A DNA stretch of 64,000 nt from an uncultured Candidatus Rokubacteria bacterium (GTDB lineage: Bacteria; Methylomirabilota; Methylomirabilia; Rokubacteriales; DASRDR01), in the NCBI GenBank assembly GCA_963826115.1, contig CAWGVS010000011.1, positions 160,001 to 224,000 on the forward strand, in the 5' to 3' direction. The stretch's first letter is position 1. Each line of letters starts with the position of its first letter. The position numbers and the translations under genes were made by a program. Under the pieces are notes generated by a model. It was not told the origin of the DNA. It worked only from the letters and a program-made list of their open reading frames with translations, and made no database searches. Shown piece by piece: positions 1 to 64,000 of the stretch.

Positions 1-462
1 CGCCCAGCCTTCCCCGATGGGCATGCCGAACACCGCCGGACGGGGAACGCCGTTGATCCCGTCCTCGGCGCCGAGCCACGACGTCTGGAACGCGTAGGCG
101 TAGAGCATCTGAGAGAACGCGAGCGTGAGCATGATGAAGTACACGCCGGTGACGCGCGTCGAGAAGAAGCCGATGACGAGCGCGGCCAGCGCGCCGGCCA
201 GCACCGGCAGGAGGAGGGCGCCGATCGGCCCCGGATGGGCGGTGAGGGCGAGGCCCGCCACGTAGCCGCCGACGCCGAAGAAGGCGGCGTGGCCGAACGA
301 CACCATCCCCGCGTAGCCCATCAGGAGGTCCAGGCTCATCGCATAGATCCCCCAGATCAGGATCTCCTGGAGAAGCTTGACGGGATAGCGGCCGAATGCG
401 GCCGGGAAGGCGAGGACGGCGAGCAGCAAGACCGCGAAGCCCAGGGGCCGCACCCGCCTCAT
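1..462 (-). CDS. Branched-chain amino acid ABC transporter permease (LivM-type), runs off window start
   Basis: Minus-strand translation from ATG at 462: MRRVRPLGFAVLLLAVLAFPAAFGRYPVKLLQEILIWGIYAMSLDLLMGYAGMVSFGHAAFFGVGGY...GVYFIMLTLAFSQM, typical LivM motifs. Confidence 0.9.
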   Translation of the reverse strand, partial: MRRVRPLGFAVLLLAVLAFPAAFGRYPVKLLQEILIWGIYAMSLDLLMGYAGMVSFGHAAFFGVGGYVAGLALTAHPGPIGALLLPVLAGALAALVIGFFSTRVTGVYFIMLTLAFSQMLYAYAFQTSWLGAEDGINGVPRPAVFGMPIGEGWA

Positions 463-508
463 GCCGGGAAGCCTCGCGAGGCCAGCGGGCGCCCCCGCGC
501 GGGGCGCG

Positions 509-1381
509 TCACCGAAGTGGCCGACCGAACAGGCCCTGCGGGCGGAGCAGCACGACGAGCGCCATCACGACGTAGATCATCAGCATCGAGACGCCCGGCA
601 GCCAGACCTTCCCGAACGTCTCGGCCTGCCCGATGATGAGGCTCCCCACGAACGAGCCCTTGAGCGAGCCGAGGCCGCCGATGACGACCACGATCAGCGC
701 CGGGATGAGGACGCTGATGCCCATGGACGGGTACGCGGACTGGATCGGCCCGGCGATGACGCCGGAGAGTCCTCCGAGCGCGGCGCCGAAGGCGAACACG
801 AACGTGAACACGCGTCCGACGTCGATCCCGAGCCCCGCGGTCATCTCGGCGTCGTACACGCCCGCGCGGATCACGGCGCCGAGGCGCGTCTTCTCGATCA
901 CGAGCCAGAGCAGGATCGCAACCAGGAGCCCGAAGCCGATGACGAAAAGCCGGTACGCGGGGAAGGTGAAGCCGTTGAAGGTGACCCGGCCGGAGAAGAG
1001 CTCGGGCGGGGGGATGGAGCGAATGCGGCCACCCCAGCCCCACTTGACCAGGTCCTCGAAGAGATAGATGAGGCCGAAGGTCAAGAGCACCTGGTCGAGC
1101 GGGGACCGCCGGTAGAGCGGCCGGAGCAGGCCGCGCTCGACGAGGGCGCCGACGAGGCCCACGGCCAGCGGCGCCGTGATGGCGGCGAGCCAGAAGTTCC
1201 CGGTCAGCGTGAGGGTGGCGAGGCCGGCATATGCTCCCAGCATGTAGAACGAGCCGTGCGCCAGGTTCACGACGTCGAGCATCCCGAAGATGAGCGTCAG
1301 ACCGACCGAGAGGAGGAACAGGAGGGCGCCGTAGGCCAGGCCGTTCAGCGCTTGGCCGAGGATGTCCGATAGGAGCGGCAC
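509..1381 (-). CDS. Branched-chain amino acid ABC transporter permease (LivH-type)
   Basis: C-terminal part of ORF 509..1729: LNGLAYGALLFLLSVGLTLIFGMLDVVNLAHG...RPQGLFG; GTG start inferred at 1381. Confidence 0.9.
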   Translation of the reverse strand: MPLLSDILGQALNGLAYGALLFLLSVGLTLIFGMLDVVNLAHGSFYMLGAYAGLATLTLTGNFWLAAITAPLAVGLVGALVERGLLRPLYRRSPLDQVLLTFGLIYLFEDLVKWGWGGRIRSIPPPELFSGRVTFNGFTFPAYRLFVIGFGLLVAILLWLVIEKTRLGAVIRAGVYDAEMTAGLGIDVGRVFTFVFAFGAALGGLSGVIAGPIQSAYPSMGISVLIPALIVVVIGGLGSLKGSFVGSLIIGQAETFGKVWLPGVSMLMIYVVMALVVLLRPQGLFGRPLR

Positions 1382-1431
1382 GGGGATGGGCGGAAGCCGG
1401 GGCGCGCGGCCCCGGCGTTCCGGAGGCCTCG

Positions 1432-2659
1432 TCAGGCCGGAAGCGTGCAGCCGGTGCCCGGGTCGCGAACGTCCGCGACCTTGTCGATCGGCACGTTGGC
1501 CAGGCCGCGCCGCGACAGCTCGCGCACCTCGCGGATGTAGATGAACGGCTGGATCACGTTGTGCGTCTTCGGGTCGAAGCGGAAGCGCCCGCGCGGGCTG
1601 TCGAACTCCGTGGCGGCGATGGCGGTCGACGAGCTTGTCCTTGTCCTGGGTGTTGCCGTTCACGGCCTTCAGCGCCCGCACGATCACCTCGGCGGTGTCG
1701 TAGCCCTGGCAGGCGAAGCCGTCGGGCATCTTGCCCTCGAACTTCTCGCCGGAACTCCTTGACGAACCGCTGGTTCACCGGGTTGTCGAGCTGCGGCGTG
1801 TAGAAGTGCCCGGTGATGGTGCCCAGCGCCGTCTTGCCCTGGGCGGGGAGCACGTCGGGCTCGGTCAGGAAGCCCGGCGCCGGTGAGCTTGATGCCCGGC
1901 TTGAGCCCGAACTCGTCGAACTGCTTGACGAAGTTCACGGCGTCGGTGCCGGAGAAGAACGCGAACACCGCCTTGGCGCCGGACTGCTTGATCTTGGTCA
2001 GGTACGGTGCGTAGTCGGTCTCGCCGAGCTTCGGATAGTCCTCGCCGACGACCTTGCCACCGGCCGGATGGTAGGTCTCCCGGAACGCCTCCATCATGTC
2101 CTTGCCGGCCTGGTAGTTCGGCGCGATCTGGAAGACCTCCTTCGACACCTTCGCCGCGACCCACCCACCCATGGGCTGGCAGGGCTGCCAGTTGGAGAAG
2201 GAGGTCCGGAAGATCCACTTCGAGCAGCGGGCGCGGCTGACGGCGTCGGCGCCCGCGTTCGACACGATGCAGGATCGTCTTCGAGTTGTGCACCTTGTCG
2301 CGCATGCCCATGAGGATGCCGCTGTGGACGGGCCCGGTCAGGATGTCCACCTTGTCGGAGTCGATCAGCTTCTCGGTCTTGCGCACACCGACCGGGACGG
2401 CCATCTCGTCGTCTTCCTTGACCATCTCGATCTTGCGCCCGGCGACCGTCCAGTTCTCCCGGGCGAAGACGAGCTCCATCGCCTGGGTGATGCTGTTCCC
2501 GAGCTCCGCGTACACGCCCGTGTAGGGGAGGACGACGCCGATCTTGACCGGCCCGCCCTGAGCCCGGGCCCGGCGGACCCAGGGACCCGTGACTGCCCCG
2601 GCGGCGGCACCGCCGATGACGGTGGTCCTGAGGAACGTCCGACGCGTCTGCTGGTCCAT
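1432..2659 (-). CDS. Liv-type ABC substrate-binding protein with Tat signal (several frameshifts)
   Basis: TRRTFLR twin-arginine signal, KIGVVLPYTGVYAELG; continues in ORFs 1684..2265, 1554..1853 and 509..1729 (QGYDTAEVI); RBS GAGGAGGAGG upstream. Confidence 0.85.
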
Positions 2660-3040
2660 GCGTCCTCCTCCTCACGGTCTCGAGCGGTCCGGCGGAAACC
2701 ACGGCGCGGGCAGCTGCGCCCAACGTCTGTCAGGGGCGAAATCGTGCCTAGAGCCTACACTGAACGACCCATTGCGGGGAACCCTGTCGAACGGCACAGT
2801 AGCCCGCCGCGGACGGCTCAGCGCACGTGATCGCTGCGCGGCGAGGATTCGTGGCGTTCGCATCGCAGCGTCGGTCACCCGAGCCGTGCGCGGGTAGCCC
2901 ACGCTGAGCTTGGCAGTCGGGCGGCGCCGTCTCGCGGCCTCATGGAAGGTTGCCCGCAGCGCTCTATCGACACGCGCCAGCGGATCGCATAGCATCTCGG
3001 GGTGCCGGCGGCCCCCCCACCGATGCGGCTGATCTGACCC

Positions 3041-3990
3041 ATGCTGGCATTCGTCATCCGGCGACTGGGCGCGATGGTCGTCGTCATGCTGATCGTCGCC
3101 GCGCTGGTGTTCGTCATCGTCCGCATCGTGCCGGGGACCCGGCGGCGATGATGCTCGGCGACATCGCGACGCCGGCCGACGTCGCCGCGCTCCGCGCCGT
3201 GCTCGGGCTCGATCGGCCGCTCCCGATCCAGTTCATGATCTTCATGGAGCGCATCCTGGTCGGCGATCTCGGCAACTCGATCTTCTTCAACCAGCCGGTC
3301 GCCCGCGTGCCATGCTCGATCGCGTCGAGCTGACCCTCCTGCTGACCCGGATGGCCGTGCCGCTCGCGGTGGCGATCGGCGTTCCCGTCGGGATCGTCTC
3401 GGCGGTCCGGCGCGGGAACGGCCTGGACCAGGCCGCTGACGGCGGTCGCCATGCTGGCCGCGAGCCTGCCGAGTTTCTGGATCGGCCTGACCCTGATCAA
3501 CTATCTTCGCCGTCGATCTCGGCTGGTCTGCCGGTCGCCGGCTACGGGCCGCCAGATTCGAGCCTGGCTCGAGCGGCTGCCGCTACCTCGTCCTGCCGTC
3601 GATCGCGCTCGGGAATTCCCGAGCTCGGCCCTGATCATGCGCTTCACCCGCACGAGCATGCTCGACGTGCTCGGCGAGGACTACATCCGCACGGCCCGGG
3701 CCAAGGGTCTCCGGCCGAACTGGTCGTGCTCAAGCACGCGCTGCGCAACGCGCGGTCCCGATCCTGACCGTGATCGGCTTGACCATCGGCGGTGCTGATG
3801 GGCGGCGCGATCGTCACCGAGACGGTGTTCGCGCTGCCCGGCGTCGGCGAACCTGATCGTCCAGGCCGTACTGCATCGGGACTATCCGGTGATCCAGGGC
3901 GCCCTGCTCGTGATCTCCGGCGTCTACGTGCTGATCAACCTGGCGATCGACCTGCTCTACGCGGTGGTCGACCCGCGCATCCGCTATTGA
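3041..3990 (+). CDS. Peptide/nickel ABC transporter permease (DppB-like), multiply frameshifted
   Basis: MLAFVIRRLGAMVVVMLIVAALVFVIVRIVPGD..., RFTRTSMLDVLGEDYIRTARAKG, GGAIVTETVFALPG, DLLYAVVDPRIRY across frames. Confidence 0.85.
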
Positions 3991-3997
3991 GCCGCCG

Positions 3998-4897
3998 ATG
4001 GTGTCGCGACGTCGCGATCGCTCCGGCGCCCGCAGCGCAGCGATCGCCGACGCTGCTGCTGCTCGCAGCGGCTGGTCCGCCGACGCATCGTCGTCGTCAG
4101 CCTCGTCCTGCTGGCGGTGCTGGTCGTCGTTCGCCGTGCTGGCGCGCCGTGGATCGCCCCGTATCAGCCGAGCGAGCATGCAGGTCGTCATCCGGCTGAA
4201 GCCGCCCGAGCGCGCGTCACCTGTTCGGGCACCGACGAGTTCGGCCGCGACGTGCTCAGCCGAATGATCTACGGCGCGCGGCTGTCGCTGCTGGTCGGCC
4301 TCCTGGTCGTCGTCGTCGCCGAGCCTGCTCGGGCACTGCTCTGGGCCTCGTCGGCCGGTTACGTCCGGCAGCCTCGACGGCGCGCTCATGCGCCTGACCG
4401 ACGCGATGATGGCCTTTCCCGACATCCTGCTGGCGATCGCGCTGATGGCCGGGCTGGGGCTCGGGCTGTCTCAACGTCGTGATCGCGCTCGGCATCGTCT
4501 ACACGCCGCGCATCGCGCGGATCGTGCGCGCCGCGACCCTGGTGCTGCGCGAGCTGCAGTTCGTCGAGGCGGCCGAGGCGCTCGGCGCGACGCGGTGCGC
4601 GATCGTGCTCGTGCACATCTGCTGCCGAACCTGATCTCGCCCATCATCGTGCAGGCGACCTTCGTCTTCGCCTACGCCATCCTGACCGAGGCGGCGCTGT
4701 CGTTCCTCGGCGTCGGCGTGCCGCCGACCATGCCGACCTGGGGCAACATGATCGCCAGCGCGCAGCAGGTCATGCAGCAGGCGCCATGGCTGATCCTGGC
4801 GCCCGGCATCGCCATCGCGCTGACGGTGATGTCGCTGCAGGTCGTCGGCGACGGCCTGCGCGACGCGCTCGATCCCAAGCTGCGCCGGGCGGTTTGA
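3998..4897 (+). CDS. Peptide/nickel ABC transporter permease (DppC-like), multiply frameshifted
   Basis: GTDEFGRDVLSRMIYGARLSL, HLLPNLISPIIVQATFVFAYAILTEAALSFLGVG, GDGLRDALDPK. Confidence 0.85.
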
Positions 4898-4939
4898 GGA
4901 GTGGACGACGGTGCGGCAGGCGGTGCGCAGGTAGCCGGG

Positions 4940-5726
4940 TCAGCCTGGCCGGGGCGTGCTCAGCGGCAGGTACGCCCGCCCGGCCGAGGCGCCGCCGTTG
5001 ACGGACAGCACCTCGCCCGTCACATAGTCTGCATACGGTGAGGCCAGATACAGCGCCGCTCGGGCGATGTCCTGGGGGGTGCCGGCGCGACCCCACGGAA
5101 TGTTGCGCATGATCGCCGCTTCGTAGTCCGAGGTCAGCGGCGACATCCCGCTGTCCACCTTGATGTAGCCGGGCGCGATGCAGTTCACGTTGATGCGCTG
5201 TCCGGCGAGCTCCATCGCGAGGACCTTCGTGAACATCACGACGCCGGCCTTCGACGCGCAGTAGTGCGCCGCGCCGACCCGGCCGCTGGAATATGCGCCG
5301 GAGGAGATCGTGATGATCTTGCCCGGGCGGCCGCTGGCCGTCATGCTCCGTGCCGGCCGCCCGGCACGTGAGGAACACGCCGCGCATGTTGGTGTCCATC
5401 ACGCGGTCCCATTCATCGACCGACATGTCGAGCACCGGGCATTCGGATAGATCCCGGCGTTGGCCACGACGACCGTGGCGGGGCCCAGGGCACGCTCGGC
5501 CTTCGCGAAGAAGTCCGTCACGGCCTTCTCGTCGCGCACGTCCATGGCGTCGGCGAAGGCGCGGTCGCCCGAGCTGGGTCGCCGCCCGCTCGACGGTCTC
5601 CTTGCGCACGTCACCCAGCGCCACGCTCGCTCCCGCCGCGTGGAAGGCCAGAGCGATGCCGTGCCCGATACCGGCGCCGGCGCCGGTGACGATGACCATC
5701 TGTCCCGTGAAATCGAACGCGGCCAT
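4940..5726 (-). CDS. SDR family oxidoreductase (frameshifted)
   Basis: TGAGAGIG Rossmann motif, VANAGI, YCASK catalytic motif, NCIAPG across ORFs 4770..5747, 5399..5614 and 4940..5344. Confidence 0.85.
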
Positions 5727-5819
5727 TGGCGGATCCTCTCGTGACACTGGGCGACCTCCTCGCAGGGGGTGAACCGGACGCCGGGCGCTGCTTCCGCCTG
5801 TCGCGAGGCACCGGCGGCG

Positions 5820-6590
5820 TCAGTCGATGTACTGGCCGCCGTTGACGTCCATGCACTCGCCGGTGATCCAGGCCGCGCCGGGCGACGCGAAGAACAGCAC
5901 CGCCGCGGCGACGTCCTCGGGCCGGCCCACCCGGGCCAGCGGGATCGTCTGGACGATCGCCTCGATACCCGGCTTCCGGGTGATGCTCACGGTCCGCGGC
6001 GTGTCGATCAATCCGGGACAGACCGCGTTGACCGTGACCCGGGGCGCGAGCTCCTTGGCCAGGCCGCGCGTCAGCCCGAGCACGCCGGCCTTGGCGGCGG
6101 CGTACGCCGACTGGCTCACCGTGGCCGGTGGGCCACCGCCGTGCTTGGCCGAGATCGACGCGATGCTCACGATGCGCTGGCCCTCCCGCTTCAGCATCTG
6201 TGGCGCCAGGCAGCGGGCCCAGTTCCACGCCGACCGCAGGTTGTTCATCAGGATGTGATCGAATTCAGCCGGCGTCAGCTGCAGCATCGCGCGCGGATCC
6301 CCGCCGCCGGCCACGTTGACCAGGATGTCGATCTGGCCGAAGGATGTGAGCGCGGAGGAAGCCAGCCGCTCGGTCGCGGCGTAGTCCGCGGCATCGCCGA
6401 CCAGCGTCAGGCTCTTGCGGCCCAGCTCCCGGATCTGACCGGCGACCGTCTCCGCGGCATCGGCGCGGAGGTCGAGGATGGCGACGTCGGCGCCCGCCTG
6501 CGCCAGGGCGCGCGCACTCGCTCCGCCGATGGCGCCGCCCCCGCCGGTCACCAGCGCCACCTTGCCGCTCAGGTCGTACATCGGATTCAC
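5820..6590 (-). CDS. SDR family oxidoreductase (FabG-like)
   Basis: TGGGGAIG, NVAG, YAAAK, NAVCPG; intact 256 aa. Confidence 0.9.
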   Translation of the reverse strand: MNPMYDLSGKVALVTGGGGAIGGASARALAQAGADVAILDLRADAAETVAGQIRELGRKSLTLVGDAADYAATERLASSALTSFGQIDILVNVAGGGDPRAMLQLTPAEFDHILMNNLRSAWNWARCLAPQMLKREGQRIVSIASISAKHGGGPPATVSQSAYAAAKAGVLGLTRGLAKELAPRVTVNAVCPGLIDTPRTVSITRKPGIEAIVQTIPLARVGRPEDVAAAVLFFASPGAAWITGECMDVNGGQYID

Positions 6591-6774
6591 GTTGCCACCC
6601 CCCGGTGGAAAGTGACGCCCATCCCACGTGGAGCCGTTCGGTTACCGGCCCTCGAGACCTTCGGAGTTCGCCGGGGACGGCATCCGCGTCTCGGCCGCGC
6701 CCCTCGCTCGCGCCAAGCGCGGGGAGGGAGCGCGGCCGCGTGACGGAATCCCCCGGCCGGCTGTCGCCGATCTC

Positions 6775-8320
6775 CTACTGGGCCAGACGTACGTTCCAGA
6801 ACGCGGGCTGGGGCATCGACGTGAAGCCCTGCAGCCTATCGCTGACCGCGGTCAGCTGTAGAAGTGCCCGGTGATCAGCGTCGACGCCTGCTCGTAGAGC
6901 AGCTTCTGGATGTTGTTCCAGAGCGGCAGGCGCTTGGCGGGATCCATCTCCGAGTTGAACGCGTCGAGCGCGGCGGACTTCTCCGGCGTGTCCCACCAGC
7001 CCGGATATTCCGGACTGATGAAGGTGATCAGCGACGGCTCGGGGGTGAAGCCGATGGTAGGCGATGAAGCCCTCCCATTCGTTGGCGTTCGTGCGCTTCT
7101 GCGTCACCGACGCCCAGTCCATGACCTGGACGTCGACCTTGAAGCCGGCCTTCTGCAGGTTCTCCTTGGCGACCAGCGTCTGCTTGTAGAAATAGTCGAA
7201 CTGCTTCGACGTCAGCAGGCGGATCGGCTCGCCCTTGTAGCCCGCCTCCTTGAGCAGCTGGCCGACGCGCTTCGGGTCGCGCTGGTTGAACCCCGGGTGT
7301 TGACGCCGTCGTGGAAGGACGGCGCCCTTGCCGTAGATCGAGCCGTCGACGTCGTACATCGCGGGATCGCCGAAGGCGGCGCGCCAGCATGTCGGGAACG
7401 TTGAGCGCCGCCTGCATGGCCTGGCGGATCTTGACGTTCGCGGTCGCGCCGCCCTTGGTGTTCAGCACCATGAAGATCATCCAGTCCGGCTTCACGAGCA
7501 TCCGGCTTGATGCCGCGCGCGGCCTTGAGCTGCGGTAGCGACTCGTTGGGCAGCGTGTCGGCGAACAGGTACTGTCCGCTGATCACGCCGGCGACGCGCG
7601 TCATCGCGTTCGGCACGGGGACGAAGCGGATCTCGTCGATGATCGCCTTGCGCTCGCCGGCGTAACCGTCGGGCGTGCCGGGCGGCGATTTGTACTGGTC
7701 GAACCTGACGACACGGGTGAACTGGTCTGGCTTGCGCTCGAGGAACTTGTACGGGTCCGGTGCCGATGAACTCGGTGATCGGCTTGTCGCTCGCGTTCAG
7801 CTCCTTGGGCATGATCGACGGCGGTCGCCGTGTTGCTCGCCAGCAGCGGCAGCAGCGGCGCGAAGGGCTGCTTGAGGCGGATCTCGATCGCGCGCGGGTC
7901 CTTGACCGTCGATCGGAGGTCGCCTGCGCGCCGACCAGCTTGCCGCGCGGCGAGACCCGGGCCCAGCGGCTGACCGATGCCGCGACGTCCTCGGCGGTCA
8001 TCGTCTTGCCGTTGTGGAAGACGGCGTCGGTGCGCAGCGGGATGGTCACGACGGTGCCGTTCTCGGTGATCGCCGGCAGCGCCGAGGCGAGCACCGGCAT
8101 CACCTCCCATTTCGAGTTGAAGCGTGTAGAGCGTCTCGAAGATGTGGTGGGTGATGATCGGTCGCGGAGTCCGAGGTGAAGATGACCGGATCGAGGGACG
8201 GGCGGTTCGCCGTAGAGCGCGACGTCGATCGCCGTCGCCGCCATGGCTCGGCGTGCCGAACAGGCTGGCGCAGGCGAGCGCCACGGCGCCGGCGACAGAA
8301 CTGAGCTTCCGAAGCGTCAT
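6775..8320 (-). CDS. Peptide/nickel (family 5) ABC substrate-binding protein, multiply frameshifted
   Basis: Signal peptide MTLRKLSSVAGAVALAC; HIFETLY, PLRTDAVFHNGKTMTAEDV, FIGTGP, KIRQAMQAAL, FWNVRL across frames; RBS AAGGAG. Confidence 0.85.
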
Positions 8321-8754
8321 GACTGTCTCCTTCCCTTGACCTTGTGGTTCGCTCGTCGGTCGGCGGATCCGCGACGTCGGGGCCCGAGCCCATGAAACGG
8401 CTCGACTATGGCACCGAATATCGGGGATTGCCAGGCGATGTTCCGGAGAATCCCGCCTGGAGGGGGCCCTAGAACGCTCGCCTGAGCGATCGATGGTCGA
8501 ACGCGATGCTGGCGGGCGGCGCGGGTTCGGAGGGAGACGGAACGCGCGCCTCAGGGGCGGGCGCCGCGGGGAACCCCGGAGCTGCTGGCGCATCGCCCAC
8601 CGGTTTCGTCCACTGTCGGTTTGCATGCGCAGCCGGCAGGGGAGTCCCGGCGGGCACCGAAAATACGACCGGGCCCGCTCTCCCCACCGCGGGCCGGTTG
8701 CGAGCCCCGCGCGCCCCAGTGTCGGTGATTCAGGGCGCGGGGGGCTGGCCCCGG

Positions 8755-9030
8755 CTACTTCTTCTTGCGCTTGGCCAGGAGATCTTCGAGCTTCTTCGCC
8801 TGGTCCGTCTCGGTCTTGAGGGCTTCCTGGGTCTCCTTGAGCTTCGCCTCCGCCGCCTGGATCTTGGTCGCGAGCTGACCTTCCCGCTCGGCGGACTTCC
8901 GAGCCTCCTCGAGCTGCGCCTTCGCCGCGGCCACGTCCTTCGCGGCCTGCGACGACTGCGATCCCCAGGTGGCATACCCGATGCCCAGCCCGATGATGGC
9001 GGCGATGATTCCGATCACGACGGCTTGCAT
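8755..9030 (-). CDS. Small bitopic membrane protein with coiled-coil tail (paralog of 9065..9346)
   Basis: 91 aa, N-terminal TM segment (VVIGIIAAIIGLGIGYATWG), E/K/Q/A-rich heptads, RBS GGAGG. Confidence 0.8.
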   Translation of the reverse strand: MQAVVIGIIAAIIGLGIGYATWGSQSSQAAKDVAAAKAQLEEARKSAEREGQLATKIQAAEAKLKETQEALKTETDQAKKLEDLLAKRKKK

Positions 9031-9064
9031 GGCACCTCCCGTTCGTGCCCCGCGCGTTCTCGCG

Positions 9065-9346
9065 TCACTTCTTGCCCTTGGACACCTGCATCTGCATCTG
9101 CTCGCGCTTCGCCTTCTCCTTGGCCAGATCGTCGCTCATCTGCTTCAGCTGGGCTTCCATCTGCGCGAGCTTGTCGGACAGCTCCTTCTCGCGCGTCGCG
9201 GCCTTCTGCGCCTCGGTGAGCCGCGCCTTGAGCTGATCGAGCTCGCCCTGGAGCGACTTCGTCTGGGCCCCCCACCATAGGTACCCGACGAGGAGTCCGA
9301 TGAGGATCGCCACGATGGCGACGATCGTCACTTTCTTGCCGTCCAT
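9065..9346 (-). CDS. Small bitopic membrane protein with coiled-coil tail (paralog of 8755..9030)
   Basis: TM segment VTIVAIVAILIGLLVGYLWWG followed by coiled coil; RBS AAGGAGG. Confidence 0.8.
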   Translation of the reverse strand: MDGKKVTIVAIVAILIGLLVGYLWWGAQTKSLQGELDQLKARLTEAQKAATREKELSDKLAQMEAQLKQMSDDLAKEKAKREQMQMQVSKGKK

Positions 9347-9436
9347 CACGCCTCCTTCCCGGGCCGGGGGCCCGCTGCCTGGAGAGCCTGCCTGATGAGC
9401 GGTGGACCCGGGCCCGCCGCTCGGGGAACGGCGGGG

Positions 9437-11072
9437 TCAGGGCGGTGCGGCGCGCCCTGCCTCGTGCTGCCGGAGCTCAACCCGTCGGATCTTGCCCGTC
9501 TCCGTGTGCGGCAGCGCGGGGACGAACGCGATCAGGCGGGGGTACTTGTAGGGCGCGAGCACCTTCTTGACGTGGTCCTGCAGCTCCTTCGCCAGCTCGT
9601 CGGTGGCCGTGAACCCCGGACGCAGGACCACGAACGCCTTCGGCACGAAGCCGCGCGTCGCGTCCGGGGCCGCCACCACCGCGGACTCGGCGACGGCCGG
9701 GTGCTCGTCCAGCACGTGCTCGACCTCGGGTCCCGGGATCTTGTAGCCCCCCGTCACGATCATGTCGTCGGACCGGCACTGGTACGAGAAGTAGCCGTCG
9801 TCGTCGTGGACGTAGACGTCGCCGGTCACGTTCCAGCCCCCGAATCGCACGTACTCGGCCTGGCGCTCGGGCTTCCGCCAGTACTTGCAGCCGGTCGGGC
9901 CCTTGATGGCGATGAGGCCGGGCGTGCCGCGCGGCACCTCGCGACCCTCCTCGTCGACCACGCGGCAGTCGTAGCCCGGCACCGGCACGCCGGTCGCGCC
10001 CGGGCGGACCCGGCCGGGCTCCGAGGACACGAAGATGTGGAACATCTCGGTCGAGCCGATCCCGTCGAGGCACTCCTTGCCGGTGGTGCGCGACCCACGC
10101 CTCGTAGGTCGCGGCGGGCAGGGGCTCGGCGGCGGAGACGCAGAGGCGGAGGCTTCCGAGGTCGTACCGCCCGGCCACGTCCGGAACTCCGAGCATCAGC
10201 CGGTACGACGTGGACGCGCAGAAGGCGACGGTCACGCGCTCGCGCTGGAAGATCTCGAGCATCCGCTCGGGGTCGAACGGGCCCGAGAGCACGGTCGCGG
10301 CCCCGAACCGGAACGGGAAGACGAGGAGGCCGCCGGTGCCGAACGTGAACGCCAGCGTCGGATGGCCACCGAACCGGTCCTCCTCGCTGGGCTGGAGGAC
10401 GTAGCGGGCATACGAGTCGGCCGAGCCGAGGATGTCGGCGTGATGGTGGACGCAGCCCTTGGGCACGCCCGTCGAGCCGGAGGTGTAGGCGATCATCGCG
10501 ACGTCGTCGGCGCGCGTGTCAGCGGTCTGGAAGCGCTCCGGCTGGCCGTCCAGCAGGCTCGCCCACGTGAGATCGCCAGGCCGAGCGTCCCCGACGACGA
10601 TCACCTGCTCGAGTGCCGGTGCGGCCGGGCGGGCCCGCTCGAGCTCCTCCCGCAGTCCGCTCGACACCACGGCGACCCGTGTCCCCGCGTCCTGGGCGAT
10701 GTAGGCCAGCTCCCGGGCGCGGAGCAGCGGCATCGTGGACACCGTGACGACGCCGAGCTTCTGGCACGCGAGCCACGTGACGATGAACTCCGGGCAGTTC
10801 GGCATCCGCAGGAGGACGCGGTCCCCCGGCTCGACGCCGGCGGCCCGGAGGCCGTTGGCGAGCCGGTTGACGCGCTTCTGCAGGTCGCCGTACGTGACGA
10901 CCTGGGCCTCATGGTGTATCGCGGGCCGGCCGGCACGCCCGCCGTCCGCGTTGGCGTCGAGGAGCGCCGTGGCGACGTTGAGCCGAACGGGATAGCGCGT
11001 CTCGGGGAGGGTGTAGATTCGCTCCGGCCAGAGCGCCTTCGGCGGGAGACCTTCCTCGATCGCGACCGCCAC
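9437..11072 (-). CDS. Benzoate-CoA ligase family protein, 2-aminobenzoate-CoA ligase (AbmG)-like; one frameshift near 10090
   Basis: LPPKALWPERIYTLPETRYPVRLNVA N-terminus, YTSGSTGVPKG AMP-binding loop, LAFTFGTGG, GSTEMFHIF, APYKYPR, TETGKIRR. Confidence 0.85.
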
Positions 11073-11293
11073 CCAAGGCCCTCCTCTGTCCGGAGCCAAA
11101 CCACCGCGCGGCGCCATGGTAGCCAACTTCCCCGCGTGGAACAACCCTGCGGACCTCGCCTGACGCGAGGTGCCGGGCCACTGTACGATGAGCCTCGCGT
11201 CCGGCGCGGGCCACCTGCCCGACCGACGCTCGTGTTCCGCCCTAGGCTGCCACGGACGAGGCGATCCGCTGGCGTCTTTCCTGGAGGTGCGAG

Positions 11294-12082
11294 ATGGCTC
11301 CGAGGTTCGGCGCGCGCGAGGCGGCGAGGCTCGAGACCGTGTATGCGTCGCCCGCGATCGCGGCCCAGCGCGCGCGAACGCGCGCCGCTCTCGGGGCCCG
11401 TCCGGGCGAGCGCGGTCTCGACGTGGGGTGCGGGCCGGCTTTTCTCGCCTGCGAGCTGGGCCGCGAGGTCGGGCCGGCCGGGCGCATCGTCGGCGTCGAC
11501 GAGAGCCCCGACATGCTGGAGGCGGCGCGCGCCCGGATCGCGCGGGAGGGTCTGGCCGACCGCATGGAGGTCCACGAGGGCGACGCCGCCCGGCTCGCGT
11601 TCCCGGCCGGCGCCTTCGACTTCGTCACCGCGGTCCAGGTCTACCTCTACGTCCCCGACGTGGAGCGCGCGCTGGCGGAAGCCGCGCGCGTCCTCCGCCC
11701 CGGCGGCCGCCTGGCGGTCGTCGATACCGACTGGGACTCCTGCGTGTGGCTCACGGACGACCGCGACCGGCATCGCCGGGTGATGGAGGCGCAGGGTGGG
11801 CACTTCGTCCAGCAACACCTCCCGACGCGGTTGCCGGGGCTTCTCGGTCGGGCGGGTCTCGGCCTCGCGCACGCCGAGGCGATCCCCGTGCTCGAGCTGA
11901 GCGGGAGCCCCGGGACGTTCAGCGGCGGCCTCATCGGGCCGACCGCCGACCTCGCTGTTCGCCACGGCGTGCCGCGCGAGGAGGCGGAGGCCTGGCGGAC
12001 GGATCTCCTCGCGCGCGCCGCTGGCGGCGAGTACTTCTTCAGCGTGACGCGGTACCTCTTCGTCGCGACCCGCCCGCGGTGA
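11294..12082 (+). CDS. Class I SAM-dependent methyltransferase
   Basis: LDVGCGP motif I, RVLRPGGRLAVVDTDWD; RBS GGAGG. Confidence 0.85.
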   Translation: MAPRFGAREAARLETVYASPAIAAQRARTRAALGARPGERGLDVGCGPAFLACELGREVGPAGRIVGVDESPDMLEAARARIAREGLADRMEVHEGDAARLAFPAGAFDFVTAVQVYLYVPDVERALAEAARVLRPGGRLAVVDTDWDSCVWLTDDRDRHRRVMEAQGGHFVQQHLPTRLPGLLGRAGLGLAHAEAIPVLELSGSPGTFSGGLIGPTADLAVRHGVPREEAEAWRTDLLARAAGGEYFFSVTRYLFVATRPR

Positions 12083-12119
12083 CGGGGCAGGCGGCGACCG
12101 ACGCGTGCGGGGCGTGTCG

Positions 12120-12147
12120 TTGACACGCCTTCCGCGGGTGCCATACT
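12120..12147 (+). promoter_or_regulatory. Sigma70-type promoter for the 12225-17428 ABC operon
   Basis: TTGACA (12120-12125), 16 nt spacer ending in TG-c, CATACT (12142-12147). Confidence 0.6.
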
Positions 12148-12224
12148 AGCGCCGCCGATCGCGGTGACGAGGCTGCGCGGCGCGGTAGCAGCCGAACAAG
12201 CCGAGACGCAGGGAGGGGCCCCCC

Positions 12225-13590
12225 ATGCACAGGTTGAGCGGGTCAGACAGCCGGTCCATGGGCATGCAATGGTGGTGGCGACGTGTCGTGCCGGGGGGCC
12301 TCGTCGCGCTCCTCGCATTCGCCGCCGCGGGACCGGCGTTTGCCGACATCCTGCTCGGCGGTGTGGCGCCGCTCTCCCAGCCGGGTGACGTGGCGGGCGG
12401 GCAGGAGATGAAGTGGGCGATGGAGCAGGCCGTCAACGACGTCAACGCCAAGGGCGGCGTGCTCGGCCAGAAGATCCGCCTCGTCTTCTACGACACGCAG
12501 AACAAGCCCGACGTGTGCGCGTCCGTCGCCAAGCGCCTCGTCCAGGAGGACAAGGTGGTCGCGGTGGTGGGCGAGTTCCATTCCGGCTGCGCGCTCGCCC
12601 AGATCCCGACCTACAACCAGGCCGGGCATGCCCGTCGTGTTCTCGGAGACCTACAACGACAAGATCACCGCGGGCGATCCGGCCGATCCGAACCTGCCGG
12701 CCAATCCGCCGACGATCTTCCGCATCGCGCCCACGTCGACCTACTACTCGGGGTTCGTCGCCGACTGGATCGTGAACGGCGTCAAGGCCAAGAAGGTCGT
12801 CCAGGTCGTCGACACGACCGACTACGGCGTCGGCGCGGCCAGCGCGCTGAAGGAGGCGCTCGACAAGGCGGGCATCAAGCTGGCCCAGGTGTCGGTCGAG
12901 CTGGCCCAGCCGGACTACGCGTCCATCATGTCGCGGCTCAAGAACGAGAATCCCGACGCCGACGTCGTCTACTACGACGTGTCCGAGACGGCGACCGCCT
13001 ACGTGGTGATGCAGAACGGCATCGACGTCGGCCTCTCGAACGCCAAGAACATCTGCGTCGGGAACCCGGCGATGCGGGACGCCCAGAGCTTCTGGCGGGC
13101 GGTGCCGAACGGCGTGGGCTGCCTGTTCCAGCTGGTCGGCCTCACGTCCACCCAGTTCAACGAGCAGGCGAAGTCGCTCGACCAGCGGGCCCGGACGGCG
13201 CTCGGGCACGAGGCGCGCAACTACGCGTTCGAGGCCTACGACTCCGTCTTCCTCGTCGTCGACGCCATCCGGCGGGCGAACAGCACGGACGCGAAGGCGA
13301 TCGTGAAGGCGCTCGAGCAGACGTCCATGGTCGGGACGCAGGGCAAGTACGCCTTCACGTACAACTCGCAGAACCCGGTGCCGAAGGACAAGCCGGGCTG
13401 GCTCTGGCACCAGTACGCCGAGCCGCCGCTCCAGCTCCTCGAGTTCACGAAGAAGGGGCAGACCTCCGAAGAGGCGCCGACCGTCTGGCCGCCCGCGCGC
13501 CAGACGCAGGCCGGCAAGGCGTTCATCCCCGTCGACCCGCTGAGCGCCGCGCGCCGTCGGCGGGCCGTGCCGTCGCGCGACTGCGGCTAG
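12225..13590 (+). CDS. Liv-type ABC substrate-binding protein (frameshift near 12627)
   Basis: Signal peptide, NAKGGVLGQKIRLVFYD, VGEFHSG, TIFRIAP, FEAYDSV. Confidence 0.85.
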
Positions 13591-13623
13591 TCGCGCGGCG
13601 GCGCGGCGCCGCGGTCGGCTCCG

Positions 13624-14833
13624 ATGAGCGTCCTCGTCGTCTGGCTCGTTCTGGCGGGACCGCTCTGGTCGATCGCGGGCGCGGCCTTGCTGCCCCGCCG
13701 GTATCGCGAGCGCCGGGCCGATCCCCGCCTCGCCGGACTGGCCGGCGGGCTCTGGGGCGCCGCGCTGGGCGCGGTGGCGGTCCCGTGGCTCCATCGCCGC
13801 GTCCCGACGCTCCGGCGCGGGCCGCACGTCCTCCTCCCGGCGCTCTTGCTGACCGCGGAGCTCGCGTGGCTCTTCGCGCGCGGGTTCCCGGCGAACCCGT
13901 GCGTCACGAGATTCGCTCTACGTCCTGGACCAGATCCAGACCGGCCTGACCGTCGGTCTCGTCTACGCCACCATGGCGGTCGGCCTGACGCTGATCTACT
14001 CGGTGCAGCGGATCGTCAGCTTCACCCACGGCCAGTTCGTCATGTTCGGCGGAGTCACGGCGTTCGTCCTCCTGCGCGATTCGCCGTGGAGTCCCTACGC
14101 GGTCCTCCCGGTGGTCGGCCTGGCGTCGCTCGTCCTCGGGGTCGGGGTGGCGGCCGTGCTGCTCCGGCCGGTCCAGGCCGGCACGGTGGAGCGGCCGGAC
14201 GAGTACGCGATCCTGATGACCTTCGGCTTCGGGCTGTTCCTGACGTACGCGCTCGTCGGCACGCTCGGCGCGCCGGTGGCCGTGCGCACGCCGCGCTACA
14301 CGGATCGGCCGCTCCTCGGCCTCGACACCGCGGTCGTCCAGCTCGGGGGGCCTGCGGTTCCGGATGGATCTGGTGATCGCGGGCGCGCATCGGGCTCCTG
14401 ATCTTCTGTGCCCTCGGCTGGGTCCTCTACCGCACCTGGCTCGGGCTGGAGCTTCCGCGCGGTCTCGATGGATCGCGCCGCGTCGGCCGTCTCGGGAATC
14501 GACGCAGGGCGGGTCTTCGTGCTCGCGTTCGGCATCGGCACGATGCTCGCCGGCGTCTCCGGCGCCGCGCTGGTGCCCGCGTTCAACTTCCAGGTGCCGG
14601 AGATGGCGGCGCAGACCGCGATCCGCTCGTACGTCATCGTCGTCCTCGGCGGGCTGGGCTCGGTGAAGGGGGCGCTCCTCGGCGGCCTCTTCCTCGGCAT
14701 CGTGGAGGCGCTCACCGCCGGCTGCTACCCGGATCCGAGCAAGGGCGCGACCTACCAGGTCGCCTCGGGCCTCGTCGTGTTCCTGGTCGTGCTGCTGGTG
14801 CGGCCGCAGGGATTCTTCGGGAGGACCGAGTGA
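13624..14833 (+). CDS. LivH-type permease with extra N-terminal membrane region (frameshifted)
   Basis: MAVGLTLIYSVQRIVSFTHG, VIVVLGGLGSVKGA, RPQGFFG. Confidence 0.8.
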
Positions 14834-16709
14834 CCGCGGCGGCGGCCGCGCGCGAGCGCCCGCGGCGGGCCTCTGGTCGGTCGCGCTCGTCGCGGCCCTC
14901 TTGCTGGTGTTTGCCCTGGCGCCGGTCTTCTGGCTGGGCTCGGGCTACCAGCTGGACGTCGCCCGGCGGGCGCTCTACGCGGCGTGCCTCACGGGCATCT
15001 GGTCCCTGCTGGCGGGCGTCGCGGGGCAGTTCTCGTTCGGGCACGTGGCCATCGCGGGGATCGCCGCCTACGCCGGCGCCGTCTGGGGACGCCAGGTCTC
15101 CGCGCAGGTCCCGGTGCTCGGGCACGATCTGGGTGGCGATCCTCGTCGGCGTGGTCGCGGCCTGGATCCTCGGCACCGTCCTCGGCTTCGTCGTGCTCCG
15201 TCTGCGCGGCTCCTACCTGGCGCTCTTCACGCTCGCCTTCGGCGAGATCGCGCGCCTGGTGATCATCGCCGAGAAGGATGTCACCGGCGGGCGGCTCTCG
15301 CTGGCGATCGCGCAGCTCCCCGGCACCAGCCGGGACCACTACTACGTCATGCTCGTGACGGGCGTGCTCGTGTTCGCCGTCGTCTACGCGGTCATCGGCT
15401 CGCGGGTCGGCCTGTTCCTGCGCGCGCTCCGGGAGGACCCGACGCGGCCTCCGCGATGGGCGTGGACGTCGTCTCGCTGAAGATCCTGGTGTTCAGCCTC
15501 ACCTCGCTCCTGGTCGGGCTCACGGCGTCGATCTACTTCCACACCGTCCCGCGCCTCACGCCGGAGATCCTGGACCTCCTGGAGATGGGCTTCCTCGTGG
15601 TCTACGCGGTCGTGGGCGGCCTCGAGAGCCCGGTGGCCGGCGCCGTCGCTGCGATCATCCTCGTCGTCATGCTGGAGGCTCTTCGCGTCATCACGGTCGG
15701 CCCCTATCGCTTCGAGCCCGGGGTCTGGCGCTTCGCCGTGTTCGGCGCGCTCCTGGTCGTGACGCTGCGCCTCGCGCCCGACGGGTTCATCGCGCCACTG
15801 GTCGCCCGGCTCGGCCGCGTGGGCCGCCGCCCCGCGCCGACGCCTGCGGCCGCGCCGGAGGGACTCCGGCGCGCGGGCGCGATCGCCTCGCCAGCCAGCG
15901 CGCGAGGCGCCGCCCGCGTCCCAGGACCGGAGCGCCGAGCGATCGACCTCCGGGTCGAGCGCGTGACCATGCACTTCGGCGGGTTCGTCGCGCTGGACGG
16001 CGTCGACCTTCTGGTGGATCGCCCGCAGATCTGCGGGGTGATCGGTCCGAACGGCGCGGGCAAGACCACGCTCGTCAACGTCATGAGCGGCTACTACGAG
16101 CCGACCGGTGGCGCGGTCATCCTCGGGGGCGAGCGAGTGGACGGTCTGCGCCCGCACGAGCTGGTGCGGCGCGGGCTCGGGCGGACGTTCCAGGTCACTC
16201 GGGGCTGGCGTCGGCTGACGGTCCTGGAGAATCTCCTGGTGCCGGAGCTGGCCATCCACGCCACCGAGGGCCGCGACGCCGCGCTGCGCCGGGCCCGCCG
16301 GACCCTCGACCTGGTCAACCTTGGCCATCTGGCCGACGAGCAGGCGCGGGCGCTCTCCGGCGGGCAGCAGAAGCTCCTGGAGCTCGCCCGGCTCCTGATG
16401 CTCGATCCGGACGTCCTCTTGCTCGACGAGCCCTTCGCCGGCGTGCACCCCGTGCTGAAGCAGTCGATCGCCGACCTGGTGCGGCGGCTGCGAGCGGAAG
16501 GCCGGGCGGTCGTCCTCATCGAGCACGACCTTGGCACCGTGTTCAGCCTGTGCGAGCGGCTCGTCGTGCTCGACGCCGGGCGCGTGGTCGCCGATGGCGA
16601 GCCGATCGCGTCAAGCGCGATCCGCGGGTCATCGCCGCCTACCTCGCGCGGGGAGCTCGGGGCACCGCCGACGGCGCGCGGCGAGGGGCGGGACCCTGGC
16701 GATGCTTGA
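14830..16709 (+). CDS. Fused LivM permease / LivG ATPase (frameshifted)
   Basis: GQFSFGH, LRGSYLALFTLAFGE, then GPNGAGKTT, LSGGQQK, LLLDEP in ORF 14901..16709. Confidence 0.8.
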
Positions 16710-17428
16710 GGTGCGCGACCTGTACGCGGGCTACTACCGGGACCTCCACATCCTCCGCGGCGTGAGCGTCGTCGCGCGGCCGGGCCGCGTGACCGCCATC
16801 CTCGGCGCGAACGGGGTCGGGAAGTCGACGCTCCTGAAGGCGATCTTCGGCTTCCTGAGGCCGACCAGCGGGCAGGTGCTCCTGGACGGCGTCGAGATCA
16901 CCGGAACGCCGCCCCACCGGATGGTCGAGCGGGGCGTGGCGTACGGGCCGCAGCAGCCGGGGATCTTCGCCGAGATGACCGTCGAGGAGAACATCATGAT
17001 CGGCGCCTGGACGTTCCGAGGCGACCGCGGACGGATCCGCCGGAAGCTCGACGAGAACTACGCACGCTTCCCCGTGCTCCAGGGCCGCCGGCGCAGCGCT
17101 GGCCGGCGAGCTGTCCGGGGGACAGCGGCGGATGGTCGAGCTGGCCCGGGTGCTGATGAGCGATCCGCGCTACCTCCTCATCGACGAGCCGACGGCGGGA
17201 GTGGCGCCCATCGTCGCCGAGGGCGTCTATGCGACGTTGACGGCGCTGCGCGCCGAGGGCGTGGGTATCGTCCTCGTCGACCAGGACATTCGCCGCGCCC
17301 TCCGGCTGGCCGACTACGTCTACGTGATCGACCTGGGCCAGAACCGGCTGGAGGGCGCGCCGTCGGAGATGGGCAGCGTGGAGACCGTTTTCTGGCAAGG
17401 CGCGGGGTGGACCGCGGACTCGCCGTAG
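16702..17428 (+). CDS. LivF-type ABC ATPase (frameshift near 17095)
   Basis: MLEVRDLYAGY, GANGVGKST, LSGGQRRMVE, LIDEPT. Confidence 0.85.
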
Positions 17429-17542
17429 GTGTGCGGCCCGGTCACTCGCAGATCTGAGCGGAGGCCTTGGACCGGTCCTGATGGCGGCGGCTCCCGATGA
17501 AAAACGTGTCTTCCCCGCCCGACGAGCTGACGGCCCGCCGGC

Positions 17543-18793
17543 TCAGGAAGCGGGGGCGAGCGCGATGGCGCCGGCCCCGGCCAGCCCGGCGACCTCGGCC
17601 GGAGAGAGCCCGAGGAGCTCGGTCAGCACCTCGGCGGTGTGCTCGCCGAGAAGCGGGGCGGGGCGGCGGATCGACGGAGGCGTCGCGGACGCGCGGAACG
17701 GGAAGCCCAGCATCCGGGCGCGCCCTCCGTGAGCCTCGTAGGTCGGCTGCTCCACCTCGGCCAGGAGCCCCAGGTGCTTGATCTGCGGATCGTCGAAGAC
17801 CTCGTCCAGCTCGTAGATCGGTCCGCCCGCGATCGAGGCCGCCTCGAAGCGCGTGACCCACTCGGCGGTCGTCCCGGTCGCGAGGGCCGTCTCGACGCGG
17901 GCCTTCATCTCCTCGTGGTTCTCGAGGCGCCCGAGGTTCGTCGCGAAGCGCGGCTCGGTCCGCAGGACCTCGTCGCCGAGGACCCGGCAGAAGCGGTCCC
18001 ACTGCTCGGGATTCATGAGGACGATGTTGAGCCAGCCGTCCTTCGTCCGGAAGGCCTCGGCGGGCGTCAGCGTCGGGTTGCGGTTCCCCACGCGCGCCGG
18101 CCGCTTGCCGGAGTCGAAGAGATGGGCGACCGGATCGGGGAGGAGGCCGAGCGTCGCGGCGAGCAGGTTCACGTCGACGTGCTGCCCCCGGCCGGCCCGG
18201 AGCCGGTGGACCAGGGCCGCCGTGGTGGCGCCGAAGGCCAGATAGGCGGCCGCCACGTCGGCGATCGATCCGCCGGCCCGCGTCGGCGGATCGCCCGGCA
18301 TGCCGGTGATGCCCATCAGGCCGCCCATGCCCTGGGCGATGGTGTTGTAGCCGGGGCGCTGGGCGTAGGGGCCGGTCTGCCCGAACCCGCTCACGGAGAC
18401 GTAGACGATCCCGGGGTTCATGGCGCTCACGGCCTCGTAGCCCACTCCGAGCCGGTCGGCGACGCCCGGCACGAAGTTCTCGACCAGCACGTCGGAGCGG
18501 GCGGCCAGCTCACGGAGGATCCGCGCCCCCTCCGGCTTCTGGAGGTCGAGGGCGATCCCGCGCTTGTTGCGGTTGACCGCCGCGAACACGGCGCTCATGC
18601 CGCCGCGCCCGGTGCGCGCCCGCCACTCGCGAAGGTCGTCCCCCCGCTCCGGCCGCTCGACCTTGATCACGTCCGCTCCGAGGTCGGCGAGCAGCATCGC
18701 GCAGTACGGGCCCGCAAGGACCCGCGAGAGATCGAGGACCCGGATTCCCCCCAGCATCGGGGGAGTCTCCGGGTTGCCGGACGGCGGCATCAC
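17543..18793 (-). CDS. CaiB/BaiF family (class III) CoA transferase
   Basis: RVLDLSRVLAGPYC, GADVIKVE, NRNKR, ENFVPG, APLLGEHT. Confidence 0.92.
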   Translation of the reverse strand: MMPPSGNPETPPMLGGIRVLDLSRVLAGPYCAMLLADLGADVIKVERPERGDDLREWRARTGRGGMSAVFAAVNRNKRGIALDLQKPEGARILRELAARSDVLVENFVPGVADRLGVGYEAVSAMNPGIVYVSVSGFGQTGPYAQRPGYNTIAQGMGGLMGITGMPGDPPTRAGGSIADVAAAYLAFGATTAALVHRLRAGRGQHVDVNLLAATLGLLPDPVAHLFDSGKRPARVGNRNPTLTPAEAFRTKDGWLNIVLMNPEQWDRFCRVLGDEVLRTEPRFATNLGRLENHEEMKARVETALATGTTAEWVTRFEAASIAGGPIYELDEVFDDPQIKHLGLLAEVEQPTYEAHGGRARMLGFPFRASATPPSIRRPAPLLGEHTAEVLTELLGLSPAEVAGLAGAGAIALAPAS

Positions 18794-18797
18794 GCGC

Positions 18798-19531
18798 TCA
18801 CTCCCGGGGAAGGAAGCCCTCGGTCATCGCGTTGACCTCGGGGATGCCCGTGCGGGCGATGGCGTTGATCCGGGCCTTCACCTGCGCCAGCGGCCCGAAC
18901 GGCTTGGCCGCGAGGCTCCCGGCGTACTCGCGCACGGCGGCAGCGAGCTGCTCGCCAGGAACGACGCGATGGACGAGGCCCATCGCGTGCGCCTCGGCCG
19001 CCGTGTACCGCCGGCACTCCATGATGATCTCCTTGGCGCGCGCCGGGCCCACCAGGCGGACGAACCGCGTGGTCGACGCCACCCCGAGAGGCACGCCCAG
19101 GTCGACCTCGGGGATCGCGAGCATCGCCTCCGCCGCCGCCCAGCGGAAGTCGCAGGCGAGCGTCAGGCCGAACCCGCCTCCGATCGCGTGACCGTTGACC
19201 ATCGCGATCGTCGCCTGCTCGAGGTTCTCGAGGAGCGTGGTGACCCGCTCGAAGAGCCGCCGGAACTGGTTCGGCGTCGAGAGGAAGACCTGCCGCCGCT
19301 CCTGGGGGACATCCCGCGCCGGGCCGGGAAGTGCGCGCCGGCCGAGAAGACCGGCGGCGCCCCGGTGACGATCACCACGCGCGCCCGCGCGTCGTCGCGG
19401 AGGGCGCCGAGGGCCTCGATCAGCTCGCCGAGCATGGCGTCGCTCAGCGAGTTCCGGTGCTCCGGACGGTCGAGGGTGACGGTCGCGATCGCGCCGTCGT
19501 GGCGCACCGTGACGTTGGCGCCGGTCGTCAC
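18798..19531 (-). CDS. Enoyl-CoA hydratase/isomerase family protein (frameshifted)
   Basis: TLDRPEHRNSL, FSAG, VNGHAIGGGFGLTLACDFR, PEVDLG. Confidence 0.85.
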
Positions 19532-19532
19532 C

Positions 19533-19821
19533 CTACGCTCCGTCGACGAAGACGAGGTTCGCGTTCGAGGCCGCGAGGCGCATCGCCTTGGGCTCGCGGT
19601 ACTCCTCCGAGTCGTACCACTCGCGGGCCTTCGCCAGGCTCGGGAACTCGAGTATCACGAGACGCTGCGGGCGCCAGCTGCCCTCGACGACCTGGTGCTC
19701 GCCGCCCCGCACCAGGAAGCGGCCCCCCGTACGCAGCGAGAGTCGCCGGCACCCGCTGCCGGTACTCCGCGTAGCGCGCGGGATCCGTGACCTCGAGATC
19801 CACGATGACGTAGGCGGCCAT
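19533..19821 (-). CDS. DUF1330 family protein (frameshift in G run near 19725)
   Basis: MAAYVIVDLEVTDPARYAEY + GGRFLVRGG...LEFPSLAKAREWYDSEEY. Confidence 0.85.
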
Positions 19822-20086
19822 GGGCGTCCTCCCGGCCCGAGCCGGATTGTTCGTCGCCTCGCGGCGGAGCGCAGCTCCGCCGACCCGGTCGGCCGCCGGC
19901 ATGGTAGCCCGGGCGAGAGCCTCGACGCCAGGGACCCCATGCGGCGCACACCGCTCGCATCCGGGTTGCGCGATCAGGAGCCACCCCGGGGCCCCGGAAG
20001 TGGCTCCAGCGCGACGATGCACCTGGCGATCGGGAGCGAGCTACACTGAGCGGCACGTGAATTGCTCGCGGGCCAGGGAGGCCGGG

Positions 20087-21091
20087 ATGCACCGACATCG
20101 CCGTCGCCAGCTCCTGCAGGTCGGCTTGGCCCTCGTGGGTATCGGCCTCCTGGCTGGCTGGGAGGCACCTGATCTGGGGGCGGAGAAAGTGCCCCGGATC
20201 GGTTTTCTCGCCGTGGGCTCGCACGAGGGCCGGGCCTTCCTGATCGAGGGCTTCCTGAAGGGACTGCGTGAGCGCGGTTACGTCGTGGGCCAGAACATCG
20301 TCATCGAGTATCGCTTCTCGGAGGGCCAGAACGATCGTTTGCCCGGGCTCGCGGCCGAGCTCGTCAACCTGAAGGTGGACCTCATCCTGGCCTCCGGAAG
20401 TCCGGCGAGCTTTGCGGCCAAACAGGCCACCAGCACGATCCCGATCGTCATGGGCAGCCTCGCCGCCGATCCGGTCGAGACCGGCCTCGTCGTGAGCCTG
20501 GCACGACCAGGCGGCAACATCACGGGAATGACCGAGATGGCCGCGCAGCTCGGCGGGAAGCGCCTCGAGCTGCTCAAGCAGACCGTGCCGAGCCTTTCAC
20601 GAGTCGCCGTCCTCTGGAATCCAGCTAATCCCGCCTACGGTCCGATCTTGAGGGAGCTCGAGGCGGCGGCCCCCCGACTTGGGCTGGAGCTTCAGCGCCT
20701 CGAGGTGCGGGCGCCCGAGGACTTCGACGGTGCCCTTCAGGCCGCGATCCGGCAGCGCGCCGGCGCGTTGTTCGTGCCGGGCGATCCCCTGGTCACCAAC
20801 CGGCCCAGAGTGGTCGCGGACCTTGCCCTGAAGTACCGACTGCCGACGATGACCGACTTCAAGGAGCTGCCCGGAGTCGGAGGCCTCATGTCCTTCGGGC
20901 CGGATCTCGTCGATTCGTACCGGCGCGCGGCAACCCACGTGGACAAGATTCTGAAGGGGGCGAAGCCGGCCGACCTCCCGATGGAACAGCCCACGAAGTT
21001 CGATCTGGTCGTCAATTTGAAGACCGCCAGGGCTCTCGGCCTGGCCATTCCGCCGTCGGTCCTGGCGCAGACCACGCAAGTGATCCAGTAG
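20087..21091 (+). CDS. Stand-alone ABC transporter substrate-binding protein (ABC_sub_bind type)
   Basis: RRRQLL signal, TIPIVM, SLARPGGNITG, ADLPMEQPTKFDLVVNLKTA. Confidence 0.9.
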   Translation: MHRHRRRQLLQVGLALVGIGLLAGWEAPDLGAEKVPRIGFLAVGSHEGRAFLIEGFLKGLRERGYVVGQNIVIEYRFSEGQNDRLPGLAAELVNLKVDLILASGSPASFAAKQATSTIPIVMGSLAADPVETGLVVSLARPGGNITGMTEMAAQLGGKRLELLKQTVPSLSRVAVLWNPANPAYGPILRELEAAAPRLGLELQRLEVRAPEDFDGALQAAIRQRAGALFVPGDPLVTNRPRVVADLALKYRLPTMTDFKELPGVGGLMSFGPDLVDSYRRAATHVDKILKGAKPADLPMEQPTKFDLVVNLKTARALGLAIPPSVLAQTTQVIQ

Positions 21092-21105
21092 GAAAGATCC
21101 GCGCT

Positions 21106-21738
21106 CTACGGAGACTGTCCCGCGGCGCCCCGGAGCCGCGCCAGCACCAGCCATTCGCGGCCCTGGCGGCCTTCGGGGGACGCGAAGGGAACGTAGTCCT
21201 CGACGATCTCGAACCGCGACGCGGCGAGGAGCGCTCGGACCTCCGCCTCGCTCACGGCGAACGGCGGGCCGCCGGGCTTGTCTCCCATGGGGAAGAAGCA
21301 GGCGAGGAGCCATCCGCCAGGCTTGAGGATGGCGGCGAGCACGTCGACATACTCCGCCCGGCGCGCGGGATCGATGGCGCAGTAACAGGTGTATTCCCAG
21401 ATGCCGTCGAAGAAGCCAGGATAGGCCCGGGCGAGCCCGAACACGTCACGGTCCTCGTAGGTGACGTCTAGCCGCTCGCGCAGGGCGAGCTCACGCGCGG
21501 CGACCAGGACTTCCGGCACGAAGTCGAAGCCGAGGACGTGGTGGCCGCGGCGAGCCAGGAGCCGCGCGTCGTGGCCCCGGCCGCAGCCGGGGACGGCCAC
21601 GGCTCCCGGGGGCAGGGGACGGCGGGCGAGGTCGGCGGCGAGGGAGGGGCTGGGGCGCCCCAGCTCCCAGCGGTCGCTCCCTTGGCCGTAGAGGCCCTGC
21701 CAGAAGCCGGCGTCACTGACCGTCGGCTCGCTCGTCAC
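21106..21738 (-). CDS. Thiopurine S-methyltransferase (TPMT)-family / thiol-halide methyltransferase
   Basis: FWQGLY..WELG, VPGCGRGHD, EYTCYCAIDP, GPPFAV. Confidence 0.85.
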   Translation of the reverse strand: MTSEPTVSDAGFWQGLYGQGSDRWELGRPSPSLAADLARRPLPPGAVAVPGCGRGHDARLLARRGHHVLGFDFVPEVLVAARELALRERLDVTYEDRDVFGLARAYPGFFDGIWEYTCYCAIDPARRAEYVDVLAAILKPGGWLLACFFPMGDKPGGPPFAVSEAEVRALLAASRFEIVEDYVPFASPEGRQGREWLVLARLRGAAGQSP

Positions 21739-21828
21739 AGGCGCCGGCCCGCCGGCGGCGCGACCGATTCGTTGACATCCGCGGCCGCGTCGGCGGACGA
21801 TAGCAGGGACGAGGAGGCCCTGATTCTC

Positions 21829-22071
21829 ATGGTCGTCGTCGTCTGCTTCGTCGCCTCGCTCTTGTCCTTCCTCTTGCCGGGCGCGGTGATCGGCCTTCTC
21901 GGCAAGGTCCTGAACGACGCGCTCGGTGATCCCCTGTGGGCTCTCGTGCCGCCCGCGCGCGGCTCGCTGGTCGTGAGCGAGACGGAGGGGCCCATGCTGA
22001 CCCTCCAGGGCGTCCTGGCGCTCTACGTCCCGCTGGTGCTGATCCTGCTCTTGAGCCAGCGGGGCCGCTAG
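21829..22071 (+). CDS. Small hypothetical membrane protein
   Basis: GAGGAGG upstream, two hydrophobic segments; no family recognised. Confidence 0.45.
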   Translation: MVVVVCFVASLLSFLLPGAVIGLLGKVLNDALGDPLWALVPPARGSLVVSETEGPMLTLQGVLALYVPLVLILLLSQRGR

Positions 22072-22081
22072 CGCCTCGGGG

Positions 22082-22594
22082 TCAGGCGGGCGGGCGCGCC
22101 GGGGCGAGCCGGCTGCCGAGCACGAGCAGCACCACGCCGGCGACGAAGAATCCCACCGTCAGGTAGACGACCTGGGGCACGACGCGGTCGAGGTAGAGAT
22201 CGATCGCCGGGCGGACCTCCTGGAAGCGCGGGAGCGTGTCCGCGAAGTGGCTCAGGAGCCACTCGCGCCCGAAGAGCGTGAACAGGATGCCGAGGAAGCC
22301 CGGCAGGAAGGTCAGCATCCCCAGCGCCTTCAGCGAGCCGCTCAGCGAGCGGGTCACCCAGAGCCGCACGATCAGCGCGGCGGCCATCAGGCCGATCGCG
22401 AGCCAGAGGAGCACGGGCGACGTCCCGACCGGCACCTGCTTGAGCTCGGCGGGCTGGATGCGCAGGAGCACGAACGGGATCAGGAGGGTGAGCCCCGTCG
22501 TGTAGGCCGTGCTGACGAACAGCCGCCAGGCGACCGCCCCGGCGACGCGCTCGACCAAGGGCGTCGAGCCGCCGCGGCTCCCGTCGCCGCTCAT
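22082..22594 (-). CDS. Hypothetical integral membrane protein (about 4 TM)
   Basis: C-terminal 170 aa of ORF 22082..23110; ATG overlaps the stop of the VOC gene. Confidence 0.7.
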   Translation of the reverse strand: MSGDGSRGGSTPLVERVAGAVAWRLFVSTAYTTGLTLLIPFVLLRIQPAELKQVPVGTSPVLLWLAIGLMAAALIVRLWVTRSLSGSLKALGMLTFLPGFLGILFTLFGREWLLSHFADTLPRFQEVRPAIDLYLDRVVPQVVYLTVGFFVAGVVLLVLGSRLAPARPPA

Positions 22595-23091
22595 TATCCC
22601 CGGCGGGTGGCGCCGGTGGTGGCGGCCGCCGCGTCGGCCGGGCTCGCCGACGGGCCCTGGTAGAGCTCGACGGTGAAGCCGTCCGGATCCCGGAGGTAGA
22701 CGCCCCAGCCGCCCGCGTGGGTGCCCGCGGTGATCTCCGCCGGCTCCGAGATCAGCGTCACGCCCCGGCGCCGGAGCTCGACACAGACCGCCCGCACGTC
22801 GTCGACCTTGAAGCAGAGGTGGCCGTTGCCGGGGCGGTTGGTCGCGCGATCGGTCGGCGGCGCGGGGTGCGAGACGTACTGGAGGAGCTCCAGCATGCTG
22901 CCGCCGGCCGCCGGCTGGAGATGCGCCGTCTCGAGGCGCACGCCTTCGAAGCCCGTGATGGTCGCCAGGTAGGGCGCGGTGCCCGTCTGCCGCTTGATGA
23001 GCGTCAGTCCGAGGATGTCCCGGTAGAAGACCAGCGAGCGCTCGATGTCGCTCACCGTGAAGCCGGTGTGATAGACAGGGCCGACCTGCAT
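22594..23091 (-). CDS. VOC / glyoxalase family metalloprotein
   Basis: HTGFTVSD, LELLQY, GHLCFKV, RDPDGFTVELY (H/E/H/E metal ligands). Confidence 0.88.
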   Translation of the reverse strand: MQVGPVYHTGFTVSDIERSLVFYRDILGLTLIKRQTGTAPYLATITGFEGVRLETAHLQPAAGGSMLELLQYVSHPAPPTDRATNRPGNGHLCFKVDDVRAVCVELRRRGVTLISEPAEITAGTHAGGWGVYLRDPDGFTVELYQGPSASPADAAAATTGATRRG

Positions 23092-23110
23092 TGCCGCCTC
23101 CTAGCCCCAA

Positions 23111-23509
23111 CTAACCAAGGACCGCGATCGCGTCGATCTCGATCAGGGCGTCGTCGTCCCAGAGTCCCCGGACCTCCACCAGCGTGGTGGCGGGCCAGTG
23201 GCCTTCCATCATCTCACGGTAGACCTGCCCGATCTCGTGGGCCTTCGCGCGGTACTCGCGCTTGTCGACCACGTAGAACGTCACCTTCACGAGGTCCCGC
23301 AGGGTTCCGCCGCGCGCGCCGACGACCGCCCCGACGTTGGCGAGCGCGTGCCGGAACTGTCCGACCAGGTCGCCGGTCGGGGCGATCCGGCCCTCGGCGT
23401 CGAGAGCCGTCTGGCCCGCGACGAAGAGGATCCGCCCCTGCGCCTCGATCCCGTGCGAGTAGCCCGAGGGCTTCGGCAGCCACGGCGGATTCACGATCAC
23501 CTTCGGCAC
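23111..23509 (-). CDS. RidA/YjgF family protein
   Basis: PSGYSHG, FVAGQ, WPATTLVEV, IEIDAIA. Confidence 0.9.
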   Translation of the reverse strand: MPKVIVNPPWLPKPSGYSHGIEAQGRILFVAGQTALDAEGRIAPTGDLVGQFRHALANVGAVVGARGGTLRDLVKVTFYVVDKREYRAKAHEIGQVYREMMEGHWPATTLVEVRGLWDDDALIEIDAIAVLG

Positions 23510-23520
23510 GAGTTCCTCCT

Positions 23521-23609
23521 CGGGGTCAGGCCCTGACTTTGACTTCCGATACCATTCACCCGCGGGGTGGCCAGGACAGTGTGGAAGTCAAAGTCAGGGC
23601 CTGACCCCG
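23521..23609. repeat. REP/REPIN-like element: perfect 27-bp inverted repeat with 35-nt spacer
   Basis: CGGGGTCAGGCCCTGACTTTGACTTCC (23521-23547) and its exact reverse complement (23583-23609); each arm has an internal GTCAGG/CCTGAC palindrome. Confidence 0.85.
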
Positions 23610-23610
23610 C

Positions 23611-24405
23611 TCAGCGCGGGAAGCGGGGGGGCCGCTTCTCGGTGAAGGCGCGGTAGAACTCCCTGTGGTCGTCGGCCATGAGGAGGAGCGCCTGGGCCTG
23701 GGCTTCCGCCTCGATGGCCGAGGCGAGATCCATGCCCCACTCGTTGTTGAGCATCCGTTTCGTCATGCCGAGGGCCTGCGCCGGCCCGTCGGCGAGCCGC
23801 CGCGCGAGCACCCGGGTCTCGTCGGCGAGGCGGTCGGCGGGCACGACGCGGGTCGCGAGCCCGTAGCGCTCGGCGGTCGGGGCGTCGATCGTGTCCCCGA
23901 GCATGAGCAGCTCCGTCGCCCGCCCGAAGCCCACCACCTTCGGCAGGAGGAACGCGGCGCCCATGTCGGCGCCGGCGAGCCCGACCTTGGTGAACAGGAA
24001 GGCGAAGCGGGCCGTGTCGGCCAGGAGCCGGAAGTCCGACGCGAGCGCCAGCACCGCCCCGGCTCCGGCCGCGATCCCGTTGACCGCCGCCACGACCGGC
24101 TTCTCGAGGAGGCGCAGGTTGCGGACGACGGCGCCCGTCATGCGCGTGAACTGGAGCATGCCCTTGACGTCCCGCTTGAAGAGCTCGCCGATGATCTCGT
24201 GCACGTCGCCGCCCGAGCAGAAGCCCTTGCCGCTGCCGGTGAGGACGAGGACGCGGACGGCCTCGTCGGTCTGGCACTCGAGCGCCAGCCGCTCCAGCTC
24301 CGCGTAGACCTCGAAGGTGAGGGAGTTCAGCGTGTCGGGGCGGGCGAGGGTCACCGTCCCCACGCCGTCCTCGATCCGGTAGTCGAACCCGCGATACGGG
24401 CCCAT
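23611..24405 (-). CDS. Enoyl-CoA hydratase/isomerase family protein (abm-cluster type)
   Basis: TLARPDTLNSLTFEVYAEL, FCSGGDVHEIIG, AAGAGA, LFTKVGLAGADMGA. Confidence 0.9.
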   Translation of the reverse strand: MGPYRGFDYRIEDGVGTVTLARPDTLNSLTFEVYAELERLALECQTDEAVRVLVLTGSGKGFCSGGDVHEIIGELFKRDVKGMLQFTRMTGAVVRNLRLLEKPVVAAVNGIAAGAGAVLALASDFRLLADTARFAFLFTKVGLAGADMGAAFLLPKVVGFGRATELLMLGDTIDAPTAERYGLATRVVPADRLADETRVLARRLADGPAQALGMTKRMLNNEWGMDLASAIEAEAQAQALLLMADDHREFYRAFTEKRPPRFPR

Positions 24406-24413
24406 CGGGGTCC

Positions 24414-25190
24414 TCAGGCCTGGACGGCGCCGCCGTCGACGTTCCAGGCCTGGGCGGTCACGCCGCGCGCCTCGTCGCTCGCGAGCAGGACGGCCAGCGC
24501 CGCCACCTCCTCGGGCTCGATCAGGCGCTTCTGCGGGGAGAAGGCCGCCAGCGCCTGAACCGCCTCCTCGTAGGCGCGCCCGGTTCGCTTCTGGATGTTC
24601 CGGGCGCCCGCCCACGTCAGCTCGGTGGCCACGTAGCCGGGGCAGATGGCATTGACGGTCACGCCGGCCGCCACGACCTCCTGGGCGAGGGCGCGCGTCA
24701 GCCCGAGGAGCCCGTGCTTCGAGGCCGCGTAGGCGCTGATGAGCGGGTATCCCTGTCGCCCCGCGATCGACGCGACGTTGATGATGCGGCCCCAGCGCGC
24801 CGCCAGCATCCCGGGGAGGACCGCGCGGGTCATCAGGAACGCGCCGGTCAGGTTCACGCGGAGGTGGCGCTCCCAGAGGGCGTCGTCGGTGTCGACGAGC
24901 TTCGCCGAGACGGCGATGCCCGCGTTGTTGACCAGGATCTGGACCGGGCCGAGGCCCTCCGCGACGCGCCGCGCGGCGTCGTCGACCTGGGCTCGCTCGC
25001 CGACGTCGCAGGGCACCGCGAGGGCCTTGCGGCCGAGCGCTCGGATCTCCGCCGCGACGGCATCGAGCTCCGAGCTCGTCCGCGCGGTGACGGCCACGTG
25101 GGCGCCTTCGCGGGCGAACGCGAGCGCGATCGCCCGCCCGATGCCCCGGCCGCCGCCGGTGACGAGGGCGACACGGTCCGGAAGCTTCAC
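24414..25190 (-). CDS. SDR, 3-hydroxyacyl-CoA/3-hydroxybutyrate dehydrogenase-like (abm-cluster type)
   Basis: TGGGRGIG, NNAG, YAASKHG, NAICPGYV, PQKRLIEPEEVA. Confidence 0.9.
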   Translation of the reverse strand: MKLPDRVALVTGGGRGIGRAIALAFAREGAHVAVTARTSSELDAVAAEIRALGRKALAVPCDVGERAQVDDAARRVAEGLGPVQILVNNAGIAVSAKLVDTDDALWERHLRVNLTGAFLMTRAVLPGMLAARWGRIINVASIAGRQGYPLISAYAASKHGLLGLTRALAQEVVAAGVTVNAICPGYVATELTWAGARNIQKRTGRAYEEAVQALAAFSPQKRLIEPEEVAALAVLLASDEARGVTAQAWNVDGGAVQA

Positions 25191-25197
25191 GGCGCGC

Positions 25198-25227
25198 AGT
25201 ATAGACGCCGCTGCGAAGGCGGGTCAA
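25198..25227 (-). promoter_or_regulatory. Sigma70-type promoter, probably leaderless transcript of the SDR operon
   Basis: Minus strand TTGACC-18nt-TATACT, then 7 nt to GTG at 25190; no SD. Confidence 0.6.
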
Positions 25228-25352
25228 CGCGGGCGCGCACCCGCCCCGGCGCAAGCGCCGGCCGGGGCGACGCGCGGTGATACACTACCGCCGACGTCGT
25301 CGCCGGCTCGCGTCCACACCGGGTCTTCAGGGAAGTCGAAGGAGGCGCGCGG

Positions 25353-27611
25353 TTGAGGATCGTCTGCATCGGCGGGGGTCCGGCCGGGCTCTACTTCGCG
25401 GCCCTCATGAAGAAGGCCGACCCCGCGCACGACGTCACCGTCGTGGAGCGGAACCGCCCCGACGACACCTTCGGGTTCGGGGTCGTCTTCTCCGACGCGA
25501 CCCTCGAGCACTTCGCCCGGGCCGATCGCGAGACGCACGACGAGATCGTCCGCGCCTTCGCCCACTGGGACGACATCGACATCCACTACCGCGGCACCGT
25601 CGTGACCTCGACGGGCCACGGCTTCGCCGGCATGTCCCGGCAGCGGCTTCTCGACATCCTGCAGCGCCGGTGCCGGAGCCTCGACGTGACGCTCGAGTAC
25701 CTGACCGAGGTGCGGGACCTCGCCCCGTACCGGGATGCGGACCTGGTCCTCGCCGCCGACGGCGTCAACAGCGCGATCCGGGCCCGGCACGCCGAGCAGT
25801 TCGGCCGCCGGATCGAGTGGCGACCCAACCGGTTCGTCTGGCTGGGCACGACCTGTCCGTTCCCGGCCTTCACCTTCATCTTCAAGGAGGATGTGCACGG
25901 GCTCTGGCGGGTCCACGCCTACCGCTACGACGCGCAGCACGCCACCTTCATCCTGGAGACGACCGACGCCACCTGGCGCCGGGCGGGTCTCGACGAGGCG
26001 TCCGAGGACGACACGGCGGCGTTCACGGAGGAGCTGTTCTCCGACGAGCTCAAGGGCCACCCCATCCTCAAGAACCGGTCGCTCTGGCGGAACTTCCCGG
26101 TGGTCCGGAACGAGCGCTGGGCGCACGGCAACGTCGTCCTGGTGGGGGACGCCGCCCACACCGCGCACTTCTCGGTCGGGTCCGGGACGAAGCTCGCCAT
26201 GGAGGACGCCATCGCGCTCAGCCGGGCGCTCCAGCGGCACGCGGAGGTCCCGGCCGCCCTCGCGGCCTACGAGGCCGAGCGGCGGCCCGAGGTCGAGAGC
26301 CTCCAGCGCGCGGCCCAGGTGAGCCTCGAATGGTTCGAGACGACCGAGCGGTACCAGCGCCTCGAGCCGATCCAGTTCGCGATGAGCCTCCTCACACGGA
26401 GCCTCCGCGTCACGCACGACAACCTCAAGGTCCGGGATCCGCGATTCGTCGCGACGGTGGACCGGTGGTTCGCGGAGGGTTCCGCTCAGCAGAGCGGCGT
26501 CCCGCTGTCGGCCTCCCCGGCGCGGTGTCCGCCGCCCATGTTCACGCCGTTCCGGCTCCGAGACCTGGTCCTCTCGAACCGCATCGTGGTGTCGCCCATG
26601 TGCCAGTACTCGGCCGAGGACGGGACGCCGAACGACTGGCACCTCGTCCATCTCGGAAGCCGCGCCGCCGGCGGGGCGGCCCTGGTCGTCGCCGAGATGA
26701 CCGACGTGAGCCGGGAGGGACGCATCAGCCCGGGATGCACCGGGATGTACAAGCCCGAGCACGTCGATGCCTGGCGGCGCATCGTCGAGTTCGTCCACCG
26801 CCACACCGGCGCGCGCATCGCGCTCCAGCTCGCCCACGCCGGACGCAAGGGGTCGACGCGGCGCATGTGGGACGGGATCGACGAGCCCTTGCCCGACGGG
26901 AACTGGCCGCTCGTGTCGGCCTCGCCGCTCCCGTACTTCCCGCACAGCCAGGTCCCGCGCGAGATGACCCGCGGTGACATGGACCTGGTCCGCGACCAGT
27001 TCGGCGAGGCGGCCCGGATGGCCGAGGGCGCCGGGTTCGACATGCTCGAGCTCCACATGGCGCACGGCTATCTCCTCGCGAGCTTCATCTCGCCCCTGAC
27101 CAACGTGCGCACGGACGCGTATGGGGGGCTGCTCGAGCGCCGGATGCGCTTCCCGCTCGAGGTCTTCGACGCGGTGCGGGCCGTCTGGCCGGCGGGCAAG
27201 CCGATCTCGGTCAAGATCTCGGCCGCGGACTGGGCGCCGGGCGGCACGACGGCCGAGGATGCCGTGCGGATCGCGACCAGACTGCGGGTCCACGGCTGCG
27301 ACGCCGTCACCGTCTCCACGGGCCAGACGGTGCCGCATCAGCGGCCGGTCTACGGGCGGCTCTACCAGACGCCGCTCAGCGACCGGATCCGCCACGAGGC
27401 GGGGATCCCGACGATGACCGTCGGAAACCTGTCCACGTACGCCGACGCGAACTCGATCCTGGCCGCCGGCCGGGCGGACCTGTGCGTCCTCGCCCGCGGC
27501 CATCTCTACGACCCCTACTGGACTCGCCACGCGGCCCGGGAGCAGGGCTACGACCTCCCGTGGCCCGAGCAGTACGAGTCCGTCAGGAGCTACACGACAC
27601 GAGCGCGCTAG
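25353..27611 (+). CDS. abmA: 2-aminobenzoyl-CoA monooxygenase/reductase (bifunctional salicylyl-CoA 5-hydroxylase/oxidoreductase family)
   Basis: N-terminal FAD monooxygenase ([36 protein letters not shown]) fused to OYE domain ([29 protein letters not shown]); 752 aa. Confidence 0.9.
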
Positions 27612-27743
27612 GATCCGGCTCACTTCCAGGCCGGCCTGCTTGAGATGGTCGCGCGCCCGCCACTGGCGAACTGGTCGTCACGTGCTCTATGCTGCCCGGG
27701 GGTCGAGCGCCCGGGGTTGCCTTCATCCACACGGAGGACACCG

Positions 27744-28919
27744 ATGCGAAGGATGGTGATCGGACTCGGAAGCCTGATCGTCCTGCTCGCCGCTGTCTCG
27801 GCGGGCGCCCAGCCGACCGTCAAGATCGGGCTGATCATGCCGTACTCCGGCCAGTTCGCCGACACGGCGACCCAGATGGACAACGCCATCAAGCTCTACG
27901 TGAAGCAGAAGGGCGACACCGTCGCGGGCCGAAAGCTCGAGTTCATCCGCCGGGACACCGGCGGTGTCGCGCCCGACGTCGCCAAGCGCCTGGCGCAGGA
28001 GCTGGTCGTGCGCGACCAGGTGGACATTCTCGCCGGCTTCGTCCTCACGCCCAACGCGCTCGCTGCTGCCGACGTGTCGGCGGAGGCGAAGAAGCTCATG
28101 GTGGTGATGAACGCCGCCACGTCGATCATCACCACCAAATCGCCGTACCTCGTGCGCACCTCGGTGACCACTCCGCAGGTGAACGAGCCGTTCGGCGCCT
28201 GGGCCTTCCGGAGCGGTATCCGCAAGGTCTACACGATGGTCTCCGACTTCGGGCCGGCCCACGACGCGGAGGGAGCCTTCCAGCGCGCGTTCAAGGAAGC
28301 CGGCGGCGAGATCGTCGGCTCGGTGCGGTTCCCGGTCGCGAATCCGGACTTCTCGGCTTTCGTCCAGCGTGCCAAAGACGTGAGCCCGGAGGCGATCTAT
28401 GTCTGGGTGCCGGGTGGCGTCCAGCCGGCCGCGATCGGCAAGGCGCTGGCGGAGCGGGGCATCGACCCGAAGAAGACGCGGATCCTGGGGCAAGGGGAGC
28501 TGACCGAGGAGGAGGCGCTCCGGAGCATGGGCGACGCCGGCCTCGGGATCATCACCGTCTACCACTACGACTACAACCACGATTCCGCGCTCAACCGGGA
28601 CTTCGTCAAGGCCTACCACGAAGCGGCTGGGCGGAACCCCAACATCTACAGCATCGGCGGCTACGACGGCATGCACCTCATCTACGAGGCGCTGAAGAAG
28701 ACCGGGGGCAAGACCGACGGGGACTCGCTCATCGCGGCGGCCAAGGGCCTGCAGTGGGAGAGCCCGCGGGGGCCCGTCGCCATCGACCCGGAGACCCGCG
28801 ACATCATCCAGACGGTCTACATCCGGCGGGTGGAGAAGGTCGGGGACCAGCTCAGGAACGTGGAGTTCGACAAGATCGAGAACGTCAAGGATCCGGTGAA
28901 GGCCCGCATGAAGCCATGA
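27744..28919 (+). CDS. Liv-type ABC substrate-binding protein (aromatic-acid type)
   Basis: KIGLIMPYSGQFAD, TPNALA, WESPRGP, ETRDIIQTVY; RBS GGAGG. Confidence 0.92.
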   Translation: MRRMVIGLGSLIVLLAAVSAGAQPTVKIGLIMPYSGQFADTATQMDNAIKLYVKQKGDTVAGRKLEFIRRDTGGVAPDVAKRLAQELVVRDQVDILAGFVLTPNALAAADVSAEAKKLMVVMNAATSIITTKSPYLVRTSVTTPQVNEPFGAWAFRSGIRKVYTMVSDFGPAHDAEGAFQRAFKEAGGEIVGSVRFPVANPDFSAFVQRAKDVSPEAIYVWVPGGVQPAAIGKALAERGIDPKKTRILGQGELTEEEALRSMGDAGLGIITVYHYDYNHDSALNRDFVKAYHEAAGRNPNIYSIGGYDGMHLIYEALKKTGGKTDGDSLIAAAKGLQWESPRGPVAIDPETRDIIQTVYIRRVEKVGDQLRNVEFDKIENVKDPVKARMKP

Positions 28920-28956
28920 CCGATCGCCCGTCCTGACCGTCGGCGTGCCGTCGGCC

Positions 28957-29820
28957 ATGCTCGTGCCCGTGGTGGGCGTCCTGTTCGACGGCTTCGCCTA
29001 CGGCATGCTCCTGTTCCTCCTCTCGGTCGGCCTGTCCGTGACGCTGGGCATGATGAACTTCGTCAACCTGGCGCACTGCAGCTTCGCGATGCTCGGCGGG
29101 TACGTCACCATCACCCTCACGCAGAAGCTGGGATGGCCGTTTCTCGCCGCCTTGCCCGCGGCGTTCCTCGCCGCCGCCGCGGCGAGCATCATCCTGGAGC
29201 GCCTCCTCTATCGACGGCTGTACCGCGCGACCGATCTCGACCAGTGCCTTCTGACCATCGGCATCGTCTTCATGTCGGTGGCGGCGGCCGCCTACGTCTA
29301 CGGCACCACCCAGCAACCGCTGGAGACGCCCGCCTACCTGCGCGGGGCGGTCACCTGGCTCGGCCTCCGGCTCGGCGTGTACCGGCTGTTCCTGGTCGGC
29401 ACGGCGCTCGCGATCACGCTCGCCCTCGTCCTCGGCCTCGAGTACACGCGCTTCGGCGCGCAGGTCCGAGCCGCCGTCGACAACCCCCGCATGGCGCGCG
29501 GGCTCGGGATCGACGTCGACAGCCGGTTCGCGATCACCTTCGCGCTCGGTAGCGGGCTCGCCGGTCTCGGCGGAGCGCTCGCCATCGAGATCGTCGGCCT
29601 CGACCCGGCCTTTGCCCTGACCTATCTCGTGTACGTCCTCATCGTGGTGTCGGTGGGCGGACTCGGGTCCATCGGTGGATCGTTCGTCGCCGCCACGCTC
29701 CTGGGGCTGAGCGACGTTGCCGGCAAGTACTACGTCCCCGAGGTCGGCGCGTTTCTCATCTACCTCGTGATGGTCGGGCTCCTGATGTGGCGCCCCGCGG
29801 GCCTGTTCGGGAGACGCTAG
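28957..29820 (+). CDS. LivH-type permease
   Basis: GFAYGMLLFLLSVGLSVTLGMMNFVNLAH, RPAGLFG. Confidence 0.92.
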   Translation: MLVPVVGVLFDGFAYGMLLFLLSVGLSVTLGMMNFVNLAHCSFAMLGGYVTITLTQKLGWPFLAALPAAFLAAAAASIILERLLYRRLYRATDLDQCLLTIGIVFMSVAAAAYVYGTTQQPLETPAYLRGAVTWLGLRLGVYRLFLVGTALAITLALVLGLEYTRFGAQVRAAVDNPRMARGLGIDVDSRFAITFALGSGLAGLGGALAIEIVGLDPAFALTYLVYVLIVVSVGGLGSIGGSFVAATLLGLSDVAGKYYVPEVGAFLIYLVMVGLLMWRPAGLFGRR

Positions 29821-29821
29821 C

Positions 29822-30895
29822 GTGACGGCCCCGGGACCGGCCCTGGATCCCCGAAACGAGCTGGCGACTCGCGGCCGGTGGCGTGCCGTCGAGGTGGCCT
29901 TCTGGCTCGCGGCGCTCTCCCCGTTTCTCCTCTTCCCGTCGCATCTCCAGCTGGCGAGCCAGATTGCGATCACCGCGCTCTTCGCCTTGTCGCTCGACCT
30001 CCTGCTGGGCTACTCGGGGATGGTGTCGCTCGGTCATGCGGCCTTCTTCGGCCTCGGCGCCTACACGGCCGGGCTCCTGGCGAAGGGCGGCTGGGGGGAG
30101 CCGCTGTCGGGGCTCGCGGCCGCGGCGGCGGTGGCCGGCCTGGCGGGATACGCCGCGAGCTTCATCGTCTCCCGCGTCCGTCACCTGGCGCTCATCATGA
30201 TCACGCTTGGCCTGGGTCTCCTGGTCCACGAGGCCGCGAACAAGGCGCACTGGCTCACGGGCGGCGCCGACGGCCTCCAGGGCGTCCGGATGTGGCCGCT
30301 CCTCGGCCGTTTCCGATTCGATCTCTACGGCTACACGGCCTACGCGTACTCGCTGGCCGTCCTCGCCCTTGCCTTCCTCGTGGCACGCCGAGTCGTCAAC
30401 TCCCCGTTCGGCCTGTCGTTGCGGGGGATCCGCGAGAATCCTCTCCGGATGCCCGCCCTGGGCGCGCCGAGCGGCTCCCACATTCGCACGGTGTACGCCA
30501 TCGCCTCGGTCCTCGCGGGGATCGCCGGCGCCCTCCTCGCGCAGACGACCGAGACCGTGTCCCTCGCCACGCTGGAGTTCCAGCGCTCGGCGGAGGTCCT
30601 CGTGATCCTGATCCTTGGCGGCGCCGGCCGGCTCTACGGCGGCCTGGTCGGCGCCGTGATCTTCCTGGTGGCGCGAGACCGGTTCTCCGGCCTCAATCCC
30701 CAGTACTGGTACTTCTGGATGGGCGCGCTCCTGGTCCTGGTCGTGATGGCGCTGCCCAACGGCGTGCTCGGCGGGCTCGCGCGGCTCGCCGGACCCCTGC
30801 CGGGCTCCGGCGCGGGGCCGGCGCCGCCGCGAGGCGGCAGCCTCGTCAGGAGACTCGCGCGGCTCGCCCCGTCGCGGGGGGACGGGAGCCCGTGA
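29822..30895 (+). CDS. LivM-type permease
   Basis: SLDLLLGYSGMVSLGHAAFFG, SPFGLSLRGIREN. Confidence 0.92.
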   Translation: MTAPGPALDPRNELATRGRWRAVEVAFWLAALSPFLLFPSHLQLASQIAITALFALSLDLLLGYSGMVSLGHAAFFGLGAYTAGLLAKGGWGEPLSGLAAAAAVAGLAGYAASFIVSRVRHLALIMITLGLGLLVHEAANKAHWLTGGADGLQGVRMWPLLGRFRFDLYGYTAYAYSLAVLALAFLVARRVVNSPFGLSLRGIRENPLRMPALGAPSGSHIRTVYAIASVLAGIAGALLAQTTETVSLATLEFQRSAEVLVILILGGAGRLYGGLVGAVIFLVARDRFSGLNPQYWYFWMGALLVLVVMALPNGVLGGLARLAGPLPGSGAGPAPPRGGSLVRRLARLAPSRGDGSP

Positions 30896-31647
30896 ACGCG
30901 CCAGCGTTGACCACGCGCCGGCTCAGCAAGAGCTTCGGCTCGCTCGTGGTGGCGAAGGACGTCGAGCTATCCCTTCCCCCGGGGGCGCGCTACGCCCTGA
31001 TCGGTCCCAACGGCGCCGGGAAGACGACGCTCGTCAACCTGATCACGGGCATGCTCGAGCCCGACGACGGACACGTCCTTCTCGGCGACGAGGACGTGAC
31101 CCGCCTCGGACCGGACCAGCGCGTCAAGCGGGGCCTCGCGCGCACCTTCCAGATCAACACCCTGTTTCCCCGTCTGAGCCCGCTCGAGGCCGTGACCCTC
31201 GCAGTGTGCGAGCGGCGCGGGGTGGCCGGCACCTGGTGGCGAGGGCTTGGCGCCTACCGGACCGAGATGGACGAGGCGTACGGCACGCTCCGCTCCCTGG
31301 CGCTCGACGCCGTGTGCCATCGGCCGACCCGCGAGCTCTCCTACGGGCAACAGCGGCTCCTCGAGATCGCCCTCGCGCTCGCGACGCGCCCGCGCGTGCT
31401 CCTGCTGGACGAGCCGGCCGCCGGTGTGCCCCGGGACGAGAGCGCGGCGCTGTTCGCCGCGGTCGCCGGCCTCTCGCCGGACCTGACCGTGCTCTTCATC
31501 GAGCACGACATGAACGTGGTCTTCCGGTTCGCGAGCCGCGTCATCGTGATGGTCGGGGGCCAGATCCTCGTCGAGGGCACGCCGCCCGAGATCGCCGCCG
31601 ACCAGCGCGTGCAGGAGATCTATCTGGGCGGAGGGCGCCATGGCTGA
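30892..31647 (+). CDS. LivG-type ABC ATPase
   Basis: GPNGAGKTT, LSYGQQR, LLLDEPAAG, IEHD; GTGA overlap with upstream stop. Confidence 0.92.
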   Translation: MNAPALTTRRLSKSFGSLVVAKDVELSLPPGARYALIGPNGAGKTTLVNLITGMLEPDDGHVLLGDEDVTRLGPDQRVKRGLARTFQINTLFPRLSPLEAVTLAVCERRGVAGTWWRGLGAYRTEMDEAYGTLRSLALDAVCHRPTRELSYGQQRLLEIALALATRPRVLLLDEPAAGVPRDESAALFAAVAGLSPDLTVLFIEHDMNVVFRFASRVIVMVGGQILVEGTPPEIAADQRVQEIYLGGGRHG

Positions 31648-32362
31648 GCCTCTGCTGGCGCTGCGGAACGTGCGGGCCGGTTACGGCGAGGCGGTCGTGC
31701 TCGACGACGTCTCGTTCGAGGTCCTCGAGCGGGGTCGTCTGGCCGTGCTCGGGCGAAACGGGGTCGGCAAGTCGACGCTTCTCCTCACGATCATGGGCCA
31801 CACGAACGTCAGCCACGGCTCGATCGCGTGGCGCGGCGCCGTGATCACCGCTGCGGCGCCGCACCACCGCGCGCGCGGTGGACTCGGGTGGGTGCCGCAG
31901 GAGCGCGAGATCTTCTCGTCCCTGACGGTCGAAGAGAACTTGACGGTCGCCGCGCGCCCGGGCCGGTGGGGCCTCGAGGCGGTCTACGGCCTCTTCCCCT
32001 CGCTGGCGGCTCGGCGCCACAGCAAGGGCAGCCATCTCTCGGGCGGCGAGCAGCAGATGCTTGCGATCGCGCGCGCGCTGATGACCAATCCTGCGCTGCT
32101 CCTGCTCGACGAGCCGCTGGAGGGGCTCGCGCCGATCGTGGCGGAGAAGCTGGCGAGCGCGATCCGCCGCATGACCGCCGATGAGGGGACCGCCGTCATC
32201 CTGGTGGAGCAGCACGCGGAGCTCGCGCTCTCGTTGACGGACACGGCGCTCATCCTGGAGCGGGGACGGATCGCGCACCGGGCGGCGTCCTCGGCGCTCC
32301 TCGCGGACCGGGCCACGCTCGAGCGGCTGGTCGGGCTCAAGGTCGGCGGCGACCCGGGGTAG
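31640..32362 (+). CDS. LivF-type ABC ATPase
   Basis: GRNGVGKST, LSGGEQQMLA, LDEPLEGLAP. Confidence 0.92.
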   Translation: MAEPLLALRNVRAGYGEAVVLDDVSFEVLERGRLAVLGRNGVGKSTLLLTIMGHTNVSHGSIAWRGAVITAAAPHHRARGGLGWVPQEREIFSSLTVEENLTVAARPGRWGLEAVYGLFPSLAARRHSKGSHLSGGEQQMLAIARALMTNPALLLLDEPLEGLAPIVAEKLASAIRRMTADEGTAVILVEQHAELALSLTDTALILERGRIAHRAASSALLADRATLERLVGLKVGGDPG

Positions 32363-32409
32363 CCCTGCCCGGCCCGGAGGGGACGGATCGCCAGGCCGCG
32401 ATCGGCTCC

Positions 32410-32616
32410 TCAGGCCGCCGACGCCTGGCCGAGGAAGAGACGGATGGCCGTGCCGGCATGGGCCAGGGCCAGGCCCGGGTCGAGCGCCGATGCCTCGCGG
32501 AAGGTGCCGAGCGCGCCGCGGCCCCAGCCGAGAAGGTCGCGCACGGCGTCGTCGTACCGGGAGAGGGCGCCGGCGCCGGAACCCGTGACCGGCAGCCCGT
32601 ACGCGTCGGCGGCCAT
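32410..32616 (-). pseudogene. Probable N-terminal remnant of a TTC38-like TPR protein
   Basis: MAADAYGLPVT..ALSRYDDAV..LLGW...ALDPGLALAHA resembles the start of bacterial TTC38-like proteins; stops after 68 aa. Confidence 0.5.
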
Positions 32617-32619
32617 CGA

Positions 32620-33774
32620 TCAGAGGCCCGGGTCGTCCGTACGGCCGAGCGAGGCGCCGGCCACCACGTTCCGCAGCATCTGGACCGTGCCGCCAGCGAT
32701 CGTGAACATGCGGGCGTCGCGCACCATCCGCTCGAGCGGCAGGTCGCGCGAGTAGCCGCTCGCGCCGAAGATCTGGAGGGCGTCGTTCGTGACACGCATC
32801 GCCGTCTCGCTCGCCAGGATCTTGGCCATGGCGGCTTCGGTCATGTCGGGCAGCCCGTGCCCCGCGTTGGCCGCGGCGCGGTAGACGAGCTGTCGCGCGG
32901 CCTCCACCTGGAGCGCCATGTCGGCGACCATCCAGCGGAGGCCCTGGAAGTGTCCGATCGGCCGGCCGAACTGCTCGCGCTCGCCGGCGTACCGGACCGC
33001 AGCCTCGAGTGCCCCCTGGGCGAGCCCGAGCGCGACCGTGGCGGCGCCGAGCCGCTGGCCGTTGTAGGCGGCCATGAGCTGCTTGAAGCCGCCCGCCGGG
33101 AGCAGGAGATTCTCCCCGGGGACGCGGCAACGGTCGAAGACGACCTCGCCCTCCGGGATGCCCCGCATCCCCATGGCCCGCTCGCGTCGGGTGACGGCCA
33201 GGCCCGGGGTGCCGGCCTCGACGATCAGCGCCCCGATGCCCGCCGATCCGGGGATGCCGTCGAACCGGCAGAGCACCACGTAGGTCTGCGAGACGCCGGC
33301 GCCGGTGATCCAGCGCTTCGTCCCGGTCAGCATCCACGCGTCGCCGTCTCGCTCGGCGCGCGTCTCGAGCTCGGAGGCGGCCGAGCCCGCTCCGGCCTCG
33401 GTGATGGCGATGGCCGGCTTGTCCCCCTGGACCACGCGCGGCAGGTATTTCCGCTTCTGCGCCTCGGTGCCGTGGTGGACGATCGCTCCGACCGGACCCA
33501 GGTTCGAGTCGACGAGGAGACGCCCGGTCACGCCGCAGACGCGCGCGACCTGCTCGATCGCGAGCACCACGTCGAGGAGCGCCTCGCCCTGTCCGCCGTA
33601 TGCGGCGGGGATCGTCATGCCCATGAGCCCGGCCTCGACGAGCTGCTTGACGTTGTCCCAGGGATACTCCTCGCGCTCGTCCCAGCGCGCCGCCCGCCCG
33701 CGGAACTCCTGGTCGGCGAGCACGCGGGCTCGCGTTTGGACGGCCTCTTGCTCCGCGGTCAGTGGAAACCGCAT
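32620..33774 (-). CDS. Acyl-CoA dehydrogenase superfamily protein, 3-sulfinopropionyl-CoA desulfinase-like
   Basis: YPWDNV, GRLLVDSNLG, GDKPAI, MGMRGIPE, YNGQRLG, RDARMFTIAGGT; no catalytic Glu. Confidence 0.8.
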   Translation of the reverse strand: MRFPLTAEQEAVQTRARVLADQEFRGRAARWDEREEYPWDNVKQLVEAGLMGMTIPAAYGGQGEALLDVVLAIEQVARVCGVTGRLLVDSNLGPVGAIVHHGTEAQKRKYLPRVVQGDKPAIAITEAGAGSAASELETRAERDGDAWMLTGTKRWITGAGVSQTYVVLCRFDGIPGSAGIGALIVEAGTPGLAVTRRERAMGMRGIPEGEVVFDRCRVPGENLLLPAGGFKQLMAAYNGQRLGAATVALGLAQGALEAAVRYAGEREQFGRPIGHFQGLRWMVADMALQVEAARQLVYRAAANAGHGLPDMTEAAMAKILASETAMRVTNDALQIFGASGYSRDLPLERMVRDARMFTIAGGTVQMLRNVVAGASLGRTDDPGL

Positions 33775-33817
33775 GTCGCCCCCTTGCGCGCCCCAGGCGC
33801 GCACGTTGACAGCCGCG

Positions 33818-33847
33818 ACTGTAGGGCCAGCCGGCGGCGGGGGTCAA
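33818..33847 (-). promoter_or_regulatory. Sigma70-type promoter of the desulfinase-like gene
   Basis: Minus strand TTGACC-18nt-TACAGT. Confidence 0.45.
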
Positions 33848-33848
33848 G

Positions 33849-33882
33849 GCGCCGCGATGCGAGATGCGCCGCGATGCGAGAT
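33849..33882. repeat. Exact 17-bp tandem duplication GCGCCGCGATGCGAGAT x2
   Basis: Read directly at 33849-33865 and 33866-33882, in a divergent promoter region. Confidence 0.9.
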
Positions 33883-33931
33883 CGGACACCGTGACACAAT
33901 GTCTCCAAACGGAGCGACCCCCGCCGTGGCG

Positions 33932-33957
33932 GGAACGCCGCGGCTTGCCGGCGCGTT
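33932..33957 (+). promoter_or_regulatory. ECF sigma-type promoter
   Basis: GGAAC-N17-CGTT, 56 nt upstream of the TPR gene ATG. Confidence 0.5.
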
Positions 33958-34012
33958 CCAGAAATAGGACCGGGCCCGCCCCGACGCGCGCCCGTCCGGT
34001 TGGAGGACACAC

Positions 34013-34603
34013 ATGAACGGACGATGGTCGACCTCGGCCGCGCTTGCGGCGTGGGCCCTCGGCGCTGGGTTTGCGGCACTCCTGCTCCTGGCCTCTCCCT
34101 CGGGAGTGAGCGCCGATGGGGGAGGCGGGGGTGGTGGCGGCGGCGGGGGTGGCGGTGGTGGGGGTGGGGGAGGCGGCGGGAGCCAGGAGAGGTCCGCGAC
34201 CGCGAAGCCGGCGGATCCGGACTACACCGCCGGCGTGAGGGCGATCGACGCCGGCCAGTACGCGACGGCGATCCCGCTGCTGCAAAAGGCCGTCGCGCGG
34301 GACGGCACCAATGCGGACGCCTACAACTGGCTCGCCTACGCCACGCGCCGGAACGGGGACCCCGCCGCGGCGATCCCGATCTACGAGAAGGCGCTCGCGC
34401 TCGATCCCAAGCACCGGGGCGCCCACGAGTACATCGGCGAGGCGTACCTCACGCTCGACAACCTGCCGAAGGCCAAGGAGCACCTCGCCCGCCTCGACAA
34501 GCTCTGCTTCTTCCCGTGCTCGCAGCACAAGGATCTCAAGAAGGCCGTCGAGGCGTACGAGACGAGCGGAGGGAAGATCAAGCCGACCGCCGCCTCCCGC
34601 TGA
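34013..34603 (+). CDS. Secreted TPR protein with poly-Gly tract
   Basis: Signal peptide, 21 Gly, TPR motifs NADAYNWLAYA and HRGAHEYIGEAYL, C-terminal CxxxC; RBS GGAGG. Confidence 0.85.
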   Translation: MNGRWSTSAALAAWALGAGFAALLLLASPSGVSADGGGGGGGGGGGGGGGGGGGGGSQERSATAKPADPDYTAGVRAIDAGQYATAIPLLQKAVARDGTNADAYNWLAYATRRNGDPAAAIPIYEKALALDPKHRGAHEYIGEAYLTLDNLPKAKEHLARLDKLCFFPCSQHKDLKKAVEAYETSGGKIKPTAASR

Positions 34604-34749
34604 CCGCCATCCCTCGCTCGACCTGACCTTCCTCCCGCTCCCGGCAGGCGGTGGCTCTGCCGGGAAGTCCGCGGGATTCGCCGGGTCGCCGATGGTAGAC
34701 TGCCGTCGGCCGCCCGGCGATCCGCCCGAGCGGCAACGATGGATCGCTG

Positions 34750-36738
34750 ATGACCGAGCTGACCGGCTGCCGCCCCATGGTTCCGGAGGATCTGCTCCGG
34801 ATCCGGTTCGCCGGCGATCCTCAGTTCCATCCCGACGGACGGCGCATCGCCTTCGTCGTCACCACCATGTCCGAGGCGCGGGACGAGTACCTCTCCACCA
34901 TCTGGGTCGTGAACGTGGATGGCGGCGATCCGCGCCCCTTCACCCAGGGGCCGCGTCGCGACACCGCGCCTCGCTGGTCCCCCGACGGCCGACGGCTCGC
35001 CTTCGTCTCCGAGCGGGAGAAGAAGGGGAAGGGCCAGCTCCACGTGATGCCCGCGGATGGAGGGGAGGCCGTGCGGCTGACGGACCTCAAGCCCGGCGTG
35101 ACGAGCCCGGTCTGGTCCCCGGACGGGCGCTGGATCGCCTTCGTCTCGCGGGTCGGCGGCTGGGAGGAGCCCACGGACGAAGAGGAGCGCGAGCGCTCCA
35201 GGCCGCCGCGGATCATCGACGTCCTCAAGTACAGGTCGAACGGCGTCGGCTTCATCTACGACCGGCCGCAGCAGATCTTCGTGGTCTCCGCGGATGGCGG
35301 GCCGGCGCGGCAGCTCACCGGCGGGACCTTCGACAATCACCATCCGGCGTGGGCGCCCGACGGCCAGCGAGTCGCCTTCGTGTCCGCCCGCCACGCCGAG
35401 CGGGACGAGGATGGGGCCGCCGACGTCTTCACGGTGCCCGTCGGGGGCGGCGAAGCGCGCCGGCTGACGCGGACCGAGGGACCGGTGTCGTGGCCGGCCT
35501 TCTCGCCGGACGGCCGGACGGTCGCCTACGTCGGGCATACGGATGCGCGCGGAGTCTCGCGTCACTCTCGCCTGTACGTGGTGCCCGCCGACGGGGGCGC
35601 GTCGGCGGGCCTGACCGCGGCGCTCGACCGGAACTGCGAGCCGATGATGGGCGCGGTGGGTCCCCAGTGGCTCGGAAGAACGGGTGCGCTCCTGTTCCAG
35701 GTGGAGGACGAGGGCGACGTGCCCCTCTACCGGATCGCGGTGGCGGGGGACGCCGCTCCTGAACGTCTCATCGGCGGGACCCGCCAGGTGACCGCCTTCT
35801 CCGCAACCGGAGACGGCGCCGTCATCGCCTTCACCGCCACGGACGACACGTCGCCCCCGGAGGTCTTCGTGTGCCGGGCCGACGGGACTGGCGAGCGCCA
35901 GCTGACGGATCTGAACCGGGACTGGAAGGCGGAGGTCGCGCGGGCGCGCCCGGAGCGCTTCCGGTTCGAGCGCGCAGGGTTCAGCGTCGACGGCTGGGTG
36001 ATGCCGCCGTTCGGACGGGAGGCGGGCCGGCGCTACCCGCTGCTGCTCAACATCCACGGCGGGCCCGCGAGCCAGTACGGTCACCGGTTCTTCGACGAGT
36101 TCCAGGTGTATTCCGGCGCAGGCTACGCCGTCGTGTACCTGAACCCTCGGGGCAGCCGCGGGTACAGCGAGGCGTTCGCGCGCGCGGTCGTGGGGGACTG
36201 GGGCGGCGGCGACTATGCCGACCTGATGGCCGGGCTCGACGAGGCGCTCCGCCGGTTCGACTTCCTCGACGCCGGTCGGCTCGGGGTGATGGGCGGCAGT
36301 TACGGCGGGTTCATGACGAGCTGGATCGTCGGCCACACCGACCGCTTCCGGGCGGCCTGCTCCGAGCGCGCCGTCAACGCGATGTGGAGCATGTACGGGA
36401 CCAGCGACATCGGCTTCTGGTTCCAGGAGGCCCATGCCGTGGGGCGGCCGCCGTGGGAGGACCTGCGCTGGTATCTCGAGCGCTCCCCGCTCTCCTACGC
36501 GAAGGACATTCGCACCCCGCTCCTGATCGTGCACTCCGAGAGCGATCTCCGTTGCCCGATGGAGCAGGCGGAGCAGCTCTACGTGGCGCTCAAGAAGCTC
36601 AAGCGGACGGTTCGCTTCGTGCGGTTCCCGGACGAGGACCACGAGCTCTCCCGCTCCGGCCGGCCGCGCCACCGGCTCGCCCGGTTCCGGATCCTGCTGG
36701 ACTGGTTCGCCGAGCACCTGCCCCCGGGACCGTCCTGA
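34750..36738 (+). CDS. S9 family peptidase (acylaminoacyl-peptidase/DPP type) with PD40 propeller
   Basis: Repeated WSPDG, IHGGP, GGSYGG nucleophile, D-LRC, EDHELSRSG. Confidence 0.95.
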   Translation: MTELTGCRPMVPEDLLRIRFAGDPQFHPDGRRIAFVVTTMSEARDEYLSTIWVVNVDGGDPRPFTQGPRRDTAPRWSPDGRRLAFVSEREKKGKGQLHVMPADGGEAVRLTDLKPGVTSPVWSPDGRWIAFVSRVGGWEEPTDEEERERSRPPRIIDVLKYRSNGVGFIYDRPQQIFVVSADGGPARQLTGGTFDNHHPAWAPDGQRVAFVSARHAERDEDGAADVFTVPVGGGEARRLTRTEGPVSWPAFSPDGRTVAYVGHTDARGVSRHSRLYVVPADGGASAGLTAALDRNCEPMMGAVGPQWLGRTGALLFQVEDEGDVPLYRIAVAGDAAPERLIGGTRQVTAFSATGDGAVIAFTATDDTSPPEVFVCRADGTGERQLTDLNRDWKAEVARARPERFRFERAGFSVDGWVMPPFGREAGRRYPLLLNIHGGPASQYGHRFFDEFQVYSGAGYAVVYLNPRGSRGYSEAFARAVVGDWGGGDYADLMAGLDEALRRFDFLDAGRLGVMGGSYGGFMTSWIVGHTDRFRAACSERAVNAMWSMYGTSDIGFWFQEAHAVGRPPWEDLRWYLERSPLSYAKDIRTPLLIVHSESDLRCPMEQAEQLYVALKKLKRTVRFVRFPDEDHELSRSGRPRHRLARFRILLDWFAEHLPPGPS

Positions 36739-36776
36739 GGACGCGCCTACCCACACGGGTCTGCTACACTCGCGTG

Positions 36777-37043
36777 GTGAGCAGGTCAAAGATCCCTACG
36801 GTGCGACTGAAGCGGCGCAAGGGTGGCTCACCGGCACAGGCTCGCTCGCGATCCGGTGGTGCCGCTACCGTTGCAACCAATGACTTCGGCGTCATCACCG
36901 TGTCGATGAGGACCAAGTCTGGTCTGGTCACCGTCATTCGAAGCAGTCGGACGGGTCGCTTCACCGCTGCGAAGTCTGCCAAGGTGATCGATAGGGGTGC
37001 GGAACGGTTCGCGAGCACCCTGAAGCGTCTCGCCACGAAGTAG
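36777..37043 (+). CDS. Small basic protein, probable antitoxin of a Doc/Fic module
   Basis: 88 aa ending AERFASTLKRLATK; extended -10 TGcTACACT with GTG at the expected +1; followed by a Doc-like fragment. Confidence 0.5.
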   Translation: MSRSKIPTVRLKRRKGGSPAQARSRSGGAATVATNDFGVITVSMRTKSGLVTVIRSSRTGRFTAAKSAKVIDRGAERFASTLKRLATK

Positions 37044-37055
37044 CCGGGCGACTGA

Positions 37056-37185
37056 CTGAAGCACTACCGGGTGTCCTTCGTGACGTTCTCGATGCACATC
37101 AGCGTGCATTGGAGACCGGAGGGGCACCGGGCATTCTCAGCGCGGACGCCATTCAGCCCGCGATCGGACGACCGTATTCGGGCTC
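37056..37185 (+). pseudogene. Truncated Doc/Fic-family toxin N-terminus
   Basis: With one base restored: LKHYRVSLRDVLDAHQRALETGGAPGILSADAIQPAIGRPYSG; no HPFxDGNKR motif follows. Confidence 0.55.
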
Positions 37186-37192
37186 GAGAGTC

Positions 37193-38326
37193 TTGATCCG
37201 GCTCGTCCTGGTGGGCGGCGGTCACGCCCACCTCCACGTCCTGGCCGACCTCGCCGCCCGGCCGTTGCCCGGCGTCGACGCGACGCTCGTCTCGCCGTCG
37301 GCCTGGCACCACTACTCGGGGATGGTGCCGGGCTTCCTCCAGGGCGGGTACACCGAGGCGGATCTGGCGATCGACCTCGCCGCGCTCGCGGCCCGCGCCG
37401 GGGCGCGGTTCCTCGAGGCCACGGCCGAGCGAATCGACGTCGGCGGACGCACCGTGGATACGGGCGAGACCAGGCTCCCCTTCGACATCCTGTCGCTCGA
37501 CGTGGGCGCGGCTCCGGCCGGCCTCGACGTCCCGGGCGTTCGGGAGCATGCGGTGAGAGTCCGGCCCATGCGCCAGGCGGCCGCGCTCCGGGCGCGGATC
37601 GACGCGCTGGCGACTCGCGCGCGCCGCGGCCCCGTGCGCGTCACGGTCGTGGGCGCCGGCGCCGGGGGGGTCGAGGTCGCGCTCGCTCTGCACCGGCGTA
37701 TCCGGGCGGCTGGCCCACGCCCGGAGGTGTCGCTGATCGAGGGCGCTTCCGACGTGCTCCCCGACTACGCGACACCGGTGCGCCGCCGCGCCGCGGCGAT
37801 CCTCGCCCGGCGCGGCATCGCGGTCACGCTGGGCAGCGCGGTGAGCCGGGTGGACGCGGGCGCCGTCCAGCTCGCGAACGGGACGCGCGCGGCCACGGAC
37901 CTCGTGGTCTGGCTCACCGGCGCGGCCAGCCCGGCCGTGCTCGCGGATGCGGGACTCCCGCTCGACGCTCGAGGTTTCCTGCTCGTCGACTCGACGCTTC
38001 GGGCTGTGAGTGGCGCGCCCGTCTGGGGTGCGGGCGACTGCGCGACGCTGGCGGATTACCCCGAGACCCCGAAGGCGGGCGTCTACGCCGTCCGCCAGGG
38101 GCCGTTCCTGGCGCGTAACCTGCGCGCGGCCCTCGCCGGCGGGAGACCCGCGGCGTACGTCCCGCAGCGGACCTTCCTGTCGCTCGTCAACACCGCCGAC
38201 GGCAAGGCCCTCCTCCGCTGGCGCGGGCTCGTCAGCCACTCGCGCTTCGCGTGGTGGCTCAAGGACCGCATCGACCGGCGCTTCGTCCGGCGCTATCGTG
38301 TGCGGGCGCAACTCCCTCTTGCGTGA
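37193..38326 (+). CDS. FAD-dependent pyridine nucleotide-disulfide oxidoreductase (domain found N-terminal to SelD)
   Basis: LVLVGGGHAH, YSGMVPG, GAGAGGVE, GAGDCA, PKAGVYAVRQGP, WWLKDRIDRRF. Confidence 0.85.
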   Translation: MIRLVLVGGGHAHLHVLADLAARPLPGVDATLVSPSAWHHYSGMVPGFLQGGYTEADLAIDLAALAARAGARFLEATAERIDVGGRTVDTGETRLPFDILSLDVGAAPAGLDVPGVREHAVRVRPMRQAAALRARIDALATRARRGPVRVTVVGAGAGGVEVALALHRRIRAAGPRPEVSLIEGASDVLPDYATPVRRRAAAILARRGIAVTLGSAVSRVDAGAVQLANGTRAATDLVVWLTGAASPAVLADAGLPLDARGFLLVDSTLRAVSGAPVWGAGDCATLADYPETPKAGVYAVRQGPFLARNLRAALAGGRPAAYVPQRTFLSLVNTADGKALLRWRGLVSHSRFAWWLKDRIDRRFVRRYRVRAQLPLA

Positions 38327-38345
38327 TCGGAGAGGGCGGCCTACG

Positions 38346-38627
38346 GTGGTCCACGGATTCCGAGCGCCTCGGGCGGGAGGGAGGACGGCGGGCCATGGGA
38401 CGTCGAGCCCTGTCTGGTCCGGCGCGGTGCTGGTCGGGCTCATCGTTCAGCAGAGCGCGGTCCGGTGGTTCGGTCCCGACGCCAACCGCTGGCTCGGCGC
38501 GGCCCTTCTCGCTGCGCTCCTTCTGTCCGTGCCGGCGATGCTCCTGGGAAGCCGTGTCGAGGGGATGAGCCGGTGGCGCCGGTGGCGCGAGGCGCGTCGG
38601 CGCGCCTTGAAGCACCACCGCAGCTGA
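38346..38627 (+). CDS. Possible small membrane protein
   Basis: Two hydrophobic stretches and basic C-terminus; start uncertain. Confidence 0.3.
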   Translation: MVHGFRAPRAGGRTAGHGTSSPVWSGAVLVGLIVQQSAVRWFGPDANRWLGAALLAALLLSVPAMLLGSRVEGMSRWRRWREARRRALKHHRS

Positions 38628-38710
38628 TCTAGCTCGCCACGTCCTCCGGCGCGACCGCGAGGCTGTGCGCTCCGGCGAACCAGGGAGCGATGGAGCGTCG
38701 GCGAATCAGG

Positions 38711-39421
38711 TCAGCCTCTCCCGCCCGGTGCGCCGCCGGCCGGCACTCCGTAGTACCAGCGGTGCAAGCGGTCCGGCCCGACCCCGCAGAAGTGGAGGAC
38801 GCGCAGCGTCCACATGAGGACGACCGTCCGCGCGACTCCGTGCTGCTCCCATCGCCGGGCTGAGGTCGTGACTCGGAGCCCCAGCGGAGCGAAGCCGCCG
38901 ATGCGCTTCAGGCGACGCGTCAGCTCGACGTCCTCCATGAGCGCGATGTCCGGGTAGCCGGCCAGGCGTTCGAACGCCGCGCGGCGGACGAAGACCGCCT
39001 GGTCTCCCGTGCAGATGCCCGTCAGGCGCGAGCGGAGGTTCATGAGCCAGGCGATCAGGCGGAACGCCGGCCCGGGTCTGTCGAAGCGGACGTCGAAGCG
39101 GCCGTAGACGACCGAGGGGTCGACGAGGGCGCGCCGGACGGCCTCGACCGCCCCGGGCGGCAAGCGCGTGTCGGCGTGGAGGAAGAGGAGGATCTCGCCG
39201 GTGGCCGCGGCGGCGCCCGCGTTCATCTGGCGCGCCCGGCCACGGTCGCTCGACACGAGACCGACGCCCCGGGCCTGCCCGGCGATCTCCACGCTTCCGT
39301 CCCGGCTTCCGCCGTCCGCGACGACCACCTCGACACCGGCGCAGTCGCGGGCGAGCTCCGCCAGCAGGGCCTCGAGGCGGCTGGCCTCGTCGAGAACGGG
39401 AATGACGATCGAGAGTTTCAC
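38711..39421 (-). CDS. Family 2 glycosyltransferase, rSAM/arsenosugar-associated (TIGR04283-like)
   Basis: SIVIPVLDE, DGGSRD, GRARQMNAGA, LFLHADT, TGDQAVF, LMEDVEL, TSARRW. Confidence 0.9.
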   Translation of the reverse strand: MKLSIVIPVLDEASRLEALLAELARDCAGVEVVVADGGSRDGSVEIAGQARGVGLVSSDRGRARQMNAGAAAATGEILLFLHADTRLPPGAVEAVRRALVDPSVVYGRFDVRFDRPGPAFRLIAWLMNLRSRLTGICTGDQAVFVRRAAFERLAGYPDIALMEDVELTRRLKRIGGFAPLGLRVTTSARRWEQHGVARTVVLMWTLRVLHFCGVGPDRLHRWYYGVPAGGAPGGRG

Positions 39422-39433
39422 GGCGCGGCCGGC

Positions 39434-40141
39434 TCAGCGGTCCGGGGCGAGGAGCTCCCTGGCCGCCAGGCTCCTTCGCGTGAGCCACTGGGGCACGAGC
39501 GACACGAGGACGATCAGGGCGGCTGCGGCGGCGAGGGTCCACGCGATCCCGGCGGGACTGCTCCCGCCGGAGAGCGCGCCGCCCGCCAGGGTGAACGCGA
39601 TGGTGCCCGGCAGCATGAACACGGCCGACACCCCGACGTACGTCCAGAAGGGGATGCGCGTCAGGCCGTACGCGAAGTTCTGGAGGTTGAACGGGAAGAG
39701 CGGGACGAGGCGCGTGACCATCAGGATGCGCCAGCCGTGGCGCTCGACGGCGGCGTCGATCCGCGCCACGCGGGGACGGCGAGCCCGCCAGCGCTCGACC
39801 GTGTCCCGCGCGAGATGCCGGGCGATCAGGAACGCGAGCGCGGCCGCGAGGGTGGCCGCGATCCACGTGTACACCGTGCCCCAGACCGGGCCGAACACGA
39901 GGCCGCCCAGGAGCGTCAGGGGAAGGGCGGGGACGAAGAGGAGCTCGGCCACCACGTAGCCTCCCACGTAGAGGAGGGGCCCCCAGGCCCCGTAGGCCTC
40001 GATCGCCGTCCTCACCCGCGCAAGCCGCTCCGGCCGCACCCAGTCGTAGACCCCGAGGGCCCACGCGAGGATGCTCGCCGCCAGCAGGCCGAGCGCGAGG
40101 ATCGCGAGCCTCGCGGAGCCCCCGGTGGGCGCCTTCCTCAC
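39434..40141 (-). CDS. TVP38/TMEM64 (DedA/SNARE-associated) membrane protein
   Basis: LTLLGGLVFGPVWG, RLVPLFPFNLQNFAYGLT, MLPGT. Confidence 0.9.
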   Translation of the reverse strand: MRKAPTGGSARLAILALGLLAASILAWALGVYDWVRPERLARVRTAIEAYGAWGPLLYVGGYVVAELLFVPALPLTLLGGLVFGPVWGTVYTWIAATLAAALAFLIARHLARDTVERWRARRPRVARIDAAVERHGWRILMVTRLVPLFPFNLQNFAYGLTRIPFWTYVGVSAVFMLPGTIAFTLAGGALSGGSSPAGIAWTLAAAAALIVLVSLVPQWLTRRSLAARELLAPDR

Positions 40142-41660
40142 CGCGTCCACCTGAGCCACGCTCCGAGCGCCGCGCGCACGAAGGGCGTCAACCGCGTCCG
40201 CTGGTACTGATCGGCGACGTGGCGGACGGCCTCGGCCTGCGTCGGGTAGGGGTGGATCACGCCCGCGAGCCGGCCGAGCCCCACGCCGGCGACGATGGCC
40301 AGCGTCACCTCGCTGATCATCTCGCCGGCCCGCCGGGCGACGATGGTCGCGCCGACGATCCGGTCGGTGCCGCGCCGCACGTGCACCTTGACGAAGCCCT
40401 CCGTCTCGCCATCCGTGCGCGCGCGGTCCACGTCCTCGAGGCGGCGCACCAGCGTGTCGATCGCGAGACCGCGCTCGCCCGCCTCCCGCTCGTTGAGCCC
40501 GACGCGCGCCACTTCCGGGTCCGTGTACGTGCACCACGGCATGACGAGCCGGCTCACCCGGCGGCGGCCGGCGAGGCCGAAGAGCGCGTTCTGGACTACG
40601 ATCCGCGCGGCGGCGTCGGCGGCGTGAGTGAACTTCCAGCCGAGGCACACATCGCCGGCGGCATAGATGCGGTGGTTGGTCGTCTGCAGGTGGTCGTCCA
40701 CGACGACCCCCTCCTTCGTGTGGCGCACACCTGCCGTCTCCAGGCCGAGCCCCTCGACGTTCGGCACGCGGCCGGCCGCGACGAGAATCTCGTCGGCCGC
40801 CACGGTCTCCTCTCGTCCATTCTCCCGGTAGCGGAGGATCTTCTTCTTTTCCTCGCGTGCGACGCCGGTGACCTCGACGCCGAGGACCAGGCGCACTCCG
40901 TCGCGGAGGAGCGCCTCACGCACGATCTCGGCCGCATCCCGATCCTCGCGCGGCAGGAGTTGCGGCGCGTCGCTCAGGAGGGTCACCGCGGCGCCCAGAC
41001 GGCGGAGCGCCTGGGCCAGCTCGCACCCGATCGGCCCGCCGCCCACCACGGCGAGGTGACCGGGCTGCTCGGTCAGCTCGAAGACCGTCTCGCTCGTGAG
41101 GAATCCCGTCTCGGCGAGGCCGGGGATCGGCGGGTGCCCGGGCCGCGCTCCGGTGGCGACGACGGCCCGCGCGAAGCGGAGGGTCCGGCCGCCGACCGCC
41201 AGCGCGTCGGGTCCGGTGAACGCGGCGTCGCCGAGGAAGACGTCGACGCCGAGCTCCCGGGCGAAGCGCCAGGCGGAGTCATGCGGGCTGATCTCCGCGC
41301 GGATCCGCCTCATCCGCGCCATGACGGCCCCGAAGTCGACCGCCGCTCCGCCGGGAACCTCCACGCCGAACCTCGCGGCCTCGCGGAGCTCGCCGATGAC
41401 CCGCGAGGACCGGATGACGGCCTTCGAGGGAACGCAGCCCGTGACCAGGCAATCGCCCCCCATGAAGTGCCGCTCGACCAGGGCGACCCGGGCGCCGAGG
41501 CCCGCGGCGCCCGCAGCAGTCACGAGCCCCGCGGTCCCGGCGCCGACCACCACGACGTTGTACCGCCGGGCGGGCACCGGGTTCTGCCAGCCGGGCGGGT
41601 GGACGTTCTGGATGAGGGTCCGGTTGTGGACGTCGTCCGGGAGCAGTCTGGGCGGCTGAT

Positions 41661-41664
<4 letters not shown>
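40138..41664 (-). CDS. Mercuric-reductase-like flavoprotein disulfide reductase
   Basis: NVHPPGW, GAGTAG, GGDCLVTGCVPSK, GGGPIGCE, HPYPTQAE; lacks the C-terminal Cys-Cys of MerA. Confidence 0.85.
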
Positions 41665-42776
<1,112 letters not shown>

Positions 42777-42777
<1 letters not shown>

Positions 42778-43112
42778 TATGCCATCCCCGCGTGCCGCGC
42801 GTGCTCGAGCATCTGGACGCCGTGGACCAGCGAGGCGCCACCCCGGATGGCCGCGGCCACGTGGACCGCCTCCGTCATCTGCTCGAGATCGGAGCCCTTC
42901 TCGAGGCACGTCTTCGTGTACGCGTCGATGCAGTAGGGGCACTGGACGGCGTGGGCCACGCCGAGCGCGATCAGCGCCTTCTCGCGCTCGCTGAGGGCGC
43001 CCTCGGCGAAGACCGCGTTGTACCAGGCGAAGAATTTCTCCGCGAGGTCCGGGTTCCCCTCAGCGATGGTTCCGAACTTCCCGAGGTGCTCGGGCGCGTA
43101 ATAGCTTCCCAT
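42777..43112 (-). CDS. AhpD/CMD-family peroxidase-like protein associated with arsS
   Basis: YYAPEHLGKF, EGALSEREKALIAL, QCPYCIDAY, IRGGASLVHGVQM; RBS AAGGAG. Confidence 0.9.
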
Positions 43113-43212
43113 CGACGATCTCCTTGTGGTCCCGGCGCCCCCCCGTCCATCAGGGCACTCCCGGGCGTCGAGATTCCGTTTCATGCGACGGCGCGCCGGT
43201 GGATCCGCCGCG

Positions 43213-44727
43213 TCAGGATTCTCCGTTCGCCGCGGCCGGTGGTCGCCAGGCAGGCGGCGCGAGCCGCCGCCGCCCGTCCTTCGCGAGCCTCACGTCCGGA
43301 TCATCCGGATCGAGATCGCGGTCCCAGAGCTTGCAGGTCACCTGCTTGTGCCGCTGGTCCAGGCCCTCGCAGTAGTTCGTGAACTCACAGCGTCGGACGA
43401 GGTGCCCGTAGCCCAGGCGGATCTTCCGGAACCAGTCCGGATCGGCGAGAGTCTGGCGGGCGGCCGCCACGACGTCCGCCTCCCCGCGGGCCAGGATGCC
43501 CTCCGCCTGGTCGAAGGTGGACACGCCGCCGCTCGTGATCACCGGGACCTGGTGCCCCGCCGCCCGGAGGCCCGCTCGGATGGCGGCCGCCAGCGGCACG
43601 TTGCGGCCGAACGGGCCTCGCGCGTCCGACATCACGGTGGGCATGCATTCATGGCCCGATTCTCCGGTATAGGGGTAGACCGCCTCGCCGACCTTGGGCT
43701 GCCGGGCGTCCTCGAATCGGCCGCCCTTGGACACCGAGAGGTAATCCGCGCGGCCCTCGGCGAAGCGCAGCCCGAACCAGATCGCGTCGTCGACGTCATT
43801 GCCGCCCGCCACGACGTCGTGGCCGAGGTAGCGGACGCCGACGACGTAATCGGCGCCGACCTCGTTCCGGACCGTGTGGAGCACCTCCAGCGGGAGCCGC
43901 GCCCGCTCCGGGCGAGCCCCACCGTAGCCGTCGGTCCGCCGGTTCAGCCGGGAGAGGAACGAGGCCATCGTGTACGCGTGAGCGTAGTGAAGCTCGACGC
44001 CATCGAAGCCCGCCTCCCGCGCCCGCCGCGAGGCGTCGGCGAAGAGGTCTGGCAGGACCCGCGGCAGGTCGCGAATGTGGGGCAGGTGGAGGTCGTCCAC
44101 CCGCTCACGATAGCCATAGTCGAGCGACTCCCGCTCGCGCGCGCTGAGGACGGCCTCGACGAGGGAGCGTCCGGCGTCCGCCAGACGGGCCCGCACCTCG
44201 GCGTCCGGTGCCGCGGCGACGTCATGCCACCGCGGGTCGTCGAGGGCCTCGGCCAGGCGGCGCCGAAGGTCGGCTCCGATCTCGAGATAGCGGGCGAAGA
44301 ACTGGGCGGGCTCCGGTCGCCGCCGGACCGCGACGAAGTCGATGACCTGGATGAAGAGACGAGTCCGCCCCTCGCTCCGCTCACGCACCGTCTCGACGAG
44401 GCGGCGGAGCCCGGGGACGAAGCGGTCACTGCCGATGCGGAGGAGCGGGCCGCTCGGCACGTCGCGGATGCCGGTTGCCTCCACGACCAGCACGCCGGGC
44501 TGGCCCGCGGCGAAGCGGCCGTACCACTCGAGCACGTCGGGGGTGACGTCGCCGTCCTCGGTCGCCCGCCAGGGAACCATCGCCGGCACCCACGTGCGGT
44601 CGGCAGCCAGGCAGTGGGGGCCGAGCCGGACGGGGGAGAACCAGCGGGCCTGTTCGGCCTCCTCGCGCGTCGGCCAGCGCGCCGGAGGGAGCGCGTGTCG
44701 GACCCGGGGCGGCGTCGCGACGGCCAC
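43213..44727 (-). CDS. NADH:flavin oxidoreductase (Old Yellow Enzyme family) with C-terminal Cys motif
   Basis: RTWVPAMVPWRA, VEATG, GFDGVELHYAHAYT, AARQTLADPDW, RRCEFTNYCEGLD..VTC. Confidence 0.85.
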   Translation of the reverse strand: MAVATPPRVRHALPPARWPTREEAEQARWFSPVRLGPHCLAADRTWVPAMVPWRATEDGDVTPDVLEWYGRFAAGQPGVLVVEATGIRDVPSGPLLRIGSDRFVPGLRRLVETVRERSEGRTRLFIQVIDFVAVRRRPEPAQFFARYLEIGADLRRRLAEALDDPRWHDVAAAPDAEVRARLADAGRSLVEAVLSARERESLDYGYRERVDDLHLPHIRDLPRVLPDLFADASRRAREAGFDGVELHYAHAYTMASFLSRLNRRTDGYGGARPERARLPLEVLHTVRNEVGADYVVGVRYLGHDVVAGGNDVDDAIWFGLRFAEGRADYLSVSKGGRFEDARQPKVGEAVYPYTGESGHECMPTVMSDARGPFGRNVPLAAAIRAGLRAAGHQVPVITSGGVSTFDQAEGILARGEADVVAAARQTLADPDWFRKIRLGYGHLVRRCEFTNYCEGLDQRHKQVTCKLWDRDLDPDDPDVRLAKDGRRRLAPPAWRPPAAANGES

Positions 44728-44848
44728 CTGGCCAGCTTACCGCGGCGCCGCGCCGCTGGCAGCCACCCGGCCGCGGCCGCCGCGGATCTTGCGGGTGCCC
44801 GTTGGTTGAACCGCAACGGCCCGGGTGCTACGGTGCGATATTGTGCGC

Positions 44849-46177
44849 GTGAAATCGGCCCAGGCACGAGAGAGCCGGGGTCGCGACCGGTCGCGACCCC
44901 GGCTCGATACAACGGTTGTGGTCGCGACGGTCCTGGTGATCGGCCTGAGCGGCGGTTGCGGGCTCGGCGGGCGCGGTGCGAAGCCGGCAGGCGAGACGAA
45001 GGCGCCGCCGGCCGACTCTCCCGCTGCGCTGCGACAGGAGGTGGACCACCTCCGCGGCGATGTCGCCGAGCTCCGGACGCGCGTGGAGGCGTCGCAACGC
45101 ACCGGCACGGAGCACGCGGACCGGGTCGCGCAGGAGACCCGAGCGGAGTTCGATGCCGTCCAGAAGGCGATGGAGGCGTCGTCCCGCCACGACCTCCAGC
45201 GCCAGGTCGAGGTGCTCGACGCCCAGGCCCGGCGCATCGATCTTCTGGAGAGGCGAGCGGCCGAGCTGAGCCAGACGCTGCGCCGGGTCGAGCTGAGTCT
45301 CGCCGGGATCGAGAGCCAGCTCGCCCGGGTGCTCGACTCTGCATCGTCAGCCACGTCCGGGGCCCGAGGCGGCTCACCCACACGGTCACCGGCCGCGTCG
45401 CCGGCACCTCGTCCCGCCGAGGAGTCGGTACCGCCGGCCTCGGCGCCGGACAGCGCCGCGGCAGGCGCCGGGCTGACACCGCCGGCGATGCTGGGGACTT
45501 CGCGCAACGCCAGAACCGCGGCGCCGACCCCGCCGGCAGCCGCTCCGCCGCGCGAGACGAAGATCGACGCTGGGGAGAGCGCCCGCGTGACCGACGCGCC
45601 GCCGGCCGCGAAGAAGACGGAAGCGCCGCGCGCCTCCGCGACTCGCCCGGCCCCCGACGCGGCGCGGGTGGCGAAGACGGCCCCATCTTCCGTCGAACCG
45701 AAGGCCGTCGAACCGAAAGCGGCGGCCCCGGAGCGTCCGGCGGGAGCGACGCCACAGCGCCCCGCCAAGGCCAGACCGGCGGCGACCCTCCCCGCGGCGG
45801 GCTCGCTCACCGCCCGCGCCCTCTTCGACCGTGCCATGGAGAACTGGAACAAGGGCGAGCAGGGGCAGGCCGCCCTGGAGTTCGAGGAGCTCGTCCAGAC
45901 GTTCCCGACGGACCCGCTCGCCGCGTCGGCGCAGTTCCGGATCGGCGAGGCGTACTACGCCGCGCGCGACTTCGAGCGCGCTTCGCTCGAGTACAAGAAG
46001 GCCGTCGCCCTCGATCCGAAGGGGAAGGACACGCCCCAGGCCCTGCTCCGCCTCGGCCTCGCGTATCGCGCTCAGAAGCGAGAATCCGACGCGCGGCAGG
46101 CCTGGAGCCAGCTCGTCCGTGACTTTCCGGAGAGCGACGCTGCCGAGGAAGCGCGCCGGGCGCTGCGCGGGCGCTGA
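44849..46177 (+). CDS. CpoB/YbgF-like lipoprotein (coiled coil, long Pro/Ala linker, C-terminal TPR); start uncertain
   Basis: Lipobox-like GLSGGC, coiled coil, AQFRIGEAYY, TPQALLRLG, LVRDFPESDAA. Confidence 0.8.
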   Translation: MKSAQARESRGRDRSRPRLDTTVVVATVLVIGLSGGCGLGGRGAKPAGETKAPPADSPAALRQEVDHLRGDVAELRTRVEASQRTGTEHADRVAQETRAEFDAVQKAMEASSRHDLQRQVEVLDAQARRIDLLERRAAELSQTLRRVELSLAGIESQLARVLDSASSATSGARGGSPTRSPAASPAPRPAEESVPPASAPDSAAAGAGLTPPAMLGTSRNARTAAPTPPAAAPPRETKIDAGESARVTDAPPAAKKTEAPRASATRPAPDAARVAKTAPSSVEPKAVEPKAAAPERPAGATPQRPAKARPAATLPAAGSLTARALFDRAMENWNKGEQGQAALEFEELVQTFPTDPLAASAQFRIGEAYYAARDFERASLEYKKAVALDPKGKDTPQALLRLGLAYRAQKRESDARQAWSQLVRDFPESDAAEEARRALRGR

Positions 46178-46229
46178 CCGGCGCGCGCGGACCCGTTCCT
46201 CCGACACCATCAGAGGACGCGCCGAGGCC

Positions 46230-47135
46230 ATGGAGTCAGCGGACGACGTCCGAGCGAGCCTTGCCGTTGCCCCGCTCGGGGACCTTCGCCCGCACGAGGC
46301 CACCTCCCCGGACGGTGAGTCCCGCGTGGCTGATCTCCTCGGGGCCGCGCGCGTTCTGTCCTGGCCGCTCGTCGTGGATGCCGCGTCCGGGCTGATCCTG
46401 GATGGGAGCCATCGCGCCGTCGTCCTCGCCCGCGACTTCGGCGCGCGCTTCGCCGTGATCCAGCGGGTCGACCTCGACTCGCCGGACGTACGCATCGGAA
46501 CCTGGTGCCGCGTGCTCGAGAGCGTGCCCGCCGCCGCCTTCGACGCCGCCCGCCGCGCGCTCGGGCTCGAGGTCGGCGCGGAGGGAGGCCTCCGATGTCA
46601 CTACGGCGACCGTGTCTACGGCCGGCCCGGGCCCCAGGCGTCGGATCCTCACGCTCTGGCGAGTGAGGTCGAGCGACTCGTCTCACGGAACGGCCGCCGG
46701 CGCCCGCCGCGTCTGGTCGAGGACGAGGTGATCGCCGAGTGGCTGGCTGCGGCCGACGTCGTCGTCTTGCGTCCGCCGGCGCTCGACAAGCCAACCGTGC
46801 GCGAGCGGGCGGCCGGTCCGCTCCTGCCGCCAAAGTCGACCCGCTTCCTCTTGCCGTACCGGGTGCTCGGGCTTGCCGTGCCGCTCGCGGCGCTCGGGGG
46901 ACCGCGAGCGGGGCTCGTGGCCGAGGTCGAGCGCGAGCGGGCGCGGCCGCTTGCGTGCCTGGGGGACGGGCTGGCCGTCGACCGGCACTACCCCGAGCGG
47001 CTCTGGCAGTTCGCCGACCATCGAATTCCCGACAATCTCTTCGCGGACGAGGCGGGACGCCACGCATACGCGGACGCGCTCGCGCGGGCGACGTTCCCGG
47101 ATCCGGCGCGACCCGGCCCACGCCGTCAAGGCTGA
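46230..47135 (+). CDS. ParB/Srx-fold protein, SerK/SbnI-like free L-serine kinase candidate
   Basis: [30 protein letters not shown]...[12 protein letters not shown] in the order and spacing of SerK/SbnI. Confidence 0.7.
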
Positions 47136-47158
47136 ATCCAAGGCAGAAGGAGGCTCCC

Positions 47159-48523
47159 GTGGCCCAGACCAAGTTCGTGCTGGACGAGAAGGACCTGCCG
47201 AGCCGCTGGTACAACATCCAGGCGGACCTGCCGGCGCCGCTCCCGCCGGTGATCCACCCGGGCACGCTCCAGCCCATCGGCCCCCAGGACCTCGCGCCGC
47301 TGTTCCCGATGGAGATCATCAAGCAGGAGGTGAGCCAGGAGCGGTGGATCGACATCCCCGAGCCGGTGCGGGACGTCTACCGGCTCTGGCGGCCGACGCC
47401 CCTCTACCGCGCCCACCGCCTGGAGAAGGCGCTCGGGACGCCCGCGCGCATCTACTACAAGTGGGAGGGCGTGTCGCCCGCCGGGAGCCACAAGCCCAAC
47501 ACCGCGGTCGCCCAGGCCTACTACAACCACCAGGAGGGCGTCCGCCGCATCACGACGGAGACGGGCGCGGGGCAGTGGGGCTCGGCGCTGTCGTTCGCCT
47601 GCCAGATCTTCGGGATCGAGTGCAAGGTCTACATGGTGCGGGTCTCCTACGACCAGAAGCCGTACCGGCGGATCATGATGGAAGCGTGGGGCGGCCAGGT
47701 AGTGGCGAGCCCGTCTCGCGAGACTGCGGCCGGCCGCGCGATTCTTGCGAAGGACCCGCAGTCGCCGGGAAGCCTCGGCATCGCGATCTCGGAAGCGGTC
47801 GAGGAGGCGGCCCAGCGCGAGGACACGAAGTACTCGCTCGGTTCGGTGCTGAACCACGTGCTGACGCACCAGACGGTGATCGGGCTGGAGGCCCAGCGGC
47901 AGCTCGAGATGGCGGGCGACCGTCCGGACATCCTCGTCGGCTGCATCGGGGGCGGCTCGAACTTCGGCGGGTTCACGTTCCCCTTCCTCCAGGACAAGCT
48001 GAACGGGCGGTGGAAGGACCTTCGCGTCATCGCCGTCGAGCCCCAGGCGACTCCGAGCCTCACCAAGGGCGAGTACGTCTACGACTTCGGTGACACCGGA
48101 CAGATGACGCCGCTGATCAAGATGTACACCCTCGGCCACTCCTTCATCCCGGCGCCGATCCATGCGGGGGGCCTCCGCTACCACGGCATGGCTCCTCTGG
48201 TGTGCGCGCTCTACGACCACAAGGTGATCGAGGCGGTGGCCGTCCACCAGAACCCCACCTTCGAGGCGGCGCTGACGTTCGCGCGGGCGGAAGGGTTCCT
48301 GCCGGCGCCCGAGGCGGCTCACGCGATCCGGGTCGTCATCGACGAGGCGCTCCGCTGCAAGGCCTCGGGGGACCGGAAGGTCATCGCCTTCAACTTCTGC
48401 GGCCACGGCCACTTCGACCTCTCCGCCTACGAGCGCTACATGACGGGCAAGCTCGAGGACTTCGAGTACCCCGCGGCGGAGGTGAAGGCGGCGCTGGCGG
48501 GGCTTCCGAAGGTCAAGGTTTAG
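47159..48523 (+). CDS. trpB2: Tryptophan synthase beta chain 2 (TrpB-like PLP enzyme)
   Basis: [23 protein letters not shown] (PLP Lys), [29 protein letters not shown]; RBS AAGGAGG. Confidence 0.95.
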
Positions 48524-48639
48524 GTCTGCCGACGTTCGACCTCGTGGGCAAGGCATGCCGGAAGAGTGACGCGGGCTCGCGACAGAGCAGGCCGTAGTCG
48601 CGGCAGCCTCGAGCCTGTCAAGCCTGCGGAGAGATCAGC

Positions 48640-48669
48640 TTGACAAGGTAGCTTCCAGAAGCTACCTTG
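48640..48669 (+). promoter_or_regulatory. vapBC promoter overlapped by a 12-bp palindromic operator
   Basis: TTGACA(48640)-17nt-TACCTT(48663); CAAGGTAGCTTC-ca-GAAGCTACCTTG at 48644-48669. Confidence 0.8.
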
Positions 48670-48675
48670 GCTCAG

Positions 48676-48966
48676 ATGCGAGCCGTTGGACTCAAGACCC
48701 TCAAGAACAAGCTCAGCGAGTACGTCAGGCTCGCGGCCGGCGGGGAGACGATCCTCGTGACGGACCGGGACCGCGTCGTGGCCGAGCTGGTGCCCCCCGG
48801 GGAGGGTCGGAGCGCCCTCCTGGGGGATGCCATGCTGGCCGAGGCCGTGCGTCGCGGCTGGGTCGTCCCCCCGTTGCTGAGCCCCGCTGGGGTGCCGCCG
48901 CGCAAGCCCGTGGCGAAGCTGAACGAGCTACTGGCGGAGCTGGAGCACGATCGAGGGGATCGGTGA
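48676..48966 (+). CDS. Phd/YefM-family antitoxin
   Basis: MRAVGLKTLKNKLSEYVRLAAGGETILVTDRDRVVAELVPP. Confidence 0.9.
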   Translation: MRAVGLKTLKNKLSEYVRLAAGGETILVTDRDRVVAELVPPGEGRSALLGDAMLAEAVRRGWVVPPLLSPAGVPPRKPVAKLNELLAELEHDRGDR

Positions 48967-49349
48967 TCTACCTCGACACGTCGGTGGCCCTGGCCCAGCT
49001 CCTCGCCGAGGATCGGATCCCTCCCCAGGCGCTGTGGGCGGGACCGCTGATCGCGAGTCGCCTCCTGGAGTATGAGCTCTGGGTGCGGATCCACGCGCGT
49101 GACCTGGGCCGCTCCCACGGCGACGAGGTTCGCGCGCTTCTGGCCCGCGTGGCCCTCGTGGAGCTGGCGCCGCCGGTGCTCGCCAGGGCGCTGGAGCCGT
49201 TCCCGGGTGCGGTCCGGACGCTCGACGCCTTCCACCTCGCCTCCCTCGAGTTCCTGCGTCAGCAGGGGCAGGCGGTGGAGCTGGCAACCTACGACGAGCG
49301 GCTCCGCAGCGCCGCGAGCGCGCTCCGGATCCCCCTCTACAGACTGTAG
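48963..49349 (+). CDS. vapC: PIN-domain toxin (VapC-like)
   Basis: MIYLDTS, LLEYE, RTLDAFHLAS, TYDERL; GTGA overlap with the antitoxin. Confidence 0.9.
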   Translation: MIYLDTSVALAQLLAEDRIPPQALWAGPLIASRLLEYELWVRIHARDLGRSHGDEVRALLARVALVELAPPVLARALEPFPGAVRTLDAFHLASLEFLRQQGQAVELATYDERLRSAASALRIPLYRL

Positions 49350-49396
49350 AGGCTCCGTCCCTCCCTTGGGCCGGCGGGAGAGCCAGTGAGCACCAG

Positions 49397-50551
49397 ATGG
49401 ACTTCCGGCTGAGCGCGGAGCAGGAGGAGTTCCGGCGGGCCGTCGCCCGCTTCGTGGACGCGGAGGTGGCGCCGGTCGCCCACGAGATCGACGAGGCGGG
49501 GGCGTTTCCCCGCGCGCTCTTCCGGCGCCTGGGCGAGCAAGGCTACCTCGCCCTTCGTTACCCCGAGGTCTACGGCGGGGCGGACGCGGACTTCGTGACC
49601 TACTGCCTCTTCGCCGAGGAGCTGGCCCGCGGGTCGATGTCGGTTGCCGCGCTCGCCGCGATGCAGAGCCTCATGGGGACGCATTTCATCTGGAAGTACG
49701 GAAGTGACGCGCTTCGCGAACGCTACCTGGTCCCGGCGCTTCGCGGGGAGAAGGTCGCCACGTTCGCTCTGACCGAGCCAAATGCGGGGTCCGACATCGG
49801 CAACCTCGCCACCAGGGCGGAGCGCGTCGAGGGCGGCTGGCGTCTCAAGGGCACCAAGACCTGGGTCACGAACGCGCCGGTCGCCGACATGCTGACGGTC
49901 TGCGCGAAAACGTCCCCCGAGCGCGGGATGAAGCACATCGCGCTGTTCCTGGTCGACCGGCAATTCCCCGGCGTGACGCTCGGCAAGAGGATCGAGAAGC
50001 TCGGCGTGCGGGCGTCGGCGACCGGCGAGATCATCCTCGACGACGTGCTCGTCCCGGACGAGCACCTCCTCGGCGGCGAGACGGGCGGGGTCGAGAAGGT
50101 GGGGGGCATCCTCTCGGAGATCCGCGTGATGACGGGCGCGCTCTCGGTCGGCCTCGGCCGTGCGGCGTACAACGCCGCGCTCCGCTACTCGAAGGAGCGC
50201 GTCACGTTCGGGAAGCCGATCGGCGAGCACCAGGCGGTGACCTTCCGGCTCGTCGACATGCTCACGCAGCTTCACGCGGCGAGCCTGCTCGTGTACCACG
50301 CAGCGTGGTGCATCGACCAGGGACGCCCGGTTACGCGGGAGGCGGCGATGACCAAGCTCTTCGCCTCCGAGGCCGCGAACCGGATCTGCGACGAGGCCTC
50401 GCGGATCTTCGCCTCGTACTCGTTCGCCACCGAGTACCCCATAGAGCGATACTTCCGAGATGCGCGCTTCCTGCTGTGGGGCGGGGGCACGAGCGAGATC
50501 CTGCGAGTCATCATCGGGCGCGACCTCGACCGTCCGTCGAGCCTCGGATGA
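49397..50551 (+). CDS. Acyl-CoA dehydrogenase family protein
   Basis: FALTEPNAGSD, GTKTWVTN, KLGVRAS, FGKPI, RYFRDAR..GGGTSEI. Confidence 0.92.
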   Translation: MDFRLSAEQEEFRRAVARFVDAEVAPVAHEIDEAGAFPRALFRRLGEQGYLALRYPEVYGGADADFVTYCLFAEELARGSMSVAALAAMQSLMGTHFIWKYGSDALRERYLVPALRGEKVATFALTEPNAGSDIGNLATRAERVEGGWRLKGTKTWVTNAPVADMLTVCAKTSPERGMKHIALFLVDRQFPGVTLGKRIEKLGVRASATGEIILDDVLVPDEHLLGGETGGVEKVGGILSEIRVMTGALSVGLGRAAYNAALRYSKERVTFGKPIGEHQAVTFRLVDMLTQLHAASLLVYHAAWCIDQGRPVTREAAMTKLFASEAANRICDEASRIFASYSFATEYPIERYFRDARFLLWGGGTSEILRVIIGRDLDRPSSLG

Positions 50552-50600
50552 CCACCATCGCCTGATCGGCCGCGCGGACACAGCCATGGGGGAGTGGTTC

Positions 50601-51068
50601 AACCGCGACGCGATGAGCCACAAGATGACCGAGGACCAGTGGGACCAGGTGCTCACGGTCAACCTCAGGGGGACCTTCCTCTGCGCCCAGGCCGCGCTGG
50701 TAGGGATGCGGGAGCGCGGCTGGGGGCGTGTGATCAACACGTCGTCGGTCGGGTCGCTCGGGAACATCGGCCAGGCCAACTACTCCGCCTCGAAGGCGGG
50801 CGTCATCGGCCTCACGCGCACGCTGGCGCTCGAGTGTGCGAAGTTCGGGATCACCGTGAACTGCGTCGCCCCGGGGCCGGTCATGACGCGGATGCTGGCG
50901 GGTGTCACCGAGGCGATTCGCGAGAAGATCGTCGCGCGCGTCCCGACCGGGCGGGTCGCCCGGCCCGACGAGATCCCCGGCGTTCACGCCTTTCTCGCCT
51001 CCGAGGACGCGGCATTCATCACGGGCCAGGTGCTCTTCGTCGACGGCGGCATGTCCGTCGGCGTCTGA
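50601..51068 (+). pseudogene. 5'-truncated FabG-like SDR
   Basis: Similarity begins at NRDAMSHKMT; has NYSASK, NCVAPG, ITGQVLFVDGG; no TGxxxGIG region. Confidence 0.75.
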
Positions 51069-51071
51069 CCC

Positions 51072-52346
51072 GTGACGATGCCCGGCGGCTCGACGGAGGA
51101 TCTTCTCCAGGCGGTCCGGACCGGCGACCTCTCGCGGCTGGCGGGACTCCTGGATGCCGATCCCGCTCTCATCCGGGCGCGCGGCCCGGGCGGTGAGACC
51201 CTGGCCCTCCTGGCCTGCTACCGACGACAGCCGGCCACCCTGGGCGTCCTGCGGGCCCGCGGCGCGGTGCTCGACGTGTTCGAGGCCGCCGCCGCCGGCG
51301 ACATCACGCGTCTGGCTCTTCTCCTGGCCGGGGCGCCTGAGCTCGTGTCCGCGTACGCCGGCGACGGCTGGACGCCTCTCCACCTCGCGGCTCACTTCGG
51401 AGAGACGCCGGCCGTCGCGCTGCTGCTCGCGCATGGCGCGGATCCTCGTGCCCGCTCGCGGAACGCGCTCGTCAACACGCCTCTTCACGCGGGGCTGGCG
51501 GGCACGGCGGGGCTCGACCTGGTGAGCCGCCTGCTTTCCGCCGGGGCGGAGGTGAACGCGGCCGATGCGGCCGGCTACACGCCGCTCCACCTCGCGGCGA
51601 GCCGAGGCGAGCTGTCGCTCGTCACCCGTCTCCTTCTCTGCGGGGCCGAGACATCGGCACGGACGGCGGAGGATCGAACCGGCGCCGACCTCGCCCGGGC
51701 GCGAGGGCATGAGGCGACGGCGCGGTTCCTGGAGACCTGGTGGGGGGAGCGCGCCCGGATCGTTGCGCGGCGAGAGCGCCAGCTATCGCCGTGGACCACG
51801 CTGATCGAGAAGGATGTCGAATTCGCGCCGGGTCGGACGCCGGACACCTATCACGCGTTCGGGCCGTTCGACTGGGTCGTCGCCGTCGCCTGGCTGCCGG
51901 ACGGGCGCGTCCCGATCGTCCGACAGTTTCGGCCAGCCGTCGAGCGGTACACCTGGGAGCTGCCATCGGGCCTGGTGGACCCGGGTGAGGATCCGGAGAC
52001 GGCATGCCGGCGGGAGCTCCTGGAGGAGACGGGCCTCCGGTCCGACCGCGTGACCTATCTCGGCGGGTATCGTCCCGACACGGGCCGCCTCGAGCTGGTC
52101 CAGCACGTCTTCCGCATCGAGGCGTCGGGGCCCGCGCCGGAGTTCGTACCGGAGCCCGGGGTTGTCGTCGAGTACGTCCGGCCCGAGACGGTGTCGGAGC
52201 TCATTCGTTCGGAGAGCTTCGTCCAGCTTCATCACATCGCCGCCTGGCTTCTGGCAACCGCTGACCGAGCTTCCCGCGCTGACGGCCTTCCTCTCCCGGG
52301 GCGCCCGCGAGCTGCCACTCGCACCGAGCGCGACGCCGGCGGCTGA
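51072..52346 (+). CDS. Ankyrin-repeat / NUDIX hydrolase fusion
   Basis: GWTPLHLAA, NTPLHAG, GYTPLHLAA, then RQFRPAV..WELPSGLVDPGEDPETACRRELLEETG. Confidence 0.85.
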   Translation: MTMPGGSTEDLLQAVRTGDLSRLAGLLDADPALIRARGPGGETLALLACYRRQPATLGVLRARGAVLDVFEAAAAGDITRLALLLAGAPELVSAYAGDGWTPLHLAAHFGETPAVALLLAHGADPRARSRNALVNTPLHAGLAGTAGLDLVSRLLSAGAEVNAADAAGYTPLHLAASRGELSLVTRLLLCGAETSARTAEDRTGADLARARGHEATARFLETWWGERARIVARRERQLSPWTTLIEKDVEFAPGRTPDTYHAFGPFDWVVAVAWLPDGRVPIVRQFRPAVERYTWELPSGLVDPGEDPETACRRELLEETGLRSDRVTYLGGYRPDTGRLELVQHVFRIEASGPAPEFVPEPGVVVEYVRPETVSELIRSESFVQLHHIAAWLLATADRASRADGLPLPGRPRAATRTERDAGG

Positions 52347-52496
52347 TCGGCGGCCTCAGCCGACGGAGCGGACGGCGGCGAAGGAGAAGGCGAAGAGCAC
52401 GAGCAGACCCAGGGGAACAGTCGCAGAGCCTCACCCAGCATTTCTGGGGTAAGGTGGAGCCGACTGTCGGCCTGTCGGCCGAAGGGAGCTTGGCGG

Positions 52497-53660
52497 ATGC
52501 GGCGAGTGGCCCTGGTCGGAGCGGGCATGACGCGCTTCGGCGTGCGGAAGGCGACGTATCGCGACCTCATCTGGGAGGCCGGCAAGGCGTGCTTCGACTC
52601 GGTGCCGGCCGTGCGGCCGGCTGACCTCGAGGGCATCGTGGTGGGCTCGGTCATGCCGGAGCGCACCGTCTTCCAGAGCCACATCTCCTCCCTCGCCGCC
52701 GAGGCGCTCGGGATCAAGCCGAGCCGGCTCTCTGCCCGGACCGAGCACATGTGCGCCTCGGGCACCGTCGGGCTCCGGTACGCCTATGCCTTCATCGCAG
52801 CCGGCCTCGCGGATCTGGTCATGGTCCTCGGCGTGGAGAAGCTGAACGTGCCCACGCCCGACGAGGCTCTCCTCAACATGGGCGCGGGCGTCGACCGGGA
52901 GTGGGAGGCCGCACACGGGCTCACCGCGCCGCCCTGCTTCGCCCTGGCGGCGCAGGCGCACATGGCGCGCCACGGCACGACCGAGGAGCAGATGGCGCTG
53001 GTCAGCGTGAAGAACCACAACCACGCGAGCCGGAATCCCTACGCGCACTTCCAGAAGGGAGCGACCCTCGACCAGGTGCTCTGCTCCCGCATGATCGCGA
53101 CCCCGTTTCGCCTGTTCATGTGCTCGCCCATCACAGACGGCGCTGCTGCCGTCATCGTCGCCAGCGAGGAGCGGGCCCGCGATCTGACGGACCGGCCCGT
53201 GTGGATCCGAGGCACCGGCCAGGCCCTGGACGGGTTCACCCTGTCCGCGCTTCCCGAGGACTACGCGAGCTGGCCGTCGATGCGGCGGGCGGCGGAAGAG
53301 GCCTACCGGATGGCTGGCGTCGGCCCCGACGACGTGGATCTCGCGGAGGTGCACGACTGCTTTGCCATCGCGGAGATCATCGCCTACGAGGAGCTTGGCT
53401 TCTGCGCGAAGGGGGAGGGCGGCCGCTTCGTCGAGAAGGGCCTGTCCGATTACGGGGGGAAGGTCGTGGTCAACCCGCGCGGCGGGCTGATCGGCTGCGG
53501 CCACCCCCTCGGCGCCACGGGGATCGCCCAGGCTTCCGAGGCCTTCTGGCAGCTTCGTGGCGAGGCCGGTCCGCGCCAGGTGCCGGCGGCGCGGCTTGCC
53601 CTCACCCACAACAACTCAGGGATGGGCGAGCACGTCGTCATGCTCTACGGGCGTGACTGA
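52497..53660 (+). CDS. SCP2/archaeal-type thiolase-family protein
   Basis: GMTRFG, HMCASG, KNH..A..NPYA, CSPITDGAAA, AEVHDCF, GHPLGATG. Confidence 0.92.
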   Translation: MRRVALVGAGMTRFGVRKATYRDLIWEAGKACFDSVPAVRPADLEGIVVGSVMPERTVFQSHISSLAAEALGIKPSRLSARTEHMCASGTVGLRYAYAFIAAGLADLVMVLGVEKLNVPTPDEALLNMGAGVDREWEAAHGLTAPPCFALAAQAHMARHGTTEEQMALVSVKNHNHASRNPYAHFQKGATLDQVLCSRMIATPFRLFMCSPITDGAAAVIVASEERARDLTDRPVWIRGTGQALDGFTLSALPEDYASWPSMRRAAEEAYRMAGVGPDDVDLAEVHDCFAIAEIIAYEELGFCAKGEGGRFVEKGLSDYGGKVVVNPRGGLIGCGHPLGATGIAQASEAFWQLRGEAGPRQVPAARLALTHNNSGMGEHVVMLYGRD

Positions 53661-53727
53661 ATCGAGCCTCTTCGCGGGGACGTGACCGACCGGCAGCGCC
53701 GCCCTGTCGGCGGCGGCGCTGCCCGGA

Positions 53728-55171
53728 TCAGGCTGGCTGGGTTCCGGAAGCTGGCTGGCGCGGCCCCCCGCGCCAGCGCCGCCGCCGGCGCCGGCGGCCA
53801 CGCGCCGGCGGGCCAGCAGCAGGACCGGGAGGGAGCGTGGCCCGGTTACCGTCGATCTCGGGCAGCTCGGGCTCGCTATCCGCCCACCTGAGAAAGTCCG
53901 GCTGACGGTCGTCTTCCACTTCCTCCGTCTCGGCGGCCTCGGCTACGGGCTTCTCCACGATCGGCGCCGCGCTCTGGACTCGGGGCGCGCTCTCCGCCTG
54001 CGGCTCGTTCGCGGGCGGGACGCCGTCCTCGGCGAGGGTGATCGTCCCGGACGGGCTCACGAGGAGCTCCTTGATCCGGCGGAGCCGCGTGACGAGTCGG
54101 GGAGAGCCCGCTGGCCGCTGGAATCCCCGGGACTTCAGCGCGTTGGCCACCGCGTCGATGCTGACGACGCGCTTGGGCGCCGCCTCGACGAGGCCGCGGA
54201 CGACGGACACCAGCTCGTCGTGAGGAGCGGTGGTCTGGGGGGACTCGGGCTGCGGCCGCGGGGCATGCGAGGTGACCGGACGACCTCTGCCGCCGCTTCC
54301 CGTGCGTCCGCCGCGCGACCCGCCGGACGGACCATGCCGAGGGCCTTCGCGCGAATCGACGTGCCGACGCTCGCCGGTCTGCGCCGGCGGCGGACCGCCG
54401 GGCCCACGCCCCCGGCGGCGACGCCGTCGGCGCGAACCTGAAGCGCTCGCGCTCGCCGCGAGGGGCCGGCTCTCCTCCTCGACGAGCACCGTCTCCGGCG
54501 AGTCCTCCTTGAGACGGCGATAGGACAGGCGGCGGAACTCGATCCCCAGGCTGGCGGCGACGTCTCCCACGGCGTCGAAGGCGCGGTCGTCGGACACGAT
54601 CTCGATGATGTCGCCGGGCCGGGCCGACGCCAGCCAGATCCCGGCCGCGACGGCGATGCGCAGGTCGCTCCAGTCGCGGACGCCCGTCGAGGGGGCGCTG
54701 TGCACGAGATGAGCCCCGCGCGCTGCCAGGAGCCGCGCTGCTTCATGACCCACCACGCGCCAGTTCGCGACGGCCACGAGCTCGGTCCGACGATCCCATC
54801 GGATCGACCCCCAGGTGGTCGATGACGTGGGCGAGGTGCTGGGCGCGGCTCGTGTTCTCGACGTCGAGGAAGATCGCGCGCCGGCCGGGGGGCCGCGGAC
54901 GCTCGGGCTCGGGCGGCGGCACGCGAGCGGCGAACGCGCTCTCGATGGTGGAGAGGGGTACCGGGAGGGGCTCGGGCTCGTCGATGACTCGGACGACGAC
55001 CGGAGCCACGGGCTCGGGGGGTGGTGCCTCGACGACCGCGCGACGCGAGCGCTCGGCTGCCTTCGGGCTTCTCCGTCCACTCGACGCCGCGCGGGAAGAG
55101 CTACTCCGCGTCTTCTTTCGGCTCCCGTCTCGGCTCGAGCTGGTCGTCACGGTCGCCTCAGTGTAACGCAT
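53728..55171 (-). CDS. NYN/PIN-like domain protein with low-complexity Arg-rich tails (frameshift near 54800)
   Basis: IFLDVEN, DWSDLRIAV, IVSDDRAFD acidic motifs; C-terminal HTH-like segment (IDAVANALKSRGF). Confidence 0.6.
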
Positions 55172-55282
55172 GACGGTGGGTTCGCGCGCGTCCCGGAGAC
55201 AGGAGGCTGCCGGGGCGCTTCGACCGGCGGACCCTGGCCCCTTCGAGGTCGGTACAGGACCCGGCTGCTATACTCCCGGCTG

Positions 55283-55814
55283 GTGAACACCGACGTGACG
55301 CCTCCGGTTGGGCAGCCTCTCCAGCTCGTGCACCCCGTGCTGCCCCCGGCGGGGTCGACTCTGGGGCGCCGGCCGGCCGAGCTATCCGGACGAGCCGCCT
55401 AGCGCCGACGCGGTGGATGCGGGCGTCCGAGCCTGGCGGGAGCTGGGGGTCGGGCTCGTACTGAGCCTCATCGAGGACTGGGAACTGCCGAGGCGGGCTC
55501 CGGGACTGTTCGAGGCGCTCGCGCGGGAGCGGATCGACCTGTGCCGGCACCCCATCGCGGACTTCGGGGCACCGCGAGACGTGACGGGGTTTCGTCGGTT
55601 GCTCCGTGACGTCGGGGAGCGCCTGGCTGCCGGCGACGGAATCCTGGTCCACTGCAACGCCGGTCTCGGCCGAACGGCCGTCGTCCTCGCATCCATCCTG
55701 AAGTCGCATGGGCTGGCCCTTGACCCGGTGACGGAGCTCCGGCGCATCTACCGGTCGAGTGCCATGCAGGAGCCCGTTCAAGAAGCCTTCGTCCGGGGCC
55801 TCCCCACGGGCTGA
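55283..55814 (+). CDS. Dual-specificity/tyrosine protein phosphatase (frameshift near 55345)
   Basis: HPIADFGAP, VHCNAGLGRT (HCX5R), Q..QE.F; TGcTATACT upstream. Confidence 0.85.
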
Positions 55815-55892
55815 TCTTTCTCGCAGCCGTTCCGCCAGTCGCGCCGGCCCATGTCGGCGAATGATAGACTGCCGGCTGGGAGAGTTGATCCC

Positions 55893-56375
55893 ATGACCGA
55901 GCCCGCCACCGCGCCGGGCACGCCAACCCGGCTTCCGTACGTCCGGGTGGTAGACCCGCTGCCCCTCGAGTCCCCGGAGCACAACAAGCTCCATCCCTTC
56001 TACGCGCATCTCGCGGAAGGCCGCCTGACCACGACCCGGTGCCGGGACTGCCGGCGGATCGACTGGCCGCCGCGGGGCTTTTGCCCCGCGTGCACGTCCG
56101 ACGCGTTCGACTGGGTGGACCTCCCGCCGGACGGCAAGGTGCACGGCTTCAGTGTCCAGGAGACCGGCGTGCCGGCTGGTTTCGCGAGACCGCTGGTGTT
56201 CGCGATGGTCGAGGTGGCGGGGCTCCGCCTATTCGCGCCTCTCGTCGGCGTCGCGGATCCAGCCGCCCTCGCGGTGGGCGCCCACGTCCGGTTCGCACCG
56301 GTCCGGGTGGCCGACGACCCGCAGGGGAAGCCGCGCTACCTGCCGGCCTTCACGCCAGCGGTGACACCACGGTGA
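55893..56375 (+). CDS. Zn-ribbon/OB-fold (DUF35) protein, thiolase partner
   Basis: [16 protein letters not shown]...PPRGFCPAC...WVDL..GKV. Confidence 0.9.
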
Positions 56376-56775
56376 CGGACCGTCCGCTCAGGGTGCTGAT
56401 CGCGAAGCCCGGCCTCGACGGGCACGATCGCGGCGCCAAGGTGGTCGCGCACGCGCTCCGGGACGCCGGAATCGAGGTCGTGTATTCGGGGCTGAAGCGG
56501 ACCCCCGACGAGCTGGTGGCCGAGGCGTCCAGGAAGACGTGGACGTCATCGGCCTGTCGGTGCTCTCGGGGGCGCACCTCACGCTATCGGGGCGCCTCCT
56601 CGAGCGGCTTCGGGCGGCGGATGCCGGCGATGTCGCGGTCGTGGTCGGCGGCACGATCCCCGCCCGCGACGCCGCGGCGCTCCGCGAGATGGGGGTGCAC
56701 GCCGTTTTCCCGATGGGGACGCCGCTGCCCGAGATCGTGTCCTACTTCCGGTCGTTCCGCCGGGCGGACGGGTAG
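56372..56775 (+). CDS. Cobalamin-binding small subunit of acyl-CoA mutase (frameshift near 56528)
   Basis: [17 protein letters not shown] (DxHxxG), [18 protein letters not shown]. Confidence 0.9.
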
Positions 56776-56789
56776 GGAGGGGCGGGTCG

Positions 56790-58416
56790 ATGGCCGAGCC
56801 GCGAGGGGAGAAGAAGCCACGGGATGTGACGTACCTGGACGGGATCGAGGTGAAGCCCGTGTACGGCGCTGCCGACGTGGCGGGGCTCGACTACGGACGC
56901 GACCTCGGCGACCCCGGCGAGTACCCCTTCACCCGCGGGATCCATCCCCTCATGTACCGCTCGCGCGTGTGGACGATGCGGCAGTACATCGGCTTCGGGA
57001 CGCCGGTGGAGACGAACGCCCGCTTCAAGTATCTGATGGCCCACGGGCAGGACGCCCTCAACGTCGCCTTCGACCTGCCGACGCAGCTCGGGCTCGATTC
57101 CGACGACCCGCGCGCCGAGGGCGAGGTGGGGCGGGTGGGGATGGCGGTCGACTCCCTGCTCGACATGGAGGAGGCCTTCGACGGCATCGCCGCCGACCGG
57201 GTCTCCATCTCGTTCACGATCAACTCCATGGCCGCCTTCATCCAGGCGATGTTCCTGGTGGTGGCGGAGAAGCAGGGGGTCGCCTGGGACCGGGTCGTCA
57301 CCACGCCCCAGAACGACATCCTCAAGGAGTTCGTCGCCCGCGGGACGTGGGTGTACCCGGTGGAGTCCCTCGCTCCGCCTGGTCTGCGACATCGCCGAGT
57401 TCTGCGCGCGGCACGCGCCGAAGGTGAACCCCATCTCGGTCTGCGGGTACCACATCCGCGAGGCCGGGTGTACGCCCGCCCAGGAGATGGCCTACGGGCT
57501 CCTCATCGTCGCCGCGTACGCCGACCTCCTGGTGAAGCGCGGCTTGTCGGTCGACGAGTTCGCGCCCCGCCTGTCGTTCAACTTCACGTGCTGGGGGCGG
57601 CTGTTCGAGGAGGTCGCGAAGTTCCGCGCCGGCCGCCGGATGTACGCGCGCATGATGAAGGAGCGCTTCGGCGCGCAGAATCCCCGGTCGATGATGTTCC
57701 GGTCGCTGATCGGCGGGGGAGGGTCCGGCTTCACGGTGCAGGAGCCCGAGAACAACATCGTGCGGGGCGCGTACTACAGCCTCGCGGCCGCGCTCTCGGG
57801 GTGTCAGACGAGCGCCCTTCCGACGTACGACGAGGCATACACGATCCCGTCTCCCAAGGCGCAGCTCATCGCGCTCCGCACGATGCAGATCTGCGCGGAG
57901 GAGACGGGCGTCGCCGACACGGTCGATCCCCTGGCGGGCTCCTACTTCGTCGAGACGCTGACGGACGAGATGGAGGCGCGGATCCGGGCCGAGATGGAGC
58001 GGGTCGAGCGAATGGGCGGGATCATCGAAGGCGTCAAGTCGGGCGCCATCCAGGCGGAGGTCGCCCGCCAGGCCTACCGGTTCGAGCAGATGATGCTCTC
58101 CGGCGAGTACCCGAAGGTCGGGGTGAACCGCCACGTCGCGCCAGACGCCGGGCGCGACGCGTCGGACGCCATCGAGCTCTACGCGTTCGACGCCCGGGTG
58201 GCCGAGGCTCAGGTCGCCCGGCTGCAGCGTTTGCGCCGCGAGCGGGAGCAGGGCGCCGTGGATCGGGCGCTCGCGCGTCTCCGCGACGCCGCGCGCGGCC
58301 ACGACAATCTCATGCCGCCGATCCTCGAGGCGGTGCGGGCCTACGCCACGCTCGGAGAGTTGGCCGGCGCCCTCCGCGACGTGTGGGGCGAGCACAAGGA
58401 ACCGACCGCCTTCTGA
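56790..58416 (+). CDS. B12-dependent acyl-CoA mutase large subunit (frameshift near 57370)
   Basis: [63 protein letters not shown]. Confidence 0.9.
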
Positions 58417-58424
58417 CGAGCGCC

Positions 58425-59153
58425 GTGGGGACCGCAGAGGCCGCCTGGCTCGGCTACAAGGCGCGGAGCTTCGAGCTGCTCGCCCTCGCCGAAGGAGACC
58501 ACATCCTCGACGTCGGGTGCAGCACCGGGGAGGACGTCCGGGTCATTGCGGGCCGGGCGGCGGGCGTGTCCGCGACCGGCATCGACTCGAGCGAGGACAA
58601 GATCCGCGAGGCGCGCGCCCGGACCCTCGGCCTGCCGCGGCCCGTGGACTTCCGTGCGGGCGATGCCTACGCGATCCCCTTCGAGGACGAGACCTTCGAC
58701 GCCTGCCGGGCCGACCGCGTGTTCCACCATCTGCTCGAACCCGCGAAGGCCCTCGCCGAGATGGTGCGGGTGACGAGATCCGGCGGGCGCGTGATGGTGT
58801 GCGATACGGACTACGACAGCCTGTTCGTGGAGGCGGCCGATCTCGACCTCACTCACCGGATACTCGCGCACCACGCGGGCCGGATGGAGTGCGGCCGGGT
58901 GGGGCGGAAGCTCCCGGGGCTATTCCTCGACGCGGGCCTGGGATCGATTGCCGTCACCCCCTACGCGGCGGTCGCGACCGCGTACGACGAGGAGGTGCTG
59001 AAGCTCCGCGACAAGGCAGACCGCGCTGCCGCGAGCGGCGCGATCACGACAGTCGACGCTGCCCGGTGGGTGGAGAGCCTGATCGAGGCTGACGGATCCG
59101 GCCGGTTCGTCTGCGCCCAGATCGTTCTCACCGTGTGCGGGCGCAAGATGTGA
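58425..59153 (+). CDS. Class I SAM-dependent methyltransferase; start uncertain
   Basis: [32 protein letters not shown]. Confidence 0.85.
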
Positions 59154-59929
59154 GCCCCTCGTCCTCCCCGGTCGCTTCGTCGCTTCCCGAGCGGCCGTAC
59201 GCGACGCTCGCGCCCTACTTCGCCCAGCTCTTCGAGCCTCGGGGGATCCGCCGCTGGTTCGCCGCTGCTTCGGGACTGGTCATGGCGGCCGGGCTCCGGA
59301 CCGGGCGCCACCTCGACGTCGGCGCGGGGACTTGCCGGTACAGCCGCTACTGGGCACGGGCCGGGTTCCGGTCGGTGTGCCTGGACATGCTCCACCAGAT
59401 GCTCGTGAGGGCGCGGCTCGTCGGCACGGAGGGCCGCCTCGCCCGGGTGTGTGGAACCCTCGATTGCCTCCGCCCGGCACCGACGTTCGACCTGGTCACG
59501 GCGATCGACGACGTCGTCGCGTACGTCGGCGCGCAGGACGGCGGAGTCGACCGGTTCCTGGAGCAACTCCGTGACCACGTCCGGCCGGGCGGCCTCTTCC
59601 TCTTCGACTTCATCACGCCGGCCGGCCGCCAGCGCTACACGTTCCGCAACTCGCGCGTGCTGGCGGGGGCTCGCGTCGCAGCGGACAGCCGCGGGCAGTT
59701 CGACGAGGCGGCGCGGACCCTGTCGGTCGACCTCACGCTGGAGACGCCCCACCATGTCGCCCGCGAGCGCCACGTGATGCGGCTCCACACCGTGGAGGAG
59801 GTCGAGGGGGCGCTCCGGCGTCACGGCTTCGACGTGGTGGTCGTCACCGATCTCTACGACGGCGCCGGCGTCTCGTTCCGGGCCGATCAGCCCTCCTACG
59901 ACGTGCTCGCGCGCCGGAGACCGGGCTGA
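59150..59929 (+). CDS. Class I SAM-dependent methyltransferase
   Basis: [31 protein letters not shown]. Confidence 0.8.
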
Positions 59930-61123
59930 TGTTGCTCGCCGGCGTCCGCGTGCTCGACCTCTCGCGCATGCTGGCCGGGCCTTATGGCTCGATGCTCCTG
60001 GCCGACCTCGGCGCGGAAGTCATCAAGATCGAAGATCCGCAGGGCGGGGACCCGATGCGCGGGATGGGGCCGCCCTTCCTCGGGCCGGATCGCCAGAGCG
60101 CGTACTTCCTCTCGATCAACCGGAACAAGAAGAGCGTCGCTCTCGATCTCGAGACGCCGGAGGGGCGCGACGTCTTCCACGACCTCTGCCGCGTGTCCGA
60201 CGTCGTGTGGGAGAACTTCCGCCCCGGGGTCATGGCCCGGCTCGGCTGCGCGCCGGAGACGCTGCGCCGGCTCAACCCCCGCCTCGTCGTCTGCTCGATC
60301 TCGGCCTTCGGCCAGGACGGGCCGTACCGCGAGTGGCCCGCCTTCGACCTCGCGCTCCAGGCCATGGGCGGCGCGATGAGCCTCACGGGTGAGGCTGGCC
60401 GGCCGCCGGCGCGGATGGGGCTCCCGATGGGCGACCTGGCGGGCGGGATGTTCGGCGCGCTCGCCGTGGCGAGCGCCCTGTTCCGCCGCGGGCAGACCGG
60501 CGAGGGCGCGCACTTCGACCTCTCGCTCCTCGACTGCCAGGTCTCGCTCCTGACCTACGTCGCCCAGTACTTCTGGGCCGACGGGCGCGTGCCGGGCCGC
60601 GTCGGCTCGGGGCACGCCTCGGTCGTTCCCTATCAGGCGTTCGCCACCCGAGACGGCCACGTGGTGGTCGCGGTCTTCGCCGAGAAGTTCTGGACGGGCT
60701 TCTGTCGCGCCATCGAGCGGCTGGAGCTCGCGGCGGACGCGCGGTTCGACTCGAACCCGAAGCGGGTGGAGCGTCGCGGCGAGCTCCTGCCCATCCTCGA
60801 GGCGGTCTTCCCGACGCGGACCACGGCCGAGTGGCTCGAGCGGCTCCAACGGGAAGGCGTGCCCGTGGCGCCCATCAACACGGTGGACCAGGTCGTCAGC
60901 GACCCGCAGGTGCGTCTCCGCGAGATGGTGGTGGACCTCGAGCACCCGTCGCTCGGGACGCTCAGGACCCTCGGGACGCCGGTGAAGGTGGACGGGGCGC
61001 CGCCGTTCCGCCCCGCCGCCCCGCCGCGCGCTGGGCGAGGACACCGACCCGGTGCTCCGGGAGCTCCTGGGGTATCCGGCCGATCGGATCGGCGGCCTGC
61101 GGCAGCGGCGGATCATCGCCTGA
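59929..61123 (+). CDS. CaiB/BaiF family CoA transferase (C-terminal frameshift near 61030)
   Basis: RVLDLSRMLAGPYG, INRNKKS, ENFRPG, GDLAGG; true C-terminus LGEDT...LRQRRIIA lies in another frame. Confidence 0.9.
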
Positions 61124-61169
61124 GTGGCCCAGTGCTAGACTGGCAGCGACCAGCGGCCGAGGAGGACGC

Positions 61170-62021
61170 CTGAGGCCTTCGTTCGCCTACCATCGCCCCG
61201 CCACACTCGAGGAGGCGTGCCGGCTGCTCGTCGCGGAGCCCCGCGCGGCGATCCTGGCGGGCGGCACCGATCTCATGGTGCACCTGCGGCAGCCGCAACG
61301 GGGGACGCGCCCGCCGGCGGTCATCAACGTCAAGCGCATCCCGGGGCTCGACCGGATCGAGGCCAGCGCGCGCGCGATCCGGCTGGGCTCGCTCACCACG
61401 CTCGCGGCGCTCATCGAACACCCGATCATCCAAGCGGAGTATCCCGTGCTGCCGTTCACGGCGCGCTACATGGGATCGCCCGCGATCCGGCACCTCGCCA
61501 CCGTCGGCGGGAACCTCTGCAACGCCTCTCCCGCCGCTGACCTTTCGCCGGTGCTGCTCGTTCTCGACGCCGAGGTCGGGATCGTCGGCCCGGCCGGGCC
61601 GCGCCGGCTCTCGCTCGAGAGGTTCTTCCGGGGACCCGGACAGACGGCGCTCGCAGAAGCCGAGCTCCTCGCGTGGGTGGAGTTTCCGCGGAAGCACGCG
61701 GGATGGACGGTGCGCTACGAGCGGCTGGACGTCCGCCGCGCGATGGACATCGCGATCGCCGGAGCTGCCCTCGCGCTCCGGCTCGACGGCGGCAGCGTCG
61801 CTGAGGCGCGCCTGGCGCTCGGTGCGGTGGCGCCGACGCCGCGCCGTGTGCCGGCGGCGGAGGCCGCGCTCGTGGAGGGCGGCCTCGAACCGGCCGCCAT
61901 CGAGCGGGTGGCCGAGCTGGCGATGGCCGCGGCGCGGCCGATCGACGACGTCCGCGCGACCGCGGAGTATCGCAGGGAGATGGTCGGCGTCCTCGTCCGG
62001 CGGGCGCTCGCCGGTGGGTGA
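61170..62021 (+). CDS. Xanthine dehydrogenase family FAD-binding subunit (CoxM-like); possible CTG start
   Basis: FAYHRPATLEEA, AGGTDL, ATVGGNLCNASPAAD, PIDDVRATAEYR; GAGGAGG just upstream. Confidence 0.88.
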   Translation: MRPSFAYHRPATLEEACRLLVAEPRAAILAGGTDLMVHLRQPQRGTRPPAVINVKRIPGLDRIEASARAIRLGSLTTLAALIEHPIIQAEYPVLPFTARYMGSPAIRHLATVGGNLCNASPAADLSPVLLVLDAEVGIVGPAGPRRLSLERFFRGPGQTALAEAELLAWVEFPRKHAGWTVRYERLDVRRAMDIAIAGAALALRLDGGSVAEARLALGAVAPTPRRVPAAEAALVEGGLEPAAIERVAELAMAAARPIDDVRATAEYRREMVGVLVRRALAGG

Positions 62022-62028
62022 TCGGGCG

Positions 62029-62550
62029 GTGGCGGATCAGTATCGGCTCGAGCTGACGGTCAATGGGCGCCGGGCGCGCCGCGAGGTTCCGGGCTCCCGG
62101 ACGCTCCTCGAGCTCCTTCGGAATGACTTGCGTCTCACCGGAACGAACCTCGCGTGCGACACGGGCGACTGCGGCGCCTGCACGGTCCTGATCGACGGCC
62201 GCCCCGCCGTCTCATGCCTCGTCCTGGCGCTCGACGTCGACGGCGCCGAGGTGACGACCATCGAGGGGCTGGCCGCGCGCTGGCACGCGTGCTCGGACGC
62301 CCGGCCTCCGACCCTCCACCCGGTCCAGCAGGGATTCTTGGAGGAGGGCGGCGCCCAGTGCGGCTTCTGCACGGCGGGGATGGTCATGGCTGCCGCGGGG
62401 CTCCTCGAGGCGACGCCCGAGCCCAACGAGGCCGAGATCCGCGCCGGCCTCGAGGGGAATCTCTGTCGGTGTACCGGCTACGTCAAGATCATCCGAGCCG
62501 TCCAGGTCGCCGCGGAGCACATGCGCGCGGCGCGGGGGGCCGAGGCGTGA
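62029..62550 (+). CDS. Xanthine dehydrogenase family [2Fe-2S] subunit (CoxS-like)
   Basis: CDTGDCGACTV..SC, QCGFC, NLCRCTGY. Confidence 0.92.
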   Translation: MADQYRLELTVNGRRARREVPGSRTLLELLRNDLRLTGTNLACDTGDCGACTVLIDGRPAVSCLVLALDVDGAEVTTIEGLAARWHACSDARPPTLHPVQQGFLEEGGAQCGFCTAGMVMAAAGLLEATPEPNEAEIRAGLEGNLCRCTGYVKIIRAVQVAAEHMRAARGAEA

Positions 62551-64000
62551 GCGGAGGCCCGGGCCGTTCGGCACGTGGGGCCGCCGGCTCGGCCAGCGCG
62601 CCGGCGGACGCTTCGCCGAGCGCGCGGCCGGCCCGGCCGTTCCGTGTCATCGGCACGCGCGTCGGCAAGCTGGATGCGGCCGAAAAGGTCACGGGCGCGG
62701 TCCAGTACCTCCCCGACCTCGAGATCCCGGGGATGGTCTGGGGCAAGATCCTGCGGACGCGCGTGCCGCACGCCCGCATCACGCGGATCGACACGGCCCG
62801 GGCCGAAGCGCTGCCTGGCGTCCTGGGCGTGGTCACGGGCCGGAATGTCGAGCAGCACCCCTTCGGGTTCGCGAAGGACCACCTGGCCCTGAAGGGAGAC
62901 GTGGTCCGCTGCATCCGCGACGAGGTGGCGGCGGTGGCGGCGGAGACCGAGGAGGTCGCGGCGGAGGCGTGCCGGCTGATCGACGTGGAATACGAGGAGC
63001 TGCCGGCGGTCTTCGACCCGGAGGCGGCGCTCCGCCCGGCGGCGCCGCGAATTCACGCGAAGTTCCCGGGTAACCTGGTCAACTTCGCGTACAAGTTCAC
63101 GGCCGGCGATGTCGACCGCGCCTTCCGTGAGGCGGCGATCGTGGTCGAGGGGACGTACCGGCTCAACTACGTCACCACCGCCTGCATCGGGACGATGGCG
63201 GCGATCGCCCAGTGGGACCCGCGCGGAAACCTCACGATGTGGTCGACGACCCAGATCCCGTTCCTCTTCCAGAAGGACCTCGCGGAGGCGCTCGGGATTT
63301 CCGGAGACCGCATCCGGGTCATCCAGCCGCCGGTCGGCGGGAACTTCGGCCGGGGTCTCGATCTCTACCCGATCGACATCATCGCGGCGCTCCTGGCCCG
63401 GCACGTCAGCCGGCCGGTGAAGATCGTGTTCGACCGGGAGGAGGAGTTCGTCGCGAGTCCGACCCGCGAGCCGTGCGTCTTCACGCTGCGCACGGCGGCG
63501 CGCGCGGACGGGACCCTCATCGGACGCGACGCGCGGGTCCTGATCGACAACGGCGCCTACGTGTCCTGGGGGTCGACGACCCCGTACGTCATGATGACGA
63601 CGCTCGCCGGCTTCTACCGCTGCCCGAACGTCCGTTTCGACACGGCGATCGTCTACACGAACAACGTCTACTCGGGCTCGATGCGGGGCTACGGCAACCT
63701 CGAATCGACCTTCGCCGTCGAGGCGCAGATGGACGACCTCGCCGAGCGGCTCGGCCTGGATCGCCTCGAGATCCGGCGCCGGAACGCGAACCGTCCCGGG
63801 GACGTGACGCCGCAAGGGCTCCGGATCACGAGCTGCGCGCTCGCGGAGTGCTTCGACGCGGTCGCACGCGACATCGCGCGGCCCGTCGACCGGCCGCTTC
63901 GGCCCGGCTGGACGCGGGGGATCGGCTACGCCGGCATGTTCCACGTCGGAGGCGGCGCGCGCGTGTACCGCTCCGACGGCTGCGGGGCGATCGTCAAGCT
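62547..64000 (+). CDS. Xanthine dehydrogenase family molybdopterin-binding subunit, runs off window end
   Basis: Translated from GTG 62547 (absent from the ORF track): DAAEKVTG, PHARI, STTQIPF, VGGNFG, DNGAY, SMRGYG. Confidence 0.92.
   Translation, partial: MSGGPGRSARGAAGSASAPADASPSARPARPFRVIGTRVGKLDAAEKVTGAVQYLPDLEIPGMVWGKILRTRVPHARITRIDTARAEALPGVLGVVTGRNVEQHPFGFAKDHLALKGDVVRCIRDEVAAVAAETEEVAAEACRLIDVEYEELPAVFDPEAALRPAAPRIHAKFPGNLVNFAYKFTAGDVDRAFREAAIVVEGTYRLNYVTTACIGTMAAIAQWDPRGNLTMWSTTQIPFLFQKDLAEALGISGDRIRVIQPPVGGNFGRGLDLYPIDIIAALLARHVSRPVKIVFDREEEFVASPTREPCVFTLRTAARADGTLIGRDARVLIDNGAYVSWGSTTPYVMMTTLAGFYRCPNVRFDTAIVYTNNVYSGSMRGYGNLESTFAVEAQMDDLAERLGLDRLEIRRRNANRPGDVTPQGLRITSCALAECFDAVARDIARPVDRPLRPGWTRGIGYAGMFHVGGGARVYRSDGCGAIVK

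Follow-up and report, generated by a model that had tools for sequence, protein, structure and literature searches.

Introduction

Which substrate does a coenzyme B12-dependent acyl-CoA mutase rearrange when it keeps the residues that hold the carboxylate and has exchanged conserved residues of the second shell? This question is raised by a locus in a 64,000-nucleotide stretch of DNA from an uncultured Candidatus Rokubacteria soil bacterium (the window). A first-pass annotation, made from the sequence alone, had described a split-subunit B12 acyl-CoA mutase with altered motifs. It had proposed a bulkier dicarboxyl-CoA as substrate, in an uncharacterised pathway with ring hydroxylation, CoA activation, rearrangement and thiolytic or aldol cleavage. 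The mutase is real and occupies positions 56372-58416. The proposed chemistry lies near the one favoured here; the pathway is known in outline, as the gene set matches that of the anaerobic pathway for the plant hormone indoleacetate (iaa).

According to the accessible part of the published description, IaaGH of Aromatoleum aromaticum is the phenylsuccinyl-CoA/benzylmalonyl-CoA mutase of this pathway, IaaL is a CoA-transferase and IaaF a decarboxylating dehydrogenase. A GGG motif marks the IaaF subclass, and every member of that acyl-CoA dehydrogenase (ACAD) subbranch is found in iaa operons (PMC8360864). IaaCE is described, in the part of a second paper that was available, as a hydantoinase-like hydrolase (PMC8453981).

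Organisation of the locus

The genes of the mutase locus and those described as preceding it all lie on the plus strand. Pfam bears out the families and the order proposed for the mutase locus, namely DUF35, small subunit, large subunit, two methyltransferases, CoA-transferase and a FAD/2Fe-2S/Mo trio, and the coordinates agree with the statement that the genes abut or overlap from DUF35 through the CoA-transferase. The first gene of the run encodes a dual-specificity phosphatase-like protein (55308..55814; Pfam DSP-PTPase families) containing HCNAGLGRT. It is followed by the DUF35/ChsH2 zinc-ribbon and OB-fold protein (55851..56375; Pfam zf-ChsH2, OB_ChsH2_C), whose stop overlaps the GTG start of the B12-binding small subunit. 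This IaaH-like subunit (56372..56772) matches PF02310 at positions 2-47 and 49-114 in different frames and carries the DxHxxG motif as DGHDRG. The IaaG-like large catalytic subunit (56790..58416) matches PF01642 at positions 4-178 and 178-512 in two frames.

Downstream lie two class I SAM methyltransferases. Methyltransferase 1 (58383..59153, GTG start at 58383 or 58425; Pfam Methyltransf_11/25/31) matches no NCBIfam model at its cut-off and occurs in 13 loci, only from the subclade of the window. Methyltransferase 2 (59135..59929; Pfam Methyltransf_12/11/25) draws no match from NCBIfam at E 1e-5; same-genus loci and L037-L041 have the gene, more distant Rokubacteria and other phyla do not. 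The family III CoA-transferase (59929..61123; PF02515, 442 bits) has its C-terminus (...LGEDTDPVLRELLGYPADRIGGLRQRRIIA) in another frame. Its best NCBIfam likenesses, succinate-glutarate and succinyl-CoA:mesaconate CoA-transferases, both score below cut-off.

The Mo hydroxylase trio begins with the FAD-binding subunit (~61170..62021; Pfam FAD_binding_5, CO_deh_flav_C). Its apparent start is a CTG preceded by GGAGGA and conserved in G014 and G003; no in-frame ATG, GTG or TTG is present between 61113 and 61200. The 2Fe-2S subunit (62026..62550; Pfam Fer2_2, Fer2) and the molybdopterin large subunit (Pfam Ald_Xan_dh_C, MoCoBD_1) follow, the latter running from 62547 to 64000 and past the window edge, to end about 900 bases on. 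The intact paralogue of the Mo subunit is most like 4-hydroxybenzoyl-CoA reductase alpha among NCBIfam models (636 bits, cut-off 995). The iaa operon likewise includes a Mo hydroxylase.

Further genes precede the run. A TrpB-like PLP enzyme (46667..48523; PALP domain at residues 240-579), a conserved companion of the cluster, probably starts later than 46667. Its identity with the TrpB-like gene closing the Polyangiaceae cluster L065 is 63%, and the L065 gene reaches 734 bits with NCBIfam NF009057 (cut-off 366). The IaaF-type ACAD (49397..50551) has all three ACAD domains, and its C-terminal LLWGGGTSEIL shows GGG where the catalytic motif YEG is expected; its predicted role is that of a decarboxylating arylmethylmalonyl-CoA dehydrogenase. 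The short-chain dehydrogenase (SDR; 50460..51068), a candidate 3-hydroxyacyl-CoA dehydrogenase, matches the adh_short_C2 profile at positions 87-236 only, and its N-terminal part presumably lies in another frame. An ankyrin-repeat and NUDIX protein (51072..52346; Pfam) is conserved in same-genus loci only. The SCP-x type thiolase (52497..53660; Pfam Thiolase_C_1, Thiolase_N) scores 414 bits against the thiolase-domain subfamily NF004720 (cut-off 420) and resembles BbsB at 221 bits, well under the cut-off of 750. It is the probable partner of the DUF35 protein; in the Rokubacterial locus L043 the thiolase stands immediately upstream of DUF35.

As had been claimed, neither meaB nor an epimerase adjoins the mutase. 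The sole MeaB match of the genome sits on contig C5, and the closest gene of the glyoxalase family lies at 22597-23100. CoA ligase, IOR-like and enoyl-CoA hydratase genes do not adjoin the cluster of the window either, a hydratase lying about 12 kb downstream. Contig C5 of the same assembly carries a second, intact copy of the entire region with about 83% DNA identity.

Active site of the mutase

Residues are numbered as in the Propionibacterium shermanii methylmalonyl-CoA mutase (MCM), the numbering being fixed by the correct landing of Tyr89 and Arg207 in alignments to chains 1REQ and 1E1C. Alignments and site table agree with the first-pass annotation that RQY and KEFVARG are retained. The large subunit keeps Tyr89, Gln197, Arg207, Tyr243 and His244 and replaces His328, Gln330, Thr331, Ser332, His364 and Asn366. 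The motif changes had been read correctly: R-x-H-x-Q-T is replaced, QSLHTN has become QTSALPT, SGYH has become CGYH and TIQND has become TPQND. The loss of RxHxQTxG needs one correction, as the missing histidine is His328 and not the catalytic His244; CGYH retains both Tyr243 and His244. The residues of the radical and thioester chemistry and those that clamp the carboxylate are thus intact (Tyr89, Gln197, Arg207, Tyr243 and His244, plus the DxHxxG of the small subunit), so that free carboxylate and thioester should be handled as in MCM. The replaced second shell consists of Leu/Ile, Gly-Gly-Gly, Ala and Pro. For MCM residues 328, 330 and 366 we assume the roles given to them in the structural literature. 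The Gly, Ala and Pro replacements suggest an enlarged pocket.

A clade that shares the altered motifs

Tyr89, Gln197, Arg207, Tyr243, His244 and Gln361 are kept in all 47 clade rows of the site table (28 Rokubacterial, 19 from other phyla). The same 47 rows show Leu, Ile or Met for His328, Gly for Gln330, Thr331 and Ser332, Ala for His364 and Leu for Thr365, and residue 366 is Pro in 28 and Cys in 19. Besides Rokubacteria, at least seven phyla are represented among these 47 members. Three further mutases encoded in this genome keep all of His328, Gln330, Thr331, His364, Thr365 and Asn366. Neither chance nor compensating indels, the latter considered earlier as a source of the altered motifs, explain changes that are invariant or nearly so throughout the clade. 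From these alignments the odd active site is a family trait and not private to the window.

In a tree built by a quick method and rooted at the midpoint, the 36-row clade has an SH-aLRT of 100, and its 17 Rokubacterial rows (99) are sister to the 19 rows from other phyla (96). The Rokubacterial cluster thus appears as a sister subclade, not nested in the multi-phylum clade, and differs from it at residues 329, 334 and 366. Against profile models, the intact paralogue of the large subunit reaches 601 bits with TIGR00641 and stays below every equivalog cut-off. The annotation had also allowed that the protein might fall in a characterised clade sharing its substitutions. A large clade does share them, and it is assigned from gene context; our literature searches found no assay of a mutase of this clade itself.

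The closest solved structure by sequence is the 2-hydroxyisobutyryl-CoA mutase HcmAB (PDB 4R3U, E 2.7e-144), which has split subunits of similar length. However, HcmA has Ile and Gln at the positions of Tyr89 and Arg207 and keeps RFHCQT and QSLHTN, the reverse of the pattern in the window protein. MCM (1REQ, 2XIJ, 6OXC) shares Tyr89, Gln197, Arg207, Tyr243 and His244 but not the replacements of His328, Gln330, Thr331, His364 and Asn366; moreover, the B12 domain of the window mutase is unfused, MeaB and epimerase are not adjacent, and the score is below the equivalog cut-off. Ethylmalonyl-CoA mutase and the proposed alkylsuccinyl-CoA mutases act, as far as the accessible text of PMC8360864 describes, on malonyl- or succinyl-CoA with a larger-than-hydrogen substituent on the migrating carbon. 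They are set apart by context, not by sequence: the crotonyl-CoA carboxylase and alkylsuccinate synthase contexts are absent from the window.

Frameshifts and alternative readings

The first-pass annotation had pointed to a frameshift near 57370. This is an extra T at 57366; two further frameshifts had been missed: the small subunit lacks a base at 56526, and the CoA-transferase has an additional one near 61018. Three single-base indels in three genes within 5.3 kb, all absent from the paralogue and from three intact relatives, could mean that the window holds a decaying pseudogene cluster and that the copy on C5 is the functional one. The presence of that intact copy and the position of the extra T, outside any homopolymer, would fit such decay. 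Yet the dN/dS of the window mutase (0.03-0.135) is inside the range of intact orthologue pairs, also downstream of the shift (0.054-0.135 vs 0.044-0.121 among intact pairs). The correct frames are free of stop codons and larger deletions. Comparable isolated indels and frame switches are scattered throughout the window, about one per 4-5 kb, a background that the three frameshifts somewhat exceed. Soil-metagenome contigs, which derive from relatives and not from this strain, carry an extra G at the deletion site 56526; for two of the three indels, almost every contig that covers the place, including one piece about 98% alike, is without it, the site near 61018 being without listed read evidence. 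We therefore regard decay as improbable and the three frameshifts as probably assembly errors.

An ordinary member of the MCM, ethylmalonyl-, isobutyryl- or 2-hydroxyisobutyryl-CoA mutase families with harmless substitutions would account for the high similarity to HcmA and the MCM chains and for Tyr89 and Arg207 being kept as in MCM. We consider this very unlikely. The protein fails the equivalog cut-offs of MCM (489 vs 876 bits) and IcmF (243 vs 1500 bits), HcmA differs at both of these positions, and six second-shell residues kept in the aligned solved chains and in the other three mutases of the genome are replaced in all 47 clade members. Those three mutases already provide the usual motifs, and the conserved neighbours are unlike those of the propionate, ethylmalonyl-CoA and hydroxyisobutyrate pathways. 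That conserved residues around the active site have been lost also recalls the degenerate MCM beta subunit of P. shermanii, so that a non-catalytic, MutA-like scaffold might be imagined. But no clade member departs from the catalytic Tyr89, Tyr243 and His244 or from Arg207, which binds the carboxylate; the protein is paired with its own DxHxxG-bearing B12-binding subunit, purifying selection is strong, the replacements themselves are invariant across phyla and the MutA model gives a weak match of 145 bits (cut-off 617). A scaffold is extremely improbable.

Conservation of the cluster

The core order, that is ACAD, small subunit, large subunit, CoA-transferase and FAD/FeS/Mo subunits, is common to loci of Polyangiaceae, Planctomycetota, Pseudomonadota and others. 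Conservation of the operon thus extends across phyla for the core but not for DUF35 and the two methyltransferases, which are specific to Rokubacteria; DUF35 precedes the mutase in 29 Rokubacterial-clade loci and in 0 of 21 loci from other phyla. Clusters of other phyla add caprolactamase-like (hydantoinase-like) lactamase, thiolase, TrpB-like and indolepyruvate-oxidoreductase-like enzymes, with HydA and HydB upstream in 15 of the 21 non-Rokubacterial loci. The GGG motif is present in the window ACAD and in 22 of 22 readable neighbouring ACADs. Among 40 relatives, including the unpublished genome G038, the mutase is found in 32 and an ACAD orthologue in 30; 29 have both and seven neither. When the multi-phylum Mo subunit is compared with this genome, the window gene and its C5 copy come first (45% and 44% identity; next 36%). 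The window CoA-transferase shares only about 32% identity with that of the Polyangiaceae-type cluster, and the latter enzyme has a better match elsewhere in the genome. For the beta subunit of the iaa-type lactamase, no orthologue was found in the genome itself, the best among six matches reaching 35% identity vs 56-89% in true cluster members. Nor was the iaa-type lactamase found in 37 of the 40 relatives (0 of 20 within the same family).

Discussion

The iaa-like neighbours, together with the lactamase in the same cluster of other phyla, make the mutase best read as IaaGH-type, a membership based on gene context and the IaaF motif and not on direct comparison with Aromatoleum IaaG and IaaH. 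Like IaaGH, it has split large and small B12 subunits, is encoded with a GGG-for-YEG ACAD and a family III CoA-transferase, and keeps the carboxylate-binding residues that a substituted succinyl- or malonyl-CoA requires; many clade members also encode the hydantoinase-like lactamase alongside. It differs in belonging to the Rokubacterial sister subclade, in the iaa-type lactamase not found in its genome, in a CoA-transferase from another lineage, in DUF35 with an SCP-x thiolase replacing the ordinary thiolase and in two methyltransferases inserted after the mutase.

The cluster might hold the same type of enzyme and degrade a compound other than indoleacetate without lactam opening, for example another aryl- or alkyl-succinate, a methylated derivative or a heteroaryl-acetate with a different ring opening. 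The presence of the mutase in 32 of 40 relatives, with the lactamase not found in 37, the sister position and three diverged residues of the subclade, the CoA-transferase of another lineage and the lineage-specific DUF35, SCP-x thiolase, methyltransferases, phosphatase and Ank-NUDIX protein speak for such a compound. So does the breadth of IaaF, which, in the available part of its description, also takes medium-chain alkylmalonyl-CoA, weakly (PMC8360864). However, some Rokubacterial loci of the same subclade (L042, L043 and L051) bear HydA and HydB beside the mutase, in L043 within a single run of thiolase, DUF35, small and large subunits, CoA-transferase, Mo subunit, glyoxalase, HydA and HydB. 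Like the multi-phylum cluster, that of the window keeps the TrpB-like enzyme and the Mo hydroxylase, and six more distant hydantoinase-B paralogues of the genome could substitute for the lactamase. We judge a different compound rather unlikely, and indoleacetate as the actual substrate can be named only tentatively. Because of DUF35 and the two methyltransferases, the sister subclade and the lactamase that was not found, the enzyme type, an IaaGH-type mutase for a bulky aryl-succinyl-CoA, is better supported than this substrate, and we consider it probable.

Our overall reading, which we hold with some confidence, is that of an adenosylcobalamin-dependent IaaGH-type acyl-CoA mutase in a Rokubacterial variant of an iaa-like cluster. 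It would interconvert a bulky (aryl) succinyl-CoA and the matching arylmethyl-malonyl-CoA, the equivalent iaa step being (2-aminophenyl)succinyl-CoA to (2-aminobenzyl)malonyl-CoA. The glycines would make room for the aromatic ring beside the migrating carbon. The CoA-transferase would provide or re-sort the thioester, the mutase would yield the malonyl form, and the GGG dehydrogenase would oxidise and decarboxylate it to the enoyl-CoA. A hydratase, the SDR and the thiolase with DUF35 may then complete a round of beta-oxidation to aroyl-CoA and acetyl-CoA.

Results

Gene organisation around the mutase

The window has a G+C content of ~72%, and many spurious open frames were set aside. On the plus strand, Pfam reveals a DUF35/ChsH2-type protein (55851-56375), the B12-binding small subunit (56372-56772) and the MM_CoA_mutase large subunit (56790-58416) of a split-subunit acyl-CoA mutase, two class I methyltransferases (ends 59153 and 59929), a family III CoA-transferase (59929-61123), which lies downstream of the mutase after the two methyltransferase genes, and the FAD, 2Fe-2S and molybdopterin subunits of a xanthine-oxidase-family enzyme (~61170 to beyond 64000). 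The overlapping or abutting starts and stops reported for this cluster in the first-pass annotation were confirmed on the window coordinates. Upstream on the same strand are encoded a TrpB-like PLP enzyme, an acyl-CoA dehydrogenase (ACAD, 49397-50551), a short-chain dehydrogenase (SDR), an ankyrin-NUDIX protein, an SCP-x type thiolase and a small phosphatase. Transporters are found 3' of the Mo gene, with an enoyl-CoA hydratase ~12 kb further downstream. MeaB has a single match in the own genome, on contig C5.

The thiolase and phosphatase genes are separated by one minus-strand gene (53728-55200), which divides the cluster into two plus-strand runs. Its window copy has no Pfam match and shows a frame switch near 54800. 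As a candidate for the missing hydrolase this gene was ruled out: as judged by eye, the intact version in the relative G014 (482 aa) resembles an NYN/LabA-type domain with long Arg/Pro-rich tails. An antitoxin-like gene of the Phd/YefM type (48652-48966, plus strand) lies between the TrpB-like gene and the ACAD gene at 49397. Near the start of the FAD subunit (61150-61180) there is no in-frame ATG, GTG or TTG. A CTG stands four bases behind GGAGGA; this arrangement is conserved in the window, in G014 and in the relative G003 and therefore suggests that the FAD subunit of the Mo enzyme starts at CTG.

Domains and active site of the mutase

The MM_CoA_mutase TIM barrel is present at full length, covering positions 4-178 and 178-512 of the 512 positions of PF01642 in two frames. 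The PF02310 B12-binding domain is found in two halves, with DGHDRG in translation for DxHxxG. An intact paralogue encoded on contig C5 of the same assembly scores 601 bits against the general N-terminal mutase model TIGR00641 (cut-off 304) and stays below every NCBIfam equivalog cut-off.

Both halves of the large subunit were aligned to solved chains. Residues are numbered as in Propionibacterium shermanii methylmalonyl-CoA mutase (MCM), since Tyr89 and Arg207 fall at the right indices. Tyr89, Tyr243 and His244 are catalytic in MCM, residue roles being those of the MCM structural literature. The window mutase keeps Tyr89 (RQY), Gln197, Arg207 (KEFVARG) and Tyr243 with His244 (CGYH). Replaced are His328 by Leu, Ser329 by Ile and Gln330, Thr331 and Ser332 by Gly (RSLIGGGG), as well as His364 by Ala, Thr365 by Leu and Asn366 by Pro (QTSALP). 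The altered motifs noted from the sequence alone thus proved right in this alignment; the histidine lost is His328, and the catalytic His244 is retained.

A site table was compiled from 27 Rokubacterial loci, the own C5 copy and 19 loci of other phyla (n=47); partial loci (L041, L046, L054, L055, L076, L078) and L077, which is 42% identical and has an internal stop, were excluded. The kept residues, including Tyr89, Tyr243 and His244, are invariant in all 47 rows. So are the replacements, except at positions 328 (L/I/M), 329 (I/A), 363 (S/M) and 366, the last being Pro in all 28 Rokubacterial rows and Cys in all 19 others. His328, Gln330, Thr331, His364, Thr365 and Asn366 are kept in the three other mutases of the own genome. 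From the glycine-lined second shell we infer room for a bulky aryl group on the migrating carbon.

These three other mutases (contig C6, 342668-344209; C12, 854571-856097; C5, 1828795-1830342) have the usual second shell. Positions 89 and 207 are occupied by Phe and Gln in one of them, by Tyr and Arg in another and, as in HcmA, by Ile and Gln in a third; the Tyr and Arg mutase has a frame open across 1119 residues.

Frameshifts and the second copy of the cluster

Three frameshifts were found in the cluster, where the first-pass annotation had reported only one. The small subunit lacks one base at 56526, the large subunit has an extra T at 57366, and the CoA-transferase has one extra base near 61018. 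In a four-way alignment all three indels are private to the window; the C5 copy, G014 and G003 are intact. The best share of the window's words in any public run was 0.19. Related contigs from four soil runs were aligned to the window at a likeness of at least 88%, with evidence listed for 56526 and 57366. At 56526, soil contigs carry an extra G (depth units 22.9/22.9, 12.7/12.7 and 15.2/19.8), one of these contigs being a 194-base piece with just four further differences. At 57366, soil contigs are without the extra base (depth units 17.1/17.1, 17.7/20.4 and 2/5.6). Compared with G014, the window has 21 isolated single-base indels over 47,657 aligned bases. A single open G014 frame corresponds to two window frames in ~12 places; the reverse comparison gives nine, so that frame switches occur in both assemblies. 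Against four intact orthologues, the window large subunit has a dN/dS of 0.03-0.135; for the part behind the shift it is 0.054-0.135, and for intact pairs 0.044-0.121.

A very recent real inactivation of the window copy is possible. Most likely, the three frameshifts are assembly errors, because the indels are private, the soil contigs mostly differ from the window at two of the three sites, single-base indels occur window-wide and dN/dS resembles that of intact pairs. Examples of such indels relative to G014 lie at 1624-2268, 19308-19939, 42124-42683 and 54800. Several genes are split. For instance, 1687-2337 holds fragments of a periplasmic binding protein, and the SDR (50460-51068) is without its N-terminal part. 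A stretch of ~1 kb (9912-10942), inside a minus-strand AMP-binding (acyl-CoA ligase-like) gene, is absent from the aligned G014.

The cluster from dehydrogenase to Mo subunit occurs twice in the assembly, at 49397-64000 of the window and, intact, on contig C5 (~1931519-1950273). Both copies share ~83% DNA and 93-95% protein identity. Two copies are likewise found in the relative G008 and in the metagenome-assembled genome (MAG) behind loci L032 and L033. The double cluster could reflect either a true duplication within the genus or the joining of two strains in one bin; contamination of the assembly is given as 5.3%.

Distribution and phylogeny

Orthologues with at least 70% identity are present in 32 of the 40 relatives, all from the same taxonomic order and including the unpublished genome G038. 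Members at 55-64% identity come from MAGs labelled Aminicenantes, Anaerolineales, Planctomycetota, Polyangiaceae, Gemmatimonadota, Pseudomonadota, Deltaproteobacteria and Eubacteriales. In a quick maximum-likelihood tree of 39 rows (35 of the 53 loci and the four mutases of the own genome; midpoint root) the clade has an SH-aLRT support of 100, the Rokubacterial rows (99) being sister to the rows from other phyla (96). With the mutase of a Pseudomonadota MAG as query, no named match was present among the best 120 of 8000 scored homologues, which were unnamed or generic MAG entries; a Rokubacterial mutase query had the same outcome among its best homologues. ESM Atlas gave generic 'methylmalonyl-CoA mutase family' clusters only.

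Mutase and ACAD occur together in 29 of the 40 relatives, the mutase alone in three, the dehydrogenase alone in one and neither in seven, in a sample in which kin are not independent and several genomes are incomplete.

A conserved cluster with the gene set of the iaa pathway

Window proteins and those of L065, a Polyangiaceae locus scanned against Pfam and NCBIfam, were compared with all loci. Across phyla the cluster opens with an indolepyruvate-oxidoreductase-like enzyme and its gamma subunit, followed by caprolactamase-like HydA and HydB. Next come an acyl-CoA dehydrogenase, both mutase subunits (small, then large) and a family III CoA-transferase; the Mo-enzyme genes (FAD, FeS, Mo), a thiolase and a TrpB-like enzyme complete it. 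Among the 21 non-Rokubacterial loci, HydA or HydB is found at 15, the dehydrogenase at 12 and the Mo subunit at 10; absence at a locus says little, as many of the contigs are short.

The gene set corresponds to that of the iaa pathway, by which indoleacetate is degraded anaerobically. PMC8360864 presents IaaB as the ligase, IaaL as the phenylsuccinyl-CoA transferase, IaaGH as the phenylsuccinyl-CoA/benzylmalonyl-CoA mutase and IaaF as the decarboxylating benzylmalonyl-CoA dehydrogenase; a hydantoinase-like hydrolase is IaaCE according to PMC8453981. Every IaaF-subclass enzyme, as stated in PMC8360864, has GGG for YEG and sits in an iaa operon. The window ACAD at 49397-50551 reads LLWGGGTSEIL near its C-terminus, with GGG for YEG. 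GGG is likewise found in all 22 readable dehydrogenases that adjoin clade members, a 23rd (L077) being unreadable in frame. As a control, the other window ACAD (32623-33843, minus strand) has AGG instead of YEG, a motif that PMC8360864 assigns to the sulfinopropionyl-CoA desulfinase subclass. The window mutase is thus encoded with an IaaF-subclass dehydrogenase, as IaaGH is. A scan of metagenome contigs with the 22 gene-specific bases of the published iaaF forward primer matched 32 loci; lacking both the reverse primer and the GGG motif, these are ordinary ACADs that have the N-terminus MDFDLTD in common.

In the other phyla, the cluster hints at indoleacetyl-CoA that derives from indolepyruvate (from tryptophan or indole) and not from free indoleacetate, since it starts with an indolepyruvate-oxidoreductase-like enzyme and ends with a TrpB-like enzyme, and no CoA ligase was seen in L065 and like loci. 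At L065 (9-6518) the indolepyruvate-oxidoreductase-like enzyme carries a fused GltD-like NAD(P)-binding domain; the like is found in L064, L067, L070, L073, L075 and L076. A glyoxalase-family (epimerase-like) gene adjoins the mutase in L043 (13695-14141) and L052 (6099-6512), is near it in L072 and L079, and has no counterpart beside the mutase of the window.

The Rokubacterial form of the cluster

DUF35 is encoded upstream of the mutase at 29 loci of the Rokubacterial clade and at none of the 21 loci from other phyla. The SCP-x type thiolase is likewise confined to Rokubacterial-clade loci, though to fewer of them. Methyltransferase 1 occurs at 13 loci, all in the window's subclade, and methyltransferase 2 at those 13 and at L037-L041. 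The window CoA-transferase is 56-64% identical to the CoA-transferases beside the mutase in Anaerolineales and at one Planctomycetota locus; with ~32% identity to the Polyangiaceae type it belongs to a different lineage, and the own genome has no clear orthologue of the latter. The Mo subunits of the window and of the C5 copy are the best own-genome matches to the multi-phylum Mo subunit (45% and 44%; next 36%), and by sequence likeness the window Mo subunit looks orthologous to it. An Mo hydroxylase reportedly belongs to the iaa operon too, as described by Ebenau-Jehle in 2012.

Within the 64-kb window there is no iaa-type lactamase, and the best of six matches in the own genome is 35% identical. 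The same query finds orthologues in just three of the 40 relatives, and the 20 that belong to the same family yield none. Unlike IaaGH, which is encoded with the IaaCE lactamase, the window mutase lacks this partner; the Rokubacterial loci L042, L043 and L051 have it, as do 15 of the 21 non-Rokubacterial loci. L043 is ordered solute-binding protein, thiolase, DUF35, small subunit, large subunit, CoA-transferase, Mo subunit, glyoxalase, HydA and HydB. Since some Rokubacteria such as this one keep HydA and HydB, the subclade probably began with the full set, the ring-opening step being lost or replaced in the window's lineage.

Discussion

We consider the window mutase best explained as an IaaGH-type enzyme, its family membership being assigned by gene context. 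Characterised families fit less well. The kept Tyr89 and Arg207 are MCM residues; RxHxQT and QSLHTN of MCM are missing, His328, Gln330, Thr331, His364 and Asn366 all being replaced, and the methylmalonyl-CoA mutase equivalog NF006944 is not reached (489 bits, cut-off 876). In the 2-hydroxyisobutyryl-CoA mutase (4R3U_A), RQIAG and MAQKE stand opposite RQYIG and VARGT of the window, so that the traits of that enzyme, Ile for Tyr89 and no Arg207, are not present here. Isobutyryl-CoA mutase and IcmF are marked by Phe89 and Gln207, unlike the Tyr and Arg of the window mutase, which reaches 243 bits against the cut-off of 1500 of the IcmF equivalog NF045497. Nicotinate-type (2-methyleneglutarate mutase), ethylmalonyl-CoA and oxidative pyrimidine pathways were dropped given the GGG dehydrogenase and the lactamase-containing clusters.

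The mutase retains MCM's carboxylate clamp and its radical machinery. As that of an IaaGH-type enzyme, its product would pass to the GGG dehydrogenase for oxidative decarboxylation and then enter a round of beta-oxidation, with the thiolase and DUF35 pair acting in the last step. Two features, the missing lactamase and the extra methyltransferases, point to a modified route or to a substrate other than indoleacetate; the retained TrpB-like and Mo enzymes point to an indole-type compound. Of the first-pass annotation, which had proposed a remodelled pocket for a bulkier substrate in an uncharacterised pathway, the observation was real and the interpretation close; the enzyme would be a variant of a proposed known type and no new category.

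A more far-reaching reading is, as a whole, rather unlikely. It would make the Rokubacterial subclade (Pro366, Ile329, Ser334) a mutase of new specificity in a lactamase-free route conserved in most Rokubacteria, comprising Mo hydroxylase, dicarboxylate CoA-transferase, mutase, decarboxylating GGG dehydrogenase and DUF35-thiolase pair; the substrate would not be indoleacetate but a different acid with an aryl or heteroaryl substituent. If all this were true, the two methyltransferases of this genus would add a methylation step, which is not known from any acyl-CoA mutase pathway.

The IaaGH-type mutase has been named, but our literature search found no assay or sequence-level description of it. 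The iaa mutase names were met in PMC8360864 alone, the available part of which holds no assay of the mutase, and no published description of the signature was met in the text searched. This signature (core and clamp kept; His328, Gln330, Thr331, His364 and Asn366 replaced) can help to separate the IaaGH-type enzymes from the many genes annotated 'methylmalonyl-CoA mutase'. The Gly-lined site is an attractive start for engineering mutases that accept aromatic substituents. The pathway was proposed for a few anaerobes; clade and cluster reach far more widely, with MAGs from Rokubacteria, Planctomycetota, Myxococcota, Chloroflexota, Gemmatimonadota, Aminicenantes and Bacillota. This breadth bears on the question of who removes auxin and related indoles in soils and sediments, and the Rokubacterial form, which lacks the lactamase and has gained other genes, is a natural test of pathway rewiring.
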